From contig CAWAWS010000003.1 in NCBI GenBank assembly GCA_963785725.1, forward strand, positions 96,001 to 160,000: a stretch of 64,000 bases of DNA, written 5' to 3'. Positions within the stretch are counted from its first letter, which is position 1. Every line of letters begins with the position of its first letter. The stretch comes from an uncultured delta proteobacterium. Its GTDB lineage: Bacteria; Myxococcota_A; Polyangia; Palsa-1104. The notes beneath the pieces were generated by a model. It made no database searches. It saw only the letters and a list, made by a program, of their open reading frames with translations, and had not been told where the DNA came from. Positions 1 through 64,000 of the stretch are shown here, piece after piece. The position numbers and the translations under genes were made by a program.

Positions 1-1
1 G

Positions 2-88
2 CTCGAGCTGCAAGACCTGTTCGTCGCGCAGACGAAGCCGATGACGGCGTCGGGGCCGATCTTGCACGTGCTCGGGGGCGGCAAGTGA
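2..88 (+). CDS. 3' end of an upstream gene (partial)
   Basis: Frame LELQDLFVAQTKPMTASGPILHVLGGGK* ends in a GTGA overlap with the start of the next gene. Confidence 0.6.
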   Translation, partial: LELQDLFVAQTKPMTASGPILHVLGGGK

Positions 89-2526
89 CACGCGCGGCGC
101 CGACGACGCCCGTTGCCGCCGACGAAGCCATCCGCGCCTGGCAGCTCGACGAGCTGTTGACGACGCCGGGCCTGCGCCTCCTCTCGCTCGACTGCTTCGA
201 TACGCTCTTGTGGCGCCAAACGGCCGAGCCGGTCGACGTCTTTTTCGACATGCAAAAGAGCGCGGCGTTCAAGGCGCGCGGCTACACGGCGCGCATGCGC
301 GCGCTCACCGAGCAGCAAGCGCGCCAGCTGCAGCGCCTGCGCAAAGGGCGCGGCGAAGTGGCGCTGGCCGACATCTATCGCGCGGCGTTTGCCGACCTCG
401 GCGCCGACGAATCGCGCGCGCTGGCCGCCGCCGAGCTCGAGGCCGAGAAGGCCGCGTGCTACGCCTTTCCGCCCGTCGTCGAGCTGATCCGCAAGGCCAA
501 GCAACAGGCGCTGCGCGTCGTCATCGTCAGCGACACCTACTTCGGCGAGACCGAGCTGCGCGCGCTCTTGCAGAGCTGCCTGCCCGGCGACGTCTACGCC
601 ATGATCGATCGCGTCTTCTGCTCGTCCGATCACGTCCGCGGCAAGACCGAAGGGCTCTTTCGCACGGTGCTCGAGCGCATGAAGGTGCCGGCGTCGGCGA
701 CGATGCATCTCGGCGACAACCGCGCCGCCGATCTCGTCGCGCCGCGCAAGCTGGGCATGTTGGCGCGCCACTTCGTGCATCAAGGCGACAACGAGGCCGA
801 GCTCTTGCGCTTGCAGGGCACGGCCGCGAGCATGCTCCTGCCCGAGCTGCGCGCCGTCGAGCCGATGCCGAGCCCATTTCGTCCGCTGTTGGCGCTGGCG
901 CCGTCGACGACCGGCGGCGATTTCTTGGGTTACGCCGGCGCGGGCCCGATCTTGTACTCGTTCGCACGCTTCGTGCTCGACGAGATCGCCGCCTTGCGCG
1001 CGGCGGGCAAGCGCGTCAAGCCGCTGTTCTTGATGCGCGACGGCCATCTGCCGCAGCTCGTCTGCGACGCCGTCGCCGGCCACGGCGTCGGCCACGCCAT
1101 GGCCGTCAGCCGCCGCGTCGCCTACGCCGCCACCTTTCGCAGCGCCGCCGACATCGAGCGCTATCTGTCGCGCTTTGGCACCGCCGAGCGCGCCGACGCC
1201 ATCGCGCGCCAGCTGCTCTTGAACGAACGCGAGACGCAGGCGCTCATCGACAAGCTCGCCGGCGAGGCGCTGCCCGATCTGACGATGGCGGCGTGGCTCC
1301 TGCGACCGGCGATGGTGCAGACGATCGTCGAGCGCTCGACCGCGGCGCGGCAGCAGCTCTATCGCTACGTCGAGCGCACCTGCGGCCTCGAGGCCGGCGA
1401 CACGCTCCTGTTCGTCGATCTCGGCTACGAAGGCACGGCGCAACGGCAGCTGGAGCCGGTGTTTCGCGAGGAAAAGGGCGTCGAGATCCTCGGCCGCTAC
1501 CTCTTGTCGTCGCCCATCGCCGGCGGACAGGCGACGCGCAAAGGGCTCGTCGACGCCTCCTGGTGCGATCCGCGCGCCATCGCCACCTTGGTTCGCTACA
1601 TCGCCGTCCTCGAGAACATCTGCACCAGCGACGGCGGCAGCGTCGTCGGCTACGAAGATGACGGCACGCCCGCGACGGCGCCGGTGCTCCTCGATCGCGC
1701 CCAGCTGCACAAGCTCGTCGGCGTGCAAGCCCGCTGCGTGCAGTTCGCGCGCGACGCCGAGACGCTCTTTACGACGACCGGCAAGCGTCCGACCGTGGGC
1801 GCGCTCGGCGCCACGACCGTCGGCGCGCTCGGCCGCCTCCTGTTCTTGCCGAGCGAGACCGAGGTCGGCTTCTTGGCCGGCTTCCGCCTCGACCTGAACA
1901 TGGCCACCGACGACACGATGGCGCTGTTCGATCGCGACGCGGCGCTGGCGGGCCTGCGGCAGCGCGGCCTCTTCTTCATGGAGCAGGACTTGAAGAGCAT
2001 GCGGCTCAATTACCCGACCGAGCTGCGCGCGACGGGGATCGAGCTGTCGATGACGATGTTGGCGCAAAATCGCTACGAGCTGACCTTCTCGGCGCCCGAT
2101 TTGACGCATCGCCGGGAACGCGTCGACGTCATGCTGGCGCGCGACGGTCGCCCGGTGATGGCGCAGCTGACGGCGCCGGCGACCTATGACGGCTGCTTCG
2201 CGCTCCTCGTGCCGATGGGCAGCTGCGATCGTCAGGTCGGTCTCAGCTTCGGTCGCCAGTACGAGTGGCTGCAGCTGGAGACGGCGCAGCTGATCGCTGC
2301 CGACGAAGTCCTCGGCGATCGCGAGTCACAGCACTCCGAAGACGTGCGCGCGCAGCTGTTGCCGCAAGGCATGACCGAGCACGCGCCCGGCCTCCTGCAG
2401 TGCGCCGGGCCGGACGCGTTCCTCTTCTTCGCGCCCGAGCCGCGCAAAGGCGCGACGCGCTACGTCCTGCGCGTCGTCTTTCGCCCCATCGCCCGCCGCC
2501 GCACCGCCGTCGCCAAAGCCGCTTAG
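85..2526 (+). CDS. HAD-superfamily hydrolase-like protein
   Basis: HAD motifs LDCFDTLL, VSD, K and GDNRAAD; later DLGYEGT motif; GC-rich third codon positions. Confidence 0.75.
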   Translation: MTRAAPTTPVAADEAIRAWQLDELLTTPGLRLLSLDCFDTLLWRQTAEPVDVFFDMQKSAAFKARGYTARMRALTEQQARQLQRLRKGRGEVALADIYRAAFADLGADESRALAAAELEAEKAACYAFPPVVELIRKAKQQALRVVIVSDTYFGETELRALLQSCLPGDVYAMIDRVFCSSDHVRGKTEGLFRTVLERMKVPASATMHLGDNRAADLVAPRKLGMLARHFVHQGDNEAELLRLQGTAASMLLPELRAVEPMPSPFRPLLALAPSTTGGDFLGYAGAGPILYSFARFVLDEIAALRAAGKRVKPLFLMRDGHLPQLVCDAVAGHGVGHAMAVSRRVAYAATFRSAADIERYLSRFGTAERADAIARQLLLNERETQALIDKLAGEALPDLTMAAWLLRPAMVQTIVERSTAARQQLYRYVERTCGLEAGDTLLFVDLGYEGTAQRQLEPVFREEKGVEILGRYLLSSPIAGGQATRKGLVDASWCDPRAIATLVRYIAVLENICTSDGGSVVGYEDDGTPATAPVLLDRAQLHKLVGVQARCVQFARDAETLFTTTGKRPTVGALGATTVGALGRLLFLPSETEVGFLAGFRLDLNMATDDTMALFDRDAALAGLRQRGLFFMEQDLKSMRLNYPTELRATGIELSMTMLAQNRYELTFSAPDLTHRRERVDVMLARDGRPVMAQLTAPATYDGCFALLVPMGSCDRQVGLSFGRQYEWLQLETAQLIAADEVLGDRESQHSEDVRAQLLPQGMTEHAPGLLQCAGPDAFLFFAPEPRKGATRYVLRVVFRPIARRRTAVAKAA

Positions 2527-2534
2527 CGGCGCAT

Positions 2535-4027
2535 TTACATTCCGATCTGCAAGCGCATCAGCAGCGCGATCTCCGGCAGGCGGTTGTAGCCCATCGCCGC
2601 GCCGCCGGTGAAGTCGCTGCGCTCGAACGCCCACATCAGCTTCGTGTACGGCGTCATATGCCAGTTGAGCCCGACGCCGAGCTCGCGCACGTTGCGCACG
2701 CTGACGTTGGGATCGGCGAACGTCGGAAACGCGTTGGGATCGAGCCGCAGCTCGGAGTAACGCGCCGTGAGCTCCCACGCGCCCAGATTCCACGTATGGA
2801 AATCGACCGGGTGGCGCACCGCGATGCGATCCGACGAGGCGCGCTCCATCGTCAGCACGAAGCGCGCCGTCAGGTTCCAGGCGTGATTGTCGAGCTGCGC
2901 CACCGTGTCCGCGTGCTTGACCCGCTGCGACGACAGCACATATTCGGCCAACAGCGCGAAGGGGCCGATATACCACTCGAGCTGCGGCGCCAGACGCCAG
3001 CGCAAGCCGTCCGCCAACACCGCCGGCGTGGCCGCGCTCATCGTGCTCGGAATCGCCGTCGTCGCCGCCAAATAGGTGAAGATGGGCACGAGCGACGTCG
3101 ACTTGTACGTCGGCAGCGCCGACGCCGCCGCCGTGCCTTCGGGCGTGCCGTAGCTGGCGGCGACGCCGAAGCCGAGATCGCTGATCGACGCGCGTTTCCA
3201 CGGCTTGAGCGGCCGAAAGAAGAGGCGCCCGACATAGTCCTTCGACGATTGGATGGCCGTATCGGGCCCGTTTCCCATATCGGCCGCGCCATTGACGATC
3301 GCCGCTTGGTACTCGACGGTACCACCGGCGATATCGCCCAATAACATGACGCCATAGTCACGAAAGGGGACGAGATCGGTCACGAGCGAGCGCTCGACCA
3401 GCGCGATGCCCGAGTCGCGCTCGAGAAACTCGAGGCCGATGGGCACGCGAAAGCGGCCGGCGCGAATGCGTAGCCACGGCCGCGGATGCACCTCGATATA
3501 GGCGTCGGCGACCACCGGCTGGCCCGGCGCCAGCTCCGGCATGAGCCGAAAATCGACGATGCCGAACAGCGTCCCGTCGATATAAGGGCGCGCGCGGCGA
3601 ATGAAGAACGTATCCGCCGCCGGCTGCTTGTCGCCGAAATAGACGTGCGCGTCGAAGTGGAAGACGGCGTGAAAGCGAATCTCGTTCTTGCCGTCGGCGG
3701 TGCCGAACGCGAAGCCGTCGCGACCGAAGTGAAAGCGCGGTCCGGTCGCGCCCGCGGAGTCGGGATGATCGGCGGCGGCGGCGCCTCGCGGCCCGGCGAC
3801 GGCTCCGGCAAGGGCGGCGGCCGGCGCTGCGCGTCGAGCTTGAGCTCGAGCTGCTTTTGGCGAAAGCGCAGCTCGTCGACCTCATTGCGCAGCGCCTCCG
3901 CTTCGGCGGCCGACAGCGGCGCCGGCGGCGGCGGCGGCGGTTGCGGATCCTGCGCCGCCGCGTCGCGGCCGCACATCAAGGAGCCAAACAGCACCGATAG
4001 GGCCAGAGCAATCTCGCGCGACTTCAC
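2535..4027 (-). CDS. OprO/OprP-family phosphate-selective porin, one apparent frameshift in the Pro-rich linker (~3770-3830)
   Basis: Signal peptide and coiled coil (VKSREIALAL...) in one frame; barrel FFIRRARP...DAYIE...GRFRVPIGLE...WELTARYS...GLNW in another. Confidence 0.75.
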
Positions 4028-4921
4028 TGCATCGTTCCTTCCGTTTCGCGCGCGCACGCTCGCCGCGCGCCGAGAGGCACGCGCTCACGCACGTTCGCAG
4101 CAAATGGGAGAGCGCCGCGCGGCGCCACGACGGCGTCGCTCACGACTTACGCGCGTGGCCGGGGAGGCGTGTTACGCGCGTCGCTTTGGGTCCGTTCCGT
4201 TGCTCGGGCCCGCTCGCTGCCGCCGGACGGCGTAGGCGAGTGAAGGACAGGCCACGTTCGCCCTCGACAATACTACCGCGCGGAAACTAACGTCTGCATG
4301 CGGCCGTACACGCTCGTTTCGAATAGACGAATACGCATTTACGACTGCCGAATTCGCATTCGAAATGGCCCTTGCAAATATGCAACGTGGCGACTCGACT
4401 CCCACGCGTGTCCATCGCCGAGACAGGCCGCGCAGCGTCGCGATCAGGCGCGCAAACGAACGTGCACAGTCGATCGCGAAACCGTGATGCGCATTTCAAT
4501 TACGCAATTCGGCGACGACGTAGGATACGCGGTTATCGATGTCGTTCCCGCACTCCATTTAAATTGAAAATATGTCGATTATTTTTCGTCGATATCCGAT
4601 ATCGCGGACGAGAACGCGGACGCGACAGCGGCGACTCGACCGCGCGCGCCGCGCGGCTCGGCAGCCGGAAATCGCCGCGAACGCGCGGCGGCGATCGTTT
4701 CCCGCGATTCAACGATGGTGCACGCAAAGCCGGGTGCGATTCGTCAATCGTTTTCGAATCAGCTTATTTTTGTGGCGCGATCATAACGGTTTGAGCGTGC
4801 GTGCGCTGACGTCGCGAAATGATTGCTTCGTTCGGCCGTCGAATGAAGACCAAAGTAAATTCGAGGACTTCTCGTCGAATCAGCGATCGAATCGCGCGCG
4901 GAAACCGTTACGGTGCATTCC

Positions 4922-7849
4922 ATGAAATCGCCTTTCGCGCGTTGGCTTCCAGTCGCTTCATTGCTGTCGTCATCCCTCTTCGCCGCCGGCTGCGGACCGA
5001 CGGCGGCGCCTCCCGGCAACCACGATCTCGCGATGTCGGCGGCGGATATGGCGCAGGCCGCGCCCATTGGCGGCGATATGGCCGGCGCCGATATGACCGG
5101 CGCCGATATGACGCCGGGCGCGCCCGATCTGCCGGCGCCGGCGCCCAGCCTCGCGCTGTTCGCGGCGCCGACGGGCAGCGGCACCGCCTGCACGCTGGCC
5201 GCGCCCTGCAGCCTCGCCGGCGCGCAGACGGCGGCGCGCGCGCTTTCGCCGACGGCGACGACCGATCTGACGGTCTACTTACGCGGCGGCACCTATCGCC
5301 TGACGCAGCCGCTGCAGCTCGACACGAGCGACTCGGGCGTCAACGGCCATAAGGTCATTTACGCGGCCTATATGAACGAGCAGCCGATCTTGAATGGCGC
5401 GCTGCAGGTGACCGGCTTTACGCAGCTCAACGCCACGAGCAACATCTGGCGGGCGGCGGTGCCGGCGGGAACGCAGGGCCGGCAGCTCTATGTCAACGGC
5501 GTGCGCGCCGAGCGGCCGCACACGCAGCGCGGCAGCATCGCCTTTACGCCGACCGCGCACGGTCTGGCGACGCAGAGCGCGACCACGACGCCGCTCGCGT
5601 GGACGCACGCCGGCATGGAGGTCGCGCAAGACAACGCCTGGAAGCACATGCGCTGCGCCATCTCCAGCATCATCGCCACGACCGACACGACGCCGCTGTC
5701 GGGCTATCCGACGCCGTCGGCGACCGGCGTCACGCTCGTCATCGATCCGGCGTGCTGGACGAACAACGAGCTGGCCGTGCCCCATCCCGGCTATCCGTTC
5801 AACGGCGGCGGCGTGCCGCCCAGCCTCGACAACGTCTCGACGATCGAGAACGTCTACGAGCTGCTCGGCGCCAACGGCGCGACCGGCCAGTTCTACCTCG
5901 ACTCCGCCGGCGGCTTCGTCTACTACGTGCCGCGCACGGGCGAGAACATGGCCACGGCCGACGTCGAGCTGCCGATCACCGAGGCGCTCTTCACCATCAC
6001 CGGCGCGCCCGGCCATCTCGTGCCCAGCAACGACGACGACGCCCGCCTCGCCTACAACGGCAGCTGGGGCTACTACACGGTGCGTCAGCGCGGCGACGTC
6101 AACGACGACGTGCACGGCACCACCGACGGCAACGCCACGGTCGTCTTGTCGTTCACCGGCACCGGCGTCGACGTCTTGACCGAGATCGATCCCGGCGAAG
6201 GCGGCGTCACCGCCACGCTCACCAAGGTCAGCGACGGCAGCACCGTCAACTCCGCCAGCGTCACCGGCAACGGCCCGACGCTCTTGGCGCAGCAGATCCT
6301 CTACTCGGTCGGCAACTTACCGAAGGACGACTACCAGCTCACGCTGCAGAAGTCGGCCGCCGACGGGACCTGGCTCGTCATCGACGGCTTCGTCGTCACG
6401 CCCGACGTCATCGCGCCGGCGCACGACCTGGCCATTCGCGGCCTCGGCTTCGACTACGCGACCTGGCTCGCGCCTTCGACGGGCGGCTACATCGACAACC
6501 AGGCCGGCATCTTGTGGGATCCGACGACGCACGCGCCGATTCGCATTCCGGGCGCGCTGCGCGTTCATCGCGCGACCAACTTGGAGCTGTCGGGCAACAG
6601 CTTTGCGCACCTCGGCGGCGCCGGCGTCGAGCTCGCCGACGGCTCGCAGGCGTCCAAGATCGTCGGCAACCGCTTCGACGACATCTCGGGCGGCGCCATC
6701 AGCGTCGGCGAGGTCGACGACTTCTGGCTCGCCGACAGCGCCGCCGCCGGCGCCGCGCGCATGACGTCGGGCATCACCATCGACGACAACGCCGTCACCA
6801 ACACCGGCGTCGACTGGCACGATACCGTCGCCATCTGGGTCGGCAACTCGCGCACGACGACCATCGCGCACAACTTGGTCGCGCACACGTCCTACACCGG
6901 CATTTCGCTGGGCTGGGGTTGGGGCTGGTCGGCGCCGTGCAACGAGCAGAGCGCCGCCCGTCCCGACGAGCCGTGCCGCCGCGGCACCCACTACAACGGC
7001 GGCAATCAGATCCTCGACAACCGCGTCTACGACGTCATGCGTACGCTGTACGACGGCGGCCCCATCTACACGTTGGGCGAGCAGGAGGTCTTCGGCGGCG
7101 TCACGCCCACCGTCTCCGGCAACGTCATCAGCACCGCCACCAACTGCTTCCACATGATCTATCACGACGAAGGATCGAGCTATTGGCAGACCTACGACAA
7201 CGTCATCTACGACTGCGCGTGCCAGTGGCTCGGCGTGTGGGAGCCGACCGCGCACGACATCGTCGCCGGCGGCAGCGCGCCCAATTACAGCGATAACCCG
7301 CAGGCCGACTCCGACGACGGCACCAACGACACGATTGCGACGCCGACGCTGTTGCCGTTCGGCGCCTGGTCGCCGGCGGTCGAGACCATCGGCACGACGG
7401 CGGGCCTCGAGCCGGCCTACGCCGCGCTGACGCCGAAGACGACGCTGCTCAACGACAGCGACGCGGCGCTGCGCTACTCGTCGGACAGCAGCGGCCCGCA
7501 GTGGGGCGCGCTCGACTTCCGCGGCTACGGCGATTACGAAGACGACGTCCACTACGCGACCGCCAACGGCGCGGCGATGTGGATGAGCTTCAGCGGCACC
7601 GGCATCGCCGTCATCGGCGAGAAGGACGCGAGCCAAGGCACGGTCGAGATCTTCGTCGACGGCGTGTCGCAGGGCATGGTGGATACGTCGTCGAGCACGG
7701 TGCGGCAGCTGCAGCAGACGATCTTCGCGGTGCACACGCTGGCGGCGGGCACGCACACGCTGTCGGTCGTCAAGCGCAGCGGCAGCTACGCGACGATCGA
7801 CGGCATCAAGCTCGACCAAGCCGTCTCCGAAGTCACCGCCACGCCGTAA
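4922..7849 (+). CDS. Secreted lipoprotein with right-handed beta-helix repeats and two carbohydrate-binding-like domains (probable glycoside hydrolase/lyase)
   Basis: Lipobox FAAGC; VYLRGGTYRL, QLYVNG, GQFYLD, DGGPIYTLG and YHDEGS motifs; two NDxD...Y/FxGTG domains. Confidence 0.75.
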   Translation: MKSPFARWLPVASLLSSSLFAAGCGPTAAPPGNHDLAMSAADMAQAAPIGGDMAGADMTGADMTPGAPDLPAPAPSLALFAAPTGSGTACTLAAPCSLAGAQTAARALSPTATTDLTVYLRGGTYRLTQPLQLDTSDSGVNGHKVIYAAYMNEQPILNGALQVTGFTQLNATSNIWRAAVPAGTQGRQLYVNGVRAERPHTQRGSIAFTPTAHGLATQSATTTPLAWTHAGMEVAQDNAWKHMRCAISSIIATTDTTPLSGYPTPSATGVTLVIDPACWTNNELAVPHPGYPFNGGGVPPSLDNVSTIENVYELLGANGATGQFYLDSAGGFVYYVPRTGENMATADVELPITEALFTITGAPGHLVPSNDDDARLAYNGSWGYYTVRQRGDVNDDVHGTTDGNATVVLSFTGTGVDVLTEIDPGEGGVTATLTKVSDGSTVNSASVTGNGPTLLAQQILYSVGNLPKDDYQLTLQKSAADGTWLVIDGFVVTPDVIAPAHDLAIRGLGFDYATWLAPSTGGYIDNQAGILWDPTTHAPIRIPGALRVHRATNLELSGNSFAHLGGAGVELADGSQASKIVGNRFDDISGGAISVGEVDDFWLADSAAAGAARMTSGITIDDNAVTNTGVDWHDTVAIWVGNSRTTTIAHNLVAHTSYTGISLGWGWGWSAPCNEQSAARPDEPCRRGTHYNGGNQILDNRVYDVMRTLYDGGPIYTLGEQEVFGGVTPTVSGNVISTATNCFHMIYHDEGSSYWQTYDNVIYDCACQWLGVWEPTAHDIVAGGSAPNYSDNPQADSDDGTNDTIATPTLLPFGAWSPAVETIGTTAGLEPAYAALTPKTTLLNDSDAALRYSSDSSGPQWGALDFRGYGDYEDDVHYATANGAAMWMSFSGTGIAVIGEKDASQGTVEIFVDGVSQGMVDTSSSTVRQLQQTIFAVHTLAAGTHTLSVVKRSGSYATIDGIKLDQAVSEVTATP

Positions 7850-7916
7850 TCCGCAGCCAAAGAGACTTCGAGCCGACCGACGTGGCCGGCTCGAGGTCTG
7901 ACTCAATCTTCGCCGC

Positions 7917-8672
7917 TCAGCGATCGACCAGCGACAGGGCGCGACGCACGGGCGCGCTCGAGATGTGGATCACCCCGCCGAACGGCCGCTCCAGCTCGAG
8001 CACCAAGAACAGCGCGCCCGCGAGCGACAGCGCGCTGACCAACAGCGCGACGACCACGGTGGCGTTGTGCGGCGCGAACAGGCCGAAGCTGATGAAGAGG
8101 ACGGTCGCCCAGAAGACGAGGATCACGAGGAACGGCGTCGGGATCGAGTGGCGCGTCGACTGCTCGACGAGGAGCCAGCGCGTCTGCCCGAGATCGCTCG
8201 CCAGGTCGAGCGCGCGCGACTGCAAGCGGCGCTGGACGGCGTTGGCCGGTCGCAGCAGCAGCAAGAGATCCTGCGCGCGCTGCAGGTGGACGCCCGGGTC
8301 GACGGGCGCCGCGCCGTGCGCCTCCTGCGGCCAGCGCTCGGCGAGCTTGCCCGCGATGTAGACGCGCAGCTCGTCCCGCGCCTCCGCCGTCTCGGGACCA
8401 TAGCGCAAGAGCAGCCCATCGAGCTGGATCAGGTTGGCGCACGAGTGGGTCACCTCGGTGTCGATCGCGTCGAAGCCGCTCTTGGCCGACGAGACCAACA
8501 GCCCGAGCACCAGCGCGCTCAAGGCGGCCACCGTGCCCATCGACATCTTCACGATGCGCCGCGTCTCTTCGTCGAGGTGATGCGGCGGCAGTCGGCCGCC
8601 GAGGAACATGCCGGCCAGCGCACCGCCGAACACGCAGCCAAATACGATCGCAACGACGACGACCGATGGCAT
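7917..8672 (-). CDS. DUF4239-like membrane protein
   Basis: Four hydrophobic segments; ALVLGLLVSSAK and LELERPFGG motifs. Confidence 0.7.
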   Translation of the reverse strand: MPSVVVVAIVFGCVFGGALAGMFLGGRLPPHHLDEETRRIVKMSMGTVAALSALVLGLLVSSAKSGFDAIDTEVTHSCANLIQLDGLLLRYGPETAEARDELRVYIAGKLAERWPQEAHGAAPVDPGVHLQRAQDLLLLLRPANAVQRRLQSRALDLASDLGQTRWLLVEQSTRHSIPTPFLVILVFWATVLFISFGLFAPHNATVVVALLVSALSLAGALFLVLELERPFGGVIHISSAPVRRALSLVDR

Positions 8673-8678
8673 GATCGA

Positions 8679-10106
8679 TCAAAGGCCCACTTCGGCGGCG
8701 ACGCGACCGGATCTGACCGCCTGCGCCAGCGCCTGGTGGTCGCGCTCGTTCTGGTCGGCGTAGCGCTGCGCGAACGTCGCGACCGCCTCGTCGAAGATGT
8801 CGCGCTTGCCGAGGTAGGCGCTCATCGCGATGCGATCGCCGGAGCGGGCGTGGGCGCGCGCCAGCGTCCAGCCGCACATGCGACCGTAGGCGGCCAGCCC
8901 CGCGGCGTTCATCTTCTCGACCGCCATCGAGCCCTTCCAGTCGCGCAGCTGGCGCACGTAGAAGTCGCGCCGCACGCCGTCGAGGCCGATGGCCGTGCCC
9001 CAGCCGAGAAACATGTCGCTCGCCGCCTGCATCAGCCGCTGCCCGGAGACGACGCGCTCACCGTGGCTGGCGCAGCTGCTGGCGCCGAGGAAACGCTCGA
9101 GCACCGAAGGGTCGGCCTGTTTGGCTTGCAGGAACAGCGGCGCCTGCCAATCGACGCTCAGGAACAGTAAGATCCAACAGCGCGTCCCCACGCTGCCGAC
9201 GCCGACCACCTTGCGGGCGGCTTCGATCATGCGAAACTGCCCGAACAGCGCGCGCCGATGGCTCGCCAGGCTCGCGGAATAGGTGGCCAGCATGTCGCGG
9301 AGCGAGTCCTCGTGGCGGTGCGACATGGCGTCGCCGACGAGCTCGCGCAGCGGGATGATCAGCGGCGGGTCGCTGACGATGCGGCGATCGCCATCGACGA
9401 GCTGCGTGAGCTTGTCGAGCGCATGCGAGCTGTCGTGCTCGAAGGCCTTCTGTTGCATGCGCTCGCACACCTTCTGCTGGGGGCGCTCGAGCAGATGGTT
9501 CTCGTTGATCAGCGCCTCGACATCCAGGCGCGCATACCAGACGTCGAGGTTGGGCTTCATGGCCAGCTCGGTCGTCGCTTCTCGGTAGGCGCGCACCGTC
9601 GCCAGCACCGCCGCGCGCCGCTCTAGCGCCGACATTCCGGTCGAGCGACCGGCGATCTCGAAGCTGGCCGCCAGCCGCTTGACGTCCCATTCCCACGGTC
9701 CCGGCAGCGTCTCGTCGAAGTCGTTGAGGTCGAAGATGAGGTTGCGCTCGGGCGTGCCGAAGCAGCCGAAGTTCACCAAGTGCGCGTCGCCGCACAGCTG
9801 CACGCCCATCCCCGTGGTCGGCGTGCGCGCCAGATCCGCCGCCATCACCAGCGACGCGCCGCGAAAGAAGGCGAACGGCGACGAGAGCATGCGTCCGTTG
9901 CGCACGGGCACCAGCTCCGGCAGCCGCGTTTTCGCCTGCTCCTCGAGGAGCGCGATCGGATCGGGTCGGCCTTCGAGGCTCAGCTCCGCTTGACTGGAGC
10001 GCGGCACCTGCGCGCGCCGCGCCTTGCCCCGAGCCGCGCGTTCGGCGCGCACGCGATAGGCGACATCTTCGCGACCCGCTACATGGCCGTCGGTATGCGG
10101 TTCCAT
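8679..10106 (-). CDS. DUF2252 family protein
   Basis: RMLSSPFAFFRG, CGDAHLVNFG, FDLNDFDE, KVVGVGSVGT and LARAHARSGD motifs. Confidence 0.9.
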   Translation of the reverse strand: MEPHTDGHVAGREDVAYRVRAERAARGKARRAQVPRSSQAELSLEGRPDPIALLEEQAKTRLPELVPVRNGRMLSSPFAFFRGASLVMAADLARTPTTGMGVQLCGDAHLVNFGCFGTPERNLIFDLNDFDETLPGPWEWDVKRLAASFEIAGRSTGMSALERRAAVLATVRAYREATTELAMKPNLDVWYARLDVEALINENHLLERPQQKVCERMQQKAFEHDSSHALDKLTQLVDGDRRIVSDPPLIIPLRELVGDAMSHRHEDSLRDMLATYSASLASHRRALFGQFRMIEAARKVVGVGSVGTRCWILLFLSVDWQAPLFLQAKQADPSVLERFLGASSCASHGERVVSGQRLMQAASDMFLGWGTAIGLDGVRRDFYVRQLRDWKGSMAVEKMNAAGLAAYGRMCGWTLARAHARSGDRIAMSAYLGKRDIFDEAVATFAQRYADQNERDHQALAQAVRSGRVAAEVGL

Positions 10107-10385
10107 GGAGCCAACAAATGCATCCGCAGTGCCGATAGCGACGGCGGGCCGCGGACAGCCATTCGCGACTTGCCGGGGAAGTGCGGTTCGCGCGGTAGCC
10201 GTGGGCGCGTTCGCCGAGCAGCGCGGGCCTTCGATGCCGGCCGCTCGCACGGGCCGCGAGGAGGCGATCGGTCAATCCAAGCGGGAGGGATTGCGGCAGG
10301 AAGCGAGCGAACATCGAAGCGGAAGGGGAATTGAAGCCTCGGCGCGTTTGCGGCTGTCGTGTCTGCCGGCGACGTTCGCGGAGCG

Positions 10386-11801
10386 TTACGCGGCGTGATG
10401 CTGGACGGCGACGGTCGTCGTCGGCCGCATCGTCGCCGGAATCGCGATGACCTCCGCCAGCGCCGGCTGCGCGACCGGCTGGGCCACGAGCGCGTCGGAC
10501 GCGCCCAGCGTGTACACCCGACCGCGCCAATCGACCTTCCGCTTGAGCATGTTCTGCACGAGCACCGCCGGCGCAATCAGGAAGAACGCGACCGGCGTCC
10601 AGAAGAAGCGCGCCGGCACCTTCGCGCCGCCGTAGCGACGATTGAGCATGAACAGGCTGGCGCTCAGCATCGCCACCGCCGCCGCCGGCAAGAGCGCGGC
10701 CGCCGCATGACCCGAGACCAACGCCACCACCATCGCCGCGGTCGCCAGGAAGAACTCGGCGCCTTGCAGCCACTGACGCCACACGAACGACACCGGCAAA
10801 CCATTGCGCGAGAAGCTCATCCAGCGACGGAAGACCGGCAGGAACTGCTTGAGCGTCATGCCACCGGTCGCGATGTGCAGCGGCTTACGGCTCATGACGT
10901 TCTTGTAGCCCGCTTCGTAGACGCGCTTGCCGATGGCCATATCGTCGACGAGCTGGCCTTGCACCGACTGCACGCCGCCGATGGCATCGAGCGCCTCGCG
11001 ACGGAACACCATCAGCTGACCCATGATGAACGGCAGCTCGCGCTTCTCACCCGACGCGAAGGCCGCCAGCGGCGAGTAGAGCGCGTTCTGCATGAGCGCG
11101 TAGAGCACGTCGCCCGCGGCCTGCGGCGCCTGATGCACCAGCACCGGCGCGAACGCCGAGCCATTCTTGGGCGACGCCAACAGCGTGTCGACGACGCCGC
11201 GCAACACCTGATGATCGGGCCGCGTGTCGGAGTCGCCGAACGCGATCAGCTCGCCGCGGGCGCGACGCTGGCCGGCGACCATGGCGTTGAGCTTGCCCGT
11301 CATGCCCGCCGGCGGCGCGCCGGCGACGATGACGTCGGCCGTGCCCGGCAAGCCGGCGACGCGATGCGCCTTGACCGCCGCCTGCGCGATCGGCAGCCCC
11401 GGGTCATGCTCGTCGTCGAACACGAACAGCGTCTCGACTTGGCCGGGGTAGCCGGTGTCGAGCGCGGCCGCGAAGTTCTCGGCGGCGTCGACATCCTTGC
11501 CACGCACGGGACGAATGACGGTGATGGAAGGATAGTCGCGGCGGAGCTGCGGCGCCTCGGCGCGCGGCGTAATCGCCGCCGACAGCTTGCGATGCCAGGC
11601 CAGCGCCAGCGCGAAGGTGACGAGGCCCAAGCCGCCGACGGCGAGGCTGACGGCCGAGAGCGACGACAACGCGGCCAACGCCGACGCCAGCGCGGCGCGC
11701 GAGCGGTCTTCGCCGAAGTAGATGCCGACGATGTCGAACGCCAGCGCCGCGCCGAGCAGAATCAAACCGACCATTCCCTTGCCTTCGTCCGTGCGTTTCA
11801 T
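10386..11801 (-). CDS. GT2/GT21 glycosyltransferase (ceramide glucosyltransferase/HpnI-like)
   Basis: IRPVRG, GKLNAM, DSD, LVDD, RRW and C-terminal WRGRVY motifs; transmembrane helices. Confidence 0.8.
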   Translation of the reverse strand: MKRTDEGKGMVGLILLGAALAFDIVGIYFGEDRSRAALASALAALSSLSAVSLAVGGLGLVTFALALAWHRKLSAAITPRAEAPQLRRDYPSITVIRPVRGKDVDAAENFAAALDTGYPGQVETLFVFDDEHDPGLPIAQAAVKAHRVAGLPGTADVIVAGAPPAGMTGKLNAMVAGQRRARGELIAFGDSDTRPDHQVLRGVVDTLLASPKNGSAFAPVLVHQAPQAAGDVLYALMQNALYSPLAAFASGEKRELPFIMGQLMVFRREALDAIGGVQSVQGQLVDDMAIGKRVYEAGYKNVMSRKPLHIATGGMTLKQFLPVFRRWMSFSRNGLPVSFVWRQWLQGAEFFLATAAMVVALVSGHAAAALLPAAAVAMLSASLFMLNRRYGGAKVPARFFWTPVAFFLIAPAVLVQNMLKRKVDWRGRVYTLGASDALVAQPVAQPALAEVIAIPATMRPTTTVAVQHHAA

Positions 11802-11836
11802 CGTCAGCTCCAGCGTTAGAAGTCGACTTCCGCTAA

Positions 11837-11852
11837 AGCATCCGGCGTGCCG
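11837..11852 (-). promoter_or_regulatory. Putative sigma54 -24/-12 promoter
   Basis: CGGCACGCCGGATGCT (GG-N10-GC) ~35 bp upstream of the glycosyltransferase start. Confidence 0.5.
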
Positions 11853-12064
11853 TCGCGAAACCCGCGGACGGCGCGGCTTTCGTGCGCGGCTGTTGGCTTT
11901 CGCGGCGCCGCGGTGGTGAATTCCGCGGCAGCTTCAACCGCGCGTCCGACAGGAGGTGCGACAGCTCACGCGAGGTGTGCAGGTTAATGATGATGGGTAA
12001 CATCGTAGCGAATGATGACGGGGATCATCGATGCGTCTGCCGGCGATCGAGTCGGGTGGCTCGG

Positions 12065-12278
12065 CCGACGGTCGATTCGGCTGGCTCGGGCGACGACCGA
12101 TTCCGGCAGGTCCGTAGACGATCGATTCCGGATCGTACGCGACGATTCCGGATCGTCCGCAGACGATGGATTCTGGATCGTCCGCGGCGATCGATTCCGG
12201 CAGGTCCGCAGACGATCGATTCCGGGTCATCCGCGGCGATCGATTCCGGCAGGTCCGCAGACGATCGATTCCGGAGGA
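12065..12278. repeat. Imperfect tandem repeat (CGATCGATTCCGG core, ~24-bp units)
   Basis: About 8-9 copies such as GACGATCGATTCCGGCAGGTCCGCA, intergenic. Confidence 0.8.
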
Positions 12279-12381
12279 TGGTGGGCTACCGACGGGCCAA
12301 TGGCGACCCCCAGCCGCCCTCCCTGATTATCGGGCGCTCCGCCGAGAAGTTGCGTCCTCGGCTCGCGACATCCGAAAATGC

Positions 12382-12408
12382 AAAAGGGCCCGGGAATCCC
12401 GAGCCCTT
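12382..12408 (-). terminator. Intrinsic terminator
   Basis: AAGGGCTCGGGATTCCCGGGCCCTTTT just after the START-domain gene stop. Confidence 0.7.
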
Positions 12409-12433
12409 CGGCAGCCACGAAAGCGACGCGCGA

Positions 12434-13048
12434 CTAGCGCTTCGAGTACGCGCCGATGACGCCGTTACGATGATCGTTGACCATCTTGCGGATGCCGACG
12501 AACACGTTCGGCAGATCCTTGGCCGCGCCGCCGCTGATCATCCACTTCGGCACCGAGCCCGCGAAATCGATGCGCACATGGTAGATGGCGTAAGTCGCCG
12601 TGCCGCCGCGAATCGGGCGCAATTCCCACTGCCCGGTCAGCGTCGTCATGCGCACCGCCTTCTTGGTCGCGCCCGGACCGCGCGAGTTGTCGACGTGAAA
12701 GCGAATGCCGTTGGGCGTGCCTTCGGTCCAATTGATGAGCAGCGTGAAGTCGCGATCTTTGATGACCGGCAGCTTCAAGTGCTGATAGACCGCCTGCTCG
12801 CCCTGGCCACGCGTCAACACCGTGCTCTCGGCCAGGTGCGGGTTGACGCGCGGGTGATTGCCGTAGTCGAGCAGCGCCGTCTGGACTTCGGCCGGCGACG
12901 CGTCGAACTCGCCGGTCGCAGCCAGCTCGGTCATGGCCGCGGCCTTCTTCTGAAAGACGGCGACGCCGTCATGGCCGCCGATCGCGGAGAAGCCCGGCTC
13001 CACCAGCGCGGCAGCAACTGCAAACATCGAAACGATGATGGCGCTCAT
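12434..13048 (-). CDS. START/SRPBCC lipid-binding domain protein
   Basis: YQHLKLPVIKDRDF, GQWEL and DFAGSVPKW motifs; signal-like N-terminus. Confidence 0.75.
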   Translation of the reverse strand: MSAIIVSMFAVAAALVEPGFSAIGGHDGVAVFQKKAAAMTELAATGEFDASPAEVQTALLDYGNHPRVNPHLAESTVLTRGQGEQAVYQHLKLPVIKDRDFTLLINWTEGTPNGIRFHVDNSRGPGATKKAVRMTTLTGQWELRPIRGGTATYAIYHVRIDFAGSVPKWMISGGAAKDLPNVFVGIRKMVNDHRNGVIGAYSKR

Positions 13049-13079
13049 TGTCGTTCTCCTGTCTCTCGCCATTCCCTAA

Positions 13080-13095
13080 AGCAAGCGCCGGGCCG
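13080..13095 (-). promoter_or_regulatory. Putative sigma54 promoter
   Basis: CGGCCCGGCGCTTGCT (GG-N10-GC) upstream of an AGGAG RBS. Confidence 0.5.
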
Positions 13096-13328
13096 CTCGC
13101 GAAACTCACTCTTTCAGCGCACTTAGCGATTCATCGGCGATCGCGACGGGCGAATGTTCGACAGCTGCTGTCGCGATTTCGAGCGCCGAGCGGCGTGGAT
13201 CACGACGGCTGCCGGCGACCGTCGTCATGGCGAACCTGGCGCGCCACGACGCCCGGCGGCGCGCGCTCATTGTATTGTGGGCGCCGATCATCATTGCGCG
13301 CATCGAGCGCCTAGACGAGGAGCCGTGC

Positions 13329-14534
13329 ATGAGCTCGAAGGGTCTTTCGCAGTCGGGGCTGCAGCGGCTGCATCGCGTGCTGTCCGGTCACGTCGAGCGC
13401 CGCGAGCTGCCGGGCTTGGTCGCCGTCGTCAGCCGCCACGATGACCTGCACGTCGAGTGCTTAGGCACGCTGTCGGTCGGCCAGCCGGCGCCGATGCAGC
13501 GCGACACGATCTTCCGCATCGCGTCGCTGACGAAGCCGATCGTGGCCGCGGCGGCGATGATGCTCGTCGAAGAATGTCGGCTGCGCCTCGACGAGTCGAT
13601 CGAGCACTGGCTACCGGAGCTGGCCAATCGACGCGTGCTGAAGTCGATCTCGTCGCCGCTCGATCACACGGTGCCGGCCAATCGCGCGATCACGGTGCGC
13701 GACCTCTTGACCTATCGCATGGGCTTCGGAAGCGTCATGGCGCCGCCCGACACCTATCCGATCCAGAGGCTCATTCGCGAATACAAGATCGGCGGCGATG
13801 GTCCGCCGCTGCCGGCGCTGGCGCCGACCACCGAGCAGTGGCTGCAGAGTCTGGCGTCGCTGCCGTGGCTGGCGCAGCCGGGCGAGCAGTGGCTGTACAA
13901 CACCAGCGCCGACGTGCTCGGCATCCTCGTCGCGCGCGTCGCCGGGCAGCCGCTGGGCGAGCTCTTGCGCGAGCGCATCTTTGCGCCGCTGGGCATGAAA
14001 GACACGGCGTTTTACGTGCCGGCCGACAAGCGCGCGCGGCTGGCCGAGAGCTACCGCTTCGACGCGCAAACGAGCACGCTGCAAGTCTACGATCGCGCGC
14101 AGGACAGCGCCTGGGGTGCGCCGCCGCCGATCGAATCGGGCGCCGGCGGGCTCGTCGGCACGCTCGACGACTACTTCGCCTTTTGCCGCATGATGCTCGA
14201 TCGCGGCCGCTACGGCGGCGTGCAACTGTTGTCGCGCGCCAGCGTCGCGCTCATGACGTCCGATCAGCTGACGCCGGCCGAGCGCGCGGGCTCCGCCCTC
14301 TTCTTCGGCGCGCACTCGAGCTGGGGCTTCGGCCTGTCGGTCGACATCCAGCGCGACCAGCTCTACCGCTCGCCCGGCCGCTTCGGCTGGGACGGCGGCC
14401 TCGGCACGTCCGGCTATGTCGATCCGGCCGAGCAGCTCATCGGCATCCTGTTCACGCAGCGCATGATGGAGTCGCCCGAGCCGCCGCGCGTCTTCAGCGA
14501 CTTCTGGACGACCGCCTACGCAGCGATGGAATAG
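13329..14534 (+). CDS. Serine hydrolase, beta-lactamase family
   Basis: FRIASLTK (SxxK), LLTYRMG, PGEQWLYN and FGWDGG motifs. Confidence 0.9.
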   Translation: MSSKGLSQSGLQRLHRVLSGHVERRELPGLVAVVSRHDDLHVECLGTLSVGQPAPMQRDTIFRIASLTKPIVAAAAMMLVEECRLRLDESIEHWLPELANRRVLKSISSPLDHTVPANRAITVRDLLTYRMGFGSVMAPPDTYPIQRLIREYKIGGDGPPLPALAPTTEQWLQSLASLPWLAQPGEQWLYNTSADVLGILVARVAGQPLGELLRERIFAPLGMKDTAFYVPADKRARLAESYRFDAQTSTLQVYDRAQDSAWGAPPPIESGAGGLVGTLDDYFAFCRMMLDRGRYGGVQLLSRASVALMTSDQLTPAERAGSALFFGAHSSWGFGLSVDIQRDQLYRSPGRFGWDGGLGTSGYVDPAEQLIGILFTQRMMESPEPPRVFSDFWTTAYAAME

Positions 14535-14550
14535 CGTGCAGGACTAAGCA

Positions 14551-16168
<1,618 letters not shown>

Positions 16169-16176
<8 letters not shown>

Positions 16177-17569
16177 GGACGATTCCTCCGCGTGGACCGG
16201 GCACCGAGAACATGAGGATGGTCGCTGGCCCGCTCGCCGACAAGCGGTAGCCGCCGCGCATCGTCGCCGGGATGAACGCGGGCACGCTCGGGCTCAGCAT
16301 CGACGTCGAGCCGTTGTCGTCGGTGAGCTCGACATCGCCGCGCACGACCACGAGCTGCTGAAAGACGCCCGGGCCGTGATCGCCCGACCACGTCGCCGGG
16401 ATCGTGCTCGTGCCGTCGAGCTCGAGGCGATGCGCGGTGAAGAACGGCCACTCGGCCTCGTCGACGAGCCGGAGCAGCTGCGCGCGATGCTGGCCGCGCT
16501 CGCCGATCGGCACCGGCACGCGGCGCAGCGCATCGATCGACGTCGCGCTCAGGTCGACGCCGAGCAGCTGCTGCGCCAAGTCGACGCTGCGCAGGCCGTG
16601 GTTGGCGTCGCCTTTGCGGAAGCGGGCGCGCTGACCGTCCCAGATGAACGGCGTGTAGAAGTCGGCGAGGCTGTAGGTGGTATCCGAGCTCTGCTGCGGC
16701 TCGACCAGCGTCAGCTTGCCGTCGATCGACATCGGCAGCCAGCCTTCATTCTTCGGCGGCGCCAGGTTCTGCGCGCGAAGCGCCGGCAAATCGGCGGCGG
16801 CAATGAGGCCGTGCAAGTCACTGTCGGTGCCGCCCGCTTGCGCCAGCCGACGCAGCTGCCGCAGCAACGTCTGCAACGCCGGCCGCGTGTGATCGAGCGG
16901 ATGCGTCTGATGCGAGAGACCGAAGATGGCGTGCATGACGCCCGCCGACGTCAAGAGCAGGTTGCCGTCTTCGCGCTCGAGGTCGACCTCGTTGAGCACC
17001 TCGACGATCTGCGCGCGATTGGTGCGCAGCTGATCGAGCCACTCGGTCAGCCGCTCGGTCTTGCCTTCGTGCGTGAACGGCTGCAGCCGCGCCGCCAGGT
17101 TCGCCGTGTCGTCGCTCTGCCAACGCACGCGCGCCTGCAAGGTCGCCCAATCGGAATACAGCGACGCGAAGGACTCGAAGCGCGCGCGATCCGTCAGATT
17201 CAGCGACGAGAGCAGCTGCCGCAAGAGCGCCTGCTCGCGAGCGAGCCAGCCGGTCAGCTCGGCGCGGTCGACGTCGCGGTTGAAGCCGACGTGCACGAGC
17301 GGCGGGAAGTCGGCGTGCAGGAATTTGGTGAAGATGGGCAGATCGTCGCCGAAGAGCGCGCGCGACCAATCGCCGAGCACCTCGGGATGGGCAGCGACGA
17401 TGTCGGCGAGCGCGGGGCTGCCGGGCGCGTTGGAGACGATGGCGCCGGCCTCTCGTCGCGCCGAGTTGAGCCAACGTTCGCTGCCCCACGACTTCGGCGA
17501 ATCGACGGCGCGAAGGACGAAGGCGCGCCGCTCGAGGTCGATCTCGTTCGTTTCCATGGTGTGCCTCAA
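16169..17569 (-). CDS. Divergent cupin protein, mannose-6-phosphate isomerase-like
   Basis: KSWGSE, LPIFTKFL, HAIFGLSHQTHP, EPQQSSDTTY and FIPA motifs; overlaps the mutase gene. Confidence 0.55.
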
Positions 17570-17846
17570 AGCATTGGCAATGCCAACTGTAAGCTATTGA
17601 ATTGTGCCGGCATCTGTTGCGTTCGTCGACACTTTCGCCACAGTGGCGTCGGAAAGTGCAACGTGAGCGCTCGGCGTGCGACGGCGTTCGCATGCGTGCG
17701 GCGAGCGGTTCGGCGCGTGCGCGGACGATCTCGGTCGGCGGGTTCGGCGCGGGCGGGGAAGGTTTCGGCGGCGCGGAGGCGGTGGCCGGCACGGCTTCGG
17801 CGCGCGGGCCGGCGCTGCCCAACGGTTGGCTTGCGATCGTGGCCGA

Positions 17847-18515
17847 CTATTGCCCGCCCGGCAGCGGACCAGGACCATGGAAGTGAGGGATGCAGCGACC
17901 CAAGATGCACACAGTCCCGGTCGCGCAGATCTGACTGTGCCTCTCGCCATACTCATCGCAGGTGATCACGGCGTTGCCGCTGCAGCTGGCGCTGCCGGCG
18001 ACACAGGGAGTGATCGGGGTGTTCGGCGCGTCCCACTTGATGGTGTCGGCGATCTGCGTGCAGTGCGCCGCGTTGGCGGTCTCGTAGTAGCCGAAGTCAT
18101 CTTGGCAGCCGATGCCGACAAAGGCGCCCGACTCCGTCGACGACTGGAACGCGCGCACGTGGCCGGCCCAGCCGCCGCCCAACGGATAGGGGACGTCCGC
18201 GAGCTGAAAAGAGAGCTGTTCGTCCGGGTTGTACACGCACACCAGATTGCTCGCGGGATCGAGCTGCGGGGCGCCGGCGCCGGTCACGAGCGGCGCGTCG
18301 GAGAGCAGGATGCCCACGCTCGGGTCGCACTCGGCCATGGCCATGTCGACGGTGCCGACGCTGAACGGCCTGATGGCGACGCCGGAGCTGTGCACGATCG
18401 GCTGATGCATCGCGTCCCAGGTTACGGAGGTGATGCTGTGTGTATGGGCAGGCGACTCGGCATTGTTGCAACCGGCGATCGCGAGCAGGCACAGCAACGA
18501 GCGTAGTCTAGACAT
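17847..18515 (-). CDS. Cys-rich hypothetical lipoprotein
   Basis: Lipobox IAGC; AGGAG RBS; Cys-rich C-terminus. Confidence 0.65.
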   Translation of the reverse strand: MSRLRSLLCLLAIAGCNNAESPAHTHSITSVTWDAMHQPIVHSSGVAIRPFSVGTVDMAMAECDPSVGILLSDAPLVTGAGAPQLDPASNLVCVYNPDEQLSFQLADVPYPLGGGWAGHVRAFQSSTESGAFVGIGCQDDFGYYETANAAHCTQIADTIKWDAPNTPITPCVAGSASCSGNAVITCDEYGERHSQICATGTVCILGRCIPHFHGPGPLPGGQ

Positions 18516-18545
18516 TGGGCGACTCCTTGGGTTGCGGCGTCGCGT

Positions 18546-18561
18546 TGCAAATTTCGTCCCG
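18546..18561 (-). promoter_or_regulatory. Putative sigma54 promoter
   Basis: CGGGACGAAATTTGCA ~30 bp upstream of the lipoprotein start. Confidence 0.5.
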
Positions 18562-18890
18562 CGTGCGTCGCGGCGTCGAATGCGCCGTTGCCGCGTCGCG
18601 CGTAGCCGAGCCGTCCACAGGCTGATCATTGACTAGTCGCGCGACGACACCAGCGTGTCAGCGCGCAGCGCGACCAGATCATGGCTGTCGCAGACCACCG
18701 TGGCATTCCTGTCGCGCGCTGGACTGGACGTGGTCACCGAGAGGAGCAGCTGCTCGTCGTCGAGACGCGGAGAGGCGCGCAGCGTTCGCGAGGCCGAAGC
18801 GAGACTCGTCGGCTTGGTCGCCGCCGGCGCGCCGCATTCGGCACTGATTCCGTGCAAGTCTGGCGCATCGTGTGCATAGCCGTGGCAGCC

Positions 18891-20804
18891 ATGTCACCGG
18901 TCTGGGTGCGCGCTCCACTCGGCATCGCGCCGCTGCTCGCCGTTGCGCTCGCAGGCGGCTGCCATCGCTCCCGCGCCGCCTGCAATCCGCTCGTCGGCGA
19001 CGATTGCTTGACGCCCTTTCCGTCGAGCATCTACCTCGTGCCCGATGCCAACAGCGCCACCGGCGTGCGCGTACAGATCCCCGAAGACGCGCTGCCGCAA
19101 CAGGCCGGCGCCGGCGGACACGTCCGCCCCGATCGGCTCGACCGGCTGGACGGCTTCTCGCCGGCGACGCCCTTTCTCGTCTACTTCCGCCGCGGCGTCG
19201 CGGCCGCGCAGCTGCCGCGCGCCGACGACCCCGAGCGCTCGACGCGCGTGACCTCGCCGGTGCAGATCCTCGAATATGCGACGGGCGCGCGGGTCCCGCT
19301 CATGGCCGAGCTCGACGAGGCGGCGCGCCACAATGGCCGCCAAGCGCTCGTCATTCGCCCGCTCGTGCGGCTGCGGCCGGGCACGCGCTACATCGTCGCG
19401 CTCGTCGGGCTGCGCGATGCGAGCGGCGCGCCGCTCGAGCCCGCGCCCTTTTTGGCGCTGCGCGATCGCACGCCGCTGCCGCCGACGCTGGCACCGCTGG
19501 CGCCGCGCTACGAGGAGATCTTCGCCGCGCTCGAGCGCGCCCAGGTGCCGCGTGCCACGCTGAGCCTCGCTTGGGACGTCACCACGGCATCGGACGCGAC
19601 CGCGACCGCTCACCTCGTCGGCATGCGCAACACGGCGCTGGCGCTGCTCGGCGCGGGCAAGCTCGGCTATACCATCTCGTCGATTCGCGAGCCGGCGCAC
19701 GATCCGCTGCTGCTACGCGAGCTCGGCGCGACCGTCCAAGTGCCCTCGTTCCTCGCGCCCGACGGCCGGACGCTGAACCTCGACGACGCGGGCCGCCCGA
19801 AGATGCGCGCGCTCGTCGACGTGCCCTTCTTCGCGCACGTGCCCGTATGCGCGCGGCGCGCGACGCATTCGCTGCCCATCGTCGTCATCGGCCATGCGCT
19901 GCTCGGCAACGCGCGCGAGACGTTGAACCTGCTCGCGCTCGAGCGCTTCGCCAACCAATATTGTGCGATCGTCGTCGCCACCGACTGGCTCGGCCTGGCC
20001 ACGTCCGACCTCGCCATGCTGGCCGAGCTGCTGCCGAGCGACTTCAATCGCATCTACGCCGTGACCGATCGTTTGCAACAAGCCCACGTCAACGCGCAGG
20101 TCATGACACGCCAGCTCGTGACGCACATCAAGGACGATCCTGCGCTGGCCCTCGACGGACGCGCGCTCACCGACGGCAGCGAGGTCTACTACTTCGGCGT
20201 CTCCAACGGTGGCATCCAAGGTCCGGCGTATCTCGCGCTCAGCCCCGACGTGACGCGCGGCGTGCTCCAGGTCGCCGGCGCCGACTGGTCGCTGATGCTC
20301 TTTCGCTGCAGCGATTTTCGCCTCTTGCTCCATCTGATGGCGGGTCCGCTGCCCGATCCGCTCGATCGCCAGATCGCCGTCGCCGCGATGCAGTCGGAGT
20401 GGGACTACACCGACGCCGCGACGTTCGCGCCGCATCTGCTCGCCGATCCATTGCCGGGCAGCGGACGCAAACACGTGCTGCTGCAAGAGTCGCTCGGCGA
20501 TGCCGAAGTGACCAACCTCGCCACCGAGCTCCTGGCGCGCACGGTCGGCGTGGCGGGGCTGCAGCTCTTGCGGCCCGTCTTCGACATCGCCTCGGCGCCG
20601 CCGCCGCTCGACTCGGCGCTGACGCAGTGGGATCTGCGACCCAACGTGCTACCGCCGGCGAGCAATACGGCGCTGCCGCACGACAACGGCGCGCACACCG
20701 TGCTCTATGGCTATCCGGTCGCGCAGCAGCAGGTGATGCGGTTTTTCCAGCCCGAAGGCCGCGTCACCGACGTCTGCCACGGACCCTGCACCATCGGCTT
20801 CTAA
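18891..20804 (+). CDS. Lipoprotein with Ig-like N-terminal region and alpha/beta-hydrolase (lipase-like) domain
   Basis: LAGGC lipobox; PFPS, DGFSP, GVSNGG nucleophile elbow, D and H candidates. Confidence 0.7.
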   Translation: MSPVWVRAPLGIAPLLAVALAGGCHRSRAACNPLVGDDCLTPFPSSIYLVPDANSATGVRVQIPEDALPQQAGAGGHVRPDRLDRLDGFSPATPFLVYFRRGVAAAQLPRADDPERSTRVTSPVQILEYATGARVPLMAELDEAARHNGRQALVIRPLVRLRPGTRYIVALVGLRDASGAPLEPAPFLALRDRTPLPPTLAPLAPRYEEIFAALERAQVPRATLSLAWDVTTASDATATAHLVGMRNTALALLGAGKLGYTISSIREPAHDPLLLRELGATVQVPSFLAPDGRTLNLDDAGRPKMRALVDVPFFAHVPVCARRATHSLPIVVIGHALLGNARETLNLLALERFANQYCAIVVATDWLGLATSDLAMLAELLPSDFNRIYAVTDRLQQAHVNAQVMTRQLVTHIKDDPALALDGRALTDGSEVYYFGVSNGGIQGPAYLALSPDVTRGVLQVAGADWSLMLFRCSDFRLLLHLMAGPLPDPLDRQIAVAAMQSEWDYTDAATFAPHLLADPLPGSGRKHVLLQESLGDAEVTNLATELLARTVGVAGLQLLRPVFDIASAPPPLDSALTQWDLRPNVLPPASNTALPHDNGAHTVLYGYPVAQQQVMRFFQPEGRVTDVCHGPCTIGF

Positions 20805-20830
20805 AAAAAGCCCGCACCGAAGTGCGGGCC
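20803..20830 (-). terminator. Intrinsic terminator between convergent genes
   Basis: GGCCCGCACTTCGGTGCGGGCTTTTTTT on the minus strand. Confidence 0.8.
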
Positions 20831-20858
20831 TGGGTTCGACGTCGGCGAACGACGTTGC

Positions 20859-21305
20859 TTAGAAGCAGCCGCTGCCGGCGCGGATGCCACACTGCGACAG
20901 CGAGATCGACGTGAACGTGACCGACGCCGTGCCGCCCGGCGTGTCGAGGTCCTTGGCCATGACGGTCACCGGGTTGTCCTGCGCCTGCCAGTTGTTGTAG
21001 CAATCGGGGCCGCCGCCCGCCGGCAAGAACCCGAACAGGAACTCGAGGTTGTTGACGTCGCCCTTCGCGTCGGCCTTGCCCTCGCCGAGATTCACCCAGC
21101 CCGACTCGCCGTAGACGCCGAGGAGCTCGACTTGGACGGTGCCGTTGGGCGTAAAGCCCGAGCCCGACACGTGGATGAGGCCGCCCGGGCACTCCTCCGA
21201 GTCGACGAACGACGTGATCGTGGGGTTGGTCGTGCACGCCGCCGACGGAACGAGGAACGCACCTGCTACCAGTGCTGCTGCTGCGAGCTTCAGAACATAG
21301 GTCAT
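20859..21305 (-). CDS. Secreted hypothetical protein (Ig-like)
   Basis: Signal peptide; VSGSGFTPNG motif; AGGAGG RBS. Confidence 0.65.
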   Translation of the reverse strand: MTYVLKLAAAALVAGAFLVPSAACTTNPTITSFVDSEECPGGLIHVSGSGFTPNGTVQVELLGVYGESGWVNLGEGKADAKGDVNNLEFLFGFLPAGGGPDCYNNWQAQDNPVTVMAKDLDTPGGTASVTFTSISLSQCGIRAGSGCF

Positions 21306-21332
21306 ATGGGACCCTCCTGAGCGCGCGCACCG

Positions 21333-21348
21333 TGCAACGAACGTACCT
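21333..21348 (-). promoter_or_regulatory. Putative sigma54 promoter
   Basis: AGGTACGTTCGTTGCA (GG-N10-GC) ~28 bp upstream of the start. Confidence 0.45.
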
Positions 21349-21593
21349 CGTATCGTTTATCGAATAATCTGTTTTCGATTATTATGAATCGCAGCAGAAT
21401 ACGGCGGCGGCTCGTGCGTTGAACCTCGCGGCGCGCCGCGGGTTCCGTCGTCCTGCTGTCGCTCCGACGGCAACTTTCGCTGGCGACTGCAGCTTTATTA
21501 GCAACTGCAAGGTATGCGCTGGCGCACGTGCACGAGCGCGTGACAGCTCGTGATCCAAATCAACCGATATTCACACATATGTTTCGATATCGA

Positions 21594-22472
21594 TTATGCC
21601 GACGATCGCGTGAGGCTGACACGCGATCGCGACCACCGCTCGACGACGAGCGCGCAGCCGATCGCAGCCAGCGCCAAGGACTGCGACGTCGACACGTGCG
21701 CGAGCAGATAGCGGCGCTCCTCGTCGCCGCGCAGCCACTCGAGCGCGAAACGCAAGAGACCGTAGCCGCCGAGCCAAGCGAGGAACACCTGTCCGTCGTA
21801 GCGACGCCGCGGCAGCAGCCAGACGAGCAGGAAGAACAGCGCAAGCTCGCCTGCGGCCTCGTAGAGCTGCACGGGATGCAGAGGCGGCGTCGTGACTGCG
21901 AAGGGAATGTGGCCGGCGGCGAAGAGCTGCTCGAAGGCGAGGCTATCGCGCCCGAAGCGCACCGCCCACGGCGCGTCGCTCGCCGTCCCGTAGCAGCAGC
22001 CGGCGAGGAAGCAGCCGACGCGACCGACGGCGTGACCGAGCGCCACCGACGGGATGAGAAAGTCGAGCGTGCGGGCGAAGCCGAGGCCGGAGCGGCGCGT
22101 GTAGGCGGCGAGAAAAATCAGGCAGCCGATGACGCCGCCGTAAAACACGAGGTCGCCGCCTTGCCAAATGCGCAGCGCTTGCGTGCAGCCGACGAGCGCC
22201 TGTGCCGTCGAGCCGGAAGCAATCCCGGCGCGGCACAGCGTCACGAAGCGGTCGGGATTGGTGGCGACGAACAAGAGCCGCCCACCGATGAGCGACGCGA
22301 GGACCAGCCCGATCCACAGGCCCGCGACGACGCGCGGGTCCACACCGGCGCTGCGCGCGTGGCGATGCGCGACGAGCGCCGCGACGGCGAAGCCGATCGC
22401 AGCCAGCACGCCGTAGCTGGCGAACGGCACTTCGCGTCCGAGCCAATGGAGCTGAAAGAGGATGGGATGCAT
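21594..22472 (-). CDS. lgt: Prolipoprotein diacylglyceryl transferase
   Basis: MHPILF, YG, GGRL, FYGG, GRVGCFLAGCCYG, HPVQLYE and RFALEWLR motifs. Confidence 0.9.
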   Translation of the reverse strand: MHPILFQLHWLGREVPFASYGVLAAIGFAVAALVAHRHARSAGVDPRVVAGLWIGLVLASLIGGRLLFVATNPDRFVTLCRAGIASGSTAQALVGCTQALRIWQGGDLVFYGGVIGCLIFLAAYTRRSGLGFARTLDFLIPSVALGHAVGRVGCFLAGCCYGTASDAPWAVRFGRDSLAFEQLFAAGHIPFAVTTPPLHPVQLYEAAGELALFFLLVWLLPRRRYDGQVFLAWLGGYGLLRFALEWLRGDEERRYLLAHVSTSQSLALAAIGCALVVERWSRSRVSLTRSSA

Positions 22473-22780
22473 GACCGATGGCGCTAATTGCAGATTCGAT
22501 GCCACGCATTGGGGCGTAGCGCGGCGGTGGGGCCGGCCGCGGAAGCTGCGCAAACGCCAGACGCCGCTACTGCCAAACCCCTCTACGAATACTCAATCAA
22601 ACCAGCCCAGCTCAGCCAATGCTCGGTGATCGCCCGATTCGCCAAGCGAACGGTCATTGTCGTGGTCTTCGAGCGCAAGCAGCACCCATTTCTCGTCGCT
22701 GTTTGCGCGCACGTCGGCGTCGCCGCTGCCGGAGCCCGCGCCGTCCTTGCCGTCGCGACGCGGACAAGCGGGCGTCGACG

Positions 22781-23251
22781 TCAGAAACGGAAGAGCGCGT
22801 CGTTGCTGCTGCTGGTACGCCTGCGCAGCGCGCGCTCGCGCCGGGCGCCGGTAGCCCAGACGGGCAGGCCGACCAACATGATGAGGTCGCTCGAGAGGCT
22901 GACGAGAACGCCGGAGATGAAGATCGACTGGGCGCGATGGCTGGCCGCGCTCTGCGCCGGCGACGCGCCGCCACCGCACGGTCCTTCCTCGGGCGCGAAG
23001 CTCGAGAAGCACGAATTGGGCATCGTGACGCCGGCGACCAGCAGGCTGGCGCCGAGCGCGTTCAAGCCGAAGCCGACGGCGCTGATGCCGGCGCCGGTGA
23101 GCTTCGCTTCACGGGCCGCCGCCAGATACTCGGCCTTCTCGTCGGCGCGCGCGGGCCCGGCCACATCGGCGAAGAGGACCACGCCCGCGATCGCGGCGGC
23201 ATAGAGGCGAAGGCGAAGCAGGCGAGGAGGTCTACGTTGGTCGTGGCTCAC
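22781..23251 (-). CDS. Hypothetical membrane/secreted protein
   Basis: Signal peptide ending PARA-D; two hydrophobic segments. Confidence 0.5.
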   Translation of the reverse strand: MSHDQRRPPRLLRLRLYAAAIAGVVLFADVAGPARADEKAEYLAAAREAKLTGAGISAVGFGLNALGASLLVAGVTMPNSCFSSFAPEEGPCGGGASPAQSAASHRAQSIFISGVLVSLSSDLIMLVGLPVWATGARRERALRRRTSSSNDALFRF

Positions 23252-23554
23252 GTTGCGCGGTCATCGCAACTCGCGGGCCAAGCTGCATCCCGCGCAAGCT
23301 CCGCATCAGACGCGTCTCTCGCACGGCGGCCGCGGTGAAAAGCGGACGGCAGATGTTGGACCACCGACGACGTGTGCGACGAGGCGCGGAACCGGCCGAC
23401 ATCGCACGTCACGACAGAGTCGCCGAACAGCCACCGTGAAACGAGCGCACAGGCTCTTCTTTATAGATTAAGATGAATCGTCTTACGTGTTTTCAGCGTG
23501 GTGCTCCATGCGTAGGCTGAGGTTCGACTCCTGCTGCCCCAGCGTGCCGGCGCG

Positions 23555-25270
23555 ATGAGCTCGCGGCCGGGCGTCGCGTTCGGTCGCTACCGCCTCGTCG
23601 AGCCGCTGGGCTCGGGCGGCATGGCCGTCGTCCATCGCGCGGTCATCGACGGTCCGCGCGGCTTCGCCAAGACGCTCGTCGTCAAGCGCATCCTCGCGCA
23701 GTATTCGCACGATCCGAGCTTCGTCAGCATGCTCGTCTCCGAAGCGCGGCTGTCGGCGCTGCTGCGCCATCCGGCGATCGTCCAGGTCCACGACTTCGGC
23801 GAGGTCGGCGGCGAGTACTTCCTGGCGATGGAGTACATCGAGGGCCACGATCTCGTCGCCGTCCGCAAGGGCTGCCGCGCGGCCAAGACGTTCCCGCCGC
23901 CGGGGCTCGTGTGCCACATCGTCTCCGAGGTGGCGGCGGCGCTGGCCTACGCGCACGCGCTCACCGACGAGGACGACCGCCCGCTCGAGATCGTGCATCG
24001 CGACGTCAGCCCGTCGAACATCATGGTCACCAAGCAGGGCAGCGTGAAGCTGCTCGACTTCGGCATCGCGCGCGCGGCCGAGTGTGTCCGCGACGAGCGC
24101 ACGCGCACGGGCACCGGCACGCTCAAGGGCAAGATCAGCTACATGGCGCCGGAGCAGGCCGACGGGCTCGGCACCGACCGGCGCTCCGACATCTTCGCGC
24201 TCGGGGTGGTCTTCTACGAGTGCCTGACGCTGCGCCGGCTCTTCAAGTCCGACAACGAGCTGACCACGCTGCGGCTGGTGCGCGAAGCCAACGTGCGTCC
24301 GCCGTCGGAGCTCGCGCCCGACATCGGGGCCGATATCGACGCGGTCGTGCGCCAGATGCTGACGCGCGATCCCGCCGAGCGCTACGGCAGCTGCGACGAG
24401 GTCGTCGCGGCGCTGGCGCCGATCATCCATCGCCTGCACGCCGACGCGCCTGCGCTCAAGCGCTTTCTCGCGAAGGTGCCGCCGATCCGCGCGGCCGCGC
24501 CGGCTGCGCCGGCCGCGTCGCCCACGACGATCCTGGGCGAGCTGAAGGAGAGCGAAGCGGCGACGACGCCGGCCACGCCCAGCCGGCACGAGCCGCCGGT
24601 GTCCGCCGACGAAGCGGCGCCGACGACGGCGACCCACTCGATGGGCGAGATCAACCCGGTGAGCGGGCTGCGGCCGCCGTCGCGCCTGCGCTCGCCGACG
24701 ATCTGGATCACCGCCGTGGCGGTGGCGGCGCTGCTGCTGCATTTGGCGCTGCGCCACGAGCCGAGCCCGGCCCCGACAACGCCGGCGACGACGACGCCAG
24801 CGCCGCCGGCGGCGACGACGCCGCCACCGCCGGGGACGACGACGATGACACCGACGACACCGACAGCGCCGCCGATGACGACGACACCGCCGCCGCCACC
24901 GCCGACGGCGACCCGCAGCGTCGTCGCGTCAACGCCGGCGCCGTCGTCCAAGCCGCCCGTCGACAAGCCGCAGGCGCGGCTGCGCGTCACAGGGACGGCG
25001 GGCGCCGAGATCCTCGTCGACGGAGCGCTCGTCGGACACGTGCCCGCCGCGCTGCGGCTGCCCGGCGATGCCGCGAAGCACGAGCTGATGGTGCGACGGC
25101 CCGGCTTCGTGCGCATGACGCGCACCATCGCGCTCGCGAGCGACTCGCCGCTCGACATCGACGCGCAGCTGCAACGCATGCCGCCCGCGCCGTCGCGCCA
25201 CGCGGCGCCGTCTCCGCCGCGCAAGCCGAAGGTCGACGCGCTCAAGCCGGTCGATCCCTTCGCCGAGTAG
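23555..25270 (+). CDS. Hanks-type Ser/Thr kinase with TM helix and PEGA domain
   Basis: LGSGGMAVV, HRDVSPSN, DFG, YMAPEQ and DIFALG motifs; AEILVDG PEGA motif. Confidence 0.92.
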   Translation: MSSRPGVAFGRYRLVEPLGSGGMAVVHRAVIDGPRGFAKTLVVKRILAQYSHDPSFVSMLVSEARLSALLRHPAIVQVHDFGEVGGEYFLAMEYIEGHDLVAVRKGCRAAKTFPPPGLVCHIVSEVAAALAYAHALTDEDDRPLEIVHRDVSPSNIMVTKQGSVKLLDFGIARAAECVRDERTRTGTGTLKGKISYMAPEQADGLGTDRRSDIFALGVVFYECLTLRRLFKSDNELTTLRLVREANVRPPSELAPDIGADIDAVVRQMLTRDPAERYGSCDEVVAALAPIIHRLHADAPALKRFLAKVPPIRAAAPAAPAASPTTILGELKESEAATTPATPSRHEPPVSADEAAPTTATHSMGEINPVSGLRPPSRLRSPTIWITAVAVAALLLHLALRHEPSPAPTTPATTTPAPPAATTPPPPGTTTMTPTTPTAPPMTTTPPPPPPTATRSVVASTPAPSSKPPVDKPQARLRVTGTAGAEILVDGALVGHVPAALRLPGDAAKHELMVRRPGFVRMTRTIALASDSPLDIDAQLQRMPPAPSRHAAPSPPRKPKVDALKPVDPFAE

Positions 25271-25365
25271 ACATGACGGGTGAGCGATCATCGCGCATGT
25301 CGGTGAGACGTCTCCTCGTTGACGAAAGTGCGCGTTCCTTGATACGGTCGATAAAGGGAAATCGT

Positions 25366-26067
25366 GTGAACCGAGTCGGAGTCAGGTGCCTCGCGCTGCT
25401 GTTTGCGCTCGCGCTAATACCCTCGGCTGCACATGCCGAGGGGCGTGACGAGGCGCGCATTTTGTACAAGCGCGGCCAGGATCACTTCAATCACGGTCAG
25501 TTCAAATCGGCGTTCGAGGAGTTCAGCCAATGCTACGCGCTGAGCCCGCGTCCGCTCCTCCTCTACGACATGGGGTTGACGGCATTGCGGCTGGAGAAGT
25601 ACGACACCGCGCTCGATCTATTGCGCCGCTTTTTGTCGACGATGGACAAGCCCACGCCCGAGCGCAACACGGCCGAGGCGCTGGTGGCCCGGCTGCAAGC
25701 GAGCGGTTCGCGCGGCGATCCGGGCACGCCGACGCCGCCGCTGTCCGAGCCGGCCAGCCCGACGGCCGTCAGCCCGACGCCGGCCAGCCCGACGCCGGCC
25801 AGCCCGACGGCCGTCAGCTCGACGCCGGCCAGCCCGACGCCGACGCCGGTCGTGGACGGAGCGTTGACTGCGACGGCGGCGAGCCCGTCATTGACCGCGC
25901 CGCCGACGCTGACGCAGCAGGCGGCGCCGCCGCCGCGACGGCGCGGGCTCATCTTGGGGCTGAGCATCGGCGCGGCGGCCGTCGTGGTCGGCGCAGTCGC
26001 GATCGGCATCGTGTTCGGCACCGAGCGCGGCCCGACGACGACGATCGGCAGCGGGCACCTGCAGTGA
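25366..26067 (+). CDS. Secreted TPR protein with C-terminal membrane anchor
   Basis: Signal peptide AHA-E; TPR-like helices; PASPT repeats; hydrophobic tail. Confidence 0.75.
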   Translation: MNRVGVRCLALLFALALIPSAAHAEGRDEARILYKRGQDHFNHGQFKSAFEEFSQCYALSPRPLLLYDMGLTALRLEKYDTALDLLRRFLSTMDKPTPERNTAEALVARLQASGSRGDPGTPTPPLSEPASPTAVSPTPASPTPASPTAVSSTPASPTPTPVVDGALTATAASPSLTAPPTLTQQAAPPPRRRGLILGLSIGAAAVVVGAVAIGIVFGTERGPTTTIGSGHLQ

Positions 26068-27488
26068 GAGCGCTCATCGTCCTCGCCTTGCTCGCCCAAG
26101 GCTGCCTGATCCGACCGTGCGACGACGGGACGCTGTTCATCGAGCTGACGATGAGCACCGCCGCGACGCACGCCGACCAGCTGCAGTTCGACGCGACCTA
26201 CGGCGGGCAGCACTCGCAAGCGCTGGTGCGCTACACGTCCGGCGCGACGACGGGCACCGTCCAGCTCGACTTCCCGCACGGCTATCCGCGCGGACTCGAG
26301 CTCGCGCTCACGGTCACGGCGCTGCAAGGCGCGAGCATCCTCGCGACCGGATCGACGTCGGCGAGGCTGAGCGGCAGCTGCGCGCGCATCTCGGTCGCGC
26401 TCGCCGACGTGACCGCGAACGGCCCCGATGGTGGCAACGGTGGCGATCTCGCCGCCGCGGCCGACGCCGCAGTCGACGCTGCGGTCGACGACGGCGCCAC
26501 CGACCTGGCGCCGCCGCTGCGGTCGCTCGACGGCAGCGTCGGGGCGCCGCTCCCCGTCGCCACGAGCCTGTCGCCCGCGTCGGTGATCGTCGGCGCAGGC
26601 GCGACCAAGCTGACGGTGACCGGCTCGGGCTTCGTGGCGACGTCGCAGATCACCTTCAACAACACGGCGGCGACGACGACCTTCGTGGACGCGAGCCACG
26701 TCAGCGCGACGCTCACCTCGGCGCAGCTGGCCACGATCGCCACCATCCAGGTGCGCGTCGTGACCCCGGCGCCGGGCGGCGGCACGTCGGCCGCCCTGCC
26801 GTTCGCGGTCAGCTGCCAGCCGATCACGAGCGGCCTGCTCGCCCACTGGACGATGGACACCTCCTCGATCAGCGGCACCACGCTGGCCGACAGCTCGGGC
26901 AACCACAACGACGGCACGCTCAGCGGCTTTACGGCGCCGGTGACGGTCACGGGCGAGCTCGGCCAGGCGCTGTCGTATCCCGCGTCGGGCAGCGCGCACG
27001 TCGCCGTTCCCTCGATCGCGCTCGATCTGACGGCGGGACATACGAACAGCTTTTCCTTCTGGTTCTATCGCGCGGCCGGCTCGGTCAACGACGTGCTGTT
27101 CTTGCTGCCGTCGCCCTACGGTTCGCGATACGACCTGTGGCTGACGGGGAGCGCCGGCCAGTTCCTCTGCTTCAACAGCGGAAACAACGATTGCTTCGGC
27201 GTTCAGAACAACAACCTCATCGGTCGCTGGGTCCACGTCGTGGCCCTCTTCGGCAACGGCTCGACGGCGACCTCCAACCTCTACATCGACGGCGTGCAGT
27301 ACACGCCGTCATGCCTCACCGGCAGCGGATTCGAGCCCTGCCAGAGCAGCACCGCCGGGCTGCCGGTCAGCCTCGGCGGCGACACCGACTTCTACTTCCA
27401 CGGGCTGTTCGACGAAGTCCGCGTCTACGACCGCGCCTTGACGGCGAGCGAAGTGACGACGTTGTACAGCGGCAACGTCTGCCCGTAG
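26064..27488 (+). CDS. Lipoprotein with IPT/TIG and LamG-like domains
   Basis: LAQGC lipobox; LTVTGSGF; WVHVV...LYIDG...GLFDEVRVYDRALT. Confidence 0.8.
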   Translation: MRALIVLALLAQGCLIRPCDDGTLFIELTMSTAATHADQLQFDATYGGQHSQALVRYTSGATTGTVQLDFPHGYPRGLELALTVTALQGASILATGSTSARLSGSCARISVALADVTANGPDGGNGGDLAAAADAAVDAAVDDGATDLAPPLRSLDGSVGAPLPVATSLSPASVIVGAGATKLTVTGSGFVATSQITFNNTAATTTFVDASHVSATLTSAQLATIATIQVRVVTPAPGGGTSAALPFAVSCQPITSGLLAHWTMDTSSISGTTLADSSGNHNDGTLSGFTAPVTVTGELGQALSYPASGSAHVAVPSIALDLTAGHTNSFSFWFYRAAGSVNDVLFLLPSPYGSRYDLWLTGSAGQFLCFNSGNNDCFGVQNNNLIGRWVHVVALFGNGSTATSNLYIDGVQYTPSCLTGSGFEPCQSSTAGLPVSLGGDTDFYFHGLFDEVRVYDRALTASEVTTLYSGNVCP

Positions 27489-27524
27489 CGCTGCGCCGAA
27501 TGGCGACCTCATGAGAAGTATGGG

Positions 27525-27606
27525 CGGAGAGCGGCGGTCACGATCCGCACGCAAAAGCGCGCACCGGTTTCGAGCCGGGCTCGGGGCCATCCCCAATTCA
27601 CTCTCC
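27525..27606 (-). tRNA. tRNA-Ser(CGA) with non-canonical 8/4 fold
   Basis: GGAGAGTG/CGCTCTCC 8-bp acceptor stem, 6-bp D-stem, loop CT-CGA-AA, variable arm, 4-bp T-stem, G73. Confidence 0.7.
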
Positions 27607-27654
27607 GGAAGTTGCCCGCGAGAACCGGCGGGCGCGGCTGTTACGACGTGAAGC

Positions 27655-28821
27655 TCAGCCCTTTACGCACAAGAGCTGCTTGAGCTCGGCCACGATCTCG
27701 ACCAGATCGCGCTGATTGGCCATGACCTGATCGATCGCCTTATAGGCGCCGGGGATCTCGTCGATGACGCCGTGATCCTTGCGGCACTCCACTCCCGCCG
27801 TCTGCGCGCGCAGATCGTCGAGCGTGAACGTTCGCTTGGCCGCCGAGCGCGACATGCGGCGGCCGGCGCCGTGCGACGCCGACTCGAAGGACTCGGCGTT
27901 GCCCAGGCCGCGTACGATGTACGAACGCGTTCCCATCGAGCCGGGGATGATGCCGAGCTCGCCGCGTCCGGCGCGGATCGCGCCCTTGCGCGTCACCAGC
28001 AGCTCGGCGCCGAAGTGCTGCTCCTCGGCGACATAGTTGTGGTGGCACGAAATGGGCGGCGCGAACGCCACGTCGGACCGAACGAAGCGCGCGAGCACGG
28101 AGCGGTAGAGCTCGAGCATCACCTGCCGATTCGCCGCCGCGTAGCGCTGCGCCCAGAACAGATCGCGACGATACGCGGCCATTTCCGCCGTGCCGGCCAA
28201 AAATACGGCCAGGTCGCGATCGGGCAGCTCACGGTTATGCGCCAGCTGCTTGGCGCGATGGATATGCAGCTCCGCCAGCTCCTTGCCGATGTTGCGCGAA
28301 CCGGAATGCAACATCAGCCAGACGCGATCTTCGGTGTCGAGACAGAGCTCGATGAAGTGGTTGCCTCCGCCCAGCGTTCCCAGCTGCTTGCGCGCCTTGC
28401 CCTCCAGCGACTGCACGCGCTCGTCGAGCGCACCGAACTCGGCGAACAGGTCGTAGTGGCGGGCCAGCTTCACGTCGTCGTGCGCGTTGAAGCCGACGGG
28501 GATCAGCGCTTCGATCGCCGCGCGCAGATCGCCGAGCTGCTCGGGCAGATCGTGCGAGGTCAAGTTGGTGCGCTGCGCGGCCATGCCGCAGCCGATATCG
28601 ACGCCGACGGCCGCGGGCGCGATCGCGTCTTTCATCGCCACGACCGAGCCGACGGTGGCGCCCTTGCCGAGGTGCACGTCGGGCATCACCGCGACGTGCG
28701 AGAAGCACCACGGCAGCGACGCGATGTTCTTGAGCTGCGTCAACGCCGCCGACTCGACCTCTTCGAGCGGCGCCCACATCTTGATGGGTACGTTCTTTCC
28801 TTTGAGCTCCGAGATGGACAT
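27655..28821 (-). CDS. rtcB: RNA 3'-phosphate/5'-OH ligase RtcB
   Basis: MPDVHLG, VGVDIGCG, GGGNHFIE, HSGSR, HHNY, PGSMG, SHGAGR and AYK motifs. Confidence 0.97.
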   Translation of the reverse strand: MSISELKGKNVPIKMWAPLEEVESAALTQLKNIASLPWCFSHVAVMPDVHLGKGATVGSVVAMKDAIAPAAVGVDIGCGMAAQRTNLTSHDLPEQLGDLRAAIEALIPVGFNAHDDVKLARHYDLFAEFGALDERVQSLEGKARKQLGTLGGGNHFIELCLDTEDRVWLMLHSGSRNIGKELAELHIHRAKQLAHNRELPDRDLAVFLAGTAEMAAYRRDLFWAQRYAAANRQVMLELYRSVLARFVRSDVAFAPPISCHHNYVAEEQHFGAELLVTRKGAIRAGRGELGIIPGSMGTRSYIVRGLGNAESFESASHGAGRRMSRSAAKRTFTLDDLRAQTAGVECRKDHGVIDEIPGAYKAIDQVMANQRDLVEIVAELKQLLCVKG

Positions 28822-28850
28822 GGGTTGTCTCCATTGTCTGGGTGAAAGAT

Positions 28851-28964
28851 AAAGCGATCAATCGCCGCCGTCGTGCTCGAGCTCGCCGTCTCAATGGACG
28901 GCGTTGCGCAGCCAGGCGCGCCTGCCGCGGCAGAGCGTCTGTGCGCGCGACGGGCCGATGCTTT
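28851..28964 (-). ncRNA. Structured RNA, Y-RNA candidate
   Basis: Ends pair (AAAGC..CCGTCG / CGACGG..GCTTT) around internal hairpins; lies between tRNA-Leu and rtcB. Confidence 0.35.
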
Positions 28965-28966
28965 CG

Positions 28967-29040
28967 TGCTCCGAGCGCGATTCGAACGCGCACTGGACGA
29001 CTTCTGAGACCGTCGCCTCTACCGATTGGGCTATCGGAGC
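28967..29040 (-). tRNA. tRNA-Leu(CAG), short variable loop
   Basis: GCTCCGA/TCGGAGC acceptor; loop CT-CAG-AA; TTCGAAT T-loop. Confidence 0.85.
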
Positions 29041-29069
29041 AAAACAGAGTGCCTCGGGCAGAGAGTGAG

Positions 29070-29136
29070 CAGGTCGCCGAGGAGTCGAACCTCGCTGCCC
29101 GGTTTTGGAAACCAGGCCGATCCCAGATCGCGACCC
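29070..29136 (-). tRNA. tRNA-Trp(CCA), reduced D-arm
   Basis: GGGTCGC/GCGACCT acceptor; loop TT-CCA-AA; D region only GATC-TGG-GATC. Confidence 0.75.
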
Positions 29137-29152
29137 AAGGGCGAACAAAATT

Positions 29153-29229
29153 GCAGCTGGTGGAAACGGAGGGTTACTCCGCGTCGGACACCCGTGTCCG
29201 ACATTCCGGGTGGGGGATAACCCAGCTGC
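29153..29229 (-). ncRNA. Small structured RNA (GCTGGGTTATC family, copy 2)
   Basis: Terminal stem GCAGCTGG/CCAGCTGC and two adjacent hairpins. Confidence 0.5.
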
Positions 29230-29270
29230 TCCGGCTCGCCGACAGCGAAACAAAACGCGGACGAGGAATC

Positions 29271-29337
29271 GGGCTGGGGTTGCGGGCTTCGAACCCGCGC
29301 CGGCGTTGGCCGGCTTCAACCGATGATAACCCAGCCC
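29271..29337 (-). ncRNA. Small structured RNA (GCTGGGTTATC family, copy 1) with a T-arm-like hairpin
   Basis: Terminal stem GGGCTGGG/CCCAGCCC; GCCGGC hairpin; GCGGG-TTCGAAG-CCCGC. Confidence 0.5.
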
Positions 29338-29349
29338 ATTCGGCCCGCG

Positions 29350-29423
29350 TGGAGCCACTCGTCGGAGTCGAACCGCCTTGCCCGTATACGAGACGGGTGC
29401 CTTCCCGGAAGGCAACGAGGGGC
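29350..29423 (-). tRNA. tRNA-Thr(CGT), irregular (6-bp D-stem, can fold 9/3)
   Basis: CCCGT-CTCGTAT-ACGGG anticodon arm; encoded CCA. Confidence 0.75.
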
Positions 29424-29495
29424 AAATGCCGGCCGCGATCGGCCGGCGGTATTACTCAGTCTTCGAACGCGCTCGTGTTCCCATTACAGTTACAG

Positions 29496-31145
29496 TTACG
29501 GACGTGGCCGCGTGCGCGCGAAGTCGGCCAAGATCGTCGGCGTGGCCGTATCGAAGCCGACCACGTCGAGCATCCCGGCATCCGTCGGATCGGCGATCGA
29601 GAAGCCGTTCGACACCATGCCCACGACCACCAGCTTGGCCGCGATTCCCAGGCGCTGCCGATACTGTCGCAGCGCCTGCGCCGGATGGATGCCGCCGGCC
29701 CACGTCTCCGAGTCGGTGTAGATGACGAACGTATCCACCTCGACGCGGCGCTCGATCGCCCACAACATCGGCTGCGCGCAGTCGGTGCCGCCGAAGGGCA
29801 GCCCGCTGACCCGCTCGACGGCGCGGTCGAGCCGCCAGTGCGGCGAGATGTCGAGCTCCGTCAGCGACGGTGCACCGCCACCATATTGCCCGCCGTACTG
29901 GCCGTTGCCGGCGCTCGTGAAGGCGACGAAGGCGTGCTGCTTCTCCGTCGCCGCCGTCACCAGCGCCATCGCCGCGCTCGCCACGCGCGGCGTCAGCCCG
30001 GGCACGCCCGCCACCGCGCCGCCGTCCATCGAGCCCGAGACGTCGAGCGCCAGCAGCGTCCGCATGCCCGATGGCTCGACATGCTTGAACGACGCATGGA
30101 ACGCGTCGCTCAGCGCGTCGACGATCGCGGCCCGCGGCGTCCACGTGTGCTGGCCGCGGACGCCGCGACCGGCGGCGTACGTCTTGAGCGCCGCCAGGAT
30201 CGCGATCGGATGGATGCGCGCCGCCGCCAGCCGCGCGCCGTCGCGCAGCCGGTCGGCCACGAGCCGCGTGGCGTCGCTGAGCACGCCCAGCAGCCCGACG
30301 CGGGTCATCGTCGCCAGGTTGCGGATCAGCGCCGCCAGCGGCATGTGCTCGAGCAGCGCCTCCCACACGCGCGCCTCGTCGAGCCACACCGTCGGGACGC
30401 ACTCGCGCGGCAGGTTGTGCTGCGTCACCAGCCGCACGATCTCGCGCACGTCGGTCGCGCGCTTGGCCTGCTCGAAGGCGTCGACGAGCGCCAGCGCCGG
30501 CGGCACCGGCTGCCGCAGCTCGCCGCGCACGATCCAATGATAGAGCTCGTCGTGCTCGGCCGACGGCGCCTTCGGGTGGGCGAGACGCAGCAGATCGCGC
30601 GTCGACCAGCCGTCGCGCGACTGATACTTCACCGCCTGGTACGCGACAGTACCAACGGGCTTGTCATTGAACCAGCGCTGCACCGCCGTCCGCGTAGCGC
30701 GGCCCCAACCACCGAACGCTTGTACGTATTCGGCGAAGTGCATGAGGTGCGTGCCCGTGCGGCAGACCTGGGGCAGCGCCGCCAGGGCCGCGCGGCGCGT
30801 CGCGAAGTCGCCGCGCTTGGCGGCCATCGCCAGCGCGAAGATCGCCGGATCGTTCTTGGGCGCCCGGCCGGCGTCGCTGACGGCGACGATCTGCGCGACG
30901 GTGCGCGCGCCGTCGCCGTCGATGCAGCGGGCGACCGCCTCGGCGTTCTCCCGCGTCAACGCCGGCTCCTTGGCGTAATAGCTGCCGCCCTCGGTGCCGA
31001 GAATCAGGAAGCGGTCGAGCCGCGTCCAGTCGTCGACGGCCCAGGCGAAGCCGCCGCCGGAGTTGGCGACCTGCGTCGAGCCCGGAATGGGCTGCGACTG
31101 CGGCGTCTGGTTGAGCGAGAACAGCTTTCCATAGTTGATACCCAC
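29496..31145 (-). CDS. rsr: Ro60 ortholog (TROVE + vWA domains)
   Basis: NSGGGF..RLDRFLILGTEGGSYY, KYQSRDGWS, LIRNL, DVSGSM MIDAS, GGTDC and DVVGFD motifs; AAGGAGGT RBS. Confidence 0.96.
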   Translation of the reverse strand: MGINYGKLFSLNQTPQSQPIPGSTQVANSGGGFAWAVDDWTRLDRFLILGTEGGSYYAKEPALTRENAEAVARCIDGDGARTVAQIVAVSDAGRAPKNDPAIFALAMAAKRGDFATRRAALAALPQVCRTGTHLMHFAEYVQAFGGWGRATRTAVQRWFNDKPVGTVAYQAVKYQSRDGWSTRDLLRLAHPKAPSAEHDELYHWIVRGELRQPVPPALALVDAFEQAKRATDVREIVRLVTQHNLPRECVPTVWLDEARVWEALLEHMPLAALIRNLATMTRVGLLGVLSDATRLVADRLRDGARLAAARIHPIAILAALKTYAAGRGVRGQHTWTPRAAIVDALSDAFHASFKHVEPSGMRTLLALDVSGSMDGGAVAGVPGLTPRVASAAMALVTAATEKQHAFVAFTSAGNGQYGGQYGGGAPSLTELDISPHWRLDRAVERVSGLPFGGTDCAQPMLWAIERRVEVDTFVIYTDSETWAGGIHPAQALRQYRQRLGIAAKLVVVGMVSNGFSIADPTDAGMLDVVGFDTATPTILADFARTRPRP

Positions 31146-31187
31146 GGCTCACCTCCTTACGGCCCGCTCCATACGGGCGATTCAGGT

Positions 31188-31263
31188 TGGTACGGAGCCA
31201 GGGAATCGAACCCTGCGCAGCGAGTTTGTAGGACTCGTATCACCCCCAGGTGAGCTGCTCCGC
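31188..31263 (-). tRNA. tRNA-Val(TAC), C33
   Basis: CGAGT-CCTACAA-ACTCG anticodon arm; encoded CCA. Confidence 0.75.
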
Positions 31264-31284
31264 ATGAAATGCAATGCAATGACG

Positions 31285-31357
31285 TGCTCCCGGCAGGAGT
31301 CGAACCTGCAATGTCCGGTTTAGAAGACCGGCGCCCATTCCATTGGGCTTCGAGAGC
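31285..31357 (-). tRNA. tRNA-Arg(TCT)
   Basis: CCGGT-CTTCTAA-ACCGG; full cloverleaf. Confidence 0.9.
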
Positions 31358-31377
31358 GATTGGACGCAAACAAGCAG

Positions 31378-31450
31378 TGCTCCCGGCAGGAGTCGAACCT
31401 GCACTTCATCCTTCGCAGGGATGTGACCTATCCATTAGTGCGACGGGAGC
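31378..31450 (-). tRNA. tRNA-Arg(GCG)
   Basis: CATCC-CTGCGAA-GGATG; weak D-stem. Confidence 0.8.
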
Positions 31451-31464
31451 TTGAATACATCGAG

Positions 31465-31536
31465 TGTCCTCGCCAGGAATCGAACCTGGAATGTCGGCTT
31501 CGGAGACCGGCGTGAGATCCATTTCACTACGAGGAC
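31465..31536 (-). tRNA. tRNA-Arg(CCG)
   Basis: Loop CT-CCG-AA; GTCCTCG/CGAGGAC acceptor. Confidence 0.88.
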
Positions 31537-31556
31537 GACGCTGTCACTTCAGTGAG

Positions 31557-31749
31557 TAGTCGTGGCGGGATTCGAACCCGCACGGTCGAAGCAAGAGATC
31601 CTCTGAGGAAACGCGCTTCCCTGCCAAAGCGTTCCCGCCCGGGCCCGGTGCATCCGTAAACCTTGGATCTCGCCGCCGTCAGGCGTCTCCGACTGCTTTC
31701 GCTATCGGTTTCCGTTTTTCCGACGCGCTCCCTTTTGCGCTACACGACC
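31557..31749 (-). ncRNA. 193-nt tRNA-like RNA with a large domain replacing the anticodon loop
   Basis: Acceptor GGTCGTG/CACGACT, D-arm GCGC/GCGC, T-arm GCGGG-TTCGAAT-CCCGC; stem GTCGGA/TTCGAC encloses a multi-hairpin insert. Confidence 0.7.
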
Positions 31750-31760
31750 ATTCGAAACGG

Positions 31761-31833
31761 TGGAGTCGGAGGGAGTTGAACCCTCGTCTCTGCGATGCGA
31801 GCGCAGCGTGTTCCCGTTATTCACCACGACCCC
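31761..31833 (-). tRNA. tRNA-Ala(CGC)
   Basis: G3:U70 pair; CTGCG-CTCGCAT-CGCAG. Confidence 0.88.
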
Positions 31834-31918
31834 TTGCTACAGCGGCGAGACACGACGAGCAGTGTTGAAAGACCGAGCGCGTCCTGCATAGGTCGTCATT
31901 CGGCGTTTCATTCAGCTG

Positions 31919-31991
31919 CGCCCCAGCGAGGAGTCGAACCTCGTTCTCCGGTGCTTCAGACCAGCGCGTAGACCGCATACGCTACCGGGGC
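31919..31991 (-). tRNA. tRNA-Phe(GAA)
   Basis: CTGGT-CTGAAGC-ACCGG. Confidence 0.85.
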
Positions 31992-31992
31992 G

Positions 31993-32066
31993 TGGCGCCT
32001 GCGACGGGAGTTGAACCCGTAACACTCGATGGACAGTCGAGCCGCCGGCCGTTGGCGTTCGCAGGC
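31993..32066 (-). tRNA. tRNA-Asp(GTC), C37
   Basis: CTCGA-CTGTCCA-TCGAG; G73 and encoded CCA. Confidence 0.8.
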
Positions 32067-32087
32067 AAAACGAAAATGAAAATGGGG

Positions 32088-32185
32088 TGACCCAAAAATT
32101 GCACCTCCCACTCCGTAGCTCGCCGCGGAATGAACCGCGTCGGAGTGGTCCCTCGCTCGAGGTCGGCCCGGTGCCTCTGCCGTCA
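32088..32185 (-). ncRNA. Structured RNA, Y-RNA candidate
   Basis: TGAC/GTCA and GCACC/GGTGC closing helices, CCACTCCG/CGGAGTGG stem, T-loop-like CGCGG-TTCATT-CCGCG. Confidence 0.45.
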
Positions 32186-32187
32186 TT

Positions 32188-32262
32188 TGGTCAGCGTGGT
32201 CGGGATCGAACCGACGATCTCCTGCTCCCAAGGCAGGCGCGTTACCGCTTCGCTACACACTG
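32188..32262 (-). tRNA. tRNA-Pro(TGG)
   Basis: CCTGC-CTTGGGA-GCAGG; encoded CCA. Confidence 0.9.
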
Positions 32263-32264
32263 AT

Positions 32265-32500
32265 TGGCGTCCCGTGCGGGAATCGAACCCGCGTTCTCGG
32301 ATTGAAATCAGAAGGCCTGCCCATTAGTACCTCGCCACAGCAATTTCGACCGGTCTGCGCCGGTCCGCGACGCCCATGGCTTCGTTGCGACTCCTCAGAA
32401 TACAACCAGTATTCCTTCGTCCTCGCGCCTCGCCCTGGACGCCGCCTCCTCGGCGGATACCAATCAAAATCACTGTGGCGAGGTACCAGCCGAACGGGAC
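32265..32500 (-). pseudogene. tRNA-Glu (probably TTC) interrupted in the D-arm
   Basis: GTCCCGT/ACGGGAC acceptor, T-arm and GCCA end are intact; halves separated by a 160-bp insert; anticodon loop only 6 nt (TTTCAA). Confidence 0.7.
32327..32486. mobile_element. MITE-like element with terminal inverted repeats
   Basis: 14-bp perfect TIR GTACCTCGCCACAG (18/20 when extended); no transposase; TTAG/CCAG at the junctions. Confidence 0.65.
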
Positions 32501-32502
32501 AG

Positions 32503-32574
32503 TGACGCTGGAGAGAGTCGAACCCTTCATTCCCCGACTGAGCATCGGGTGGCCTTCCGTTAGCCGACAGCGCC
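32503..32574 (-). tRNA. tRNA-Glu(CTC), G33
   Basis: CCCGA-TGCTCAG-TCGGG. Confidence 0.75.
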
Positions 32575-32578
32575 GAAA

Positions 32579-32651
32579 TGGAGGTCCGCCGCGGAGTTGA
32601 ACCGCGCCACTGCCGATTTGCAGTCGGCATCACTCGCCGGAGCCGCGGACC
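32579..32651 (-). tRNA. tRNA-Cys(GCA), short D-arm
   Basis: GCCGA-CTGCAAA-TCGGC; U73 and encoded CCA. Confidence 0.82.
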
Positions 32652-32658
32652 CGAGCCG

Positions 32659-32734
32659 TGGCGTACCCCCAGGGAATCGAACCCTGCTTGACCCGCTTAA
32701 CAGGCGGGTGCCATCCCAGTCCGGCGCGGGGTAC
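32659..32734 (-). tRNA. tRNA-Asn(GTT)
   Basis: CCCGC-CTGTTAA-GCGGG; G73 and encoded CCA. Confidence 0.85.
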
Positions 32735-32770
32735 GAAGTATTAAGGAGACATAGATCGCGGAAGTGCGAG

Positions 32771-32841
32771 CTCGGGCGCGTGGAATCGAACCACGATGAC
32801 GAGATCCAAATGCTCGCGTCCTGCCATTGGACGACACCCGA
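32771..32841 (-). tRNA. tRNA-Gln(TTG)
   Basis: U1-A72 acceptor TCGGGTG/CGCCCGA; loop AT-TTG-GA. Confidence 0.8.
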
Positions 32842-32842
32842 A

Positions 32843-32917
32843 TGGAGCGCGGTGCGGGAGTCGAACCCGTCCTCGCTGACTTGGAAGGCCAGGGCCCAAC
32901 CGCTAGACCAACCGCGC
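32843..32917 (-). tRNA. tRNA-Gly(TCC)
   Basis: CTGGC-CTTCCAA-GTCAG; U73 and encoded CCA. Confidence 0.85.
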
Positions 32918-32926
32918 CGAAGATCG

Positions 32927-32998
32927 TGCCGCCGGCAGGAATCGAACCTGCACCCAGCCGGTTAAAAACCGGCTGCTCTGCCGCTGAGCTACGGCGGC
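32927..32998 (-). tRNA. tRNA-Lys(TTT)
   Basis: GCCGG-TTTTTAA-CCGGC; canonical D and T arms. Confidence 0.92.
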
Positions 32999-33009
32999 GT
33001 TGCCGCTTT

Positions 33010-33084
33010 TGGTGCGCGCCGTGGGAATCGAACCCACCTTCAACGGATTAAGAATCCGTCGCCTCACCAGTCGGCTTGGCGCGC
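33010..33084 (-). tRNA. tRNA-Lys(CTT)
   Basis: ACGGA-TTCTTAA-TCCGT; encoded CCA. Confidence 0.9.
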
Positions 33085-33139
33085 AATGGAGCTCTCTTCC
33101 GAAAGACGAGAGCTCTCTTCTCATGACGTCGCTATTCGA

Positions 33140-33173
33140 TTATCAAAGCGGACGAAACCAATCGGTTTCGCCC
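33140..33173 (-). promoter_or_regulatory. boxB-boxA-like antitermination signal
   Basis: Hairpin GGGCGAAACC-GATT-GGTTTCGTCC directly followed by GCTTTGATAA. Confidence 0.4.
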
Positions 33174-33180
33174 ATATTCG

Positions 33181-33265
33181 TGGGCCGCCTGGGAATCGAA
33201 CCCAGCGAGCTCCGCGGAGCGCCTGATTTACAATCAGGCCCGTCTCCATAACGGTCTAACGACCC
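33181..33265 (-). tRNA. tRNA-Tyr(GTA)
   Basis: CCTGA-TTGTAAA-TCAGG; long variable arm. Confidence 0.88.
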
Positions 33266-33273
33266 GGGCGCAG

Positions 33274-33345
33274 AGCGGCCGGCGGGAATCGAACCCGCCA
33301 CTCCGACTTGGCAAGCCGGCGTGTCTCCCACGACACCTCGACCGC
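33274..33345 (-). tRNA. tRNA-Gly(GCC)
   Basis: CCGGC-TTGCCAA-GTCGG; U73. Confidence 0.88.
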
Positions 33346-33374
33346 AGGACGCACGAATCCCCTGGCGCGCATTC

Positions 33375-33523
33375 GAGCGTTCGAGCCCAAATGCGCCTTT
33401 CGGGAGCGCTGGTCTGCCGATGAGCTACGCGGCCGTCAGATGCGGAGCACCGACGGACCGCACGCCGTGAGTCGATCGCGGAAACCCCAATGGTCTCCGA
33501 CGTCGACCTCGCCGTTCGCGCTC
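33375..33523 (-). ncRNA. YrlA-like Y RNA candidate (permuted tRNA module)
   Basis: T-like arm CCGCG-ATCGACT-CACGG, then loop-closed acceptor-like stem TGCGGTC/GGCCGCG, then D-like TAGCTCATCGGCAGA; ends pair GAGCG/CGCTC. Confidence 0.45.
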
Positions 33524-33602
33524 ATCTGTCCGTCGTGTTTGTCCCGCATCCTCGCTCTCGCGCGCTGCGAAGGCGCGCCTGGTTCTGGTTTCGGTCGCCG
33601 AA

Positions 33603-33679
33603 ACGGCGAAGGGCCGGGAACCTCTCGGTTCACCGGCCCTTGGGTCGATCCTGTGCTGCTAAGGATCAAACTAAGGGCC
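33603..33679 (-). terminator. Attenuator: competing antiterminator and terminator helices
   Basis: AAGGGCC (33641-33635) can pair with GGCCCTT at 33679-33673 or GGCCCTT at 33615-33609; tail TTCGCCGTTT. Confidence 0.6.
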
Positions 33680-33823
33680 GCTATTGTCCCAATCGAGGCA
33701 CGGCTGACGACCATGGAAATTCTCCACGATTCGTCCGCACGTACGCAGACCGGCCACGGCGACGACGCGCGTCGAGCGCGTCGTGTCTTGGCCGTTCCGA
33801 TACAATTTGGTTTCGCTCGACAT
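33671..33823 (-). CDS. Putative 50-aa leader peptide of the tRNA/rsr/rtcB operon
   Basis: MSSETKLYRN...DWDNSGP*; last codons GGC CCT TAG form the antiterminator strand; contains all 20 amino acids. Confidence 0.55.
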   Translation of the reverse strand: MSSETKLYRNGQDTTRSTRVVAVAGLRTCGRIVENFHGRQPCLDWDNSGP

Positions 33824-33842
33824 GGAAGAATCTCGTCCCCTC

Positions 33843-33872
33843 TTGCTAAAGGCTACGACGAATAGAGTCAAG
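33843..33872 (-). promoter_or_regulatory. Putative sigma70-type promoter
   Basis: TTGACT-N17-TAGCAA with an AT-rich upstream tract. Confidence 0.45.
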
Positions 33873-34331
33873 TAAAAATCGAAACTGCATATTCGTTTTC
33901 ATTCTACATACGAGTATTGAATTCATTATTCGCTATTCTTCTCGCGCAGATTCCCGGCGCGCACGAATCGATTGGGGACTGGACGATCGCTCGGCCATTC
34001 TTGCCGCCGGGCCGGCAGCTCCGCGCGCTCCAGCGGCCTCGCATTCCAGCGCTGAGACGATCGAGCCCGCGCTCTCGCTCGACGACGGTGTCGCCGGAGA
34101 TCGTCCTCGGCCATCGCCGCCGGAGGATCAAAGAGATCAGGACGTTAGTATCGCGGTCACGGAACGCCCGACAGCAACGTCGGCAGCGAGCACACGTCAC
34201 GATCGCAGGAGGCAACGGCGCGCGGCGTGGCCGTGACAGCCGGGCGACGCGCGACCCGCTAGGCAGTGCCGGCGTCGGCGGTGTAAGGTCGCGTCGCGCA
34301 GTAAAAGGCGCCATTCAGGGAGACAGAGGCC

Positions 34332-34886
34332 ATGGCCAAGAAGATGTCGGATACGAACAAGAACAAGCTCAAGCAGGCGCGCGAAGTGCGGCTGGCGACG
34401 CCGACCGATCTGTCCTCGGAGGCGACGCGCGACATCGGCGGCGCGCTGAACGGCATTTTGGCGGACGTGTTCGCGCTCTACTTCAAGACCAAGAACTTCC
34501 ATTGGCACGTGAGCGGACCGCACTTCCGCGACTACCACTTGCTGCTCGACGAGCAGGCGGACCAGATCTTCGCGATGGGCGATCCGATCGCCGAGCGCAT
34601 CCGCAAGATCGGCGGGCCGACGATCCGCTCGATCGGTCACATCGCCAAGCTGCAGCACATCAGCGACAACGACGCCGATTACGTCGATCCGCTCGACATG
34701 CTGGCGGAGCTGCGCGAGGACAACAAGTCGCTGGCGTCGCGGCTGCGCGATGTGCACGACCTCGTCGACGAATTCCGCGACATCGCCTCGGCCAGCCTGA
34801 TCGAAAATTGGATCGACGAGACCGAGCGCCGCACCTGGTTCCTGTTCGAAGCCAGCCGCCGCGGCGACGCCGGCACCGGCCACTAG
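34332..34886 (+). CDS. dps: Dps-family DNA-protection ferritin-like protein
   Basis: KTKNFHWHVSGPHFRDYHLLLDEQ, IAERIRKIGG and ERRTWFL motifs. Confidence 0.93.
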   Translation: MAKKMSDTNKNKLKQAREVRLATPTDLSSEATRDIGGALNGILADVFALYFKTKNFHWHVSGPHFRDYHLLLDEQADQIFAMGDPIAERIRKIGGPTIRSIGHIAKLQHISDNDADYVDPLDMLAELREDNKSLASRLRDVHDLVDEFRDIASASLIENWIDETERRTWFLFEASRRGDAGTGH

Positions 34887-35113
34887 CCTTCACGCAGCGC
34901 GCGCCCGTGCGGGCCTCATCGTAGACGGGTCCATCGTATCGCGCGCTGTCGCAGTCGCACCGTCGACGCAAGCATGAGCAGCAGTAGGCGCTGCGAATCG
35001 GGACGCGTGGGGGCGTCGTCCCGATTCGTGGGCGCTCGTGACGCCTTGGCGCTGTCGGTGCGGCTTGGCTGCCGACGCTCAGCGGTCGTGGCGGGTCGTC
35101 GCCGGCGCGGGCG

Positions 35114-35407
35114 TCATTCGCAGACGCCGTCGCCACCGAGCGGCTCGCGCGGCGAGATCAGCGGGAACGCGCAGATGCCGTGGCAGCAGTCGCTGCTTTG
35201 GCAGCATGAGGAGCCCGACGGCAAGCAGGCGCCGCCATCACCGACGGCGCTGTTGCAGTGGCCGCCGAAGTCGTAGGCGGGCGTGGTCGTCGCCAGGTCG
35301 GCGACGGCGGCGCTGCCGTCGCCCGACGTCGACGAGTCGGCGCAGCTCGCCGCCAAGCCGAAGCCGAGCAGGAACGAGAGCGAACGAAGCCGCGACCTGA
35401 ATTTCAC
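35114..35407 (-). CDS. Small Cys-rich lipoprotein
   Basis: LAASC lipobox; C-x6-CC-x4-CC-x3-C pattern. Confidence 0.55.
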   Translation of the reverse strand: MKFRSRLRSLSFLLGFGLAASCADSSTSGDGSAAVADLATTTPAYDFGGHCNSAVGDGGACLPSGSSCCQSSDCCHGICAFPLISPREPLGGDGVCE

Positions 35408-35418
35408 CCGACCGCGGC

Positions 35419-36022
35419 TCAAACGACGCCGACCATCAACAGCACGCCCACGCCGAGGAAGACGACGGCCGCCACCTTTTGCGTCAGGTGCGGGTCGAGC
35501 AGCTTGGCCGCACGGTTGCCGACGAAGACAGCGAGGGCGGCGACACACCACAACGCCAGCGACGAGGCGACGAAGATCGTGAGCCAGGCGTGATGCTTGG
35601 CTTCGAAGGCGGCGGTGCCGATCTGCGTCGAGATCGCCCCACTCGGCGATGAAGACGACGGCGAAGACCGTCCATAAAGCGCGCCAGAAGCCGGCTTGCG
35701 GCCGGCCGTCGGCGGATTCGTCGTCGGCGTCGGGCTTGCGGAGCCACATGACGAGCGCGCAGCCGATGAAGACGAGGCCGGAGCCGATGTGGACGATTTT
35801 CTCGGGCAGCTTGGCCAGGAGCGCGCCGGCGGCGACGGCGATGATGCTCTGCGCCGTTAGCGCCAGCGCCGCGCCGAGGAACACGGGCAGCGCGCGGTGA
35901 CGCGTGGCCAGGACCATGGCCGCCAGCGCCGTCTTGTCGGGCAGCTCGGCGAGAAAGATGACGCCGAAGACGGTCGCGAACAGGCGCGGCGCGATCGTCA
36001 GCTCGGTGGGAAAGTGCGGCAA
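35419..36022 (-). CDS. TMEM165/GDT1 (UPF0016) Mn/Ca transporter, frameshift near 35630
   Basis: FLAELPDKT and FIAEWGDL|TQI repeats; the C-terminal half continues in a shifted frame; GAGGAG RBS before TTG. Confidence 0.8.
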
Positions 36023-36184
36023 GTGGGCTCCTCGTGGCCGCGATGCCGCTGCGTCCGCGTCGGCGATTCCGCGTCGTGGCGAGGATAAAGCCCGTCGCCG
36101 TCGATGGCAAGGCTGCGCGCACGGCATGGGGTCCGCCGGCGGCGCGCGTCACGCCCGCCGGCCAACGCGGTCGTCGCGCCGGCG

Positions 36185-37963
36185 TCAGCTGGCGTGGCGC
36201 AGCCGCAGCCCGACGAACGCCAGCGTCGAGCGCGCGATGGCGGCAACGAGGCGGCTCGCCGTCACGCGTGCGGGCGCGCGCAGTTCGCCGGCGGTGAACT
36301 GCCGCAACGCCTCGGCGCGCCGCAGCTTGCCGCTCGACGTGCGCGGCAACGTCCCCGGCGCCAGCACGCGAACCGTGTGCGCGCGAACGCCGGTGCGCGC
36401 GAGGATGGCGTCGCGAATGCGGTCGGCGAGCGCCGCCGCCGCGACGACGCTGCCGCCGGCGCGCTCGGCCAGGATCAGCAGCTGCTCCTCGCCGCCGTCG
36501 GGCAAAAAGCCGAGCGCCACCGCGCAGCCGTGACGCACGCCGCTGACGCGATCGAGGCACTCTTCGAACTCTTGTGGCGCGTGGTTGGCGCCGCGGATGA
36601 TGACGACGTCCTTGGCGCGCCCGCACACGTAGAGCTCACCGTCGGCGAAGAAGCCGCGATCGCCGGTGGCCAGCCAGCCGTCGAGGAGGACGCGCGCGGT
36701 CGCCGCCGGCGCGTCGAAGTAGTCGCGCATCACCGACGGCCCGCGGACCCAAATGTCGCCGAGGCGACGCTCGCCCACGTCGCCGCCGGCCTCGTCGCGC
36801 AGGACGACTTCGACGCCGGGAACGGGCACGCCGACCGAGGCGATGCGGCGGCCGCCGCGGTCGGGATGGTCGACGGCGTGCCCGCTCTTGGCCAGCCGCG
36901 ACGGATCGATCGACAGCGCGCGCGGCGGTCGTCCGCGCGGCGCGAACGTCACGGCCAGCGACGCCTCGGCCAAGCCATAGACGGGCATGAGCGACTGCGC
37001 GTCGAAGCCGTAAGGCGCGAAACGGGTGGCGAACTCATCGAGCACGCCGACCGACACCGGCTCGGCGCCGTTGAGCGCGAAGCGCCAGGTCGACAAATCG
37101 ACGCCGCGCAGCTCGGCGTCGGCGATGCGCGTCGTGCACAGCGAATAGGCGAAGCTCGGCGCCGGCGAGACCGTCGCGCGATGGCGGGAGATCGCGCGCA
37201 GCCACAGCGCCGGTCGCGCCAAGAACAGCTCGGGCGGAATGAGGACGAGCGAATCGGGCCGATAGATCGCGCTCAAGAGACAGCCGATGAGCCCCATGTC
37301 GTGATGCAGCGGCAGCCAGGAGACACCGACCTGCCGGCTGGCATCGCGCGACGGGACCATCTGCTCGATCGTCGCCAGCTGCGCCATGAGGTTGGCTTGC
37401 GTCAGCGCCACCGGCTTCGGATCGACCGTCGACCCCGACGAAAACTGGATGAGGCCGACCTCGGCCGGCAAGCGCTCGCGCTCGCCGCCCGACCGCGCCG
37501 CGGCGCCGACGTCTCCGTCGACGAGGAGACAGCCGAGCGGCGGCCGCGCCTTGGCGATGGCGACGCCGAGCAGCCGGCGAATGCGCGCGTCGGTCAAGAC
37601 CAGGCTAACGCTGACGCTCGTCATCATACGCGCCGTCGACTCGTGGAACTCGTCGAGGCGACCGAGACGCAGCGGCGGCGAGAGCGGCACCGGAATCGCG
37701 CCCGCCAGCGACACGCCGAAGAAGGCGTCGAGGAACGCCGGGCCGGTCGCCAAGACGAGGGCCACGCGGTCGCCGGGCGCGACGCCACGCGCGATGAGCC
37801 CGGCGGCGACGCCCAGCGCGCGCGCCCGAATCTGGCGCCAGGTCGCGACCGTCTCGCGCTCCTGCAGGTCGACGAAGGTCATGCCGCCCGGCCCGTCGAC
37901 GGCGGCGCGCAGGGCGGCGGCGATCGAAGCGTGCCGCGGCGCCGGCGCCGGCGCGCCCCTCAC
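36185..37963 (-). CDS. Fatty acyl-AMP ligase
   Basis: QFSSGSTVDPK, SWLPLHHDMGLIG, NGAEPV, YGLAEA, TGD and RTSSGK motifs. Confidence 0.9.
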   Translation of the reverse strand: MRGAPAPAPRHASIAAALRAAVDGPGGMTFVDLQERETVATWRQIRARALGVAAGLIARGVAPGDRVALVLATGPAFLDAFFGVSLAGAIPVPLSPPLRLGRLDEFHESTARMMTSVSVSLVLTDARIRRLLGVAIAKARPPLGCLLVDGDVGAAARSGGERERLPAEVGLIQFSSGSTVDPKPVALTQANLMAQLATIEQMVPSRDASRQVGVSWLPLHHDMGLIGCLLSAIYRPDSLVLIPPELFLARPALWLRAISRHRATVSPAPSFAYSLCTTRIADAELRGVDLSTWRFALNGAEPVSVGVLDEFATRFAPYGFDAQSLMPVYGLAEASLAVTFAPRGRPPRALSIDPSRLAKSGHAVDHPDRGGRRIASVGVPVPGVEVVLRDEAGGDVGERRLGDIWVRGPSVMRDYFDAPAATARVLLDGWLATGDRGFFADGELYVCGRAKDVVIIRGANHAPQEFEECLDRVSGVRHGCAVALGFLPDGGEEQLLILAERAGGSVVAAAALADRIRDAILARTGVRAHTVRVLAPGTLPRTSSGKLRRAEALRQFTAGELRAPARVTASRLVAAIARSTLAFVGLRLRHAS

Positions 37964-38217
37964 GACGACGCCGCCCGCGCCCGCTCGACGACGCAGCGGG
38001 CCAACTCGGCGACGGTGCGCACGCGCGTCGTGTCGTCGTCGTTGAGGATGACCCGATAGCGATCTTCGAGCTCGACGGCGAGCGCGGTCAGCGACATCGA
38101 ATCGAGCCCCAAGTCGTCGACGAGCCAATCGGTCGGCCGCACCTCGCGCGGCGTGCGGCTCTCGCGCGCGACGACGCGGCGAATATCGTCCATGACGAGC
38201 GCTTCGGACACGATCAT
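37960..38217 (-). CDS. Acyl carrier protein
   Basis: DLGLDSM phosphopantetheine site; 4-nt overlaps with both neighbours. Confidence 0.88.
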   Translation of the reverse strand: MIVSEALVMDDIRRVVARESRTPREVRPTDWLVDDLGLDSMSLTALAVELEDRYRVILNDDDTTRVRTVAELARCVVERARAASS

Positions 38218-38795
38218 GCGAGACCTCCCGGAATGAAGCGCGGCGTGGCGGCGAATGCGCGCGCATAAGCGGGACCCAACGCCGCCTCTTCGGTCCTGAT
38301 TCGCCGCCGCAGAATGAACGCATTGCCAATCGTGAACGAGACGGCGATGACCACCGCGACGACGCTGCCGCCCAGAGCGAGCGGGACACACGCCATTTCC
38401 AGACAGACCGCGACGTAGTTGGGATGGCGAATCCAGCGATAGGGCCCGCCGACGACTGCGGGCGCGCCCGGCAAGACGATGACGCGCGTATTCCAGTGTT
38501 CGCCGAGCGCGCTAATCGCCCAATAGCGTAAGGCTTGCGCCAAGAGCGCGCCGATGAGCGCGATGACGGCGAGCGCCGACGCGTGGATAGGCGGCGATAT
38601 CCATATTTGCGCGAAACAAACGGCGAGAAACGCCATATGAAATATGGCCATGACGCGATATTCGCGCGGCCCGACTTCGACGGCGCCGCGGGCGAACGCG
38701 CGCCGCGCGTTGCGCCGCGACAGCACGAGCTCGCCCAAGCGTTCGAGCGCCAGCAGCGTGAGGAAGAGCAGATAAATGGCGCGCCAATTCACCAT
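38214..38795 (-). CDS. Isoprenylcysteine carboxyl methyltransferase family protein (SrsB/BpsB-like)
   Basis: ERLGEL..SRRN, LGEHWNTRV, GPYRWIRHPNY and EE motifs. Confidence 0.88.
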   Translation of the reverse strand: MVNWRAIYLLFLTLLALERLGELVLSRRNARRAFARGAVEVGPREYRVMAIFHMAFLAVCFAQIWISPPIHASALAVIALIGALLAQALRYWAISALGEHWNTRVIVLPGAPAVVGGPYRWIRHPNYVAVCLEMACVPLALGGSVVAVVIAVSFTIGNAFILRRRIRTEEAALGPAYARAFAATPRFIPGGLA

Positions 38796-39871
38796 TTGAG
38801 CAGCACGAGCTCGGAGCAGAAACCGGGCCCCATCGCCAACAACAGGCCGTCATCGCCGGGCCGCGCGACGGCGTCGTCCATCAAGTCACGCAGCACGAAC
38901 AGCACCGACGCCGAGGATAGATTGCCGACTTTCTCCAGCGAATCCCAAGAGCGTTGCAGCGCGCCCGGCGCCAACCCCAAGGTCTCCGATAATGCGGACA
39001 ACACTTTGGGACCGCCGGTATGCGCGACGACGTGTTTGATATCGGAACGGTCGAGCTGATATGCCGCTAAGAACGAATCGACGTCATGACCGACATATTT
39101 ATAGACGAGCTCGGGAACATTACCCGCGAGCACGATCTTGAAACCGCTATCGACCATGTCCCAGCCCATGACGCGCTCGGTATCGGGATAAAAGACGGAA
39201 CGAGAAGCGATGATGGAAGGGCCCGCGACCCGGCCGCGCGCGCGGGCGCCGCCGGCGAGAATGACCGCGGCCGCGCCGTCGCCGAAGAGGCCGGTGGCGA
39301 TGAGGTTGGCGACGGAGAGGTCGCCGCGCTGCAGCGTCAGCGAGCACAGCTCGGTCGACAACAGCAGCGCGACCTCGTCGGGAAAGGCGCGCAAATAGTC
39401 GGCGGCGCGCGCGATGCCGGCGGCGCCCGCCATGCAGCCGAGGCCGAAGATCGGCGTGCGCTTGACGTCGCTGCGCATGCCGAGGCGATTGACGAGCCGC
39501 GCGTCGAGGCTGGGCACGGCGACGCCGGTGACGGTCACGAAGAAAATGTGGTCGACGTCTTTGGGCGTCAGCTGGGCGCGTTCGAGCGCCTCACGCGTGG
39601 CCGCTTCACCGACCTCCAAGGCGACGGCGATCCAAGCGTCATTCGATTTCTGAAATGAGTCGAGGTCCTCGTAGTCTTTTAGCGGCAGCGCCAAATAGCG
39701 GCCCGATACTTTGACGGCGCGGTGCATATCCTCGACGCGCGCCGGGTTGAAGTGCTGCTTGACCCACAATCGCTTGAGCGCGTCGGCCAATTCGTCCTGA
39801 TTGGCGTAGTGTTTCGGCAGCGCGCGGCCGACCGAGAGGACCGACGGCGCGGGTGTCGCAGGTGAATTCAT
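38789..39871 (-). CDS. Type III polyketide synthase
   Basis: Catalytic triad GLGCMAG, HTGGPK, GNLSSASV; LFGDGAA and MGPGF motifs. Confidence 0.95.
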   Translation of the reverse strand: MNSPATPAPSVLSVGRALPKHYANQDELADALKRLWVKQHFNPARVEDMHRAVKVSGRYLALPLKDYEDLDSFQKSNDAWIAVALEVGEAATREALERAQLTPKDVDHIFFVTVTGVAVPSLDARLVNRLGMRSDVKRTPIFGLGCMAGAAGIARAADYLRAFPDEVALLLSTELCSLTLQRGDLSVANLIATGLFGDGAAAVILAGGARARGRVAGPSIIASRSVFYPDTERVMGWDMVDSGFKIVLAGNVPELVYKYVGHDVDSFLAAYQLDRSDIKHVVAHTGGPKVLSALSETLGLAPGALQRSWDSLEKVGNLSSASVLFVLRDLMDDAVARPGDDGLLLAMGPGFCSELVLLKW

Positions 39872-40445
39872 GCTCACTGCTCGGTGCACGAAACGAACCA
39901 CGGCCGAGTGCGCGCAAGAACGACGCAGCCTTCGTCGGCACGGCAAGATTCGCCATTGTTTCCGGGGCTGAAGCGTTACAGGCAAAATCGCAAATCGGCC
40001 GCGATTCGTTGGGCGCGATGATGCAATTTTGCAACGCTGCGCTCACGGTGTTTTGCGACGGCCGCGACCCGCGAACGGCCGTCGCAACGCAGGTAACGAC
40101 AGGGCTCGCCGGACGAATTCGCCGCTGCCGAGCGCGAACGGCGGTTCCGCAATGCAGCACTATAGGCGTTACGTCGAAATGACACGAGCTCTCGAGCGTC
40201 CGCCCGATGCGCCGGCGGGCGAGCGAGCGCGGGTCGGCGGGCATGTCGCCGCGTAAACGATCGCGCCGCGATGCCGCGCGAATCAGCCTCGAATGCGACG
40301 CTCGCCGCAATTGACGGAGACAATCGCTTCCACATCAATGGCAATCGAAAGGCCGCATGAAGCGAGCGCCTTAACGTTGGCGTTGGTTATTCGCGATATT
40401 GGCGAGCACACGGATTCGGCCAACCGCGTGGCAGGAATGGTGGGA

Positions 40446-41402
40446 TCAGCAGCGGGTGAGGATCTCGCAGCCGTCGTCGGTGACGAGGAGCGTGTGCTCG
40501 AACTGCGCGCTGCGTTTGCCGTCGGCGGTCACGACGGTCCAGTCGTCGTCCCATTCGCTGATGTCGTAGTCGCCCATGCACAACATCGGCTCGATCGTGA
40601 AGCACATGCCGGGCTCCATGATGCGCGTCGCGGCGGGATCGACGTGATGCGGAATGTGGAGCGGCTCGTGAAAGCCGGCGCCGATGCCGTGACCGCCATA
40701 GCGGCGCACGACGGAATACCCTTGCGCGTGCGCGTGCGGCTCGATGGCACGGCCGATGTCGCCGATGGGTCGGCCGGGACGCACGGCGGCGATGCCGAGG
40801 TCGAGGCATTCGCGCGTGACGCGCACGAGGCGCTCCGATTCGCGGTCGAGCTTGCCGACGGCGAACGTGGCGTTGGTATCGCCGTGAACTCCGTCGAGGA
40901 AGATGGTGACGTCGAGGTTGACGAGGTCGCCGTCGACGAGGCGGCGATCGTCGGGGATGCCGTGGCAGACGACTTCATTCACCGAGGTGCACAGCGATTT
41001 GGGGTAACCGTGAAAGTTCAACGTCGACGGATATCCGCCGCGCGCGATGTAGGCGGCGTGGGCGACGCCGTCGAGCTCGTCGGTGGTGACGCCGGGGCGA
41101 ATTCGCGCCGCGCATTCGGCGAGGACTTCGGCGGCGGCGCGGCCGGCGCGGCGCATGGCGGCGATTCCTTCGGCCGGCAAGAGCGTGTAACGACGCGCGA
41201 CCTTGGGCTGACCGCTGTCGGCATAGTCGGGGCGTGCGATGGCCGGCGGCACCGGCCGGCGCGCCGAGACCCGGCCTTTTTTCACGGCGGCGCGCGGCAC
41301 GAGCGCGTCGATCGGGCCGTGGCAGCGCGCGTAGGTCTCGCCGCGACCGCAGGGGCACGGATCGTTCGGTGCCGGGCGGCGCGCGCGCGCGTTGGGGCTC
41401 AC
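40446..41402 (-). CDS. map: Type I methionine aminopeptidase with N-terminal SEC-C motif
   Basis: NDPCPCG...CHG; SVNEVVCHGIP, GHGIG, FTIEP and SAQFEHT motifs. Confidence 0.92.
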   Translation of the reverse strand: MSPNARARRPAPNDPCPCGRGETYARCHGPIDALVPRAAVKKGRVSARRPVPPAIARPDYADSGQPKVARRYTLLPAEGIAAMRRAGRAAAEVLAECAARIRPGVTTDELDGVAHAAYIARGGYPSTLNFHGYPKSLCTSVNEVVCHGIPDDRRLVDGDLVNLDVTIFLDGVHGDTNATFAVGKLDRESERLVRVTRECLDLGIAAVRPGRPIGDIGRAIEPHAHAQGYSVVRRYGGHGIGAGFHEPLHIPHHVDPAATRIMEPGMCFTIEPMLCMGDYDISEWDDDWTVVTADGKRSAQFEHTLLVTDDGCEILTRC

Positions 41403-41605
41403 GAGCGGCCTCGATCGCGCGCCCAGCGTTTGACGTCCGGTCGCAGCCACAGCCGCGGCCGGCCGTTGCCGAGATCGACGACGGGACGCGGCATATCGCG
41501 ATAGCGCCGCTGATAAAGGCTGACGCTGTTGGCGTGCGCGAGCCCGAGCAGCTGGGCGACGGCGCGCGCGTCGATCAATTGACTCGTGTGTACCCAAGGC
41601 GACAT
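41399..41605 (-). CDS. Small AlpA/excisionase-like winged-HTH protein
   Basis: LIDARAVAQLLG...MPRPVV...RLW...DV pattern; GTGA overlap with map. Confidence 0.6.
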   Translation of the reverse strand: MSPWVHTSQLIDARAVAQLLGLAHANSVSLYQRRYRDMPRPVVDLGNGRPRLWLRPDVKRWARDRGRS

Positions 41606-42039
41606 GCGCGAAAGTCTAATCCCGTAGACAGGCGTTGTCTAGCGGTGGAGACAGCTTTGCGGCGCTGCGGCGAGCGGCGGCTAATCGCGTGGCAGCTCGC
41701 GCATCTCTACTGTGCCGCCGGCTTCGTACACTGGATTGCCATCGAGCAGTCGGCGGGCTTGGTTGAGGCTCTCCGCCTCGACACGTCTATAGCCGGTCAG
41801 ATGTGCGGCAATCGGCGGGGATGATCCGTTCTTGTTGACGCAAACGCCGACCCCAATCGAGCTGCCTCCTCGAGGTGACCGCCTTCACGCAACTTCGAAA
41901 GATAGCGTCGGCGAGGCTTTCGGCGCGTCGTGATGCATGAGGAAGAGATAGTCGCTCATCGAACGGAGCGTAGAGCCGCGCCTCTTCCGCAGCAATCAGA
42001 ACTGATCGGGCTGTCGTGCGTCCTCTACTAAGGACACAC

Positions 42040-42810
42040 CTAATCGGTCGCGAGGAGCGGGAGAGACGCTGGATCTTGCTGATAGTAGAGCCGCAGCTGT
42101 TCGTACAGCGCCTGATGCTTTGCCTGCAGCTCGCGCGGGCTCTCGAAGAAGGCCTCGGTGACGACGGCGAAGAATTCGGCGGGGTTCTTGGCGCCATAGG
42201 TGTCGATGAGCGTCTGCCGATGATGCTCGGACGCGCTCACCAGCTCGGCATATTCGCCGCCGAGGACGCTGGCCCACGTCGCATACATCGAACGCCGCGG
42301 CAATCCCGGCGCGCCGTTGGCCGCGCCATCCTCGAGGTCGAGCTGATGGGCGAACTCGTGCAAGACGACATTGTGCCCGGTGCGCGTGGCGCCCTGAATG
42401 CTGTCCCAGCTCAGCACGAGTGCGCCGTGTTGCCACGATTCACCGAGGCGCACTTCGAAGTCGTCGCTGATGAGACCGCCCGGCAGCGGCGTGCCGATGG
42501 GAACGACATAAGCGGACGGATAGACGAGGATCGATTCCAAGCCGGGATAATAATCAGTGTCGCGATGTAACAAGAGGAGGCACGCTTCGCCGGCGATCGT
42601 GATCTTCATTTCGTCGGTCATGACGAGGCCGCCGCAGCCTTCGAAGTGTTTCTCGGCGAGAAAGACCTGCATGTGCCCGGCGAGCTCGACTCGATCGTGC
42701 TCCGGTAAGCGACGATAATAGGGCACGTTTCGCTCGAGAATGGCGTGCCATTCGGGCGGCGTCGGACGGGCGCGTAAGCCGGCGCGGTGATGATTGCGAA
42801 AGAAGCTCAT
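42040..42810 (-). CDS. MtfA-family (M90) zinc peptidase
   Basis: GESW, NVVLHEFAHQLD and YGAKNPAEFFAV motifs. Confidence 0.88.
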   Translation of the reverse strand: MSFFRNHHRAGLRARPTPPEWHAILERNVPYYRRLPEHDRVELAGHMQVFLAEKHFEGCGGLVMTDEMKITIAGEACLLLLHRDTDYYPGLESILVYPSAYVVPIGTPLPGGLISDDFEVRLGESWQHGALVLSWDSIQGATRTGHNVVLHEFAHQLDLEDGAANGAPGLPRRSMYATWASVLGGEYAELVSASEHHRQTLIDTYGAKNPAEFFAVVTEAFFESPRELQAKHQALYEQLRLYYQQDPASLPLLATD

Positions 42811-43059
42811 TCAACCACTATCGATAAGGCCGGTCGCGCCGCGGCACAAGACGCAGAACGACGGCGAAATGACGAATCGCGAAGATTCGTCGTATCGCTA
42901 GGCGTGTCGGGATGTCTTCGAGGTTCGGACCGAGGCAGTTCGCCGCAAGGAGGCCCGACATGTTAAGAGCTCAGCGCGCTTGCCCAAAGGCCGGTGACCG
43001 GTAAGTGACGACGCCGCTCAGCCGCAGTTGGCCTGCCGACGGGCGAGCTTCGAGGACCG

Positions 43060-43596
43060 CTAAGGTTTGATGACGGTGCTGGCGACGGTCTTATCCCAGC
43101 TGATGGCCAGCGTGACTTTGCCCTCGGCGGCGGGCGAGAACGATATCGTCAGCTGCTCGACCGGCGTGGGCGACGTGCTCAGCTTGAGCGCAGTGCGGCC
43201 GACGTCGCTCTTGGCGTCGTACTTATAAGCGCCCCACTGCTTTGCTTCTTTATTGATGATGAGCTGCCAATCAGTGGCTTTGGGAAGCGTGAATAACGAA
43301 TAGCTGCCCTTGGCGACTTTGAGATCGCCGACGGTGACGTCGCCGTCGCAGGTGAACGTCGTGGCTTCGTCGGCGCCGGTGCGCCAGACCTCGCCGAACG
43401 GAACCAGCGCGCCGAAGATGTCGCGCCCTTTCTTGAAGGGACGACCGTATTCGATCGTGATCGTCTTGCCACCGACCGTGGTCGTGACCTTGTCGTGCGG
43501 GCTGGCGCGCTTGTCGGCCGCGTAAAGACGGGCGGCGACGAGACCGAGGACGATGATGGCGCCGGCGGCGATGACGAGTCGCGTGCTCTTTTTCAT
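43060..43596 (-). CDS. DUF2911 domain protein
   Basis: RASP, YGRP..KGR.IFG.LVPFGEVWRTGADEAT motif. Confidence 0.88.
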   Translation of the reverse strand: MKKSTRLVIAAGAIIVLGLVAARLYAADKRASPHDKVTTTVGGKTITIEYGRPFKKGRDIFGALVPFGEVWRTGADEATTFTCDGDVTVGDLKVAKGSYSLFTLPKATDWQLIINKEAKQWGAYKYDAKSDVGRTALKLSTSPTPVEQLTISFSPAAEGKVTLAISWDKTVASTVIKP

Positions 43597-43978
43597 GGGA
43601 TGCTCATCATCGTACAAACGGCTCGCCGGTCAAGTGGCCGCGCTCGGAGGATTCGTCACTGCCGAAACATCGCGTCTCACTCGTTCGCTGCTATTGGTCG
43701 TTCTCGTCGCTGTCGGCGGCCAAAGCGGGCTCGCTATTGTTGCAGCGCGGGTCGCAAGCCACCGTCGTCTCGCGAAAAGACCGCATATGGCGCGTCGGCT
43801 TGCGCAACAGCGCGCCGCAGCGGGAAAGCATTCGCGAATGACCGATTGTCGGCATGACCGATAACCGTTCGCGCTCGTCATGCGTCCACAAGAATGAGCG
43901 CATGAGGGTATTCAAACTCGTCGATATGGCGACTGATTCGTCGGCGGAGACGTATATCGCGATGGATTAGCGCAACGG

Positions 43979-45202
43979 CTAAAGGCCGCGCAATCCGCCG
44001 AAAGGCGAGCCGACGCGACGCTCGTTCTCCAAATGGAACCCGAAACGAAAGCGAATACGGTGGTCGGGATCGAATAAGCCGGCCGGCGGATTCGGGAATG
44101 GCTGCGCCCGCTGAAATGCCCCGACCGCCTCGTCGTCCAAGACGCCGACGCCGCTCGACTGACTGACCTCGACGGAGACGATGTGTCCATTTTCGTCGAG
44201 CGTGACGTCGACGACCGTCACCATGTTCCTGTCCATCGCCCGGCTGCGCGGACTGCCCTGCATGCGATCGCTCGGCCGCCACTGCTCGCCGACGCGCTGC
44301 TTCACGCGATTGAAGAACGACGCATATTTGAACTCGCGCGTATTCAAGAACGTGCCTTCGCCGATCGGCACTTTGTTCAAGAAGTCGTTGGGCGCGGCAC
44401 CGACCGCTTCGGCCGGCGCGCCCGCCGCGTGAGTCTCCTCGGGCGCATCGGGCGTCCCCGCTTTGCCCTCCGAGCCCTCTTGCCCTTGCTGCGCCAACAG
44501 CGAACCCGGCCGCAGCTGCAAGCGACTGGCGAAACCGCTCGTCATCGCGGCGTCGCCTTTGACGCGCGTCTCGCCGTCGTCGCTGCGCTCGAGCGTCGCC
44601 ACTTTGGGGCGGTTCTCGCTCTTGGGAATCGCCCGCTCGGCGCTCAGCGTCTTTTCGGCCTTCGTCTTGTCCTCGGTGCCGGTGCCCTGGTTTCCCTTGA
44701 GCTTCGCCGCCTGCTCTTTGGTTTCGTTGGGCTGCACCTGCGTCTGCTTGGGCATCGCCTTGCCGTAAAACGGCGTGGTCTCGCGCGCCCGCGTCTCCTT
44801 CGCCACCGTGTTGTCGTGCTCGGCGAGATAGGCGCTGTCGGTCGGCTTCTGGTCATTGCCGGCCGCGACGTCGACGACTTGTCCCGTCGGCATCGTCTCC
44901 TTCTTGACCTCGGGGGCGCGCTTGGCCGCCGCCTTCGCCGCGGCGGCGGGCGGCTCCGGCTGGTGCGTCGAGTCCCAATCCTTGGCCGACACCGTCACCA
45001 TGTCGACGTCCTGCTCGTCGAATTGATCGGCCGGCTTGGGCGGATTGACGAGCATGGCCGCTTTGGGCGACAGCGCCTGAAACGTCGTAATGACGACAAA
45101 ATGCACGGCCAGCGACGACGCCATCCAGGCCAAGAGCCAGCCCGCCGAGCGCGGAGCCCGGCGAGAATCAATCGCGCGTATCTGAATGCTGCTCGCCAAC
45201 AT
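43979..45202 (-). CDS. TonB-family energy transducer-like protein
   Basis: N-terminal TM with His (SLAVH); LNTREFKYASFF; SSG..LDDEAV..F.RAQPFPNPP TonB C-domain. Confidence 0.8.
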   Translation of the reverse strand: MLASSIQIRAIDSRRAPRSAGWLLAWMASSLAVHFVVITTFQALSPKAAMLVNPPKPADQFDEQDVDMVTVSAKDWDSTHQPEPPAAAAKAAAKRAPEVKKETMPTGQVVDVAAGNDQKPTDSAYLAEHDNTVAKETRARETTPFYGKAMPKQTQVQPNETKEQAAKLKGNQGTGTEDKTKAEKTLSAERAIPKSENRPKVATLERSDDGETRVKGDAAMTSGFASRLQLRPGSLLAQQGQEGSEGKAGTPDAPEETHAAGAPAEAVGAAPNDFLNKVPIGEGTFLNTREFKYASFFNRVKQRVGEQWRPSDRMQGSPRSRAMDRNMVTVVDVTLDENGHIVSVEVSQSSGVGVLDDEAVGAFQRAQPFPNPPAGLFDPDHRIRFRFGFHLENERRVGSPFGGLRGL

Positions 45203-45419
45203 CGAAGGAACGCTTTCATGTAGCCCGGCGGGCCGCTTTGGGCAAGCCGCGCGGCATGGGCGGCGCCGCGTCGCTGGCGACGGTGCGAAAGCGGGAACAA
45301 AAAGCGCCGGCAGCTCGTCGGCGTGCTGGCCGGCAGGCGGCCGCTCGCCCGACGGCCGGGCGCTCGGCGCGGACGCGCGCCGGCCGGCGATCGGCGCTGC
45401 GCCTCAGGTAACGCGCGTG

Positions 45420-45975
45420 CCGGGCGAGCTGCTGTCCGCTCGCGAAAGGCATGGGGCGCCCGGCGAGCTGCTGTCCGCTCGCGAAAAGCGCGAGACGCCC
45501 GGCGAGCTGCTGTCCGCTCGCGAAAGGCGCGGGACGCCCGGCGAGCTGCCGTTGCTCGCGAAAGGCGCGGGAACTCCGGGCGAGTTGCCGTGCACTCGCG
45601 AACGAGACGGCCACGAGCTGCCAGTTGCGGTCGGAAAGACGCTGGACGGTGGCGAATTGGCGGCGGCTGCGCTTGGGAAAACGCGGACAGCGGCTGATTT
45701 GGTCGCACTCAGGACGGCGCGAGAGGGCGGCCAATCGCTGGCGTTACGCTCGGGACAGCGCGAGACGGCCGCCACTTGCGGCAGTGCGCCGGCGAGGCGC
45801 CGGACGGCCGCCAATTGTCGGCACTGCGGAAGGCGAGCCGAAGACGGCCGCCCATTGTCGGCACTGTGCCGGGCGAGCCGAAGACGGCCGCCCATTGTCG
45901 CCAACTGCGCTCGGACAGCCGCGGGACGGCCGCCCATTGTCGGCACTGCGCCCGCACAGGCGGCCCAATTGGCGC
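45420..45975. repeat. Two adjacent tandem-repeat families (~39-bp period)
   Basis: GCGAGCTG-type core at 45424, 45463, 45502, 45541 and 45580; GACGGCCGCCCATTGTCGGCACTG about 5 times at 45760-45975. Confidence 0.8.
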
Positions 45976-46045
45976 GCTGCCGACGAGGCGCGAGCCGGCA
46001 TGCGTCGATTGCCAAGATTAGTAAGGCACCGTAGTATTTTCGCCG

Positions 46046-46894
46046 ATGGAGCGCTTCATTCCCAACGAGCTCGCGATCGAGATGATGCGCCGCTACAAGA
46101 AGCGCTTTCCCGATCTCGATACGAACGCCGTCGAGCTGGCGCTGCGGGTCAAGCGCTTCGCCAACCTCGCCGAGGCCCACGCCGAAGCGCACTTCGCCCG
46201 TTACGGCCTGACTGCGGGCCGTTTTCGCATCCTCATCGAGCTCTTCGAAGCCAGCGACGGATTGACCCCGAGCGCGCTCGCCGAGCATGGCTGCGTCTCG
46301 CGCTCGACCATCACCGGGCTCTTGACCAACCTCGAGAAGGACGGGCTCGTCGAGCGCGCGCCCGGCCGCGACGATGGACGCTCCTTTCGCACCCGCCTGA
46401 CCGAGGACGCGCGGCGCAAGATGGAGCGCATCTTGCCCGACCATTTCCGGCGCATGAGCGAGCTGGCGACGGTGCTCGACGACGATGAGCAGCGGGAATT
46501 CATGCGGATTTTGCGCAAGATCGAGCCGATGTTCCAGCTCGCGCCGGAGACGCAGCCGACGACGGCGCGGGCGCGCCCACCGGCGCCGCCGCAGGCGAAG
46601 ACGCCGCGCCCGCAGAGCGCGAAGACGCCGCACCTGCGGACGGCGAAGACGCCGCGCCTGCACGAGCGCGAAGACGCCGCGCCTGCAGAGCGCGAAGACG
46701 CCGCGCCCGCAAAGCGCGAAGACGCCGCACCTGCGGACGGCGAAGACGCCGCGCCTGCACGGCGCGAAGACGCCGCACCTGCGGACGGCGAAGACGCCAC
46801 TTCAACCGACGGGAAAGACGCCGCGCCCGCCCCGACGCCAGCCGACAACGGCGCGGATGAAGCCGATTCGCTGACCGCCCCGCCCGGCCGCTGA
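46046..46894 (+). CDS. MarR-family regulator with repetitive C-terminal tail
   Basis: LTPSALAE..VSRSTITGLLTNLEKDGLVER...DGRS...LT motif. Confidence 0.9.
   Translation: MERFIPNELAIEMMRRYKKRFPDLDTNAVELALRVKRFANLAEAHAEAHFARYGLTAGRFRILIELFEASDGLTPSALAEHGCVSRSTITGLLTNLEKDGLVERAPGRDDGRSFRTRLTEDARRKMERILPDHFRRMSELATVLDDDEQREFMRILRKIEPMFQLAPETQPTTARARPPAPPQAKTPRPQSAKTPHLRTAKTPRLHEREDAAPAEREDAAPAKREDAAPADGEDAAPARREDAAPADGEDATSTDGKDAAPAPTPADNGADEADSLTAPPGR
46595..46830 (+). repeat. 24-bp tandem repeat inside marR
   Basis: GAAGACGCC recurring every 24 bp, with one 25-bp unit. Confidence 0.85.
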
Positions 46895-46947
46895 AACCGA
46901 GCGGCAGGCTCGCGCATCTGACCATGAAGTCGCCCGTTCGCTCGCGA

Positions 46948-47275
46948 GAGTAGTTAGGCACCGAAGCATCAGGAGCGCCGAAGTACGCGAAAGTAGTTAG
47001 CCACCGAAGCATCGGCGTGCGGTCGGACTGAACGTCGTTAGCTAGCGAATCATCGGCGCGGTGGGACTGAATGTCGTTAGCCACCGAAGCATCGGCGCGC
47101 GGTCGGATCTGAAAGTAGCCACCGAAGCGTCGGCGCGAGCGTTCGCAAGGTAGTTAGGCACCGAATCTTCGCGAGGTAGTTAGGCACCGAATCTTCGCGA
47201 GGTAGTTAGGCCCGAATCTTCGTAAAGGCAGTCAGCCGCCGAATCGTCGCAAAGTAGTTAGCCGCCGAATCATCG
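46948..47275 (+). repeat. Ten direct copies of an operator-like motif
   Basis: GTAGTTAGGCACCGAAnCATC-like copies; a related site lies at 46018-46040 before marR. Confidence 0.8.
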
Positions 47276-47291
47276 AGGTCAGTGGAACGAG

Positions 47292-48908
47292 ATGTCTCAG
47301 GTCGTATCGCCTACCGCGCCACTGCCGCCGTCGCCGCCGCCGCGACCGATCTCCGAGACGATCACGCCCGCGATGCGCGCCATCGTCACCATCACCGTCA
47401 TGGCGGCGACCATCATGGAGGTGCTCGACACCTCGATCGTCAACGTCGCGCTGCCGAACATGCAAGGCCAGCTCGGCGCCACGCTCGACGACATCGGCTG
47501 GGTGTCGACCGGCTACATCATCTCCAACGTCATCGTCCTGCCGCTGACCGGCTGGCTCTCCGACGTCTTCGGCCGCCGCAAATATCTCGCCTACTCCGTC
47601 ATCCTCTTCACGCTGGCGTCGTTCGGCTGCGGCATCTCGCGCAGCCTCGGGACGCTCGTCACCTTCCGCATCATCCAAGGCATGGGCGGCGCCGCCTTTC
47701 TGTCGACGGCGCAAGCGACCCTCGTCGAAATCTACCCCAAGAATCGCCAGGGTTTCGCGCAGGCCATGTTCGGCATGGGCGTCGTCATGGCGCCGACGCT
47801 GGGGCCGACCGTCGGCGGCTTCATCACCGATCATTACACGTGGCCGTGGATCTTCTTCGTCAACGTGCCCGTCGGAATCTTGGCCGCCGTCCTGTGCTTC
47901 GCCTACGTGCCCGATTCGCTGGCGGCCTCGGCGCCACGACGGGCCGACTTCGCCGGCATCCTCTTGCTCGCCGTCGGGCTCGGCTCGCTGCAGACGATCC
48001 TCGAGCGCGGCGAGCAGGAGGACTGGTTCGAGAAGCCGTACATCACGGCGCTGGCGCTGACGGCGCTGTGCGGCGGGATCGCGTTCGTTTGGTGGGAGCT
48101 CAATCCGCGCAACAAGTCGCCGGCCGTGGACCTGCGCGTGCTCGCCAATCGCAACCTCGCCGCCGGCTCGGCGTTCGCGTCGGCGCTCGGCTTCGGCCTC
48201 TACGGCTCGGTGCTGCTGATTCCGCAGTTCTTGCAACGCGTGCAGGCGCATACGGCGCAACAAACGGGCCTCTTGCTGCTGCCCGGCGGCATCGCGACGG
48301 CAATGATGATGCCTATCATCGCACGCATGCTGACGCGCTTCGACCCGCGCTTCTTCATCGGCGCCGGCATGACGCTCCTCGGCACGTCGGCGCTGTGGCT
48401 GGCGCATCTGCTGACGCTGGAGACGCCGAACTCGGCCATCTTCGTGCCGCTCATCCTGCGCGGAATGGGCATCGGGCTGCAGTTCGTGCCGCTGTCGATC
48501 GTCGCCTTGGGCACGCTCAAGCCCAACAAAGTGGCCGAAGGCGCCGGCCTCTATAATCTGTTCCGGCAGCTCGGCGGCTCTTTTGGCATCGCAATTTTAG
48601 CGACGATCCTCGATCGACGGCAGAAGTTCCACTTCGATCGACTGCGCGAGCACGTCGATGTCGGCAATGTGCTCGTGCAGCAGCAGCTCGCGGCCATCAA
48701 GCTGCGGCTGGCCGGCGGCGGTTACATGCCGGGCGACATCGATCAGGCGGCGCAGCGAATCCTCGGCGGAAACGTGACGCACCAGGCGTTCAATTTGAGC
48801 TTCATCGACGCGTTTTGGGCGATGGGCTGGATCTGCTTCTCGGCGCTGCTGCTGCTGTTCTTGTTTCAGCGGGCGAAGAATCGGAATAGCGCGGCAGCGG
48901 CGCATTAA
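47292..48908 (+). CDS. DHA2 (EmrB/QacA) MFS efflux permease
   Basis: MEVLDTSIVNVALP, WVSTGY, FRIIQG, APTLGPTVGG and WPWIFFVNVP motifs. Confidence 0.93.
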   Translation: MSQVVSPTAPLPPSPPPRPISETITPAMRAIVTITVMAATIMEVLDTSIVNVALPNMQGQLGATLDDIGWVSTGYIISNVIVLPLTGWLSDVFGRRKYLAYSVILFTLASFGCGISRSLGTLVTFRIIQGMGGAAFLSTAQATLVEIYPKNRQGFAQAMFGMGVVMAPTLGPTVGGFITDHYTWPWIFFVNVPVGILAAVLCFAYVPDSLAASAPRRADFAGILLLAVGLGSLQTILERGEQEDWFEKPYITALALTALCGGIAFVWWELNPRNKSPAVDLRVLANRNLAAGSAFASALGFGLYGSVLLIPQFLQRVQAHTAQQTGLLLLPGGIATAMMMPIIARMLTRFDPRFFIGAGMTLLGTSALWLAHLLTLETPNSAIFVPLILRGMGIGLQFVPLSIVALGTLKPNKVAEGAGLYNLFRQLGGSFGIAILATILDRRQKFHFDRLREHVDVGNVLVQQQLAAIKLRLAGGGYMPGDIDQAAQRILGGNVTHQAFNLSFIDAFWAMGWICFSALLLLFLFQRAKNRNSAAAAH

Positions 48909-49017
48909 AGGCGGTTCTCGATCCGCTCCCGTCGCGAACCCTGCTGCGGGCCGCGTCTGCTTCGTTGCGCATCGCTTTAGTGAACCGCCAGTCGCTTTGC
49001 TCTTCGCGCCTCGCTGC

Positions 49018-49122
49018 CGCGTAGTTGCTTCCCAGTCATGCCTCGCATGTTGCGTACGTGGTTGCTTCGCAGTCATGCCGCGCAGCTGACGCGTGCGTGG
49101 TTATTCGCAGTCATGCTTCGCG
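49018..49122. repeat. Three imperfect direct repeats
   Basis: CGTRGTT(GC/A)TTCSCAGTCATGC three times between convergent genes. Confidence 0.55.
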
Positions 49123-49226
49123 TGAGCGAGATCGTCGCGCCCCGTGTTCTGCTTCGTGCGGTCAGCGGCGCTTCTTCGCCGCGGCTTCCCAGCGCGAGCG
49201 CCCGGCTGTGACGAGACTCGCCGGAG

Positions 49227-50039
49227 CTATCGTTCTTGCGCGGCTCGCGCGGCGTCGGCCTCCGCCAGCTGCTGCGCGATGCGCGCGTTCACGTCGTCGG
49301 CGTGCGTGATCGGCCCCATGTGCCCGGCGCCCGCGATGGTCGCCAGCCGCGCCTTCGGCAACGTCGCCTCGAGCAGCGCCACGACGCGCCGCGCCGCCGC
49401 CGGCGAACGCTCGCCCGTCATCAGCAGCGTCGGCGCCGTCAGCTGCGCGTAGCCCGACGCCGGCGTGCGGTCCTGCATGAGCGAGCGCACCTCGCCGTAG
49501 ACTTTACGCCCGATCTTCAAGAACGACTCGCGCTGCGCCGCCGGCAGCGACTGCCACGCGCCCGCGCCGTTCCAATAGTCGACGAACGCCGTGAACCAGG
49601 GCTCTTGCCCGCCGTGCGCATCGTCGGTGAACGCGGGGTTGTTCGACGCCCGCGCCAGATCCGCGAGCCCGACCGCATCATCGGCGCCATACAGCACGCC
49701 GAACGTCACGGGATCGTAAGCGGCGAGCGAACGCAGCTGCGCCGGGCGCTCCTTGGCCACCATGAACGCCACGAAGCCGCCGTACGAATGCCCGACGATA
49801 TGCGCCGGCTCGCCCAGCGAATCCCACAGCTCGACGATCGCCGCCACGTCGCTGCGAAAGTCGAACGGCTGATCGTCGGGCCACGGCGGATTGGCGCCCG
49901 AGCCGAGAAAATCGGGGCTGACGACGCGATGACGCGGCGCCAACCGCTCGGCGAGCCGGCGCCACTGACGCCCCGACATGCCGCCGCTGTGCAAGAGGAT
50001 CGCGAGCGAGCCTTCACCACGCACGTCGTATTTGATCAT
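49227..50039 (-). CDS. Alpha/beta fold hydrolase
   Basis: LLHS, GHSYGG and GAGHM motifs. Confidence 0.88.
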   Translation of the reverse strand: MIKYDVRGEGSLAILLHSGGMSGRQWRRLAERLAPRHRVVSPDFLGSGANPPWPDDQPFDFRSDVAAIVELWDSLGEPAHIVGHSYGGFVAFMVAKERPAQLRSLAAYDPVTFGVLYGADDAVGLADLARASNNPAFTDDAHGGQEPWFTAFVDYWNGAGAWQSLPAAQRESFLKIGRKVYGEVRSLMQDRTPASGYAQLTAPTLLMTGERSPAAARRVVALLEATLPKARLATIAGAGHMGPITHADDVNARIAQQLAEADAARAAQER

Positions 50040-50215
50040 GACGCGCTCGACTGTACCGCGCCGCCGCCGAATCCGCAGCCGCCGCCATCGCGGCGAAGTG
50101 TGCGTGCTTTCGGCGCGCGGCGTGCGCCGCAAACCCGGCGCGTCGCAGCCGACCCACGCTCGCAGCGACCGAATCCAGCCTGGCGCGCCTGCCGTCGCGC
50201 GCCGCCGCCACGGAA

Positions 50216-50839
50216 TCAGCCCGGCGGGCGACAGAACAGCGGCGTCGGCAGGTCGCTCGGCGGGTCGCCGGGGCAGCCGTAATTCGTGATCTCCGAGCAG
50301 CGACAACGATCGGGATGGATTGTACCGTCGCTGTCCTGCACGCTCGAGCCGCAGTTCGTTGCGTAGTCGCAGTCGACCTCCGCGCAGGTCGTGCGGCACG
50401 TGCCGTCGTCGGTCGTGGTGGCGCGCTGCTGCCCGTTCTTGAGCTCCTCGGCGAAGCAGACCACCGAGCTGCCGACGCCGCCGTCGGGTGCATAAGGCGC
50501 TTTGTAGCTGCACCAACCGCCGTTGAAGACCTTGATCATGTGATAGACGACGTCGGTGATCGAGTCGCGGCAGTAGGCGTCGGCGGCAGCGGCGAGCTCG
50601 GTGGCGCCGGCGTCGGGCACCTGCAGCGCCGTCGGCAGGCACACCTCCATCGCGATGTGCGCCGCGCAATGGCCGCCCGAGCAGTGCGAGTTGTCGAACG
50701 TCAGATTGCACGCGCAGTTGACGACGTCGTCGCCCGGCTGCGCGATAATCGCCGACTGTTGAATATGCCCGTTACCGGACAAGCTGCAGCCGCTAATCAA
50801 CACGATTAGACCGAAGGCGAGACGCGACAGTCGCCTCAA
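50216..50839 (-). CDS. Cys-rich hypothetical lipoprotein
   Basis: ISGC lipobox; many Cys; overlaps the upstream stop. Confidence 0.6.
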   Translation of the reverse strand: MRRLSRLAFGLIVLISGCSLSGNGHIQQSAIIAQPGDDVVNCACNLTFDNSHCSGGHCAAHIAMEVCLPTALQVPDAGATELAAAADAYCRDSITDVVYHMIKVFNGGWCSYKAPYAPDGGVGSSVVCFAEELKNGQQRATTTDDGTCRTTCAEVDCDYATNCGSSVQDSDGTIHPDRCRCSEITNYGCPGDPPSDLPTPLFCRPPG

Positions 50840-51789
50840 TTGACGAGACCGATGTCGTTGGCGCAAGGCTCGAACTCCTTGCCATCGAGCGCCAATGAAA
50901 AGAGCGCGCCCACGATTCCGGCGGTCACGTCGTCGCTGCAGAATTTGGCGGTCGTCTCGCCGTCGTCGGTATATTCGGCGTTCCAAACCGGCTTATTGGC
51001 GTCGGTATAAGGTTTGAGCGTATCGCACTCGGTAAACTTGTTGCATTCCTCGTCCAGCGCCGCGTCGAAGTCGGGTAAGAGCATCGGGATTTGATCGAGG
51101 TCGTTCTTTTGGACGGCCGCCATTCCCAGCGAATGCACTGTGGCGGCGATCCATTGGTCATACGTCAATTGATCGGCGGCCGTGGTCGTGAATCCCGGGC
51201 TGTTTTGATAGGAGTCGATATTGTCGGCTTCGACCGCGTCGAATCCTTTGCTTTGACAGAGCTTGAAGCGCGCCAACATGATCGCTTGCAGCGTCGCGTA
51301 ATTCGGACCCGCCGGGCGCACGTCGAGCCAGAATTCGCCGGGCCAACCATCGACCGCGGCGCCCTTCAAGCTCGCTGGGAACGACGCCGAGTCGGGACGA
51401 TCGGGCTCATACGTGCCGGCGTCCATGTAGCAGACGACTTTGATGCCGGCCTGGTGCAGCAGCGTGACCTCGGCGGCGCTGTTGCCGAAGCCGTCGATGT
51501 CGTAAACGCCGACGTTGCGCATGTTGTCGGGCGGCGCGTTCTGCAGATCCCAGTAGAACGTGGCGTTCTTGGACGGATGCCACCAGCCGGCGCCGCCGTC
51601 GCCGCTCACGCTGGCGTCGCCGCCGCCGGCGAGACCGGCCAAGTCGCCGCCGCTGCCCGCGAGGCCCGCCAAGTCGCCGCCGCCGCCGACCGCGGCGTCG
51701 GCCGCGCCCTTGCCGTGCGACGACGAACAGCCGCCGAGACAAACCAGCAGAGCTCCCGCGCAAAAACCCGAGCGAGCGACAGGTCTCAT
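50836..51789 (-). CDS. GH114 endo-alpha-1,4-polygalactosaminidase-like lipoprotein
   Basis: YDID, VVCY..AGTYE..RPD, GWPGE.WLD, KGFDAVEADN, QKN, EEC and AEY motifs. Confidence 0.85.
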   Translation of the reverse strand: MRPVARSGFCAGALLVCLGGCSSSHGKGAADAAVGGGGDLAGLAGSGGDLAGLAGGGDASVSGDGGAGWWHPSKNATFYWDLQNAPPDNMRNVGVYDIDGFGNSAAEVTLLHQAGIKVVCYMDAGTYEPDRPDSASFPASLKGAAVDGWPGEFWLDVRPAGPNYATLQAIMLARFKLCQSKGFDAVEADNIDSYQNSPGFTTTAADQLTYDQWIAATVHSLGMAAVQKNDLDQIPMLLPDFDAALDEECNKFTECDTLKPYTDANKPVWNAEYTDDGETTAKFCSDDVTAGIVGALFSLALDGKEFEPCANDIGLVN

Positions 51790-52098
51790 GACTCCAAGTA
51801 TATCACGCCCGCGGCCGCGACCGTCGCGTCACCGGCCGCGGAATTGGTACGAAACCGCGCATTCGCATATTCGTGAGTATCGGTTTTCTGTTTATTTTGC
51901 GCGCCGCCTGACAATTGCTGCAACCGACGGTCAGCAGCGCTGTCCGACGGGACTGTCTCGAACGCGAGACATCGCGTGAATACGTGTCGCGAATAATCGA
52001 TTTCGATATCGCCGGTTGTTGATCCACCAAATCGGCTTCCCTATACTCTGGCCGTCGCGGAGCAGTCGAATGCGCCTGCCAGCGACGCCAACGAAGCA

Positions 52099-53289
52099 AT
52101 GAAACCCAATGTGGCGCTGTTGCTGCTCGCATTGTGCGCCGAAGGGTGCGCGACCAAGCCCTGTCGTGACGGCACCGTTTATTTGACGCTCGATTATGCC
52201 GGCGTCGCCAGCGCCGCCGACGCGATCAGGCTCGACGTCACCGTCGGCGACAGCCACCAGGGTTACACGCGCCCGCGGACGCCGGGCGCGGCCAAAGACG
52301 CGCTCGAGATCGACTTTCGCGCCTATCCGCGCGCGGCCACCGTCGTCATCGCTGCGACGGCGACGCACGGCGGGCAGACGATCGGCGCCGGCCTCACGCA
52401 AGCGACGCTCGCCGCCGGCTGCACGGCGCTGACGCTCGACGTCGGCGCGGCGACGACGAGCGGCGACGACGCCGCGGCCGACCTTGCCGTCGACGCGCAC
52501 GATCTGGCCGGCGCCGATTTGACGAGCGCGCCGCCCGATCTGACGGTCGTGCCGCCCGATCTCGCTGTCGTGCCGCCCGACCTCGCGCCGCCGGCGACGA
52601 CGCACGATTTGGCGATGGCGCCGCCGCACGACTTGGCGATAGCGCCGGTCGTCGTCGACCTGGCCGTGCCGATCGCGCCGCCCGATCTGGCGCAGCCGAT
52701 CGTCGACATGGCGCAGCCGCCCGTCATCGGCTTCAGCGGCGAATCCGACACGCCGCAGATGCCGAACAGCACGAATTACACGGCGTTCACCGACGCCTGC
52801 CCGGCCGGCCAGGCCATGTTCGGCTTCAACCTCGCCGTCGCCACCGACACGTCCGGCAACCAGCTCGGCGTCAACCGCGCCGACACGCTGTGCGCCGTGC
52901 CCGCCGTCAAACCCGCCGTCGGCGGCGGCTGGACCGTCGTCTGGGAAGTCGGCCCGACGCTGCCCGGCCACGGCACCGCCGACCAAGCCACCGTCGCCTA
53001 TCAGTGCAATACGAACGCCTTTCTCGTCGGCTTCGGCGGCCGCTCGGGGCTCTATCTCGACAAGCTGCTCATCAGCTGCGCCTCCATCCTCGTCGACGGC
53101 AACGGCAACGTCAGCGTCGGTCCCACCAGCGACAGCAACACCGGCGTCGGCGGCACCGGCGGCAGCGCCTTCGCCAACATCTACTGCCCCGCCGGCCAAG
53201 TGGCGACGATGCTGCGCACGCGCGATCAGGCCGGCTCGGCGCCCAACGCGTTCGGCTACGGCTGCAGCACGCCGGTGGTCACGAAATGA
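52099..53289 (+). CDS. Lipoprotein with PDL repeats and C-terminal beta-prism/jacalin-like domain
   Basis: AEGC lipobox; CPAGQ and GRSG.YLD repeats; GGTGG. Confidence 0.65.
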   Translation: MKPNVALLLLALCAEGCATKPCRDGTVYLTLDYAGVASAADAIRLDVTVGDSHQGYTRPRTPGAAKDALEIDFRAYPRAATVVIAATATHGGQTIGAGLTQATLAAGCTALTLDVGAATTSGDDAAADLAVDAHDLAGADLTSAPPDLTVVPPDLAVVPPDLAPPATTHDLAMAPPHDLAIAPVVVDLAVPIAPPDLAQPIVDMAQPPVIGFSGESDTPQMPNSTNYTAFTDACPAGQAMFGFNLAVATDTSGNQLGVNRADTLCAVPAVKPAVGGGWTVVWEVGPTLPGHGTADQATVAYQCNTNAFLVGFGGRSGLYLDKLLISCASILVDGNGNVSVGPTSDSNTGVGGTGGSAFANIYCPAGQVATMLRTRDQAGSAPNAFGYGCSTPVVTK

Positions 53290-53981
53290 CGCCGCGCCGG
53301 CTGCTCTTGACGATCGTCGCGCTCGTGACGCTGACGTGGCCGTCGCCCGCGCGTGCCGACGATGCGCGCGAGGCGCAGGCGCGCTCCTACTTCTCGGTCG
53401 GCCTCGGCAAGTACAACCTCGGCGAATACGCGGCGGCGATCGAGGCGTTTCAGGCCGGCTACAAGCTGAAACCGCTGCCGCTGTTCCTGTTCAACATCGC
53501 CCAGGCGGCGCGTAAGAGCGGTCGCCTCGAGCTGGCACAGGAATATTACGTGCTGTACGTCGACCGCGAGATGACGCGCTCGGCGCCGCAGCGAACCGAA
53601 GCGCGCGCGCAGCTGATTCGCGTGCGCCACGAGCTGGCGGTGGCGGCGCGCGAACGACGCAATGCGCCGCCGCCGGCGAAGCTCGCCGTCAGCGAAGACG
53701 AGCCGGCGCCGAGCGCGCCGAAGACGGCGCCGATCGTCACTCCGGCGCCGGTCGCGACGACGTCGGTGCCGGCGGCGGCGCTCGAGCCGGCGCTGGCCGC
53801 ATCGCTGACGACGCCGGCGTTGACGCGCGAGCCGGCGCCGCGGCCGGTGTGGAAGCGCGCCTGGTTTTGGGGCACGCTCACCGCCGTCGTCGTCGTCGGA
53901 GTTGGCGCGGGCGTCGGCGGCTGGTTGGCTGTACAATCTCGCGGCCCGGCTAAACCGTCGTTGGGCGCGGTGAACTTTTGA
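53286..53981 (+). CDS. Secreted TPR protein with C-terminal anchor
   Basis: Signal peptide ARA-D; GEYAAAIEAF..Y...LFNIAQ; PVWKRAWFW plus TM. Confidence 0.8.
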   Translation: MTPRRLLLTIVALVTLTWPSPARADDAREAQARSYFSVGLGKYNLGEYAAAIEAFQAGYKLKPLPLFLFNIAQAARKSGRLELAQEYYVLYVDREMTRSAPQRTEARAQLIRVRHELAVAARERRNAPPPAKLAVSEDEPAPSAPKTAPIVTPAPVATTSVPAAALEPALAASLTTPALTREPAPRPVWKRAWFWGTLTAVVVVGVGAGVGGWLAVQSRGPAKPSLGAVNF

Positions 53982-54021
53982 GCCTCTTGAAGCACATGAT
54001 CATGAAGCGTGAGACAGCCTG

Positions 54022-55704
<1,683 letters not shown>

Positions 55705-55807
55705 CATCGTTCGCCGCGACCTCGCAGGCGAAAGCTTTCCAGGCGCCCGTGGTTTGCCATTTCCATAGACGCCTCGCGTCGCTCACCGGTGACGTCGAGA
55801 GTGACGT

Positions 55808-56263
55808 TCACCTGATTCTCAACGACTCTAGCCATTTGTTAGGTCGTCCTGCGTAATGATCTCGAAGCCTGTCTTCAACGTGTTCCGCATCCCAAACCGC
55901 CGCACGCTCTAGACCGATGCAGTCGTCTCGCACTGCATGCCACTCTCGTTCGCCTTGCTTTACTCGAAAACTCCCACGTTTGAGGCCGTCTTCAATGAAA
56001 AACTTTGGCAAGACTAAGAGTTCGGGGGACAGCCTTACGTTTCCAACAACAGTCCAACGGCCTGAGGTGACGGCGCTATTTACTACATAGATTTCAAATG
56101 CAATCGGTAGCCTTACGATATCTGCAATCTGCATCTCCGTCTTCGATTCGCGGTCATAGAACGCGAACAGAGGATTCTCAAGCGCTCGAGCGTACGTTAG
56201 GACGTCTTTGCCGAGAGTTATCTTAACCACGTCCCCGGTTTCTGCTCTTCTTAATCTCTTCAT
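55808..56263 (-). CDS. Immunity protein 26 (Imm26)-like
   Basis: GDVVKI, FAFYD, GRW.VVG and GLERAAVWDAEHVEDRLRDHYAG..NKW motifs; lower GC than flanks. Confidence 0.75.
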   Translation of the reverse strand: MKRLRRAETGDVVKITLGKDVLTYARALENPLFAFYDRESKTEMQIADIVRLPIAFEIYVVNSAVTSGRWTVVGNVRLSPELLVLPKFFIEDGLKRGSFRVKQGEREWHAVRDDCIGLERAAVWDAEHVEDRLRDHYAGRPNKWLESLRIR

Positions 56264-56277
56264 AACTTGGATTATTA

Positions 56278-56940
56278 TCAATATTCGCAGATGATTCGGT
56301 TGGTAATCGCGTTTCGGCTCAGACTTATCTGGCACCGATTCCGACTTCTTTCGACATTGCTATTAGTACCGTTGTTGTCGGAAGTATATGCGTAGGAGAA
56401 GTGGACGCGATTGAGACTTCCATCTTGGAACTCGATCGAGTTGTCGCAGGCGGATTCAATCCACCCACCAGGCTGAATGACACCGATGATACGTTGGTTG
56501 TAATTGTGGTCCCAGCCGTAGCCGAGGACGCCCGCATAGTTTACGCGACTGCGATAGGTCCGTGTGAACTCGTAGTGAACGCCGTAGCCGGCGAGCTCGA
56601 CGTCGGTTCGCGCCTCGAAGAACTCACCGTCGCCGAGGACCGGATCGCCGCCGGCGGGATGGCGCAAATAAGGCACCTTGATGGGGGCAGTCCCCGTGCC
56701 ATCGATGCGAGCTGTCGGACTAACGATGGGGGCGGGCGCGGCTGCATATTCATCGATCGGACCATCCGGGCACGTCACCGGTGGACTGAACGACCAGTTG
56801 ACTTTTGCGGCGGCTGCTTGAGTGCCGGCGGGAAGGAGACAGGTCTGCGCCTCACTTCTCGTACAAAGCAGCAGGCCGGCCAGGATAAGGGCTACACGGG
56901 CCAGCTTCGCGAGCTGCGAGTCGAAGTCGGTCAATCTCAT
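56278..56940 (-). pseudogene. Truncated Rhs/YD protein (signal peptide plus DUF6531 only)
   Basis: DPV..DGEF...TD....G...FTRTYRS....G.LGYGWDHNY, then an abrupt end without YD repeats. Confidence 0.7.
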
Positions 56941-57534
56941 GACGCGGACGCCTCTTAACGGACAGGTGCGGCGCCGCACTGCACGAGCTGAGCCGGGGGA
57001 TTTTCTCACCGGCAGTGTTACCGTTGGATGGTTGCTTAGCGCCGTTGCCAGCGCTGAAGAATGCGGTGGCTACTGTAGTCAGCTGCGACATGCCGCCGCA
57101 GATCTTCAGGCTAGCTGATCGGGGCGACCTTTGGTCTACTCGGCCCCGCGTCAGCTCTCATCGCCGGCAGCGGAGGGCGGCATCGTAATATCAGTTATTC
57201 TCGACTTCTCGTTGCAGGACAAAGCGGAGAAGCGCGCGGGAACACCTAGCCGCGCGTCGACCTCAGCTCGGCTCGATAGAAGGCAATCGCATCTTCGAGC
57301 AGGGTGCTAGGTCGGCCCCGTCCTTCCTAAAGTAGCCTCCCCGAGTTTCCCGCCCGACACCGCGACCTTGTACACAGGGCCGTTCGCGCGCTGCCCGCCT
57401 ATCGGAACCCTAGCGCCAACGGCATCGAAAGCAGCCAAGCGCGCGCGACATCGCGCCACTGCGTAACCAGCTCCGGCATGCGCGACCCGGTCTTCGGCAG
57501 CTCCACGCGCACCGCTTTGTCGTCCACCGCTGCC

Positions 57535-58277
57535 TCAGCTCTTGTTGCCGGCGACGATCAGGAATATCGGGATCCGCTTCCGCCGCTCATACGTCTCGCG
57601 CGTCGTGAACATCTCCGGCCGCGGACACGCCTCGCACAGCGCGTCCACGACGAACCCCGACGAGCGCATGGCCGCGAAGTAATTCTCGACGGTGCGGTGG
57701 TACTTCTCGACCTCGCCGCCCAGCCACTTCTCGATGCGCGACCCGCTGTCGAAGTAGTTGTCGACCAGCCAATCCTGCCGCACCGTCCCCTCTTTCCAGC
57801 CGCGCGAGCAGGACGAGATGACCGGATGCTCGACCGAGAACACGAAGCGGCCGCCGTCGACGAGCGCGCGCGCAATGTCGGAGAACACGAGGCCGACGTC
57901 GGCCACGTAATGCAGCGCCAGCCGCGACACCGCCAATCGAACGCCGCCGTCGGAAACTTCCACGTCTCGACGCGCTGCTCGATGACCTGCGCCGTCGCCT
58001 CGCGGCCGGCGAGCGTCTCGCGCGCGGCCTCGGCCATCTTGCGCGAGCCTTCGACGCCGACGTAGCTGACCGCGCCGCGCACCAGCAGCTCCTTGCCGTA
58101 GGCGGCCGCGCCGCAGCCGAGGTCGAGCACGCGTCGCCCGCGCACGTCGCCGACGAGCTCGTCGAAGACCGGCGCCTCCATCGTCTCGTTGGGGCTGTCG
58201 CGACGCAGGCGCATGGCCATGTACGTCGCGAAGACGTCGTCGTAGAACTCGGGGCCGTCGGAACCCATGAAGTGCAC
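57535..58277 (-). CDS. Class I SAM methyltransferase, frameshift near 57935
   Basis: VLDLGCG in one frame; SRLALHYV..GGRFVFSVEHP..YHRT in another. Confidence 0.8.
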
Positions 58278-58684
58278 CCATTATAGCGACAACGCCGCAC
58301 GGAATCAGTGACCGACTTTCCACCCTGCCGCCGCGGCCGTCCGAGTGGCATCGGCGAGGGAGCGATTCGGCCGCCGTCGCCGTCGCTGCCGCCGACGGGA
58401 GCGACGGGTCGTGACCGGCGTCCGCGACGAGGAGGGACGCGCATGCGGGCTGTCGTGGAGGCGCTCGACCGGCGACGCGAGGCCGGGCGATGGGCTCGCA
58501 ATCGCCGACCGCGACGAGGTTGCGCGCCGCAAAATGACGCCGCTTTGGGCTCGATATCGGGCGCGAGCTTGACCGTCGCGGCCGCCGGTCGGAGGGCGCG
58601 GACCAATACTGGCTAAGCGCACTCGCCGCGAAATCAAGCTGCGGGCGCGCGAGCGCCTCGCGCGGCCAGGCGTAGACTAGAACC

Positions 58685-60227
58685 ATGGCCGACCGGCGCC
58701 CACCCGCACGCTCCGACGGCGACGCGCGCTCGGCCGACCCGCATTCGCCCGCAGGCTCCGACAGCGTCGCGCGCTCCCGTCCGCCGGCTCGCTCCGACGG
58801 CGCGCTCGTCCTCGGCAGCGCGCGCGGCCGCTGGGTGCTCGCCGCCACGGTCCTCGGCTCCGGCCTCGCCATGCTCGACTCCACCGTCGTCAACATCGCC
58901 GGCCCGTCGATGGCACGCGATCTCCACGTCGGCGTCACCGGCCTGCAATGGATCATCAACGGCTACACGCTGACGCTCTCGGCCTTCCTCTTGCTCGGCG
59001 GCGCGCTCGGCGATCGCTTCGGCCGCCGCCGCCTGTTCATGCTCGGCGTAACCTGGTTCACGCTCGCGTCCATCGCCTGCGGCCTCGCCGGCTCGACGCT
59101 GACGTTGACGCTCAGCCGCCTCCTGCAGGGCGTCGGCGGCGCGCTGCTGGCGCCCGGCAGCCTCGCCATCCTCGGCGCCAGCTTCGCGCGCGACGAGCGC
59201 GCGCGCCGCCATCGGCGCCTGGAGCGGCCTCGGCGGCGTCACCATGGCCATCGGCCCCTTCGTCGGCGGCTACCTCGTGCAGGCGGTGTCGTGGCGGCTC
59301 GTGTTCTTCATCAACGTGCCGTTGGCGCTGGCGGTGCTGCTCATGACCCACCGCTTCGTGCCCGAGAGCCGCGATCCCGACGCCGGTCCCATCGATGTCG
59401 CCGGCGCGCTCTTGGCGGCGCTGGCGCTGGGCGGCATCACGTACGCGCTCATTCAGGCGGGCGGCGATGCGCGCGGCGCCGTCGACGTGTGGCTGGCCGG
59501 GGTCGGCGGCGTGATGGCGCTCGTGGCCTTCTTCGTCGTCGAGGCGCGCCGGCGCGCGCCCATGCTCGATCTCGCGCTGTTTCGGCATCGGCCGTTCGGC
59601 GCCGCCAACGTCGAGACGCTGGTCATCTACGCGGCGCTCGGCGGCGCGCTCTTCCTCATGCCGGTGCAGCTGCAGACGGTGCTGCACTATTCCCCGCTGG
59701 CCGGCGGCGCCGCGCTGCTGCCGTCGACGGCCATGATGATGTTCCTCTCGTCGTCGATGGGACGCTTGGCCGCGCGTATCGGGCCGCGCATTCCGATGAC
59801 GGTCGGGCCGCTCGTCGCCGCCGTCGGCCTCGTGCTGCTGGCGCGCATCGACGGTCACAGCCATTACGTGGCGAACGTCTTGCCCGGCGTGCTCGTGCTC
59901 GGGCTCGGCCTATCGATCACGGTGGCGCCGCTGACGGCGACGGTCTTGGCGGCGGCGCCGGTCGGCCGCACCGGCATCGCCTCCGCCATCAACAACGCCG
60001 TCGCGCGCAGCGGCAGCTTGCTCGCCGTCGCCATCTTGCCGGGCGTGGCCGGGCTCGGCGGTGGTCACGCGCTCGATCCGGCGCGCTTCGCGGTCGGCTA
60101 TCCGCGCGCGCTCGGCTATGCCACGGGCGGCTGCGTGGCCGGCGCGCTCATCGCCGCCTGGCGCGTCATCCGGCCGCCGACCAGCGACGACCGCCCGTGC
60201 GCGCCGTTGCCCGTCCACCCGTCGTAA
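58685..60227 (+). CDS. DHA2-type MFS transporter, frameshift near 59205
   Basis: LDSTVVN, LGDRFGRRR and RLLQGVG, then AIGPFVGGYL..WRLVFFINVP in a second frame. Confidence 0.85.
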
Positions 60228-60254
60228 CGACGCGGACACGCAATGCGCCATCGG

Positions 60255-60487
60255 CAACAATGATGATGGCGGCCATCAAACGCGACCCATCCGCTTTCGG
60301 CGCATGTGCCTGCGCGGCGCTCCGTATCGCTGCGCAGGCCTGGGCGGCAATGATGATGATGGTCATCGAATCGCGCCAGGCGGCCTCATCGCTCCGCTGC
60401 CCATCAATAATGATGCCGGTCATCAAACGGCGCCAGGCGGCCTCATCGCAGCGCTTTGCGGCAATCATGATGGCGGTCATCAAAGGT
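60255..60487. repeat. Four imperfect palindromic repeats
   Basis: AAT(G/C)ATGATG..GG(T/C)CATC(A/G)AA copies near 60256, 60347, 60406 and 60463. Confidence 0.65.
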
Positions 60488-60568
60488 GAAGGGCCGCTCT
60501 CGCCGCTGGCGCGTCGTGCGCGACCTCGCGGCTCGCGCGTCATGCGCGGCCTCGCCGCCCCGCGGCCG

Positions 60569-61423
60569 TCAGCCGACGAGGCCGCGCACGACGTCTTCGA
60601 TGCCGACGAGGCCCCGCCGCGGCGCGCCCTTGAACGCGATCCGGCCCGCGTTGAACCCGCCCACCATCTCGCGGAACAGCGCCGCCATCTTCGGCTTCAT
60701 TCCCGCCTGCAAGAGCGCCGGCTCGATCGCCGCATCCGGCACCGGCACGACCTGCACCGGCCGCCCCAGCACGCGCGCGAACGCCGCCGCCACCTCCTCC
60801 GGCGTGTAGTCGCGCGGCCCGGCGAGCTCGATGACGCGCTCCGCCGCCGCCCCGGCGACGAGCGCCTCGGCCGCGACGCGACCGATGTCCGCCGTCGCCA
60901 CCATGCGCGCCGCGTGCCCCAACGTCAGCATCGACGGCAAGACGCCGTCCGCCTTCGCCGGATGCACGACCGCGCCCCAGTTCTCCATGAAATAGGCCGC
61001 GCGCACGGCCGTCAGCGCCAGCCCCAACGACCCGAGCGCCGCCTCCAGCCGATGATTGCCGACGATCGGCCCCGTTCCGCTCGCCAGCTCGGCGCCGATC
61101 GACGACAACATGACCACGTGCTTCGGCTTGGCCGCCTGCAGCGCCGCCGTCCAGCTCGCGATCAGCGTCGCCTGCGTCGCCAGCAGGTCGTCGGCCTGAT
61201 GATTGGGCGGCAGCATCACGTAGACGCCGTCGGCCCCACGCAGCGCCGCCGTCAGCGCCGCCGTGTCGCTCAGCTCGGCCACGGCCACCTCGGCGCCGCG
61301 CGCCTTCCAATCCGCGCCCTTCTTGGCGTCGCGCACGATGACGCGCACCGCGTGGCCTTGCGCCAACAACGCCTTCGCCGCCGCTCCGCCGGTATTTCCA
61401 CTCGCTCCGCTGATGACGAACAT
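60569..61423 (-). CDS. NmrA-family NAD(P)-binding protein
   Basis: GASGNTG, LSSIGA, R.AYFMEN and VATADIG motifs. Confidence 0.88.
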   Translation of the reverse strand: MFVISGASGNTGGAAAKALLAQGHAVRVIVRDAKKGADWKARGAEVAVAELSDTAALTAALRGADGVYVMLPPNHQADDLLATQATLIASWTAALQAAKPKHVVMLSSIGAELASGTGPIVGNHRLEAALGSLGLALTAVRAAYFMENWGAVVHPAKADGVLPSMLTLGHAARMVATADIGRVAAEALVAGAAAERVIELAGPRDYTPEEVAAAFARVLGRPVQVVPVPDAAIEPALLQAGMKPKMAALFREMVGGFNAGRIAFKGAPRRGLVGIEDVVRGLVG

Positions 61424-61513
61424 GGGCTTCTCCTGTCGGTTGTGACTGCGGGACGAGAGGAAAGATGCGCCCGGCCACGCCATTCGTACAATTCATTGTT
61501 ATCATCACGACCC

Positions 61514-62527
61514 ATGAACGGCGTGCATGTCGAAGCGTTCGATCTCAACCTGCTCTTGGCCTTCGACGCGCTGTGGACCGAGCGCCACGTCACGCGCGCC
61601 GCGCGCCGCGTCGGGCTGACGCAATCGGCGATGAGCCACGCGCTCGCCCGCCTGCGCACGCAGCTCGACGATCCGCTGTTCGTCACGACGCCGCGCGGGC
61701 TCATGCCGACGCCGCGGGCGCACGCGCTGGCGCCGCCGCTGGCCGAGGCGCTGACGCTCGTGCGCGACGCGGTCAAGCCGCCCCAGTTCGTGCCGGCGAC
61801 GCTGCAGCGGACGTTCACGATCGGCAGCAACGACTACGGCGACGTGGCGTTGCTGCCGCAGCTGGTGGCGCGCCTGGAGCGTGAAGCGCCGGGCGTGCGC
61901 CTCATCTTGCGGCCGATCGTCGGCGACGGCGAGCGCGCGCTGCTCGACGGTCAACATGACCTCATGTTCAGCGTGCCGCACCCGGCCGCGCCCGACGTCT
62001 TCGGCGAGACGCTGTTTCACGATCACTTCGTGTCGCTCCTGCGCGCCGACCATCCCGCGGCGCGCCGCCCGCTGACGCTCGATCGCTTCGTGGCGCTGCG
62101 CCATCTGCTGATTTCGCCGCAAGGCATGGGCGAGGCGGCGGTCGACGTCGCGCTGCGCGCGCGCGGCCGCGAGCGCGTCATCGCCGTGCGCCTGCCGCAT
62201 TTCCTGTCGGCGCCGCTGGTGGTCGCGCAAACCGACCTCATCGTGACGATGCCGGAGCGCGTGGCGCAAGCGGTGGCGACGCAGCAGCGGTTCGTCGTCC
62301 GTCAACCGCCGGTGCAGCTGCCGAGCATCACCTTCAACATGTTCTGGCACGCGCGCAACGACGCCGACCCGTTGCATCGTTGGATTCGCACGCTGGCGGC
62401 GACGGTCGCCCGCGGTAAGCCAGCCCGCGCGAAGGCAGGCGCCGGCGCGCGCGACCGCCGCGTCGACGCGGGCGCCTCGGACGCCGGCCGCGTCGACCGC
62501 AAACCGCGCGGCCGCCGTCGCCGCTGA
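61514..62527 (+). CDS. LysR-family regulator
   Basis: DLNLLLAFDAL..ERHVTRAA....TQSAMSHALARLR; divergent from the NmrA gene. Confidence 0.92.
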   Translation: MNGVHVEAFDLNLLLAFDALWTERHVTRAARRVGLTQSAMSHALARLRTQLDDPLFVTTPRGLMPTPRAHALAPPLAEALTLVRDAVKPPQFVPATLQRTFTIGSNDYGDVALLPQLVARLEREAPGVRLILRPIVGDGERALLDGQHDLMFSVPHPAAPDVFGETLFHDHFVSLLRADHPAARRPLTLDRFVALRHLLISPQGMGEAAVDVALRARGRERVIAVRLPHFLSAPLVVAQTDLIVTMPERVAQAVATQQRFVVRQPPVQLPSITFNMFWHARNDADPLHRWIRTLAATVARGKPARAKAGAGARDRRVDAGASDAGRVDRKPRGRRRR

Positions 62528-62737
62528 CCGCGCACGCCGCCGACCGGCAGCGTGACCCGTGCTATCCGAGAGACACGCCGCCGACTCCGTCCGTCTGCTG
62601 CTGCGCCAACTGTATGGCGTTCAATATATTTGCGCGGCGAGAGCGAATGGGCACACACGGTCGCGCATCCCGCGCCAAACCGCCGCCTCGCCGTGCGCGC
62701 CATCGCCGGCGCAACTGCGCGCCGAAGCTTTGCTACG

Positions 62738-64000
62738 ATGCGCGCCATGCGGATCTTGCGATCGCGCCTGAGCTCAGGCGCACTCTCGTGGCTCTCACTT
62801 CCGGCCCTTTTGGCCCTCCTCGCCGCTCCGGCCCGCGCCGCCTCGCCGACGCCGGCCACGGGCGAGCTGCTCTTCAAACAGCGCTGCGGCGTCTGCCATC
62901 CCGTCGACCACGGCAGCGCGCAAGGGCCCGGCCTCGGCCGCATCGTCGGGCGCCGCGCCGCTTCGCTGGAAGGCTTCGGCTATTCGCCGGCGCTGCGCGC
63001 TTACAAACAGGTGTGGACCGAAGCGGCGCTCGACAAGTTCCTGGCCGCGCCCGCCGAGGTCGTGCCCGGCACGATCATGCCCATCCCCACGCCTGACGAT
63101 GACGAGCGCCACGCCATCCTCGCCTATTTGCGCACGCTCCACGACACGCGCGTCCCGGCCAAAATCGCGCCCACCGCGACCAAGCCGACGCCGCCCACCG
63201 ACCTCGGCAAGGTGCGGCTGGACAAGGCGGCGTTCGGCGACTATCGCGACGACGCGCCCGGCGTGCGCCGCCATATCACCGTCGCGGCGCTGCCGCCGCC
63301 GTTCGCATCGCGCTCGTCGAGCAATGGGCCGCGCGTCGTGGCGCCGCCGGCGGGCGCGAAGTTGCGCGTGCCCGCCGGGTTCACGGTGACGCAGTTCGCG
63401 CACGGCCTCACGCAGCCGCGCGTGCTGCGCGTCGCGCCCAACGGCGACATCTTCGTCGCCGAGAGCGAAGCCGGCCGCGTCCGCATCCTGCGCGCCAAAG
63501 ACGGCGCGGCCGCGCCCGAGACGATCGAAGTCTTCGCCGACGGCCTCGATCGTCCGTTCGGCATCGCCTTTTACCCGCCCGGCCCGTCGCCGCGCTTCGT
63601 CTACATCGCCGAGAACAACCGCGTCGTGCGCTACGCTTACAGCGCCGGCGACTTGCGCGCGCGCGGCAGAGCCGAGGTCATCGTCGCCAAGCTCACCGAC
63701 GGCAGCGACGGCCACTGGACGCGCGACCTCGCCTTCTCCGCCGACGGCAAACAGCTGTTCGTCTCGGTCGGCTCCGGCTCCAACGTCGCCGAGGGCATGG
63801 ACAAGCGCCCGCCCACCGACCTCGCCGCCTGGGAAGCCGCCGAAGGATTGGGCGCCACCTGGGGCGACGAGCGCCATCGCGCCGACGTCCTCGTGTTCGA
63901 TCCCGAGGGCAAAGGCGGCAAAGTCTTCGCCAGCGGCATTCGCAACTGCGTCGGATTGGCCGTGCAGCCCGAGACCCACGCGCTGTGGTGCTCGACCAAC
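62738..64000 (+). CDS. Cytochrome c fused to a glucose/sorbosone dehydrogenase beta-propeller (runs off the window)
   Basis: Signal peptide; CGVCH heme motif; VPGTIM; LRVPAGF, APNGDIFVAES, GHWTR, VSVGSGSN and GIRNCVG motifs. Confidence 0.85.
   Translation, partial: MRAMRILRSRLSSGALSWLSLPALLALLAAPARAASPTPATGELLFKQRCGVCHPVDHGSAQGPGLGRIVGRRAASLEGFGYSPALRAYKQVWTEAALDKFLAAPAEVVPGTIMPIPTPDDDERHAILAYLRTLHDTRVPAKIAPTATKPTPPTDLGKVRLDKAAFGDYRDDAPGVRRHITVAALPPPFASRSSSNGPRVVAPPAGAKLRVPAGFTVTQFAHGLTQPRVLRVAPNGDIFVAESEAGRVRILRAKDGAAAPETIEVFADGLDRPFGIAFYPPGPSPRFVYIAENNRVVRYAYSAGDLRARGRAEVIVAKLTDGSDGHWTRDLAFSADGKQLFVSVGSGSNVAEGMDKRPPTDLAAWEAAEGLGATWGDERHRADVLVFDPEGKGGKVFASGIRNCVGLAVQPETHALWCSTN

Follow-up and report, generated by a model that had tools for sequence, protein, structure and literature searches.

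An accessory tRNA array with an embedded Ro60-Y RNA module and rtcB in a myxobacterial genome

The window analysed here, a stretch of 64,000 nucleotides from an uncultured delta proteobacterium, contains a minus-strand block (27523-33871) with 20 tRNA genes, rsr (encoding Ro60), two Y RNAs, rtcB and tRNA-like items. We identify this locus as a long accessory tRNA array, also termed an L-array or tRNA array unit, in which a Ro60-Y RNA module is embedded. The association of array, rsr and Y RNA is conserved in several phyla. The kit of tRNA array, Ro60, Y RNA and RtcB is widespread yet barely described, and its probable role is to stand in for damaged tRNAs and repair them.

Organization of the locus

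ARAGORN with default settings called 20 tRNA genes at 28966-33345, every one on the minus strand (Table 1), in the order Gly, Tyr, Lys, Lys, Gly, Gln, Asn, Cys, Glu, Pro, Asp, Phe, Ala, three Arg and Val, then rsr, then Thr, Trp and Leu. The last protein gene of the block is rtcB, which is separated from rsr by tRNAs and Y RNAs. A preliminary description, made from the letters alone, had listed the same parts on one strand in the same order, and the ARAGORN order was identical, with Pfam identifying RtcB and Ro60. It had also counted 22 tRNAs for 17 amino acids. The default calls gave 20 and 16; the other two genes are weaker, a degenerate "split Glu" and a Ser(cga)-like gene which was not called at default settings and which has to be counted to reach 17 amino acids. 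Its statement that His, Ile and Met tRNAs are absent was matched by ARAGORN at both default and lowered thresholds.

Table 1. Positions of the array features and of the divergent neighbour gene in the window (bits are Rfam tRNA scores).
Feature	Position	Strand	Evidence or remark
dps-like ferritin-fold gene	34332..34886	+	divergent from array; Pfam Ferritin 5e-26
Promoter-like element	33843..33871	-	TTGACT (33871-33866), 17-nt spacer, TAGCAA (33848-33843)
Putative leader ORF, 50 codons	33671..33823	-	ATG...TAG; peptide end ...LDWDNSGP
Leader hairpin	33609..33641	-	AAGGGCCGG...CCGGCCCTT, GAGA loop, then CGCCGTTTCGG
tRNA-Gly(gcc)	33273..33345	-	ARAGORN; 48.7 bits
tRNA-Tyr(gta), long variable arm	33180..33265	-	ARAGORN; no match at E<=0.001
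tRNA-Lys(ctt)	33010..33084	-	ARAGORN; 58.6 bits
tRNA-Lys(ttt)	32926..32998	-	ARAGORN; 74.3 bits
tRNA-Gly(tcc)	32843..32917	-	ARAGORN; 44.2 bits
tRNA-Gln(ttg)	32770..32841	-	ARAGORN; 47 bits
tRNA-Asn(gtt)	32659..32734	-	ARAGORN; 41.1 bits
tRNA-Cys(gca)	32579..32651	-	ARAGORN; no match at E<=0.001
tRNA-Glu(ctc)	32502..32574	-	ARAGORN; 32.1 bits
Degenerate tRNA-Glu(UUC)-like gene	32265..32500	-	sequence reading; CCA encoded, D-loop region interrupted
MITE-like dispersed repeat	32325..32489	.	inside Glu-like gene; terminal inverted repeats (GTACCTCGCCACAG...)
tRNA-Pro(tgg)	32188..32262	-	ARAGORN; 66.6 bits
tRNA-Asp(gtc)	31993..32066	-	ARAGORN; 48.9 bits
tRNA-Phe(gaa)	31918..31991	-	ARAGORN; 52.8 bits
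tRNA-Ala(cgc)	31759..31833	-	ARAGORN; 58 bits; G3:U70 kept (sequence reading)
tRNA-like RNA	31556..31749	-	acceptor, D and T arms; ~140 nt replace anticodon loop
tRNA-Arg(ccg)	31464..31536	-	ARAGORN; 56 bits
tRNA-Arg(gcg)	31377..31450	-	ARAGORN; 50.8 bits
tRNA-Arg(tct)	31284..31357	-	ARAGORN; 62.6 bits
tRNA-Val(tac)	31188..31263	-	ARAGORN; no match at E<=0.001
rsr, Ro60 orthologue, 549 aa	29496..31145	-	GTG start, AAGGAGGTGAGCC upstream
tRNA-Thr(cgt)	29350..29423	-	ARAGORN; no match at E<=0.001
Y RNA 1	29257..29348	-	canonical Ro-binding stem; T-arm-like hairpin (GCGGGTTCGAAGCCCGC)
Y RNA 2	29141..29239	-	final 6 nt overlap predicted tRNA-Trp 5' end
tRNA-Trp(cca), atypical	29071..29146	-	ARAGORN; no match at E<=0.001; anticodon at position 39
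Leu-anticodon (cag) tRNA	28966..29040	-	ARAGORN; 54.5 bits; 75 nt, no long variable arm
HNH remnant, 46 nt	28877..28922	-	3' end of array-type endonuclease gene
rtcB, RNA 3'-phosphate ligase, 388 aa	27655..28821	-	Pfam RtcB 3.6e-127, full model length
tRNA-Ser(cga)-like gene	27523..27604	-	ARAGORN at lowered thresholds only; atypical T loop

The housekeeping tRNA set is present elsewhere in the genome, and the array tRNAs share 60-74% identity with the best housekeeping tRNA for the same amino acid. They are supernumerary and divergent from that set. When the genome's 66 Rfam tRNA matches are ranked by score, the bottom eight are all array tRNAs, with tRNA-Glu(ctc) at the minimum, and five of the 20 (Tyr, Cys, Val, Thr, Trp) had no Rfam match at E<=0.001. 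Some of the atypical tRNAs may not decode.

The interruption of the "split Glu" is real. The interrupter is a MITE-like dispersed repeat of about 165 bp, and the gene around it is a degenerate tRNA-like sequence which ARAGORN called only at lowered thresholds, and inconsistently. It is not an intron; the repeat has 15 copies in its own genome (74-100% identity, on 10 contigs), two of them within a paralogous array; about 48 copies were among the matches listed for the same-genus genome G002. The tRNA-like RNA noted in the preliminary description also proved real, with a homologue of 77% identity in a same-genus array (G004) whose acceptor and D stems show compensatory changes.

The paralogous array is a second unit in the same genome (L010), more decayed and with several pseudo-tRNAs; its Phe tRNA is 93% identical to that of the window. 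The HNH remnant matches, at 87% identity, the 3' end (L010:8477-8522) of the HNH ORF in this second array, where the ORF is intact. Together with the MITE insertion, the low-scoring tRNAs and the lack of His, Ile and Met, it counts among the signs of decay at the locus. The rsr gene is intact in both units and rtcB is intact too, with full-length Pfam matches.

Rsr matched the Pfam families TROVE (9.3e-41) and vWA_Ro60 (2.6e-61), and its match with Rsr of D. radiodurans (2nvo, Protein Data Bank) was full-length (E 3e-126). Two items first described as small, Y-like RNAs have the canonical Ro-binding helix and are Y RNAs. Y RNA 1 begins 2 nt past tRNA-Thr, and the order rsr-Thr-Y RNA is common to the window, L010 and G006. 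The score of Y RNA 1 with the Rfam model Deinococcus_Y_RNA was 40.2 bits, under the gathering score of 80. In an alignment of 28 sequences, 88.4% of the cells of the canonical helix were paired, against 41-49% with the partners slid; compensatory changes occurred in 8 of 17 pairs, and none of 500 shuffles reached the observed score. RtcB aligned to P. horikoshii RtcB (Protein Data Bank) with the metal-binding and HGAGR motifs retained.

The carrier is a soil-type myxobacterial chromosome. The product of the divergent dps-like gene had only 26-30% identity to Dps-like matches in same-genus genomes. Among 27 GC3-filtered flanking ORFs (8.6 to 53 kb), Pfam found no integrase, transposase or phage families, as already supposed for the neighbourhood, and the GC content of the locus is near that of the host.

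Leader region and proposed function

An A/T-rich tract lies upstream of the promoter-like boxes, and the head of the paralogous L010 array conserves both (TTGACT, 17 nt, TAGCAC); the G004 array is headed by a TTGACG box. Strict consensus scans of the window leader yielded no promoter and no terminator call. The leaders of L010, L030, G004 (L174) and L085 likewise contain ORFs, of 49-52 codons, that end 17-30 nt before the hairpin. Their peptides are poorly conserved except for a C-terminal DW..GP-like end in three, and the putative leader ORF of the window had no Pfam match. The hairpin is kept in 17 Myxococcota array leaders, with compensatory change in 6 of 10 predicted pairs. A T-rich tail follows it in G004, where the hairpin truly looks like a terminator, and in L030, L014-16, L085 and eight Verrucomicrobiota loci.

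The array had been called attenuator-headed. The promoter-like box and leader are indeed present and conserved in the paralogous locus, and the 246-nt leader fold gave z = -4.29, but the window's own hairpin has no T run, and the alternative-helix test reached p<=0.05 in only 5 of 17 leaders (median z -0.66). It is plausible that the leader acts as an attenuator. RtcR and RtcA had no Pfam match in the assembly (88% complete), which extends their reported absence from the neighbourhood, and a search for a sigma-54 site found none.

For the unit we infer stress induction and a repair role. The whole unit would be transcribed as one precursor, and tRNA-processing enzymes would cut it at the tRNAs, also freeing the Y RNAs and two mRNAs. 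The leader, with its ORF of about 50 codons and terminator-like hairpin, may hold expression low until translation falters or tRNAs are cleaved, when expression would climb. Spare tRNAs might then refill or shield the tRNA pool, RtcB could re-join tRNA halves that carry a terminal 2',3'-cyclic phosphate, and an exonuclease could receive misfolded or broken RNAs from the Ro60-Y RNA particle. The HNH endonuclease is presumably the mover of such arrays, decayed at the present locus.

Conservation of linkage and alternative explanations

For comparison, the 80 nearest Ro60 loci were taken from public genomes representing at least five phyla, and tRNAs within 5 kb of rsr were counted. All 924 tRNA genes were co-oriented with rsr. 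At least one tRNA was present in 66 of the loci, at least five in 58 and at least ten in 44; 46 loci had an array-type HNH endonuclease and 36 a canonical Y RNA motif. In the Ro60 tree the window falls within a Myxococcota clade where 27 of 31 rows are linked to arrays, and a Verrucomicrobiota clade is array-linked in 18 of 18. The complete co-orientation and clade-wide retention point to selection on the unit. rtcB occurred in 15 of the 80 loci, co-oriented every time, and 65 were without it. Three same-genus genomes carry an rtcB orthologue (80-82% nucleotide identity) alone, without tRNAs, and one of them has an array without rsr, Y RNAs or rtcB; therefore the link of rtcB is facultative.

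The preliminary interpretation is partly supported. One co-oriented unit, supernumerary tRNAs and the linkage of array, rsr and Y RNA hold, and in related genomes rsr is embedded in tRNA arrays as expected, rtcB only facultatively. The locus was said to merge tRNA resupply with RNA re-ligation: the combination is present, but it is not unique to the present genome, which holds one member of a widespread family. Our preferred reading, which we consider reasonably probable, is an accessory, horizontally spread tRNA array which brings along a module of its own for RNA care and serves in tRNA backup and repair.

It is unlikely that the locus is instead selfish cargo in decay, a mobile array driven by HNH beside or with captured resident genes, mostly silent and of no benefit to the host, with rsr and rtcB functioning independently, if at all. 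Such cargo would match the patchy distribution of Ro60, which also fits an accessory unit: no more than 5 of 41 related genomes, counting G000, had it, and none of four from the same genus did. It would match, too, the poor expression reported for L-arrays in most studied cases (PMC8421152). It would also match HNH as the commonest companion, reduced here to a remnant, the MITE within a tRNA-like gene, the low or missing Rfam scores, the pseudo-tRNAs of the second copy and the standalone rtcB orthologues of the genus. However, rsr is intact in both units, as is rtcB, the helices of the Y RNAs are maintained by compensatory changes, tRNA-Ala retains G3:U70 and the leader is conserved, and uniform co-orientation with retention within phyla also argues against it. 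Ro60 binds misfolded small RNAs via their 3' ends. This property, the atypical array tRNAs, the Y RNAs directly between tRNAs and the far more frequent array linkage of rsr than of rtcB (58 against 15 loci) agree with in-house quality control, in which Ro60 and Y RNAs chiefly bind and clear the aberrant tRNAs and precursor pieces of the array itself, without general repair of the cell's tRNAs, and rtcB is an occasional add-on. We consider this quite improbable, as an array of the same genus exists without rsr, and many arrays of Mycobacterium and cyanobacteria are described in papers whose available text does not mention rsr.

The locus might also be a stranded remnant of phage or plasmid anti-defence cargo, whose spare tRNAs, Ro60 and RtcB once beat host anticodon nucleases. 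Ro-like proteins (about 50% identity) were found in 354 cultured phage records and 332 viral-contig stretches, viral rows are interleaved among cellular rows in the Ro60 tree, eight of 80 viral loci have at least ten tRNAs near rsr, and such a role was proposed, in the available texts, for mycobacterial plasmid tRNA arrays (PMC12803027) and jumbo phages (PMC7824862). Array linkage is much rarer among viral Ro60 contigs than in the cellular set, with at least five tRNAs in only 10 of 80, and rtcB was present in none of the 80. The Ro-like gene of phage Alice has only two tRNAs, 3 kb off. Since the Ro60 proteins closest in the tree come from cellular genomes and track host phylum, GC content is close to the host and the 27 flanking ORFs have no integrase, transposase or phage Pfam families, this origin is very unlikely.

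Comparison with known systems

Jumbo phages, according to the available text of Iyer et al. (2021, PMC7824862), encode their own tRNAs and RtcB/Rnl ligases, sometimes with TROVE, against RNase effectors. The pairing of tRNAs with RtcB and a TROVE protein is alike, but those genes are scattered over a phage genome, whereas in the window they are gathered in a single operon-like unit of the chromosome that no phage genes surround. A TROVE-domain gene inside a tRNA cluster is likewise known from archaea, where 20 of 29 clusters had one (Morgado and Vicente 2019, PMC6333295); these are mostly from haloarchaea, and Y RNAs, RtcB and a leader are not described in the available text of that paper.

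The RNA repair operon rsr-yrlBA-rtcBA of Salmonella Typhimurium, with RtcR (Chen et al. 2014, PMC4201824; Hughes et al. 2020, PMC7790460), also combines Ro60, RtcB and Y RNAs, one of which has a tRNA-like hairpin, in a single co-oriented unit, and in both a response to damaged tRNAs is presumed. Unlike it, the window unit has no detected RtcR, RtcA or sigma-54 site, includes twenty real tRNA genes, and has rsr and rtcB split by tRNAs and Y RNAs.

With L-arrays (Santamaria-Gomez et al. 2021, PMC8421152; Tran et al. 2016, PMC4758250; Morgado and Vicente 2018, PMC5966550) the locus shares an extended run of co-oriented tRNA genes that are supernumerary and divergent, a patchy distribution, HNH as the usual companion, rtcB and dps as recurrent neighbours, and pseudo-tRNAs and odd non-coding RNAs inside. 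The available text of PMC8421152 reports that in Anabaena sp. PCC 7120 translational stress induces the L-array (trn operon), which has HNH upstream and is co-regulated with rtcB and dpsA, the latter a co-regulated neighbour of cyanobacterial L-arrays. The earlier comparison with this operon is apt, with rtcB in the unit, dps divergent upstream, and HNH in 46 of 80 relatives and as a remnant here. The Anabaena array is regulated by the repressor TrcR on direct repeats, as given in the available text of PMC10272220, whereas the window array is headed by a leader ORF and hairpin, and also lacks His, Ile and Met. In the main texts of the L-array papers and one supplement, bacterial arrays are described without reference to Ro60, TROVE or Y RNA; unlike those arrays, the window has rsr and Y RNAs within the array and rtcB as the final gene of the unit.

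Array anatomy and gene content

The assembly of this genome comprises 8.9 Mb in 47 contigs. The window lies on contig C3, where the G+C content of about 68% falls to about 60% over the array. With default settings ARAGORN called 20 tRNA genes, which occupy 28966-33345 of the minus strand (4.38 kb with rsr included) and follow exactly the order given in the preliminary description; the observation of the unit is confirmed. L-arrays are recognised by at least 20 tRNA genes at a density of at least two per kb (Tran et al. 2016). Every gene of the unit lies on the minus strand and the gaps are mostly shorter than 100 nt, which reads from the sequence as a one-operon layout. The count of 17 amino acids was also right when Ser is included, and His, Ile and Met tRNAs are absent. 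The claimed tRNA-Ser(cga) could be detected, but only with lowered ARAGORN thresholds. The claimed split Glu is a tRNA-like gene with encoded CCA; it is however degenerate, and because its insert is a dispersed repeat with 15 copies over 10 contigs of the genome, the interruption is a MITE and the reading as an intron-bearing tRNA was dropped.

Features of the array unit and of related loci (L010, second array locus of the same genome; L174, array locus of the same-genus genome G004)
Feature	Position	Strand	Remarks
tRNA-Ser(cga)	27523-27604		after rtcB
rtcB	27655-28821	minus	Pfam RtcB, E 3.6e-127, 425 bits, full model length
Y2	29141-29239	minus	between tRNA-Thr and tRNA-Trp; Ro-binding helix
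Y1	29257-29348	minus	between tRNA-Thr and tRNA-Trp; Ro-binding helix and T-arm-like hairpin
rsr (Ro60 orthologue)	29496-31145	minus	Pfam TROVE and Ro60-type vWA domains
tRNA-like RNA	31556-31749		acceptor, D and T arms; about 140 nt replacing the anticodon loop
Degenerate tRNA-like gene	32265-32500		broken by a repeat (about 165 bp, terminal inverted repeats)
MITE copy	32325-32489		
Leader hairpin	33609-33641		14 bp, GAGA loop, 29 nt past the ORF
Array head	upstream of first tRNA		in order: A/T-rich tract; TTGACT, 17-nt spacer, TAGCAA; 50-codon ORF; hairpin
Second array copy	G000:C39:623466-627815 (L010:8464-12816)		more decayed; same promoter-like box and leader
Second copy, tRNA part	in L010		Gly, Lys, pseudo-Asn, Pro, His, pseudo-Asp, Phe, then small Cys-rich ORF, pseudo-Arg
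Second copy, remainder	in L010		Ro60 72% identical; Thr-like tRNA; three Y RNAs, one MITE-split; tRNA-shaped RNA; intact HNH gene
tRNA-shaped RNA	L010 ~9045-9190		
tRNA-shaped RNA	L174:8968-9188		
MITE copy	L010:9228-9392		
MITE copy	L010:13047-13208		

A separate housekeeping tRNA set is present elsewhere in the genome (86 ARAGORN calls genome-wide), and the array tRNAs reach only 60-74% identity with their best housekeeping counterpart for the same amino acid. Together with the presence of Ro60 in 5 of 41 related genomes (this genome counted) and in none of four same-genus genomes, this agrees with the supernumerary and horizontally spread character of L-arrays. In an Rfam tRNA scan of the whole genome, 15 of the 20 array tRNAs matched at E<=0.001, all exceeding the gathering score, while the Trp, Thr, Val, Cys and Tyr array tRNAs gave no match at this level; the eight lowest of the 66 genome-wide matches are tRNAs of the two arrays of this genome. 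The tRNA-Ala retains G3:U70. At 75 nt, the tRNA with a Leu anticodon (CAG, 28966-29040) is without the long variable arm that leucine tRNAs of bacteria carry; the G004 array encodes Leu tRNAs of normal size, 85-87 nt. Judged from the Rfam scores, the 75-nt Leu-anticodon tRNA and G3:U70, some array tRNAs therefore look chargeable and others may not decode.

The Ro60 protein aligned with D. radiodurans Rsr (2nvo, residues 14-544) over its whole length with E 3e-126, and it has the TROVE ring and vWA domain of the protein of a Ro60-Y RNP. Its closest public relatives are in MAGs labelled Polyangia, Myxococcales, Kofleriaceae or Haliangiales, which makes the host a myxobacterium. The small RNAs of the preliminary description, at 29141-29348, are Y RNAs: two adjoining RNAs with a canonical Ro-binding end helix, 5' GCGGGCCGA...TGGGTTATC with 3' ...CTCGTCCGC, and a bulged C. 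In an alignment of 28 such sequences, 88.4% of cells were paired under a hand-written structure, which was also used for counting the upper stem, compared with 41-49% when the partners were slid. The basal helix was 100% paired, with the bulge at column 7. Compensatory changes were found at 8 of 17 pairs, and none of 500 shuffles equalled the observed score; RNAalifold on the MAFFT alignment recovered the basal stem only. The best Rfam match was Deinococcus_Y_RNA, below threshold (40.2 bits, gathering score 80). YrlA was not among the Rfam matches listed for Y1, where the T-arm-like hairpin is present. Of the 80 related loci, 36 have the strict 5' Y motif next to rsr, as do both loci of this genome. 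Y2 and tRNA-Trp share 6 nt (29141-29146), the 3' end of the former running into the predicted 5' end of the latter; a single precursor may yield one or the other, or else the atypical Trp call is an error.

RtcB was aligned to the P. horikoshii enzyme (1uc2), and the conserved motifs are retained, including the HGAGR stretch; we take these to be the metal and GMP-attachment sites. An RtcB ligase with catalytic motifs, as in Rtc repair operons, is present. The statement that rtcR and rtcA are not nearby holds across the assembled genome, which is 88% complete: neither RtcR (PF06956, with CARF and AAA+ domains) nor the cyclase RtcA (PF01137) had a Pfam match. A sigma-54 site (TGGCAC-N5-TTGCW, at most two mismatches) was not found on the minus strand of 27500-34400, and sigma-54-like matches over the whole window numbered 25, with 21.5 expected. 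A second RtcB is encoded elsewhere in the genome.

The absence of integrase and phage genes was likewise borne out, as no Pfam family of integrases, transposases or phages occurred among 27 GC3-filtered ORFs from 8.6 to 53 kb. Among the products of these ORFs are Lgt, TonB, phosphoglucomutase, a Ser/Thr kinase, an M24 protein resembling methionine aminopeptidase, an MFS transporter and a type III polyketide synthase. The gene of the last adjoins that of an AMP-binding enzyme about 3 kb past the array (36185-39985), and both are conserved in same-genus genomes at about 70-74% nucleotide identity. Divergently upstream of the array is dps (Pfam Ferritin, 5e-26), just 26-30% identical to Dps-like matches in three same-genus genomes. 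For an empty-site comparison, the flanking Laminin_G/TIG protein and dps had matches of only 26-41% identity across five genomes, four of the same genus and one of the same family, and DNA searches placed the conserved flanks on different contigs, so that no insertion site of the array can be defined.

Related arrays in the genus and across phyla

The second array of this genome, L010 on contig C39, carries five tRNAs, several pseudo-tRNAs and two MITE copies, and rtcB is absent. Between tRNA-Phe and the pseudo-tRNA-Arg there is a 71-codon Cys-rich ORF (L010:11484-11699, minus strand; CxxC...CxxC) with no Pfam match. In the window the HNH gene is only a 46-nt remnant just upstream of rtcB, matching the 3' end of the L010 HNH gene. 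The same-genus genome G004 has a 24-tRNA array on another contig, with the order Gly-Tyr-Lys-Lys-Gly-Gln in common with the window and an HNH gene inside. This array has no rsr, Y motif or rtcB, and the rtcB orthologues of the same-genus genomes G001, G003 and G004 (80-82% nucleotide identity) stand alone, without tRNAs in the stretches fetched. From this it follows that the array is the stable core, rsr with Y RNAs a frequent cassette and rtcB an occasional recruit.

With an alignment of three Ro60 proteins as query, the 80 best loci were fetched from 185,579 species genomes. They are labelled Myxococcota, Chloroflexota, Verrucomicrobiota, Armatimonadota/Abditibacteriota, Cyanobacteria, Actinomycetota and others. 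All of their tRNAs found by ARAGORN (924/924) lie on the rsr strand. Within 5 kb of rsr, 66 loci have at least one tRNA, 58 at least five and 44 at least ten, and in 42 loci tRNAs flank rsr on both sides; among the 14 loci without tRNA, several have short flanks. The array-type HNH endonuclease was present in 46 of the 80 loci, dps in one (a cyanobacterium), and rtcB in 15, always co-oriented, with two exceeding 60% identity. Where a locus had five or more tRNAs, a census of its co-oriented array ORFs revealed no recurrent known family besides Ro60, HNH and RtcB. The unit is not a merger unique to one genome but belongs to a family: the embedding of rsr in arrays recurs in relatives (58/80 loci), while that of rtcB does not generally (15/80). 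The preliminary interpretation is right in spirit, with the unit as a family member and rtcB facultative.

In a FastTree phylogeny of 162 Ro60 rows, the window protein was sister to its second copy, and both fell among the 31 rows of a Myxococcota clade, 27 of them linked to arrays. For a Verrucomicrobiota clade the array link held in 18 of 18 rows, and viral and cellular rows were interleaved. In 80 viral contigs, 248 of 250 tRNAs were co-oriented with rsr, at least five tRNAs were nearby in 10 loci only, and rtcB was found in none. Cultured phages gave 354 records with Ro-like genes of about 50% identity; phage Alice has two tRNAs only near its Ro-like gene.

Several related arrays contained odd anticodons according to ARAGORN: TTA, which is ochre-reading (L088:8949), His(atg) (L079:123) and Asp(atc) (L016:17304), besides Ile(tat) in many Verrucomicrobiota and Chloroflexota arrays. 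One 5-kb contig binned as the actinobacterium Glaciihabitans (L031, JADGOT010000074.1) carries a Ro60-tRNA array inside the Kofleriaceae clade of the Ro60 tree, which is probably a binning error rather than a transfer.

Array leader and tRNA-shaped RNAs

All leader elements of the window array are retained in L010, with one compensatory pair change in the hairpin. By blastn the leader matched only this second copy (68% over 289 nt); wider conservation came from searching for the hairpin. Seventeen Myxococcota array leaders conserve it, 6 of its 10 predicted pairs showing compensatory changes, and in G004, L030, L014-16 and L085 a T-rich tail like that of intrinsic terminators follows. In five loci, ORFs of 49-52 codons stop 17-30 nt before the hairpin, and three of them end in a DW..GP-like motif. 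The 246-nt leader folds much better than shuffled sequences (z = -4.29), and Rfam at E<=5 gave no credible match for it.

Eight Verrucomicrobiota arrays (L049, L056, L063, L065, L073, L074, L081 and L088) have a conserved box (CAAGAGGTGTTTGTTCTTT.TTGAAATGGCA) and a hairpin of the form GGGCCGG...CCGGCCC with a TTTTAATTTCC-type T-rich tail, about 40 nt or further before the first tRNA. The stem varies by compensatory change.

A translation-sensing attenuator at the array head, to which the conserved hairpin and the ORFs stopping shortly before it would point, is a possible reading, and one that we would lean slightly against. The leader might alternatively be an independent small gene or sRNA carrying its own terminator. 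Speaking against the attenuator, the window hairpin has no T run, and a strict scan called neither a promoter nor, among four terminator-like sites (5.2 expected), a terminator in the leader. The leader peptides are not conserved apart from the DW..GP-like end, and an alternative helix between the pairing box and the 5' arm beat mononucleotide shuffles at p<=0.05 in just 5 of 17 leaders (median z -0.66), for which reason an anti-terminator helix is not claimed. The conserved leader is a candidate new RNA family.

The tRNA-like RNA of the preliminary description was also upheld: its three arms are present, and it is conserved in the G004 array with 77% identity and compensatory changes in the acceptor and D stems. 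RNAs of this shape, in which 65-140 nt replace the anticodon loop, occur in the window, in L010 and in G004, and that of L010 has a 65-nt insert and an encoded CCA at its end. They matched no Rfam family. Since the fold of the window RNA by itself is ordinary (z -0.73), the case for it rests on conservation. The tRNA-shaped RNA with a long insert is a second candidate for a new RNA family. The MITE-like repeat struck the array loci three times, in the window tRNA-like gene, in a Y RNA of L010 and in the upstream flank of L010; in the same-genus genome G002 about 48 copies were among the matches listed.

Interpretation and relation to known systems

Bacterial Ro60 and Y RNAs, RtcB repair operons and cryptic tRNA arrays are three fields that were mostly studied separately. 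In the window locus the three come together as one transcription-oriented unit, in which an L-array is combined with a Ro60/Y RNA/RtcB repair module, and 58 of 80 related loci share its core; RtcR is absent, and the leader is a different, conserved one. An attenuator and a stress response are what we infer in addition.

A joint reading, which we regard as speculative and rather unlikely, would be that in five or more bacterial phyla Ro60-Y RNA modules are a regular and old part of tRNA arrays moving by horizontal transfer, and that these arrays are self-contained "tRNA pool insurance" operons with a translation-sensing leader and with Y RNAs born from array tRNAs. The ORF of about 50 codons with its Pro-rich stop context, followed by the terminator, would then sense translation and open the array when ribosomes stall. 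Enzymes of tRNA processing would cut the precursor, and the same cuts would mature the Y RNAs. Bacterial Y RNAs, which have tRNA-like parts, might descend from array tRNAs, and the conserved tRNA-shaped RNA with a 140-nt insert might add one more, so far undescribed, member to this RNA toolkit.

If tRNA damage or stalled translation induces the unit, bacterial Ro60, the substrates of which are poorly known, would gain a concrete physiological context, the mimicry of tRNAs by Y RNAs would have a rationale, and a second means of regulation would stand alongside RtcR and TrcR. Because uncultured phyla of soil and water (Myxococcota, Verrucomicrobiota and Chloroflexota) commonly carry the family, it may represent a widespread response to ribotoxins and to antibiotics that target translation.

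L-arrays were defined by Santamaria-Gomez et al. (2021, PMC8421152). In Anabaena, translational stress induces the array and the array promotes survival, and its companions HNH, rtcB and dpsA are linked and co-regulated (PMC8421152); TrcR is the Anabaena repressor (PMC10272220). Silence in standard growth and induction by translational stress are shown for Anabaena only. The main text and one supplement of PMC8421152, figures aside, make no mention of Ro60, Rsr as a gene name, TROVE or Y RNA, the sole "rsr" in the supplement being an array-composition string. A TROVE gene was reported in 20 of 29 archaeal tRNA clusters (Morgado and Vicente 2019, PMC6333295), and the Mycobacterium paper of Morgado and Vicente notes HNH, tmRNA and a structured RNA, with TROVE and RtcB not among them. 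Y RNAs near Ro60 were reported in more than 250 species, with few in delta-proteobacteria, in a survey that discarded matches overlapping tandem tRNA genes (Chen et al. 2014, PMC4201824). Phage tRNAs, RtcB/Rnl ligases and TROVE were read as RNA repair against RNase effectors (Iyer et al. 2021, PMC7824862). In the library covered by our full-text search, we found no description of Ro60 or Y RNAs inside bacterial tRNA arrays, nor of the cross-phylum array-Ro60-Y RNA core, the conserved leader or the tRNA-shaped RNA with long insert.

Compared with the RtcR-controlled Rtc operon, the unit has RtcB in common, whereas RtcR and RtcA had no match in the genome and the sigma-54 site none in the array. 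Compared with the L-array class, it agrees in number, co-orientation and supernumerary character of its tRNA genes, but its HNH gene is only a remnant; a linked HNH homing endonuclease is frequent and not obligatory in L-arrays, and it is intact in L010.

What the first reader, a model, noticed from the sequence alone, without database searches (positions are those of the whole stretch)
31557..31749. 193-nt tRNA-like RNA with a large structured domain instead of an anticodon loop
Seen: canonical acceptor, D and T arms, but the anticodon-stem equivalent (GTCGGA/TTCGAC) encloses ~125 nt. That insert has a GC-GAAA-GC tetraloop hairpin, GCC-TGAC-GGC and a long GAGATCC/GGATCTC-closed arm. It is short for a group I intron and lacks the tmRNA G3:U70 pair. 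Inference: a ncRNA processed by tRNA-maturation enzymes, possibly a Ro60 partner, a nuclease decoy or a miniature relative of the tRNA-array-associated GOLLD RNA.
Basis: partly seen in the sequence, partly recalled or inferred. Interest (0 to 1): 0.8.

Follow-up and report, generated by a model that had tools for sequence, protein, structure and literature searches.

The report
Self-locked tRNA look-alike RNA family
This is a gene for a tRNA-shaped RNA that cannot read codons because its codon-reading loop is knotted onto a conserved extra domain; it belongs to a widespread, apparently undescribed family of phages and bacteria, some copies of which look switched on by the sensor of broken tRNAs, so it is probably part of the response to tRNA damage.

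Summary
Real, on the minus strand (31749→31557), inside a tRNA array ahead of Ro60, a Y-like RNA and RtcB. It founds a family absent from Rfam 15 and from my ten paper searches: 170 distinct sequences (114 below 90% identity), 148–279 nt, in phages (including cultured Streptomyces phages) and several bacterial phyla. The anticodon arm is kept as a hairpin with an enlarged loop; the insert sits in the variable-arm position; the loop (AAACG) pairs with the insert (CGUUU) in a pseudoknot (6 compensatory changes, 0.37 expected). A near-invariant core of about 25 nt occurs only inside the tRNA frame, while acceptor identity varies freely. Not tmRNA, intron, GOLLD or Y RNA; closest design is T4 RNA C. 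Stand-alone copies have their own promoters: σ54-type ones lie in genomes with RtcR (10 of 10, versus 4 of 16) and share a palindrome with rtcR-divergent promoters. This genome shows no RtcR. Best reading: a non-decoding tRNA mimic in the tRNA-damage response, probably a nuclease decoy; function and expression unproven. Earlier scan notes describe similar designs, but none this family.

The parts
31557..31749 (-). Whole tRNA-framed RNA gene, 193 nt (5' end at 31749, discriminator A at 31557; CCA not encoded)
   Evidence: (128.8 bits to model R2, which was built with it)
31743..31749 (-). Acceptor stem, 5' strand
   Evidence: pairs with 31558-31564; all 7 pairs change on both sides across 42 homologs
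31725..31740 (-). D arm (4-bp stem, 8-nt loop with GG)
   Evidence: sequence; GG in D loop in 59 of 60 homologs
31705..31723 (-). Anticodon-arm equivalent: 4-bp stem, 11-nt loop without U33
   Evidence: local hairpin in 53 of 60 homologs versus 26.7 shuffled
31713..31717 (-). Pseudoknot 5' strand (AAACG) in the anticodon-arm loop
   Evidence: pairs with 31609-31613; 6 compensatory cells in 112 sequences versus 0.37 expected
31695..31702 (-). Small GNRA hairpin (optional module; missing in the 148-155-nt members)
31687..31693 (-). Variable-region long stem, 5' strand (second GTCGGA copy)
   Evidence: pairs with 31585-31591 in the minimum-energy fold
31675..31684 (-). Side hairpin GCC-TGAC-GGC (optional module)
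   Evidence: length and sequence vary freely among homologs
31665..31671 (-). Inner variable-region stem, 5' strand
   Evidence: pairs with 31595-31601
31647..31662 (-). Conserved core, 5' segment (family consensus GGUUGC-RGAN-GCACC)
   Evidence: kept in 31 of 31 members found by a pattern that left it free
31620..31648 (-). Core arm closed by CC/GG, variable distal stem-loop
   Evidence: closing pair C-G 175, U-A 5, G-C 1 of 181
31607..31621 (-). Conserved core, 3' segment (GGGAAGCGCGUUUCC), includes pseudoknot 3' strand 31609-31613
31565..31581 (-). T arm with canonical T loop
31558..31564 (-). Acceptor stem, 3' strand
31188..33434 (-). Context: tRNA array holding the RNA (17 ARAGORN tRNAs plus irregular units)
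29496..31145 (-). Context: Ro60 (TROVE + vWA) gene
29251..29351 (-). Context: separate Y-RNA-like gene with a GNCGAAUG motif
   Evidence: Deinococcus_Y_RNA 40.2 bits, below the 80-bit gathering score; fold z = -5.97
27655..28821 (-). Context: RtcB RNA ligase gene

Best explanation
A stand-alone non-coding RNA gene of an undescribed family: a non-decoding tRNA mimic used in the response to tRNA damage. SHOWN by comparison: full tRNA frame; anticodon-arm loop paired to a conserved domain that sits on a long variable-region stem; free acceptor identity; occurrence in tRNA arrays, next to rtcB, or alone behind its own promoter. INFERRED: it is cut from precursors by RNase P and 3' trimming enzymes and gets CCA like a tRNA; it is not charged by one synthetase and cannot decode; the knot hides the loop that anticodon nucleases attack. 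INFERRED from promoters: one group of copies is switched on by RtcR, the sensor of broken tRNA halves. GUESSED: the RNA binds and slows tRNA-targeting proteins (anticodon nucleases most likely) through its tRNA elbow while the invariant core is the docking surface for a protein. About 0.95 that the family and fold are real, 0.65 that it acts in tRNA-damage or translation stress, 0.4 for the decoy mechanism as a whole.
For: 170 distinct sequences, 114 below 90% identity. Core always tRNA-framed: 140 of 153 loci by script, 3 more framed with a deviant T arm by eye, 10 cut by contig ends. Acceptor and T stems: 99.8% cells paired versus 75.7% shuffled. Pseudoknot: 6 compensatory cells versus mean 0.37, 0 of 20000 shuffles as high. 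Acceptor identity free: 3:70 is C-G 40, U-A 24, G-C 24, G-U 17, A-U 8 of 114; discriminator A 72, G 30, U 12; CCA encoded in 35. 31 of 36 copies without tRNA neighbours have a σ54-like or ECF-like motif just upstream, against under 1 expected; 0 of 17 array copies. RtcR in 10 of 10 σ54-type versus 4 of 16 ECF-type genomes. Palindrome TATC-N6-GATA (at most 1 mismatch) in 13 of 13 rtcR-divergent regions, 6 of 10 σ54-type RNA promoters, 0 of 21 ECF-type, 2% of 1305 background windows and in the E. coli rtcR-rtcB spacer. rtcB within 350 nt in 8 of 45 genome loci. RtcR is activated by cleaved tRNA halves, and a competitive-inhibitor role was proposed for the tRNA-like YrlA (PMC7790460, abstract and Discussion).
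Against: No experiment. The window's own genome (88% complete) shows no RtcR and no σ54 site or palindrome at the array head; overall RtcR was found in only 18 of 50 carrier genomes. The σ54 label needs only 2 changes on the RNA tree, so 10 of 10 is two or three events, and Fisher values overstate. Promoter motifs were spotted by eye in the same loci; in an independent metagenome set only 1 of 3 σ54-type copies had the palindrome (0 of 9 ECF-type, 3 of 78 others). RtcB is in only 2 of 30 carrier phage records. The pseudoknot also has uncompensated breaks (for example 5 at pair 3 and 14 at pair 5 of 112; L383, L402), and compensations may share ancestry. A pure decoy does not obviously need a 25-nt invariant core. 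Acceptor 5' ends were chosen by a script that rewarded pairing, which inflates acceptor statistics.
Confidence: 0.4

Rival explanations
1. The tRNA frame is only a processing and stability scaffold for a catalytic RNA: the pseudoknotted core is a ribozyme (for example self-cleaving, giving 2',3'-cyclic-phosphate and 5'-OH ends that RtcB joins and RtcR senses).
For: Compact near-invariant core with a pseudoknot and freely varying peripheral stems, the pattern typical of small ribozymes (own knowledge); neighbourhood of RtcB and apparent RtcR control.
Against: No match to any Rfam ribozyme; the core is never found without the tRNA frame; no cleavage evidence; one 169-nt contig from an RNA library runs unbroken through the core of a phage copy (DNA not excluded).
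Confidence: 0.12
2. A Ro60-associated RNA, working like a Y RNA (tether or gate for Ro60 and an effector nuclease), with the core arm as the Ro60 site.
For: Ro60 is 412 nt away here and in 14 of 30 carrier phage records, 8 of 16 near-complete ones; Ro60 in 6 of 9 σ54-type versus 0 of 17 ECF-type genomes; many members have CCGAAUG in the core arm, resembling the Y-RNA motif, more often where Ro60 is present (13 of 14 versus 9 of 16 phages; 9 of 13 versus 12 of 37 genomes).
Against: Ro60 not found in 37 of 50 carrier genomes nor in the two same-genus carriers; the window RNA lacks both GNCGAAN0-1G and the GAA while a separate Y-like RNA lies behind Ro60; the trend is not significant in near-complete phages (7 of 8 versus 4 of 8).
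Confidence: 0.15
3. A ribosome- or translation-factor-directed RNA (hibernation, rescue or stalling factor) in which the core docks on the ribosome or an elongation factor; or a sponge for a small signalling molecule.
For: Intact elbow features (GG in D loop 59 of 60, canonical T loop); core conserved across phyla and phages, as expected for a universal target; no dedicated partner gene among neighbours.
Against: No conserved aminoacylation identity; no reading frame room in 148-155-nt members; no direct evidence.
Confidence: 0.2
4. A tRNA gene interrupted by an intron or selfish insert that is spliced to an ordinary tRNA, or a decayed pseudogene.
For: Sits among tRNA genes beside RtcB; a MITE does interrupt another tRNA in this array; some in-silico excision gives an ARAGORN-callable product with U33 and purine 37 in 41 of 60 members.
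Against: Those products carry about 30 different anticodons with no shared junction; the loop starts with A's, not U33; no intron family matches; insert and anticodon loop covary; single copy in the genome; stand-alone copies keep dedicated promoters.
Confidence: 0.03

Closest known systems
Phage T4 RNA C (species 1 RNA, rnaC; AF158101 70908-71046)
   Same: Stable RNA of unknown role in a tRNA cluster (PMC3014915, PMC9697503, passages); ends in a T arm; folds into two long arms whose loops are complementary (UUGACG / CGUCAA), the same self-locking design.
   Different: No sequence homology: model R2 matches only its T loop, 13.7 bits, against 46-157 bits for members. It lacks the conserved core; the new family keeps a tRNA-like D arm and also lives in bacterial chromosomes under its own promoters.
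Phage T5 RNA1, RNA2 and other stable RNAs (AY543070)
   Same: Annotated as tRNA-like stable RNAs of unknown function within a tRNA cluster.
   Different: No match beyond T-loop fragments (at most 13.6 bits over them); no core motif.
Bacterial Y RNAs (YrlA RF02553; Deinococcus Y RNA RF01053)
   Same: tRNA mimics linked to Ro60, RtcB and the RtcR regulon (PMC4201824 passages; PMC7790460 Discussion).
   Different: YrlA has a closed acceptor-like stem-loop between T and D arms and a GNCGAAN0-1G Ro module; this RNA has normal arm order, free ends at the acceptor stem, a pseudoknotted core, and mostly occurs without Ro60.
tmRNA (RF00023)
   Same: tRNA-like ends enclosing a large pseudoknotted interior.
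   Different: No conserved G3:U70 (17 of 114), full D stem, too short for a tag frame; phage Comrade carries a separate tmRNA 2.7 kb away.
GOLLD (RF02032)
   Same: Conserved RNA of unknown function in tRNA islands of phages and bacteria (PMC12286853 passages).
   Different: Four to five times longer, not tRNA-framed; no model overlap.
Allo-tRNAs and irregular tRNAs (Mukai et al., PMC5389517)
   Same: tRNA frames with long variable arms in irregular tRNA polycistrons (passages).
   Different: Those keep an anticodon and are proposed decoders; the passages I saw describe nothing with a ~100-nt pseudoknotted variable region.

Membership tests
tRNA (RF00005) | Acceptor, D and T arms with conserved elbow bases | tested here: met
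tRNA (RF00005) | 5-bp anticodon stem with 7-nt loop, U33, free anticodon | tested here: not met
   loop of variable length starting with A's and paired in a pseudoknot
tRNA (RF00005) | Conserved aminoacylation identity | tested here: not met
   3:70 pair and discriminator vary freely in 114 members
tRNA with group I intron | Group I catalytic core (Rfam match) | tested here: not met
   no match at E up to 10 in the window or E up to 1 in 20 homolog loci
tRNA with group I intron | Excision restores one conserved tRNA | tested here: not met
   in-silico excisions give scattered anticodons, no shared junction
tmRNA (RF00023/RF04321) | G3:U70 alanine identity | tested here: not met
   17 of 114; window has U3:A70
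tmRNA (RF00023/RF04321) | Internal tag reading frame and model match | tested here: not met
   only end fragments scored, far below gathering; ARAGORN calls no tmRNA here
Bacterial Y RNA (YrlA / Yrn1) | GNCGAAN0-1G Ro60-binding module | tested here: not met
   absent in the window RNA; present anywhere in 25 of 114; a near-match CCGAAUG is common in the core arm
Bacterial Y RNA (YrlA / Yrn1) | Ro60 gene in the same genome | tested here: inconclusive
   present here; 14 of 30 phage records, 13 of 50 genomes, many incomplete
Bacterial Y RNA (YrlA / Yrn1) | Binds Ro60 | not testable with these tools
   needs pull-down
GOLLD (RF02032) | Conserved 3' domain matching the model | tested here: not met
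T4 RNA C / T5 tRNA-like stable RNAs | Sequence or model homology | tested here: not met
T4 RNA C / T5 tRNA-like stable RNAs | Non-decoding tRNA frame with anticodon-arm loop paired to the variable region | tested here: met
   both show it: works-like, not member
Known self-cleaving ribozymes in Rfam 15 | Match to a family model | tested here: not met
RtcR regulon | σ54 promoter with the enhancer shared by rtc promoters, and rtcR in the genome | tested here: inconclusive
   met by 6 of 10 σ54-type stand-alone copies, rtcR in 10 of 10; not met for the window copy; that the palindrome is the RtcR site is my inference

The most novel reading that the evidence does not exclude
A new class of functional RNA of the bacterial RNA-repair system: a tRNA-scaffolded domain with its own activity (catalysis such as self-cleavage to RtcB/RtcR-type ends, or tight binding of a nuclease, ribosome site or signal), carried by phages and repeatedly adopted by bacteria as a stand-alone gene under RtcR or ECF control.
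Probability: 0.3. Interest if true: 0.93.

Novelty: new variant of a known kind. Interest (0 to 1): 0.8.

Why it matters
Phage tRNA-like stable RNAs such as T4 RNA C have stayed unexplained for decades, and the output of the RtcR/RtcB/Ro60 tRNA-damage response is only partly known. This family gives a conserved, compact (down to 148 nt), structurally defined tRNA mimic with a regulatory clue, present in cultured Streptomyces phages and named bacterial isolates, so both questions become directly testable. It is also a natural version of a tRNA scaffold carrying a cargo domain, and a good cryo-EM and ribozyme-screen target.

Tried and rejected
Rfam scans of the window and 20 homolog loci: nothing at the element except tRNA or tmRNA end fragments. 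Dedicated partner protein: none; neighbours of stand-alone copies are unrelated genes. RNAalifold's alternative helix GGAUGC/GCGUUU inside the core: no compensatory change and broken in the sequences that compensate the pseudoknot; the inner fold of the core remains unresolved. Plasmids: no match with one query; a second phage query found nothing. Model search of 150 other genomes of the phylum: 0 matches, but only 16 candidates were scored per genome, so it is weak. Pattern search of 41 other genomes of the order: 4 matches, 2 true (G002, G004), 2 rejected by the model. Of the 94 genome-collection pattern loci, 53 distinct members were kept, 2 duplicated earlier loci, and the rest failed my filter for the upstream core and T arm and were not re-tested with the model. 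Expression: the one run search used a phage copy (L163), not the window; one soil RNA library gave a 169-nt contig covering the element almost exactly with no joint, depth 3.5, DNA not excluded; the other three runs covered it partly or not at all: no evidence of expression, ends or strand. Link between the CCGAAUG core-arm variant and Ro60: weak, not significant in near-complete phages. σ54 consensus scan of the window: chance level. ARAGORN found no tmRNA in this genome; it is 88% complete, so I draw nothing from that. Model R1 was not used.

Full report
1. Observation. The feature lies on the minus strand, 31749→31557. It has a 7-bp acceptor stem, a 4-bp D stem and a canonical T arm, and about 120 nt more than a tRNA between D and T arms. 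It sits between tRNA-Ala and tRNA-Arg in an array of 17 ARAGORN tRNAs (31188-33345) followed by Ro60, tRNA-Thr, a Y-like RNA, tRNA-Trp, tRNA-Leu and RtcB. Rfam 15 has no match at the element at gathering score or up to E 10 apart from a 15-bit T-arm fragment. It is single-copy in its genome.

2. Homologs. DNA search of 60 relatives found two same-genus genomes with the element, both in tRNA arrays. Together: 220 rows, 170 distinct sequences, 114 below 90% identity, 148-279 nt, median 217. Relaxed patterns added 21 matches above 66 bits among 78 further loci, some duplicates. Named carriers include Myxococcota, Alpha-, Beta- and Gammaproteobacteria, a planctomycete, a Deinococcus and a clostridial bin. 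Distribution is patchy. Of 153 later loci with the core, 140 were tRNA-framed by script, 3 by eye, and 10 were cut by contig ends. When the pattern left the 5' core free it was still kept in 31 of 31 members, so its conservation is not only ascertainment.

3. Structure. Acceptor and T stems covary strongly (99.8% of cells paired versus 75.7% shuffled); caution: 5' ends were picked by a script that rewarded pairing, though the AAACG strand, not used in that choice, ended 36-39 nt from the chosen start in 69 of 80. So the anticodon arm exists, with a long loop lacking U33, and the insert occupies the variable region. The loop's AAACG is complementary to CGUUU in the core; 6 both-side changes were seen in 112 sequences against 0.37 expected (0 of 20000 shuffles; 2 of 114 had no locatable loop). 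Uncompensated breaks also occur and relatedness is not corrected. The CC/GG pair closing the core arm is C-G 175, U-A 5, G-C 1; many members have GAA opposite GUA or GCUA next to it, which recalls a loop-E motif (name from my own knowledge). Side hairpins are optional: 148-155-nt members keep only frame, long stem and core. The core's inner fold is unresolved.

4. Identity. Pair 3:70 and the discriminator vary freely, and CCA is encoded in 35 of 114. This argues against charging by one synthetase, and for a frame kept for shape and processing. In-silico excision can make ARAGORN-callable products in many members, but with about 30 different anticodons and no shared junction, so I reject splicing to a tRNA.

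5. Context and control. Among 45 genome loci longer than 4 kb, 17 have three or more tRNAs and 28 at most one; rtcB lies within 350 nt in 8 and at 1.3 kb in 1. No partner gene recurs beside stand-alone copies. Of 36 copies without tRNA neighbours (8 of them with only 300 nt of flank), 31 have a σ54-like site (11) or GTCAG-N15-19-CGTC (21; one has both) just upstream, against under 1 expected; 0 of 17 array copies do. The second motif resembles the ECF41 promoter TGTCACA-n16-CGTC (PMC3426412, passages) but differs at -35; its factor is unknown. RtcR was found in 10 of 10 σ54-type genomes and 4 of the 16 ECF-type genomes searched. A palindrome TATC-N6-GATA with at most one mismatch occurs in 13 of 13 regions divergent from rtcR (14 fetched, one dropped at a contig end), 6 of 10 σ54-type RNA promoters (9 of 10 with two mismatches), 0 of 21 ECF-type and 2% of background windows, and in the E. 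coli rtcR-rtcB spacer. I infer it is the RtcR enhancer; the passages I read confirm such a site exists but do not give its sequence (PMC9650030, PMC9879122). Against: σ54-type copies need only two changes on the RNA tree, the motifs were seen post hoc, the independent metagenome set gave 1 of 3, and the window's genome shows no RtcR, σ54 site or palindrome at the array head. Ro60 is in 14 of 30 carrier phage records and 13 of 50 genomes, RtcB in 2 of 30 phage records; the two same-genus carriers have no Ro60 match.

6. Mechanism. RtcR responds to 5' tRNA fragments with cyclic phosphate, and its operon's tRNA-like YrlA was proposed as a competitive inhibitor of the anticodon nuclease (PMC7790460; abstract and Discussion). 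An RNA with a tRNA elbow, a locked anticodon loop, no charging identity, and links to RtcR, RtcB and Ro60 fits a decoy or modulator in this response (0.4). The invariant core is the weak point of that reading and keeps open a ribosome- or ligand-directed role (0.2), a Ro60 partner (0.15) and a ribozyme (0.12). None is shown. Expression evidence is negligible.

7. Known systems. It works like T4 RNA C in design (complementary loops; this comparison was sharpened by earlier scan notes) but is not homologous to it or to T5 stable RNAs. It fails membership of tRNA, intron-containing tRNA, tmRNA, Y RNA and GOLLD as listed in the table.

8. Novelty. Not found in Rfam 15 or in ten searches of the open library, including a search for the core sequence itself. 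Papers seen: passages of PMC12286853, PMC5389517, PMC10690425, PMC4201824, PMC9697503, PMC3426412, PMC9650030, PMC9879122, PMC3014915; abstract and Discussion of PMC7790460; others as search listings only. Of PMC10690425's supplements 6 files were searched without a hit and 3 could not be searched; a fragment of this family may be among its 10,006 candidates. Subscription journals are not covered. Earlier scan notes describe other non-decoding tRNA mimics and an array sharing short words with two homologs, but none names this family. Verdict: real, new family, new variant of the tRNA-mimic kind; interest 0.8.

Noticed in passing
window 32264-32504 (-): tRNA-Glu(UUC) interrupted in its D loop by a ~162-bp element with terminal inverted repeats; about a dozen related copies (74-88% identity) elsewhere in the genome, so an active-looking MITE; one copy lies just upstream of a second Ro60 gene.
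   Followed up: partly
window 29251-29351 (-): Y-RNA-like gene (Deinococcus type, 40.2 bits, below gathering) with GCCGAAUG motif, directly after tRNA-Thr, behind Ro60.
   Followed up: partly
window 33338-33434 (-): 97-nt unit at the head of the array with acceptor-like stem and D-like hairpin but a long hairpin and no canonical T loop; not called by ARAGORN.
   Followed up: no
window 31834-31917, 32067-32187, 33085-33179 (-): Spacers with degenerate tRNA-like or hairpin sequence, not called by ARAGORN or Rfam.
   Followed up: no
G000:C39:624755-626368: Second Ro60 gene, 72% identical to the window's.
   Followed up: no
L452-L465 and L466:3220-3260: Palindrome TATC-N6-GATA conserved in rtcR-divergent spacers from myxobacteria to E. 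coli; candidate RtcR enhancer, useful for finding other regulon members.
   Followed up: partly
upstream of L076, L079, L084, L086 and 17 more: Conserved ECF-type promoter GTCAG-N-CGTC in Myxococcota with unidentified sigma factor.
   Followed up: partly
L072, L077, L083, L097, L102, L108, L121, L128: Gammaproteobacterial tRNA arrays with rtcB (6 of these 8 loci), this RNA, an HNH gene and a Band 7 (SPFH) gene in conserved order; Band 7 also lies near the RNA in phage Comrade.
   Followed up: no
G234:C1:20081-20499 (L314): GOLLD-like RNA at 75 bits, below the 150-bit gathering score, in a carrier phage.
   Followed up: no
L005, L010, L016, L045, L011: Several YrlA-like hits below gathering score near the family members in phages.
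   Followed up: no

What the first reader, a model, noticed from the sequence alone, without database searches (positions are those of the whole stretch)
33603..33823. Leader peptide using all 20 amino acids coupled to a terminator/antiterminator switch
Seen: the 50-codon ORF contains every amino acid and 35 different sense codons, including A/T-ending codons uncommon in neighbouring genes. Its end, GGC CCT TAG, is complementary to AAGGGCC ~30 nt downstream (closing a GATCCT/AGGATC inner stem). That AAGGGCC can alternatively pair with a second GGCCCTT to form a hairpin followed by TTCGCCGTTT. Inference: a ribosome reaching the stop masks the first strand and permits termination, while a stall at any earlier codon frees it and allows read-through. 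That would be a general tRNA-pool sensor, unlike classical single-amino-acid attenuators. Caveats: random sequence of this length gives a similar distinct-codon count, the U-tract is weak, and the SD-like AGAGGGGA is far from the ATG.
Basis: partly seen in the sequence, partly recalled or inferred. Interest (0 to 1): 0.9.

Follow-up and report, generated by a model that had tools for sequence, protein, structure and literature searches.

The report
Translation-sensing switch before spare tRNA genes
A short reading frame that uses all twenty amino acids sits just before a transcription stop signal and a bank of twenty spare tRNA genes with RNA-repair genes, and relatives keep the same layout, so it probably switches these genes on when protein synthesis falters.

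Summary
It lies on the minus strand: a 50-codon frame (33823-33671) with all 20 amino acids, whose last bases can pair with the 5' arm of a strong hairpin (33641-33609).

This is the leader of an operon of 20 tRNA genes that also holds a Ro60/Rsr gene and is followed by RtcB.

I collected 24 such leaders: a paralogue in the same genome, members of the same class, and two from Burkholderiales. All 24 have a 42-72-codon frame followed 10-42 nt later by a hairpin of -21 to -30 kcal/mol with a T-containing tail.

In folding of the bare nascent RNA, the terminator's 5' arm pairs with the frame's end and never further upstream. A ribosome at the stop blocks this pairing.

Peptide sequences drift freely (pN/pS about 1), yet 11 of 24 leaders hold all 20 amino acids and 18 of 24 hold at least 19. 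In this genome's ORFs of the same size the figure is 0.23%. Combined over clusters with the window excluded, p is 2.6e-6 under the strictest null.

Best reading: a ribosome-dependent attenuator that opens when translation of a deliberately all-amino-acid leader lags. There are no expression data, and the window's own T tract is weak.

The parts
33880..33945 (-). A+T-rich stretch upstream of the promoter-like site, shared with the paralogue
   Evidence: Read directly. The same feature is present in L006. The function is inferred.
33843..33871 (-). Promoter-like site: a -35-like hexamer at 33871-66, a 17-nt spacer and a -10-like hexamer at 33848-43
   Evidence: Identified by eye. The same -35 hexamer, 17-nt spacing and first three bases of the -10 recur in L006, L004, L132, L137, L175, L122, L127 and L142. 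The tool's stricter consensus scan did not call it.
33671..33823 (-). Leader reading frame: 50 codons plus TAG, with all 20 amino acids
   Evidence: No Pfam family and no relatives by word search. Counterparts of 42-72 codons occur in 23 other leaders.
33762..33784 (-). Hairpin inside the frame (8-9 bp), a possible polymerase pause site
   Evidence: -21.9 kcal/mol in a 40-nt window. The paralogue has a counterpart at the same place with a different stem sequence. A pausing role is inference.
33673..33679 (-). Antiterminator 5' strand, formed by the end of the frame and the first base of the stop
   Evidence: Pairs with 33641-35 in the fold of the nascent RNA. The mean pairing probability is 0.85. 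In alignment A2, 82.6% of cells are paired, against 17-77% in slid registers.
33647..33667 (-). Small hairpin enclosed by the antiterminator helix
   Evidence: A hairpin of different sequence occupies this place in the other leaders.
33609..33641 (-). Terminator hairpin: 9 bp, a bulge, 5 bp and a 4-nt loop
   Evidence: -27.1 kcal/mol. The paralogue has a both-sides change that keeps a pair. RNAalifold on 10 leaders gives 12 pairs, 3 of them with compensatory changes.
33598..33610 (-). Interrupted T-containing tail and the expected termination zone
   Evidence: 5 T in the 12-nt window. The tail motif is conserved across the 23 aligned leaders, and most relatives have longer T runs. The terminator scan did not call it.
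31188..33345 (-). First 17 tRNA genes of the array
   Evidence: ARAGORN. 12 of all 20 tRNA genes reach Rfam's tRNA threshold.
29496..31145 (-). Ro60/Rsr gene inside the array
   Evidence: Pfam TROVE 9.3e-41 and vWA_Ro60 2.6e-61.
28966..29423 (-). Last three tRNA genes and a possible Y RNA (29251-29351)
   Evidence: Deinococcus_Y_RNA scores 40.2 bits against a threshold of 80, E 8.8e-5, which is below threshold.
27655..28821 (-). RtcB RNA ligase gene, downstream on the same strand
   Evidence: Pfam RtcB 3.6e-127.
34332..34886 (+). Divergent Dps-like gene (context)
   Evidence: Pfam Ferritin-like 5e-26. dpsA and rtcB are named as neighbours or co-regulated genes of cyanobacterial long tRNA arrays in passages of PMC8421152.

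Best explanation
This is a ribosome-dependent transcription attenuator. It heads an operon of 20 supernumerary tRNA genes, Ro60/Rsr (probably with a Y RNA) and RtcB.

**Proposed sequence of events**
1. Transcription starts about 14 nt before the ATG, and the 50-codon leader is translated while it is being made.
2. If the ribosome keeps up and sits at the stop codon when the polymerase reaches the hairpin, it covers 33679-33673 and the small hairpin. The strand 33641-33 is then free to close the terminator, and transcription ends near 33603-33598.
3. If the ribosome lags, stalls several codons earlier or never loads, the end of the frame pairs with 33641-35 first. The terminator stem cannot be completed in time, and the polymerase runs into the tRNA genes.
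4. Because the leader holds (nearly) every amino acid, the loss of almost any charged tRNA should open the switch. So should a general slowing of ribosomes.
5. The switch would then release spare tRNAs and RNA-repair proteins, and restored translation would close it again.

**Shown:** the anatomy, its conservation and the composition bias. **Inferred:** translation, termination, the kinetics and the physiological signal.
For: **Context**
- The array holds 20 tRNA genes.
- Rsr lies inside the array, RtcB follows it, and Dps lies divergent upstream.

**Recurrence, from three samplings that did not look at the peptide**
- A hairpin-motif scan.
- A tRNA-block DNA search in 401 genomes of the class.
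- An Rsr protein search in the same genomes, with 20 loci fetched.
- Of 13 Rsr loci that lie in tRNA arrays, 11 have this leader type.
- In all, 24 of 24 collected leaders have a hairpin of -20.7 to -29.9 kcal/mol with at least 4 T in the tail window, 10-42 nt (median 21) after the stop.

**Alternative fold**
- With hand-set arms, the terminator's 5' arm pairs with the frame's end with mean probability 0.45-0.88 in 13 of 13 leaders.
- With automatically set arms, the probability is at least 0.45 in 17 of 24.
- The arm never pairs with more upstream RNA.
- Blocking 45 nt as a ribosome at the stop would removes the fold: -31.3 goes to -5.8 kcal/mol in the window.
- Six ordinary terminators with the same hairpin motif show no such pairing beyond shuffles, P 0.28-0.88. 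The leaders give P 0.005-0.28, and 7 of 13 are at or below 0.05.
- The genome's two housekeeping tRNA clusters lack such a leader.

**Frame kept, sequence not**
- pN/pS is 0.5-1.6 and changes are spread evenly over the three codon positions.
- Length differences within families are whole codons.

**Amino-acid coverage**
- All 20 amino acids in 11 of 24 leaders, at least 19 in 18, and at least 18 in 22.
- Fisher's test over 9 clusters, window excluded: p = 1.5e-11 against genome ORFs, 6e-7 against a base-composition null and 2.6e-6 against a codon-position null.
- Independently of start choice, the last 45 codons hold a mean of 17.1 different amino acids against 12.8 in the background. At least 19 occur in 8 of 24 leaders against 0.43%.
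- Four leaders of the same type before non-tRNA genes show ordinary diversity, P 0.36-0.85.

**Precedent in print**
- The PA5471.1 leader peptide gates the RtcB-like armZ on ribosome stalling (passages of PMC12057347).
- It also responds to loss of the tRNA CCA-adding enzyme (abstract of PMC13041342).
- Long tRNA arrays are induced by translational stress in Anabaena (passages of PMC8421152).
Against: - There are no transcript, 3'-end or ribosome data.
- The window's T tract is short and interrupted, and the terminator scan did not call it.
- The SD-like run is remote from the ATG.
- In 5 of 24 leaders (L080, L129, L179, L208, L209) I chose a GTG start by eye.
- GC-rich arms pair easily. Shuffled frame ends still give 3-8 pairs, and only 7 of 13 leaders beat shuffles at 0.05.
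- The full-length fold favours the terminator by about 8.5 kcal/mol (-39.8 against -31.3), so the switch would have to be kinetic.
- Most amino acids occur once, without the codon runs that make classical attenuators sensitive.
- Trp lies 4-7 codons from the stop in 9 of 17 leaders that have it.
- In codons 2 to L-6, only 5 of 24 leaders keep all 20 amino acids, and the window keeps 18.
- Two of 13 Rsr-linked arrays lack the leader. L193 has a divergent MarR gene, and L196 has a different structure.
- The same leader type also precedes Ser/Thr kinase and RtcB genes.
- 255 nt lie between the hairpin and the first tRNA. An internal promoter there cannot be excluded.
- The leaders are related, so the statistics overstate independence despite the clustering.
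Confidence: 0.55

Rival explanations
1. The same attenuator, but it only reports general ribosome slowing or stalling, for example by antibiotics or ribosome damage. On this reading the near-complete amino-acid set has no sensing role and is a by-product of balanced base composition in a freely drifting frame.
For: - The base-composition null already raises expected diversity to 16-17 of 20.
- Single codons give weak sensitivity.
- Trp often sits too close to the stop to be sensed.
- The known analogue PA5471.1 is described as a ribosome-stall sensor.
- The same leader type precedes kinase and RtcB genes.
Against: - Coverage exceeds even each frame's own codon-position composition, with combined p = 2.6e-6.
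- With pN/pS near 1, coverage should decay towards the null, but it is kept in clusters that no longer align.
- Leaders before non-tRNA genes do not show it, although there are only 4 of them and they are shorter.
Confidence: 0.25
2. An RNA-only element. On this reading the hairpins serve processing, stability or protein binding of the tRNA precursor, and the open frame is incidental.
For: - The leader RNA is highly structured.
- The apical part of the hairpin and the tail motif are conserved.
- The peptide is not conserved.
Against: - A frame of 42-72 codons, starting just after the promoter-like site and stopping at the antiterminator strand, is present in 24 of 24 leaders.
- Length changes between relatives are in whole codons.
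- The amino-acid coverage bias has no RNA-level explanation.
Confidence: 0.08
3. An independent small-protein gene with its own terminator, which insulates the tRNA array. The array would then have a separate promoter in the 255-nt spacer.
For: - A gene followed by a terminator is the commonest arrangement.
- The same hairpin motif ends ordinary genes elsewhere.
- The spacer was not tested for promoters beyond one consensus scan.
Against: - pN/pS near 1 argues against a functional protein.
- No Pfam family and no relatives were found.
- The element is always found at the head of arrays or repair genes.
- The frame's end duplicates the terminator's 3' arm, and ordinary terminators lack this feature.
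Confidence: 0.07
4. Chance: an accidental open frame and an accidental complementarity in GC-rich DNA.
For: Eleven ORFs of this size with all 20 amino acids exist in the genome by chance, and GC-rich strands pair readily.
Against: The arrangement recurs in 24 leaders from three independent samplings.
Confidence: 0.02

Closest known systems
Leader-peptide attenuators of amino-acid operons (trp, his, phe, thr, leu, ilv)
   Same: A promoter-proximal short frame. An antiterminator and a terminator share one strand. The ribosome's position near the stop decides between them.
   Different: - There is no run of codons for one amino acid. Instead the leader holds (nearly) all twenty.
- The frame is 42-72 codons, which I recall (from no call) to be several times longer than these classical leaders.
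- There is no upstream strand that sequesters the antiterminator, so an untranslated leader should read through rather than super-attenuate.
- The genes controlled are tRNAs and RNA-repair genes, not biosynthetic enzymes.
PA5471.1 leader peptide before armZ (RtcB-like) and PA5470/prfH in Pseudomonas aeruginosa
   Same: A leader peptide with downstream terminators gates an RtcB-family gene when ribosomes stall (passages of PMC12057347). It also responds to a tRNA defect, loss of Cca (abstract of PMC13041342). Burkholderiales relatives of this leader sit directly before rtcB.
   Different: No sequence relationship was tested. That leader is tied to particular codons (Gln3, Phe4 in the abstract), not to full amino-acid coverage. 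No tRNA array is involved.
Long tRNA arrays (L-arrays) of cyanobacteria, trn operon of Anabaena PCC 7120
   Same: A long array of supernumerary tRNA genes with rtcB and dps as neighbours or co-regulated genes, induced when translation is impaired (passages of PMC8421152).
   Different: There the control is at the promoter, by direct repeats and the repressor TrcR (abstract of PMC10272220). The words leader, attenuat- and terminator do not occur in PMC8421152. Here the control element is a translated leader with a terminator.
rsr-yrlBA-rtcBA RNA-repair operon of Salmonella
   Same: Ro60/Rsr, a Y RNA candidate and RtcB lie on one strand, linked to damaged tRNAs (title and abstract of PMC7790460 as listed).
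   Different: That operon is switched by the activator RtcR. No such regulator was seen among the 15 neighbouring proteins scanned here. Here 20 tRNA genes are part of the operon.
uORF sensors of translation stress (whiB7 leader; toiL before topAI-yjhQ)
   Same: A translated upstream frame reports ribosome stalling to a termination decision. Only the titles and abstract openings of PMC10274678 and PMC12121999 were seen.
   Different: My recollection, from no call, is that toiL acts through Rho and that whiB7 is tuned to alanine and antibiotics. Neither controls tRNA genes, and neither is described as covering all amino acids.

Membership tests
Ribosome-mediated (leader-peptide) transcription attenuator | Short frame between promoter and terminator, kept in relatives | tested here: met
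   24 of 24 leaders have a frame of 42-72 codons. Length changes are in whole codons.
Ribosome-mediated (leader-peptide) transcription attenuator | Intrinsic terminator (stable hairpin plus U tract) before the regulated genes | tested here: inconclusive
   The hairpin is met: -27.1 kcal/mol in the window and -20.7 to -29.9 in 24 of 24 leaders. The window's T tract is interrupted and was not called by the scan. Most relatives have runs of 4-6 T.
Ribosome-mediated (leader-peptide) transcription attenuator | Antiterminator helix that shares a strand with the terminator | tested here: met
   Control shuffles are only moderately exceeded.
Ribosome-mediated (leader-peptide) transcription attenuator | Ribosome position decides between the two folds | not testable with these tools
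   The geometry fits. The stop directly follows the antiterminator strand in the window and its close relatives, and lies about 20 nt after it in the Burkholderiales type. The function is not shown.
Classical amino-acid-specific attenuator | Run of regulatory codons for the cognate amino acid | tested here: not met
   There is no such run. All 20 amino acids are present, most of them once or a few times.
tRNA array unit / L-array | At least 20 tRNA genes at two or more per kb (definition in the abstract of PMC4758250) | tested here: met
   20 tRNA genes in 4,380 bp, 28966-33345.
tRNA array unit / L-array | Induced under translational stress | not testable with these tools
   No RNA run was listed.
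rsr-Y RNA-rtcB repair operon under RtcR | Rsr and RtcB genes on one strand | tested here: met
   Pfam.
rsr-Y RNA-rtcB repair operon under RtcR | Y RNA next to rsr | tested here: inconclusive
   40.2 bits against a threshold of 80 at 29251-29351.
rsr-Y RNA-rtcB repair operon under RtcR | Adjacent RtcR-type activator | tested here: not met
   None was found among 15 proteins at 20859-45202. The rest of the genome was not searched.
T-box or other described leader RNA | Match to an Rfam family | tested here: not met
   No family matches 33346-34000 even at E up to 1.

The most novel reading that the evidence does not exclude
The leader is a dedicated tRNA-integrity sentinel, and its peptide is selected only to contain every amino acid. 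If any single tRNA species is lost, the ribosome halts on the leader. Such a loss could come from a competitor's or a defence system's anticodon nuclease. The attenuator then opens and releases a spare tRNA set, Ro60/Y RNA and RtcB. Renewed translation of the same leader shuts the operon again. This design is kept class-wide in the window's lineage and recurs in Burkholderiales.
Probability: 0.35. Interest if true: 0.9.

Novelty: new variant of a known kind. Interest (0 to 1): 0.82.

Why it matters
**What is open.** Long arrays of extra tRNA genes are widespread and horizontally mobile, and it is still unclear what they are for. The only regulation worked out so far, in Anabaena, acts at the promoter.

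**What this would add.**
- A translated leader that samples all amino acids would give a direct, protein-free link between the state of the tRNA pool and the supply of spare tRNAs and RNA-repair enzymes.
- It would be an attenuator logic different from the one-amino-acid sensors in textbooks.
- It makes the idea testable with simple reporters.
- It gives a sequence signature (frame, stop at the antiterminator, full amino-acid coverage) for finding such switches elsewhere.

**Status in print.** My searches found no paper that joins tRNA arrays with a leader peptide or antiterminator. The library lacks most subscription journals.

Tried and rejected
- **Viral contigs.** A stricter form of the hairpin motif gave 0 hits. 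The looser form gave 29 hits, all in one phage coding-sequence family without tRNAs, which is irrelevant.
- **Genome scan for the motif.** It gave 82 hits, and only 2 (L080, L082) lie before tRNA clusters. The rest are chance hits or ordinary terminators after genes, so the hairpin motif itself is generic.
- **Metagenome scan.** It gave 26 hits. Those kept as leaders were L129, L132, L137, L139 (partial), L142, L122, L127 and L130.
- **Phylum-wide tRNA-block search.** The two longer matches were housekeeping clusters.
- **Rfam.** No family matched the leader.
- **The tool's promoter and terminator scan.** Nothing was called at the leader.
- **Leader peptide.** No Pfam family and no relative by word search.
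- **Opposite-strand ORFs.** Those over the leader have no Pfam family.
- **RNA runs.** No RNA holder was listed.
- **RNAalifold on the MAFFT alignment of 23 leaders.** It gave no structure, because the arms are out of register between families. A 10-sequence subset worked.
- **First automatic terminator finder.** It tried only even lengths, mis-picked hairpins and crashed. It was replaced.
- **Rows left out of the 24.**
  - L139: frame cut by the contig end.
  - L178: upstream cut.
  - L180: 2 tRNAs at a contig end.
  - L082: same place as L004.
  - L193 and L196: no leader of this type. L196's 38-codon frame has 15 amino acids.
  - L122, L127, L130, L142, L189 and L190: non-tRNA genes downstream.
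- **Matching leader codons to the array's anticodons.** I considered this by eye only and saw no clear pattern. The array lacks Met, Ile, Ser and His tRNAs, yet the leader uses those amino acids.

Full report
**What is there**

The finding lies on the minus strand.
- An ATG at 33823 opens a frame of 50 codons that ends with TAG at 33673-33671.
- The frame holds all 20 amino acids and 35 different codons, with GC3 0.70. Neighbouring genes have GC3 0.75-0.93.
- The seven bases up to the first base of the stop (33679-33673) are the exact complement of 33641-35. This helix encloses a 6-bp hairpin (33667-62 with 33652-47).
- The same 33641-33 strand can instead close a 33-nt hairpin with 33617-09, at -27.1 kcal/mol. 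An interrupted T-containing tail follows.
- The region 33560-33700 folds better than 198 of 200 shuffles, z = -2.58.

- Directly downstream on the same strand lie 20 tRNA genes, at 33345-28966. Twelve of them reach Rfam's tRNA threshold.
- A Ro60/Rsr gene lies inside the array at 31145-29496. RtcB follows at 28821-27655. A Dps-like gene diverges upstream.
- A sub-threshold Y RNA match lies next to Rsr.
- The array meets the published definition of a tRNA array unit (abstract of PMC4758250).
- rtcB and dpsA are the neighbours or co-regulated genes reported for cyanobacterial long arrays, which are induced by translational stress (passages of PMC8421152).
- The nearest named record is L082. It holds the same 14-tRNA array as L004 and is titled an uncultured delta proteobacterium. 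The host is therefore probably a myxobacterium-like soil organism. This is inference.

**Relatives**

- The genome has a second, 68% identical leader on contig C39. It heads 5 tRNA genes, a 71-codon ORF, an Rsr paralogue and an HNH gene.
- I then sampled leaders in three ways that do not look at the peptide.
  - The hairpin motif. It turned out to be a generic terminator form after ordinary genes, but it also picked out leaders before tRNA arrays, Ser/Thr kinase genes and one other gene.
  - A block of six array tRNAs, used as a DNA query in 401 genomes of the class. This led to six arrays of 21-33 tRNAs (L175, L176, L177, L178, L179, L182) and a cluster of at least 5 tRNAs (L181). Six of these seven have readable upstream DNA. 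L178 is cut by its contig end.
  - The Rsr protein in the same 401 genomes. There were 63 with a match, a tally that includes two unpublished genomes from which nothing was taken. I fetched 20 loci chosen for spread.
- Thirteen of those 20 Rsr genes sit in tRNA arrays, and 11 of the 13 have the leader. L193 instead has a divergent MarR gene with an inverted repeat, and L196 has a different structure.
- In Burkholderiales the same architecture precedes a 4-tRNA cluster (L080, L129) and, in two other genomes, rtcB itself.

**The switch**

- In 24 of 24 tRNA-array leaders, an automatic search finds a hairpin of -20.7 to -29.9 kcal/mol with at least 4 T in the tail window, 10-42 nt (median 21) after the stop.
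- When the nascent RNA is folded up to the terminator loop, the 5' arm pairs with the end of the frame.
  - With hand-set arms, the mean probability is 0.45-0.88 in 13 of 13.
  - With automatic arms, it is at least 0.45 in 17 of 24.
- The arm never pairs further upstream. Unlike trp, an untranslated leader should therefore read through.
- Blocking the 45 nt that a ribosome at the stop would cover removes the antiterminator.
- The strand sequences differ between families but stay complementary.
- On a 10-sequence alignment the terminator has 3 of 12 pairs with compensatory changes. The antiterminator helix is 82.6% paired, against 17-77% in slid registers.

Controls temper this.
- Shuffled frame ends still give 3-8 pairs. 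Single leaders beat shuffles at P 0.005-0.28, with 7 of 13 at or below 0.05.
- Six ordinary terminators of the same motif do not beat shuffles, P 0.28-0.88.
- The full-length fold favours the terminator by about 8.5 kcal/mol, so any switch is kinetic.
- The genome's two housekeeping tRNA clusters have no such leader.

**Is the frame translated?**

There is no direct evidence.
- Indirectly, a frame of 42-72 codons runs from just after the promoter-like site to the antiterminator strand in all 24 leaders.
- Length differences within families are whole codons.
- Substitutions fall evenly on the three codon positions, with pN/pS 0.5-1.6.
- This is what one expects if the act of translation matters and the product does not.
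- In one family the -10-like hexamer ends about 7 nt before the ATG, which suggests a leaderless message. This is inference.

**All twenty amino acids**

- In this genome, 11 of 4,827 ATG ORFs of 45-55 aa (0.23%) hold all 20, and the mean is 14.5.
- Among the 24 leaders, 11 hold all 20, 18 hold at least 19 and 22 hold at least 18.
- Against each frame's own base composition, and even its own codon-position composition, single P values are mostly 0.005-0.15.
- Combined over 9 clusters, using the median of each and leaving the window out because it prompted the question, p is 1.5e-11, 6e-7 and 2.6e-6 for the three nulls.
- Because I chose five GTG starts by eye, I also counted only the last 45 codons before each stop. 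The mean is 17.1 different amino acids against 12.8 in 98,104 background frames. At least 19 occur in 8 of 24 leaders against 0.43%.
- Four leaders of the same type before non-tRNA genes are ordinary, P 0.36-0.85. The two rtcB leaders have 19 and 17 in 60 codons. I delimited those by hand from the translations.

Caveats:
- The leaders are kin.
- Most amino acids occur once.
- Trp sits 4-7 codons from the stop in 9 of 17 leaders that have it.
- Within codons 2 to L-6 only 5 of 24 leaders keep all 20, and the window keeps 18.

**Reading**

- The best-supported mechanism is a ribosome-dependent attenuator whose default, unattended state is read-through. It terminates only when a ribosome reaches the stop in step with the polymerase.
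- The near-complete amino-acid set makes it plausible that loss of almost any charged tRNA, as well as general ribosome trouble, opens it. It would then release spare tRNAs, Ro60 with its RNA, and the ligase RtcB.
- This fits what is in print for a neighbouring case. The PA5471.1 leader gates an RtcB-like gene on ribosome stalling and on loss of the CCA-adding enzyme.
- It also fits the stress induction of long tRNA arrays.
- It differs from classical attenuators in lacking codon runs and an anti-antiterminator. It differs from the Anabaena array in using no repressor site.
- Earlier notes of this scan describe leader-type switches before tRNA or RtcB loci in Bacteroidota and T4-like phages. 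I did not test those. They suggest that the theme is broader.

**Status in print**

Searches for tRNA arrays together with leader peptides, attenuation or antiterminators, and for leaders with all 20 amino acids, found nothing that joins them. The library lacks most subscription journals. The supplements of the array papers were not opened.

Noticed in passing
window 29251-29351 (-): There is a sub-threshold match to Deinococcus Y RNA (40.2 bits, threshold 80, E 8.8e-5). It lies just downstream of the Rsr gene and abuts a tRNA-Thr gene. It is a likely Y RNA partner of the Ro60 protein.
   Followed up: no
window 28966-33345 (-): Eight of the 20 array tRNA genes fall below Rfam's tRNA threshold. 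The array lacks Met, Ile, Ser and His tRNAs. The genome has 86 tRNA genes in all, so these are supernumerary copies.
   Followed up: partly
G000 contig C39, L185 7464-12000 (-): A second, smaller operon in the same genome runs: paralogous leader, 5 tRNA genes, a 71-codon ORF without a Pfam family, an Rsr paralogue, and then an HNH endonuclease gene.
   Followed up: partly
window 33762-33784 (-): A stable hairpin lies inside the leader frame. The paralogue has a counterpart at the same codons with a different stem sequence. It could be a polymerase pause site that lets the ribosome catch up.
   Followed up: no
window 33346-33597 (-); L004, L132, L175, L139, L179 spacers: The 80-260 nt between the terminator and the first tRNA hold a stretch that looks conserved among several leaders by eye. 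The window also has three further stable hairpins there. Their function is unknown.
   Followed up: no
L122, L127, L130 (metagenome contigs): The same promoter, short frame (28-32 codons), small hairpin and terminator lie before membrane Ser/Thr protein kinase genes. The tail motif is nearly identical, but amino-acid diversity is ordinary.
   Followed up: partly
L189, L190, L080 (Burkholderiales): Between the terminator and rtcB, or the tRNA cluster, lies a conserved region of about 150 nt. Its two ends are complementary over about 15 nt, so it could be a long-stem RNA of the Y RNA kind. No Rsr gene was found in the DNA held.
   Followed up: no
L193 858-1354: In a genome of the same family, a short tRNA-Rsr cluster has no leader. 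Instead it has a divergent MarR-family gene and a perfect inverted repeat in the intergenic DNA. This looks like a different way of controlling the same genes.
   Followed up: partly
L119, L120, L126, L133, L134 and 29 viral loci L090-L118: The apical motif of the hairpin recurs as the terminator of ordinary genes in unrelated bacteria and inside one phage coding sequence. The motif alone is therefore no marker of this leader.
   Followed up: yes
class-wide: Rsr is common in this class (63 of 401 genomes sampled, and 42 of 67 in one family). In 13 of 20 loci inspected it is embedded in a tRNA array. I did not see this association described in the passages of the Y RNA paper that I read.
   Followed up: partly
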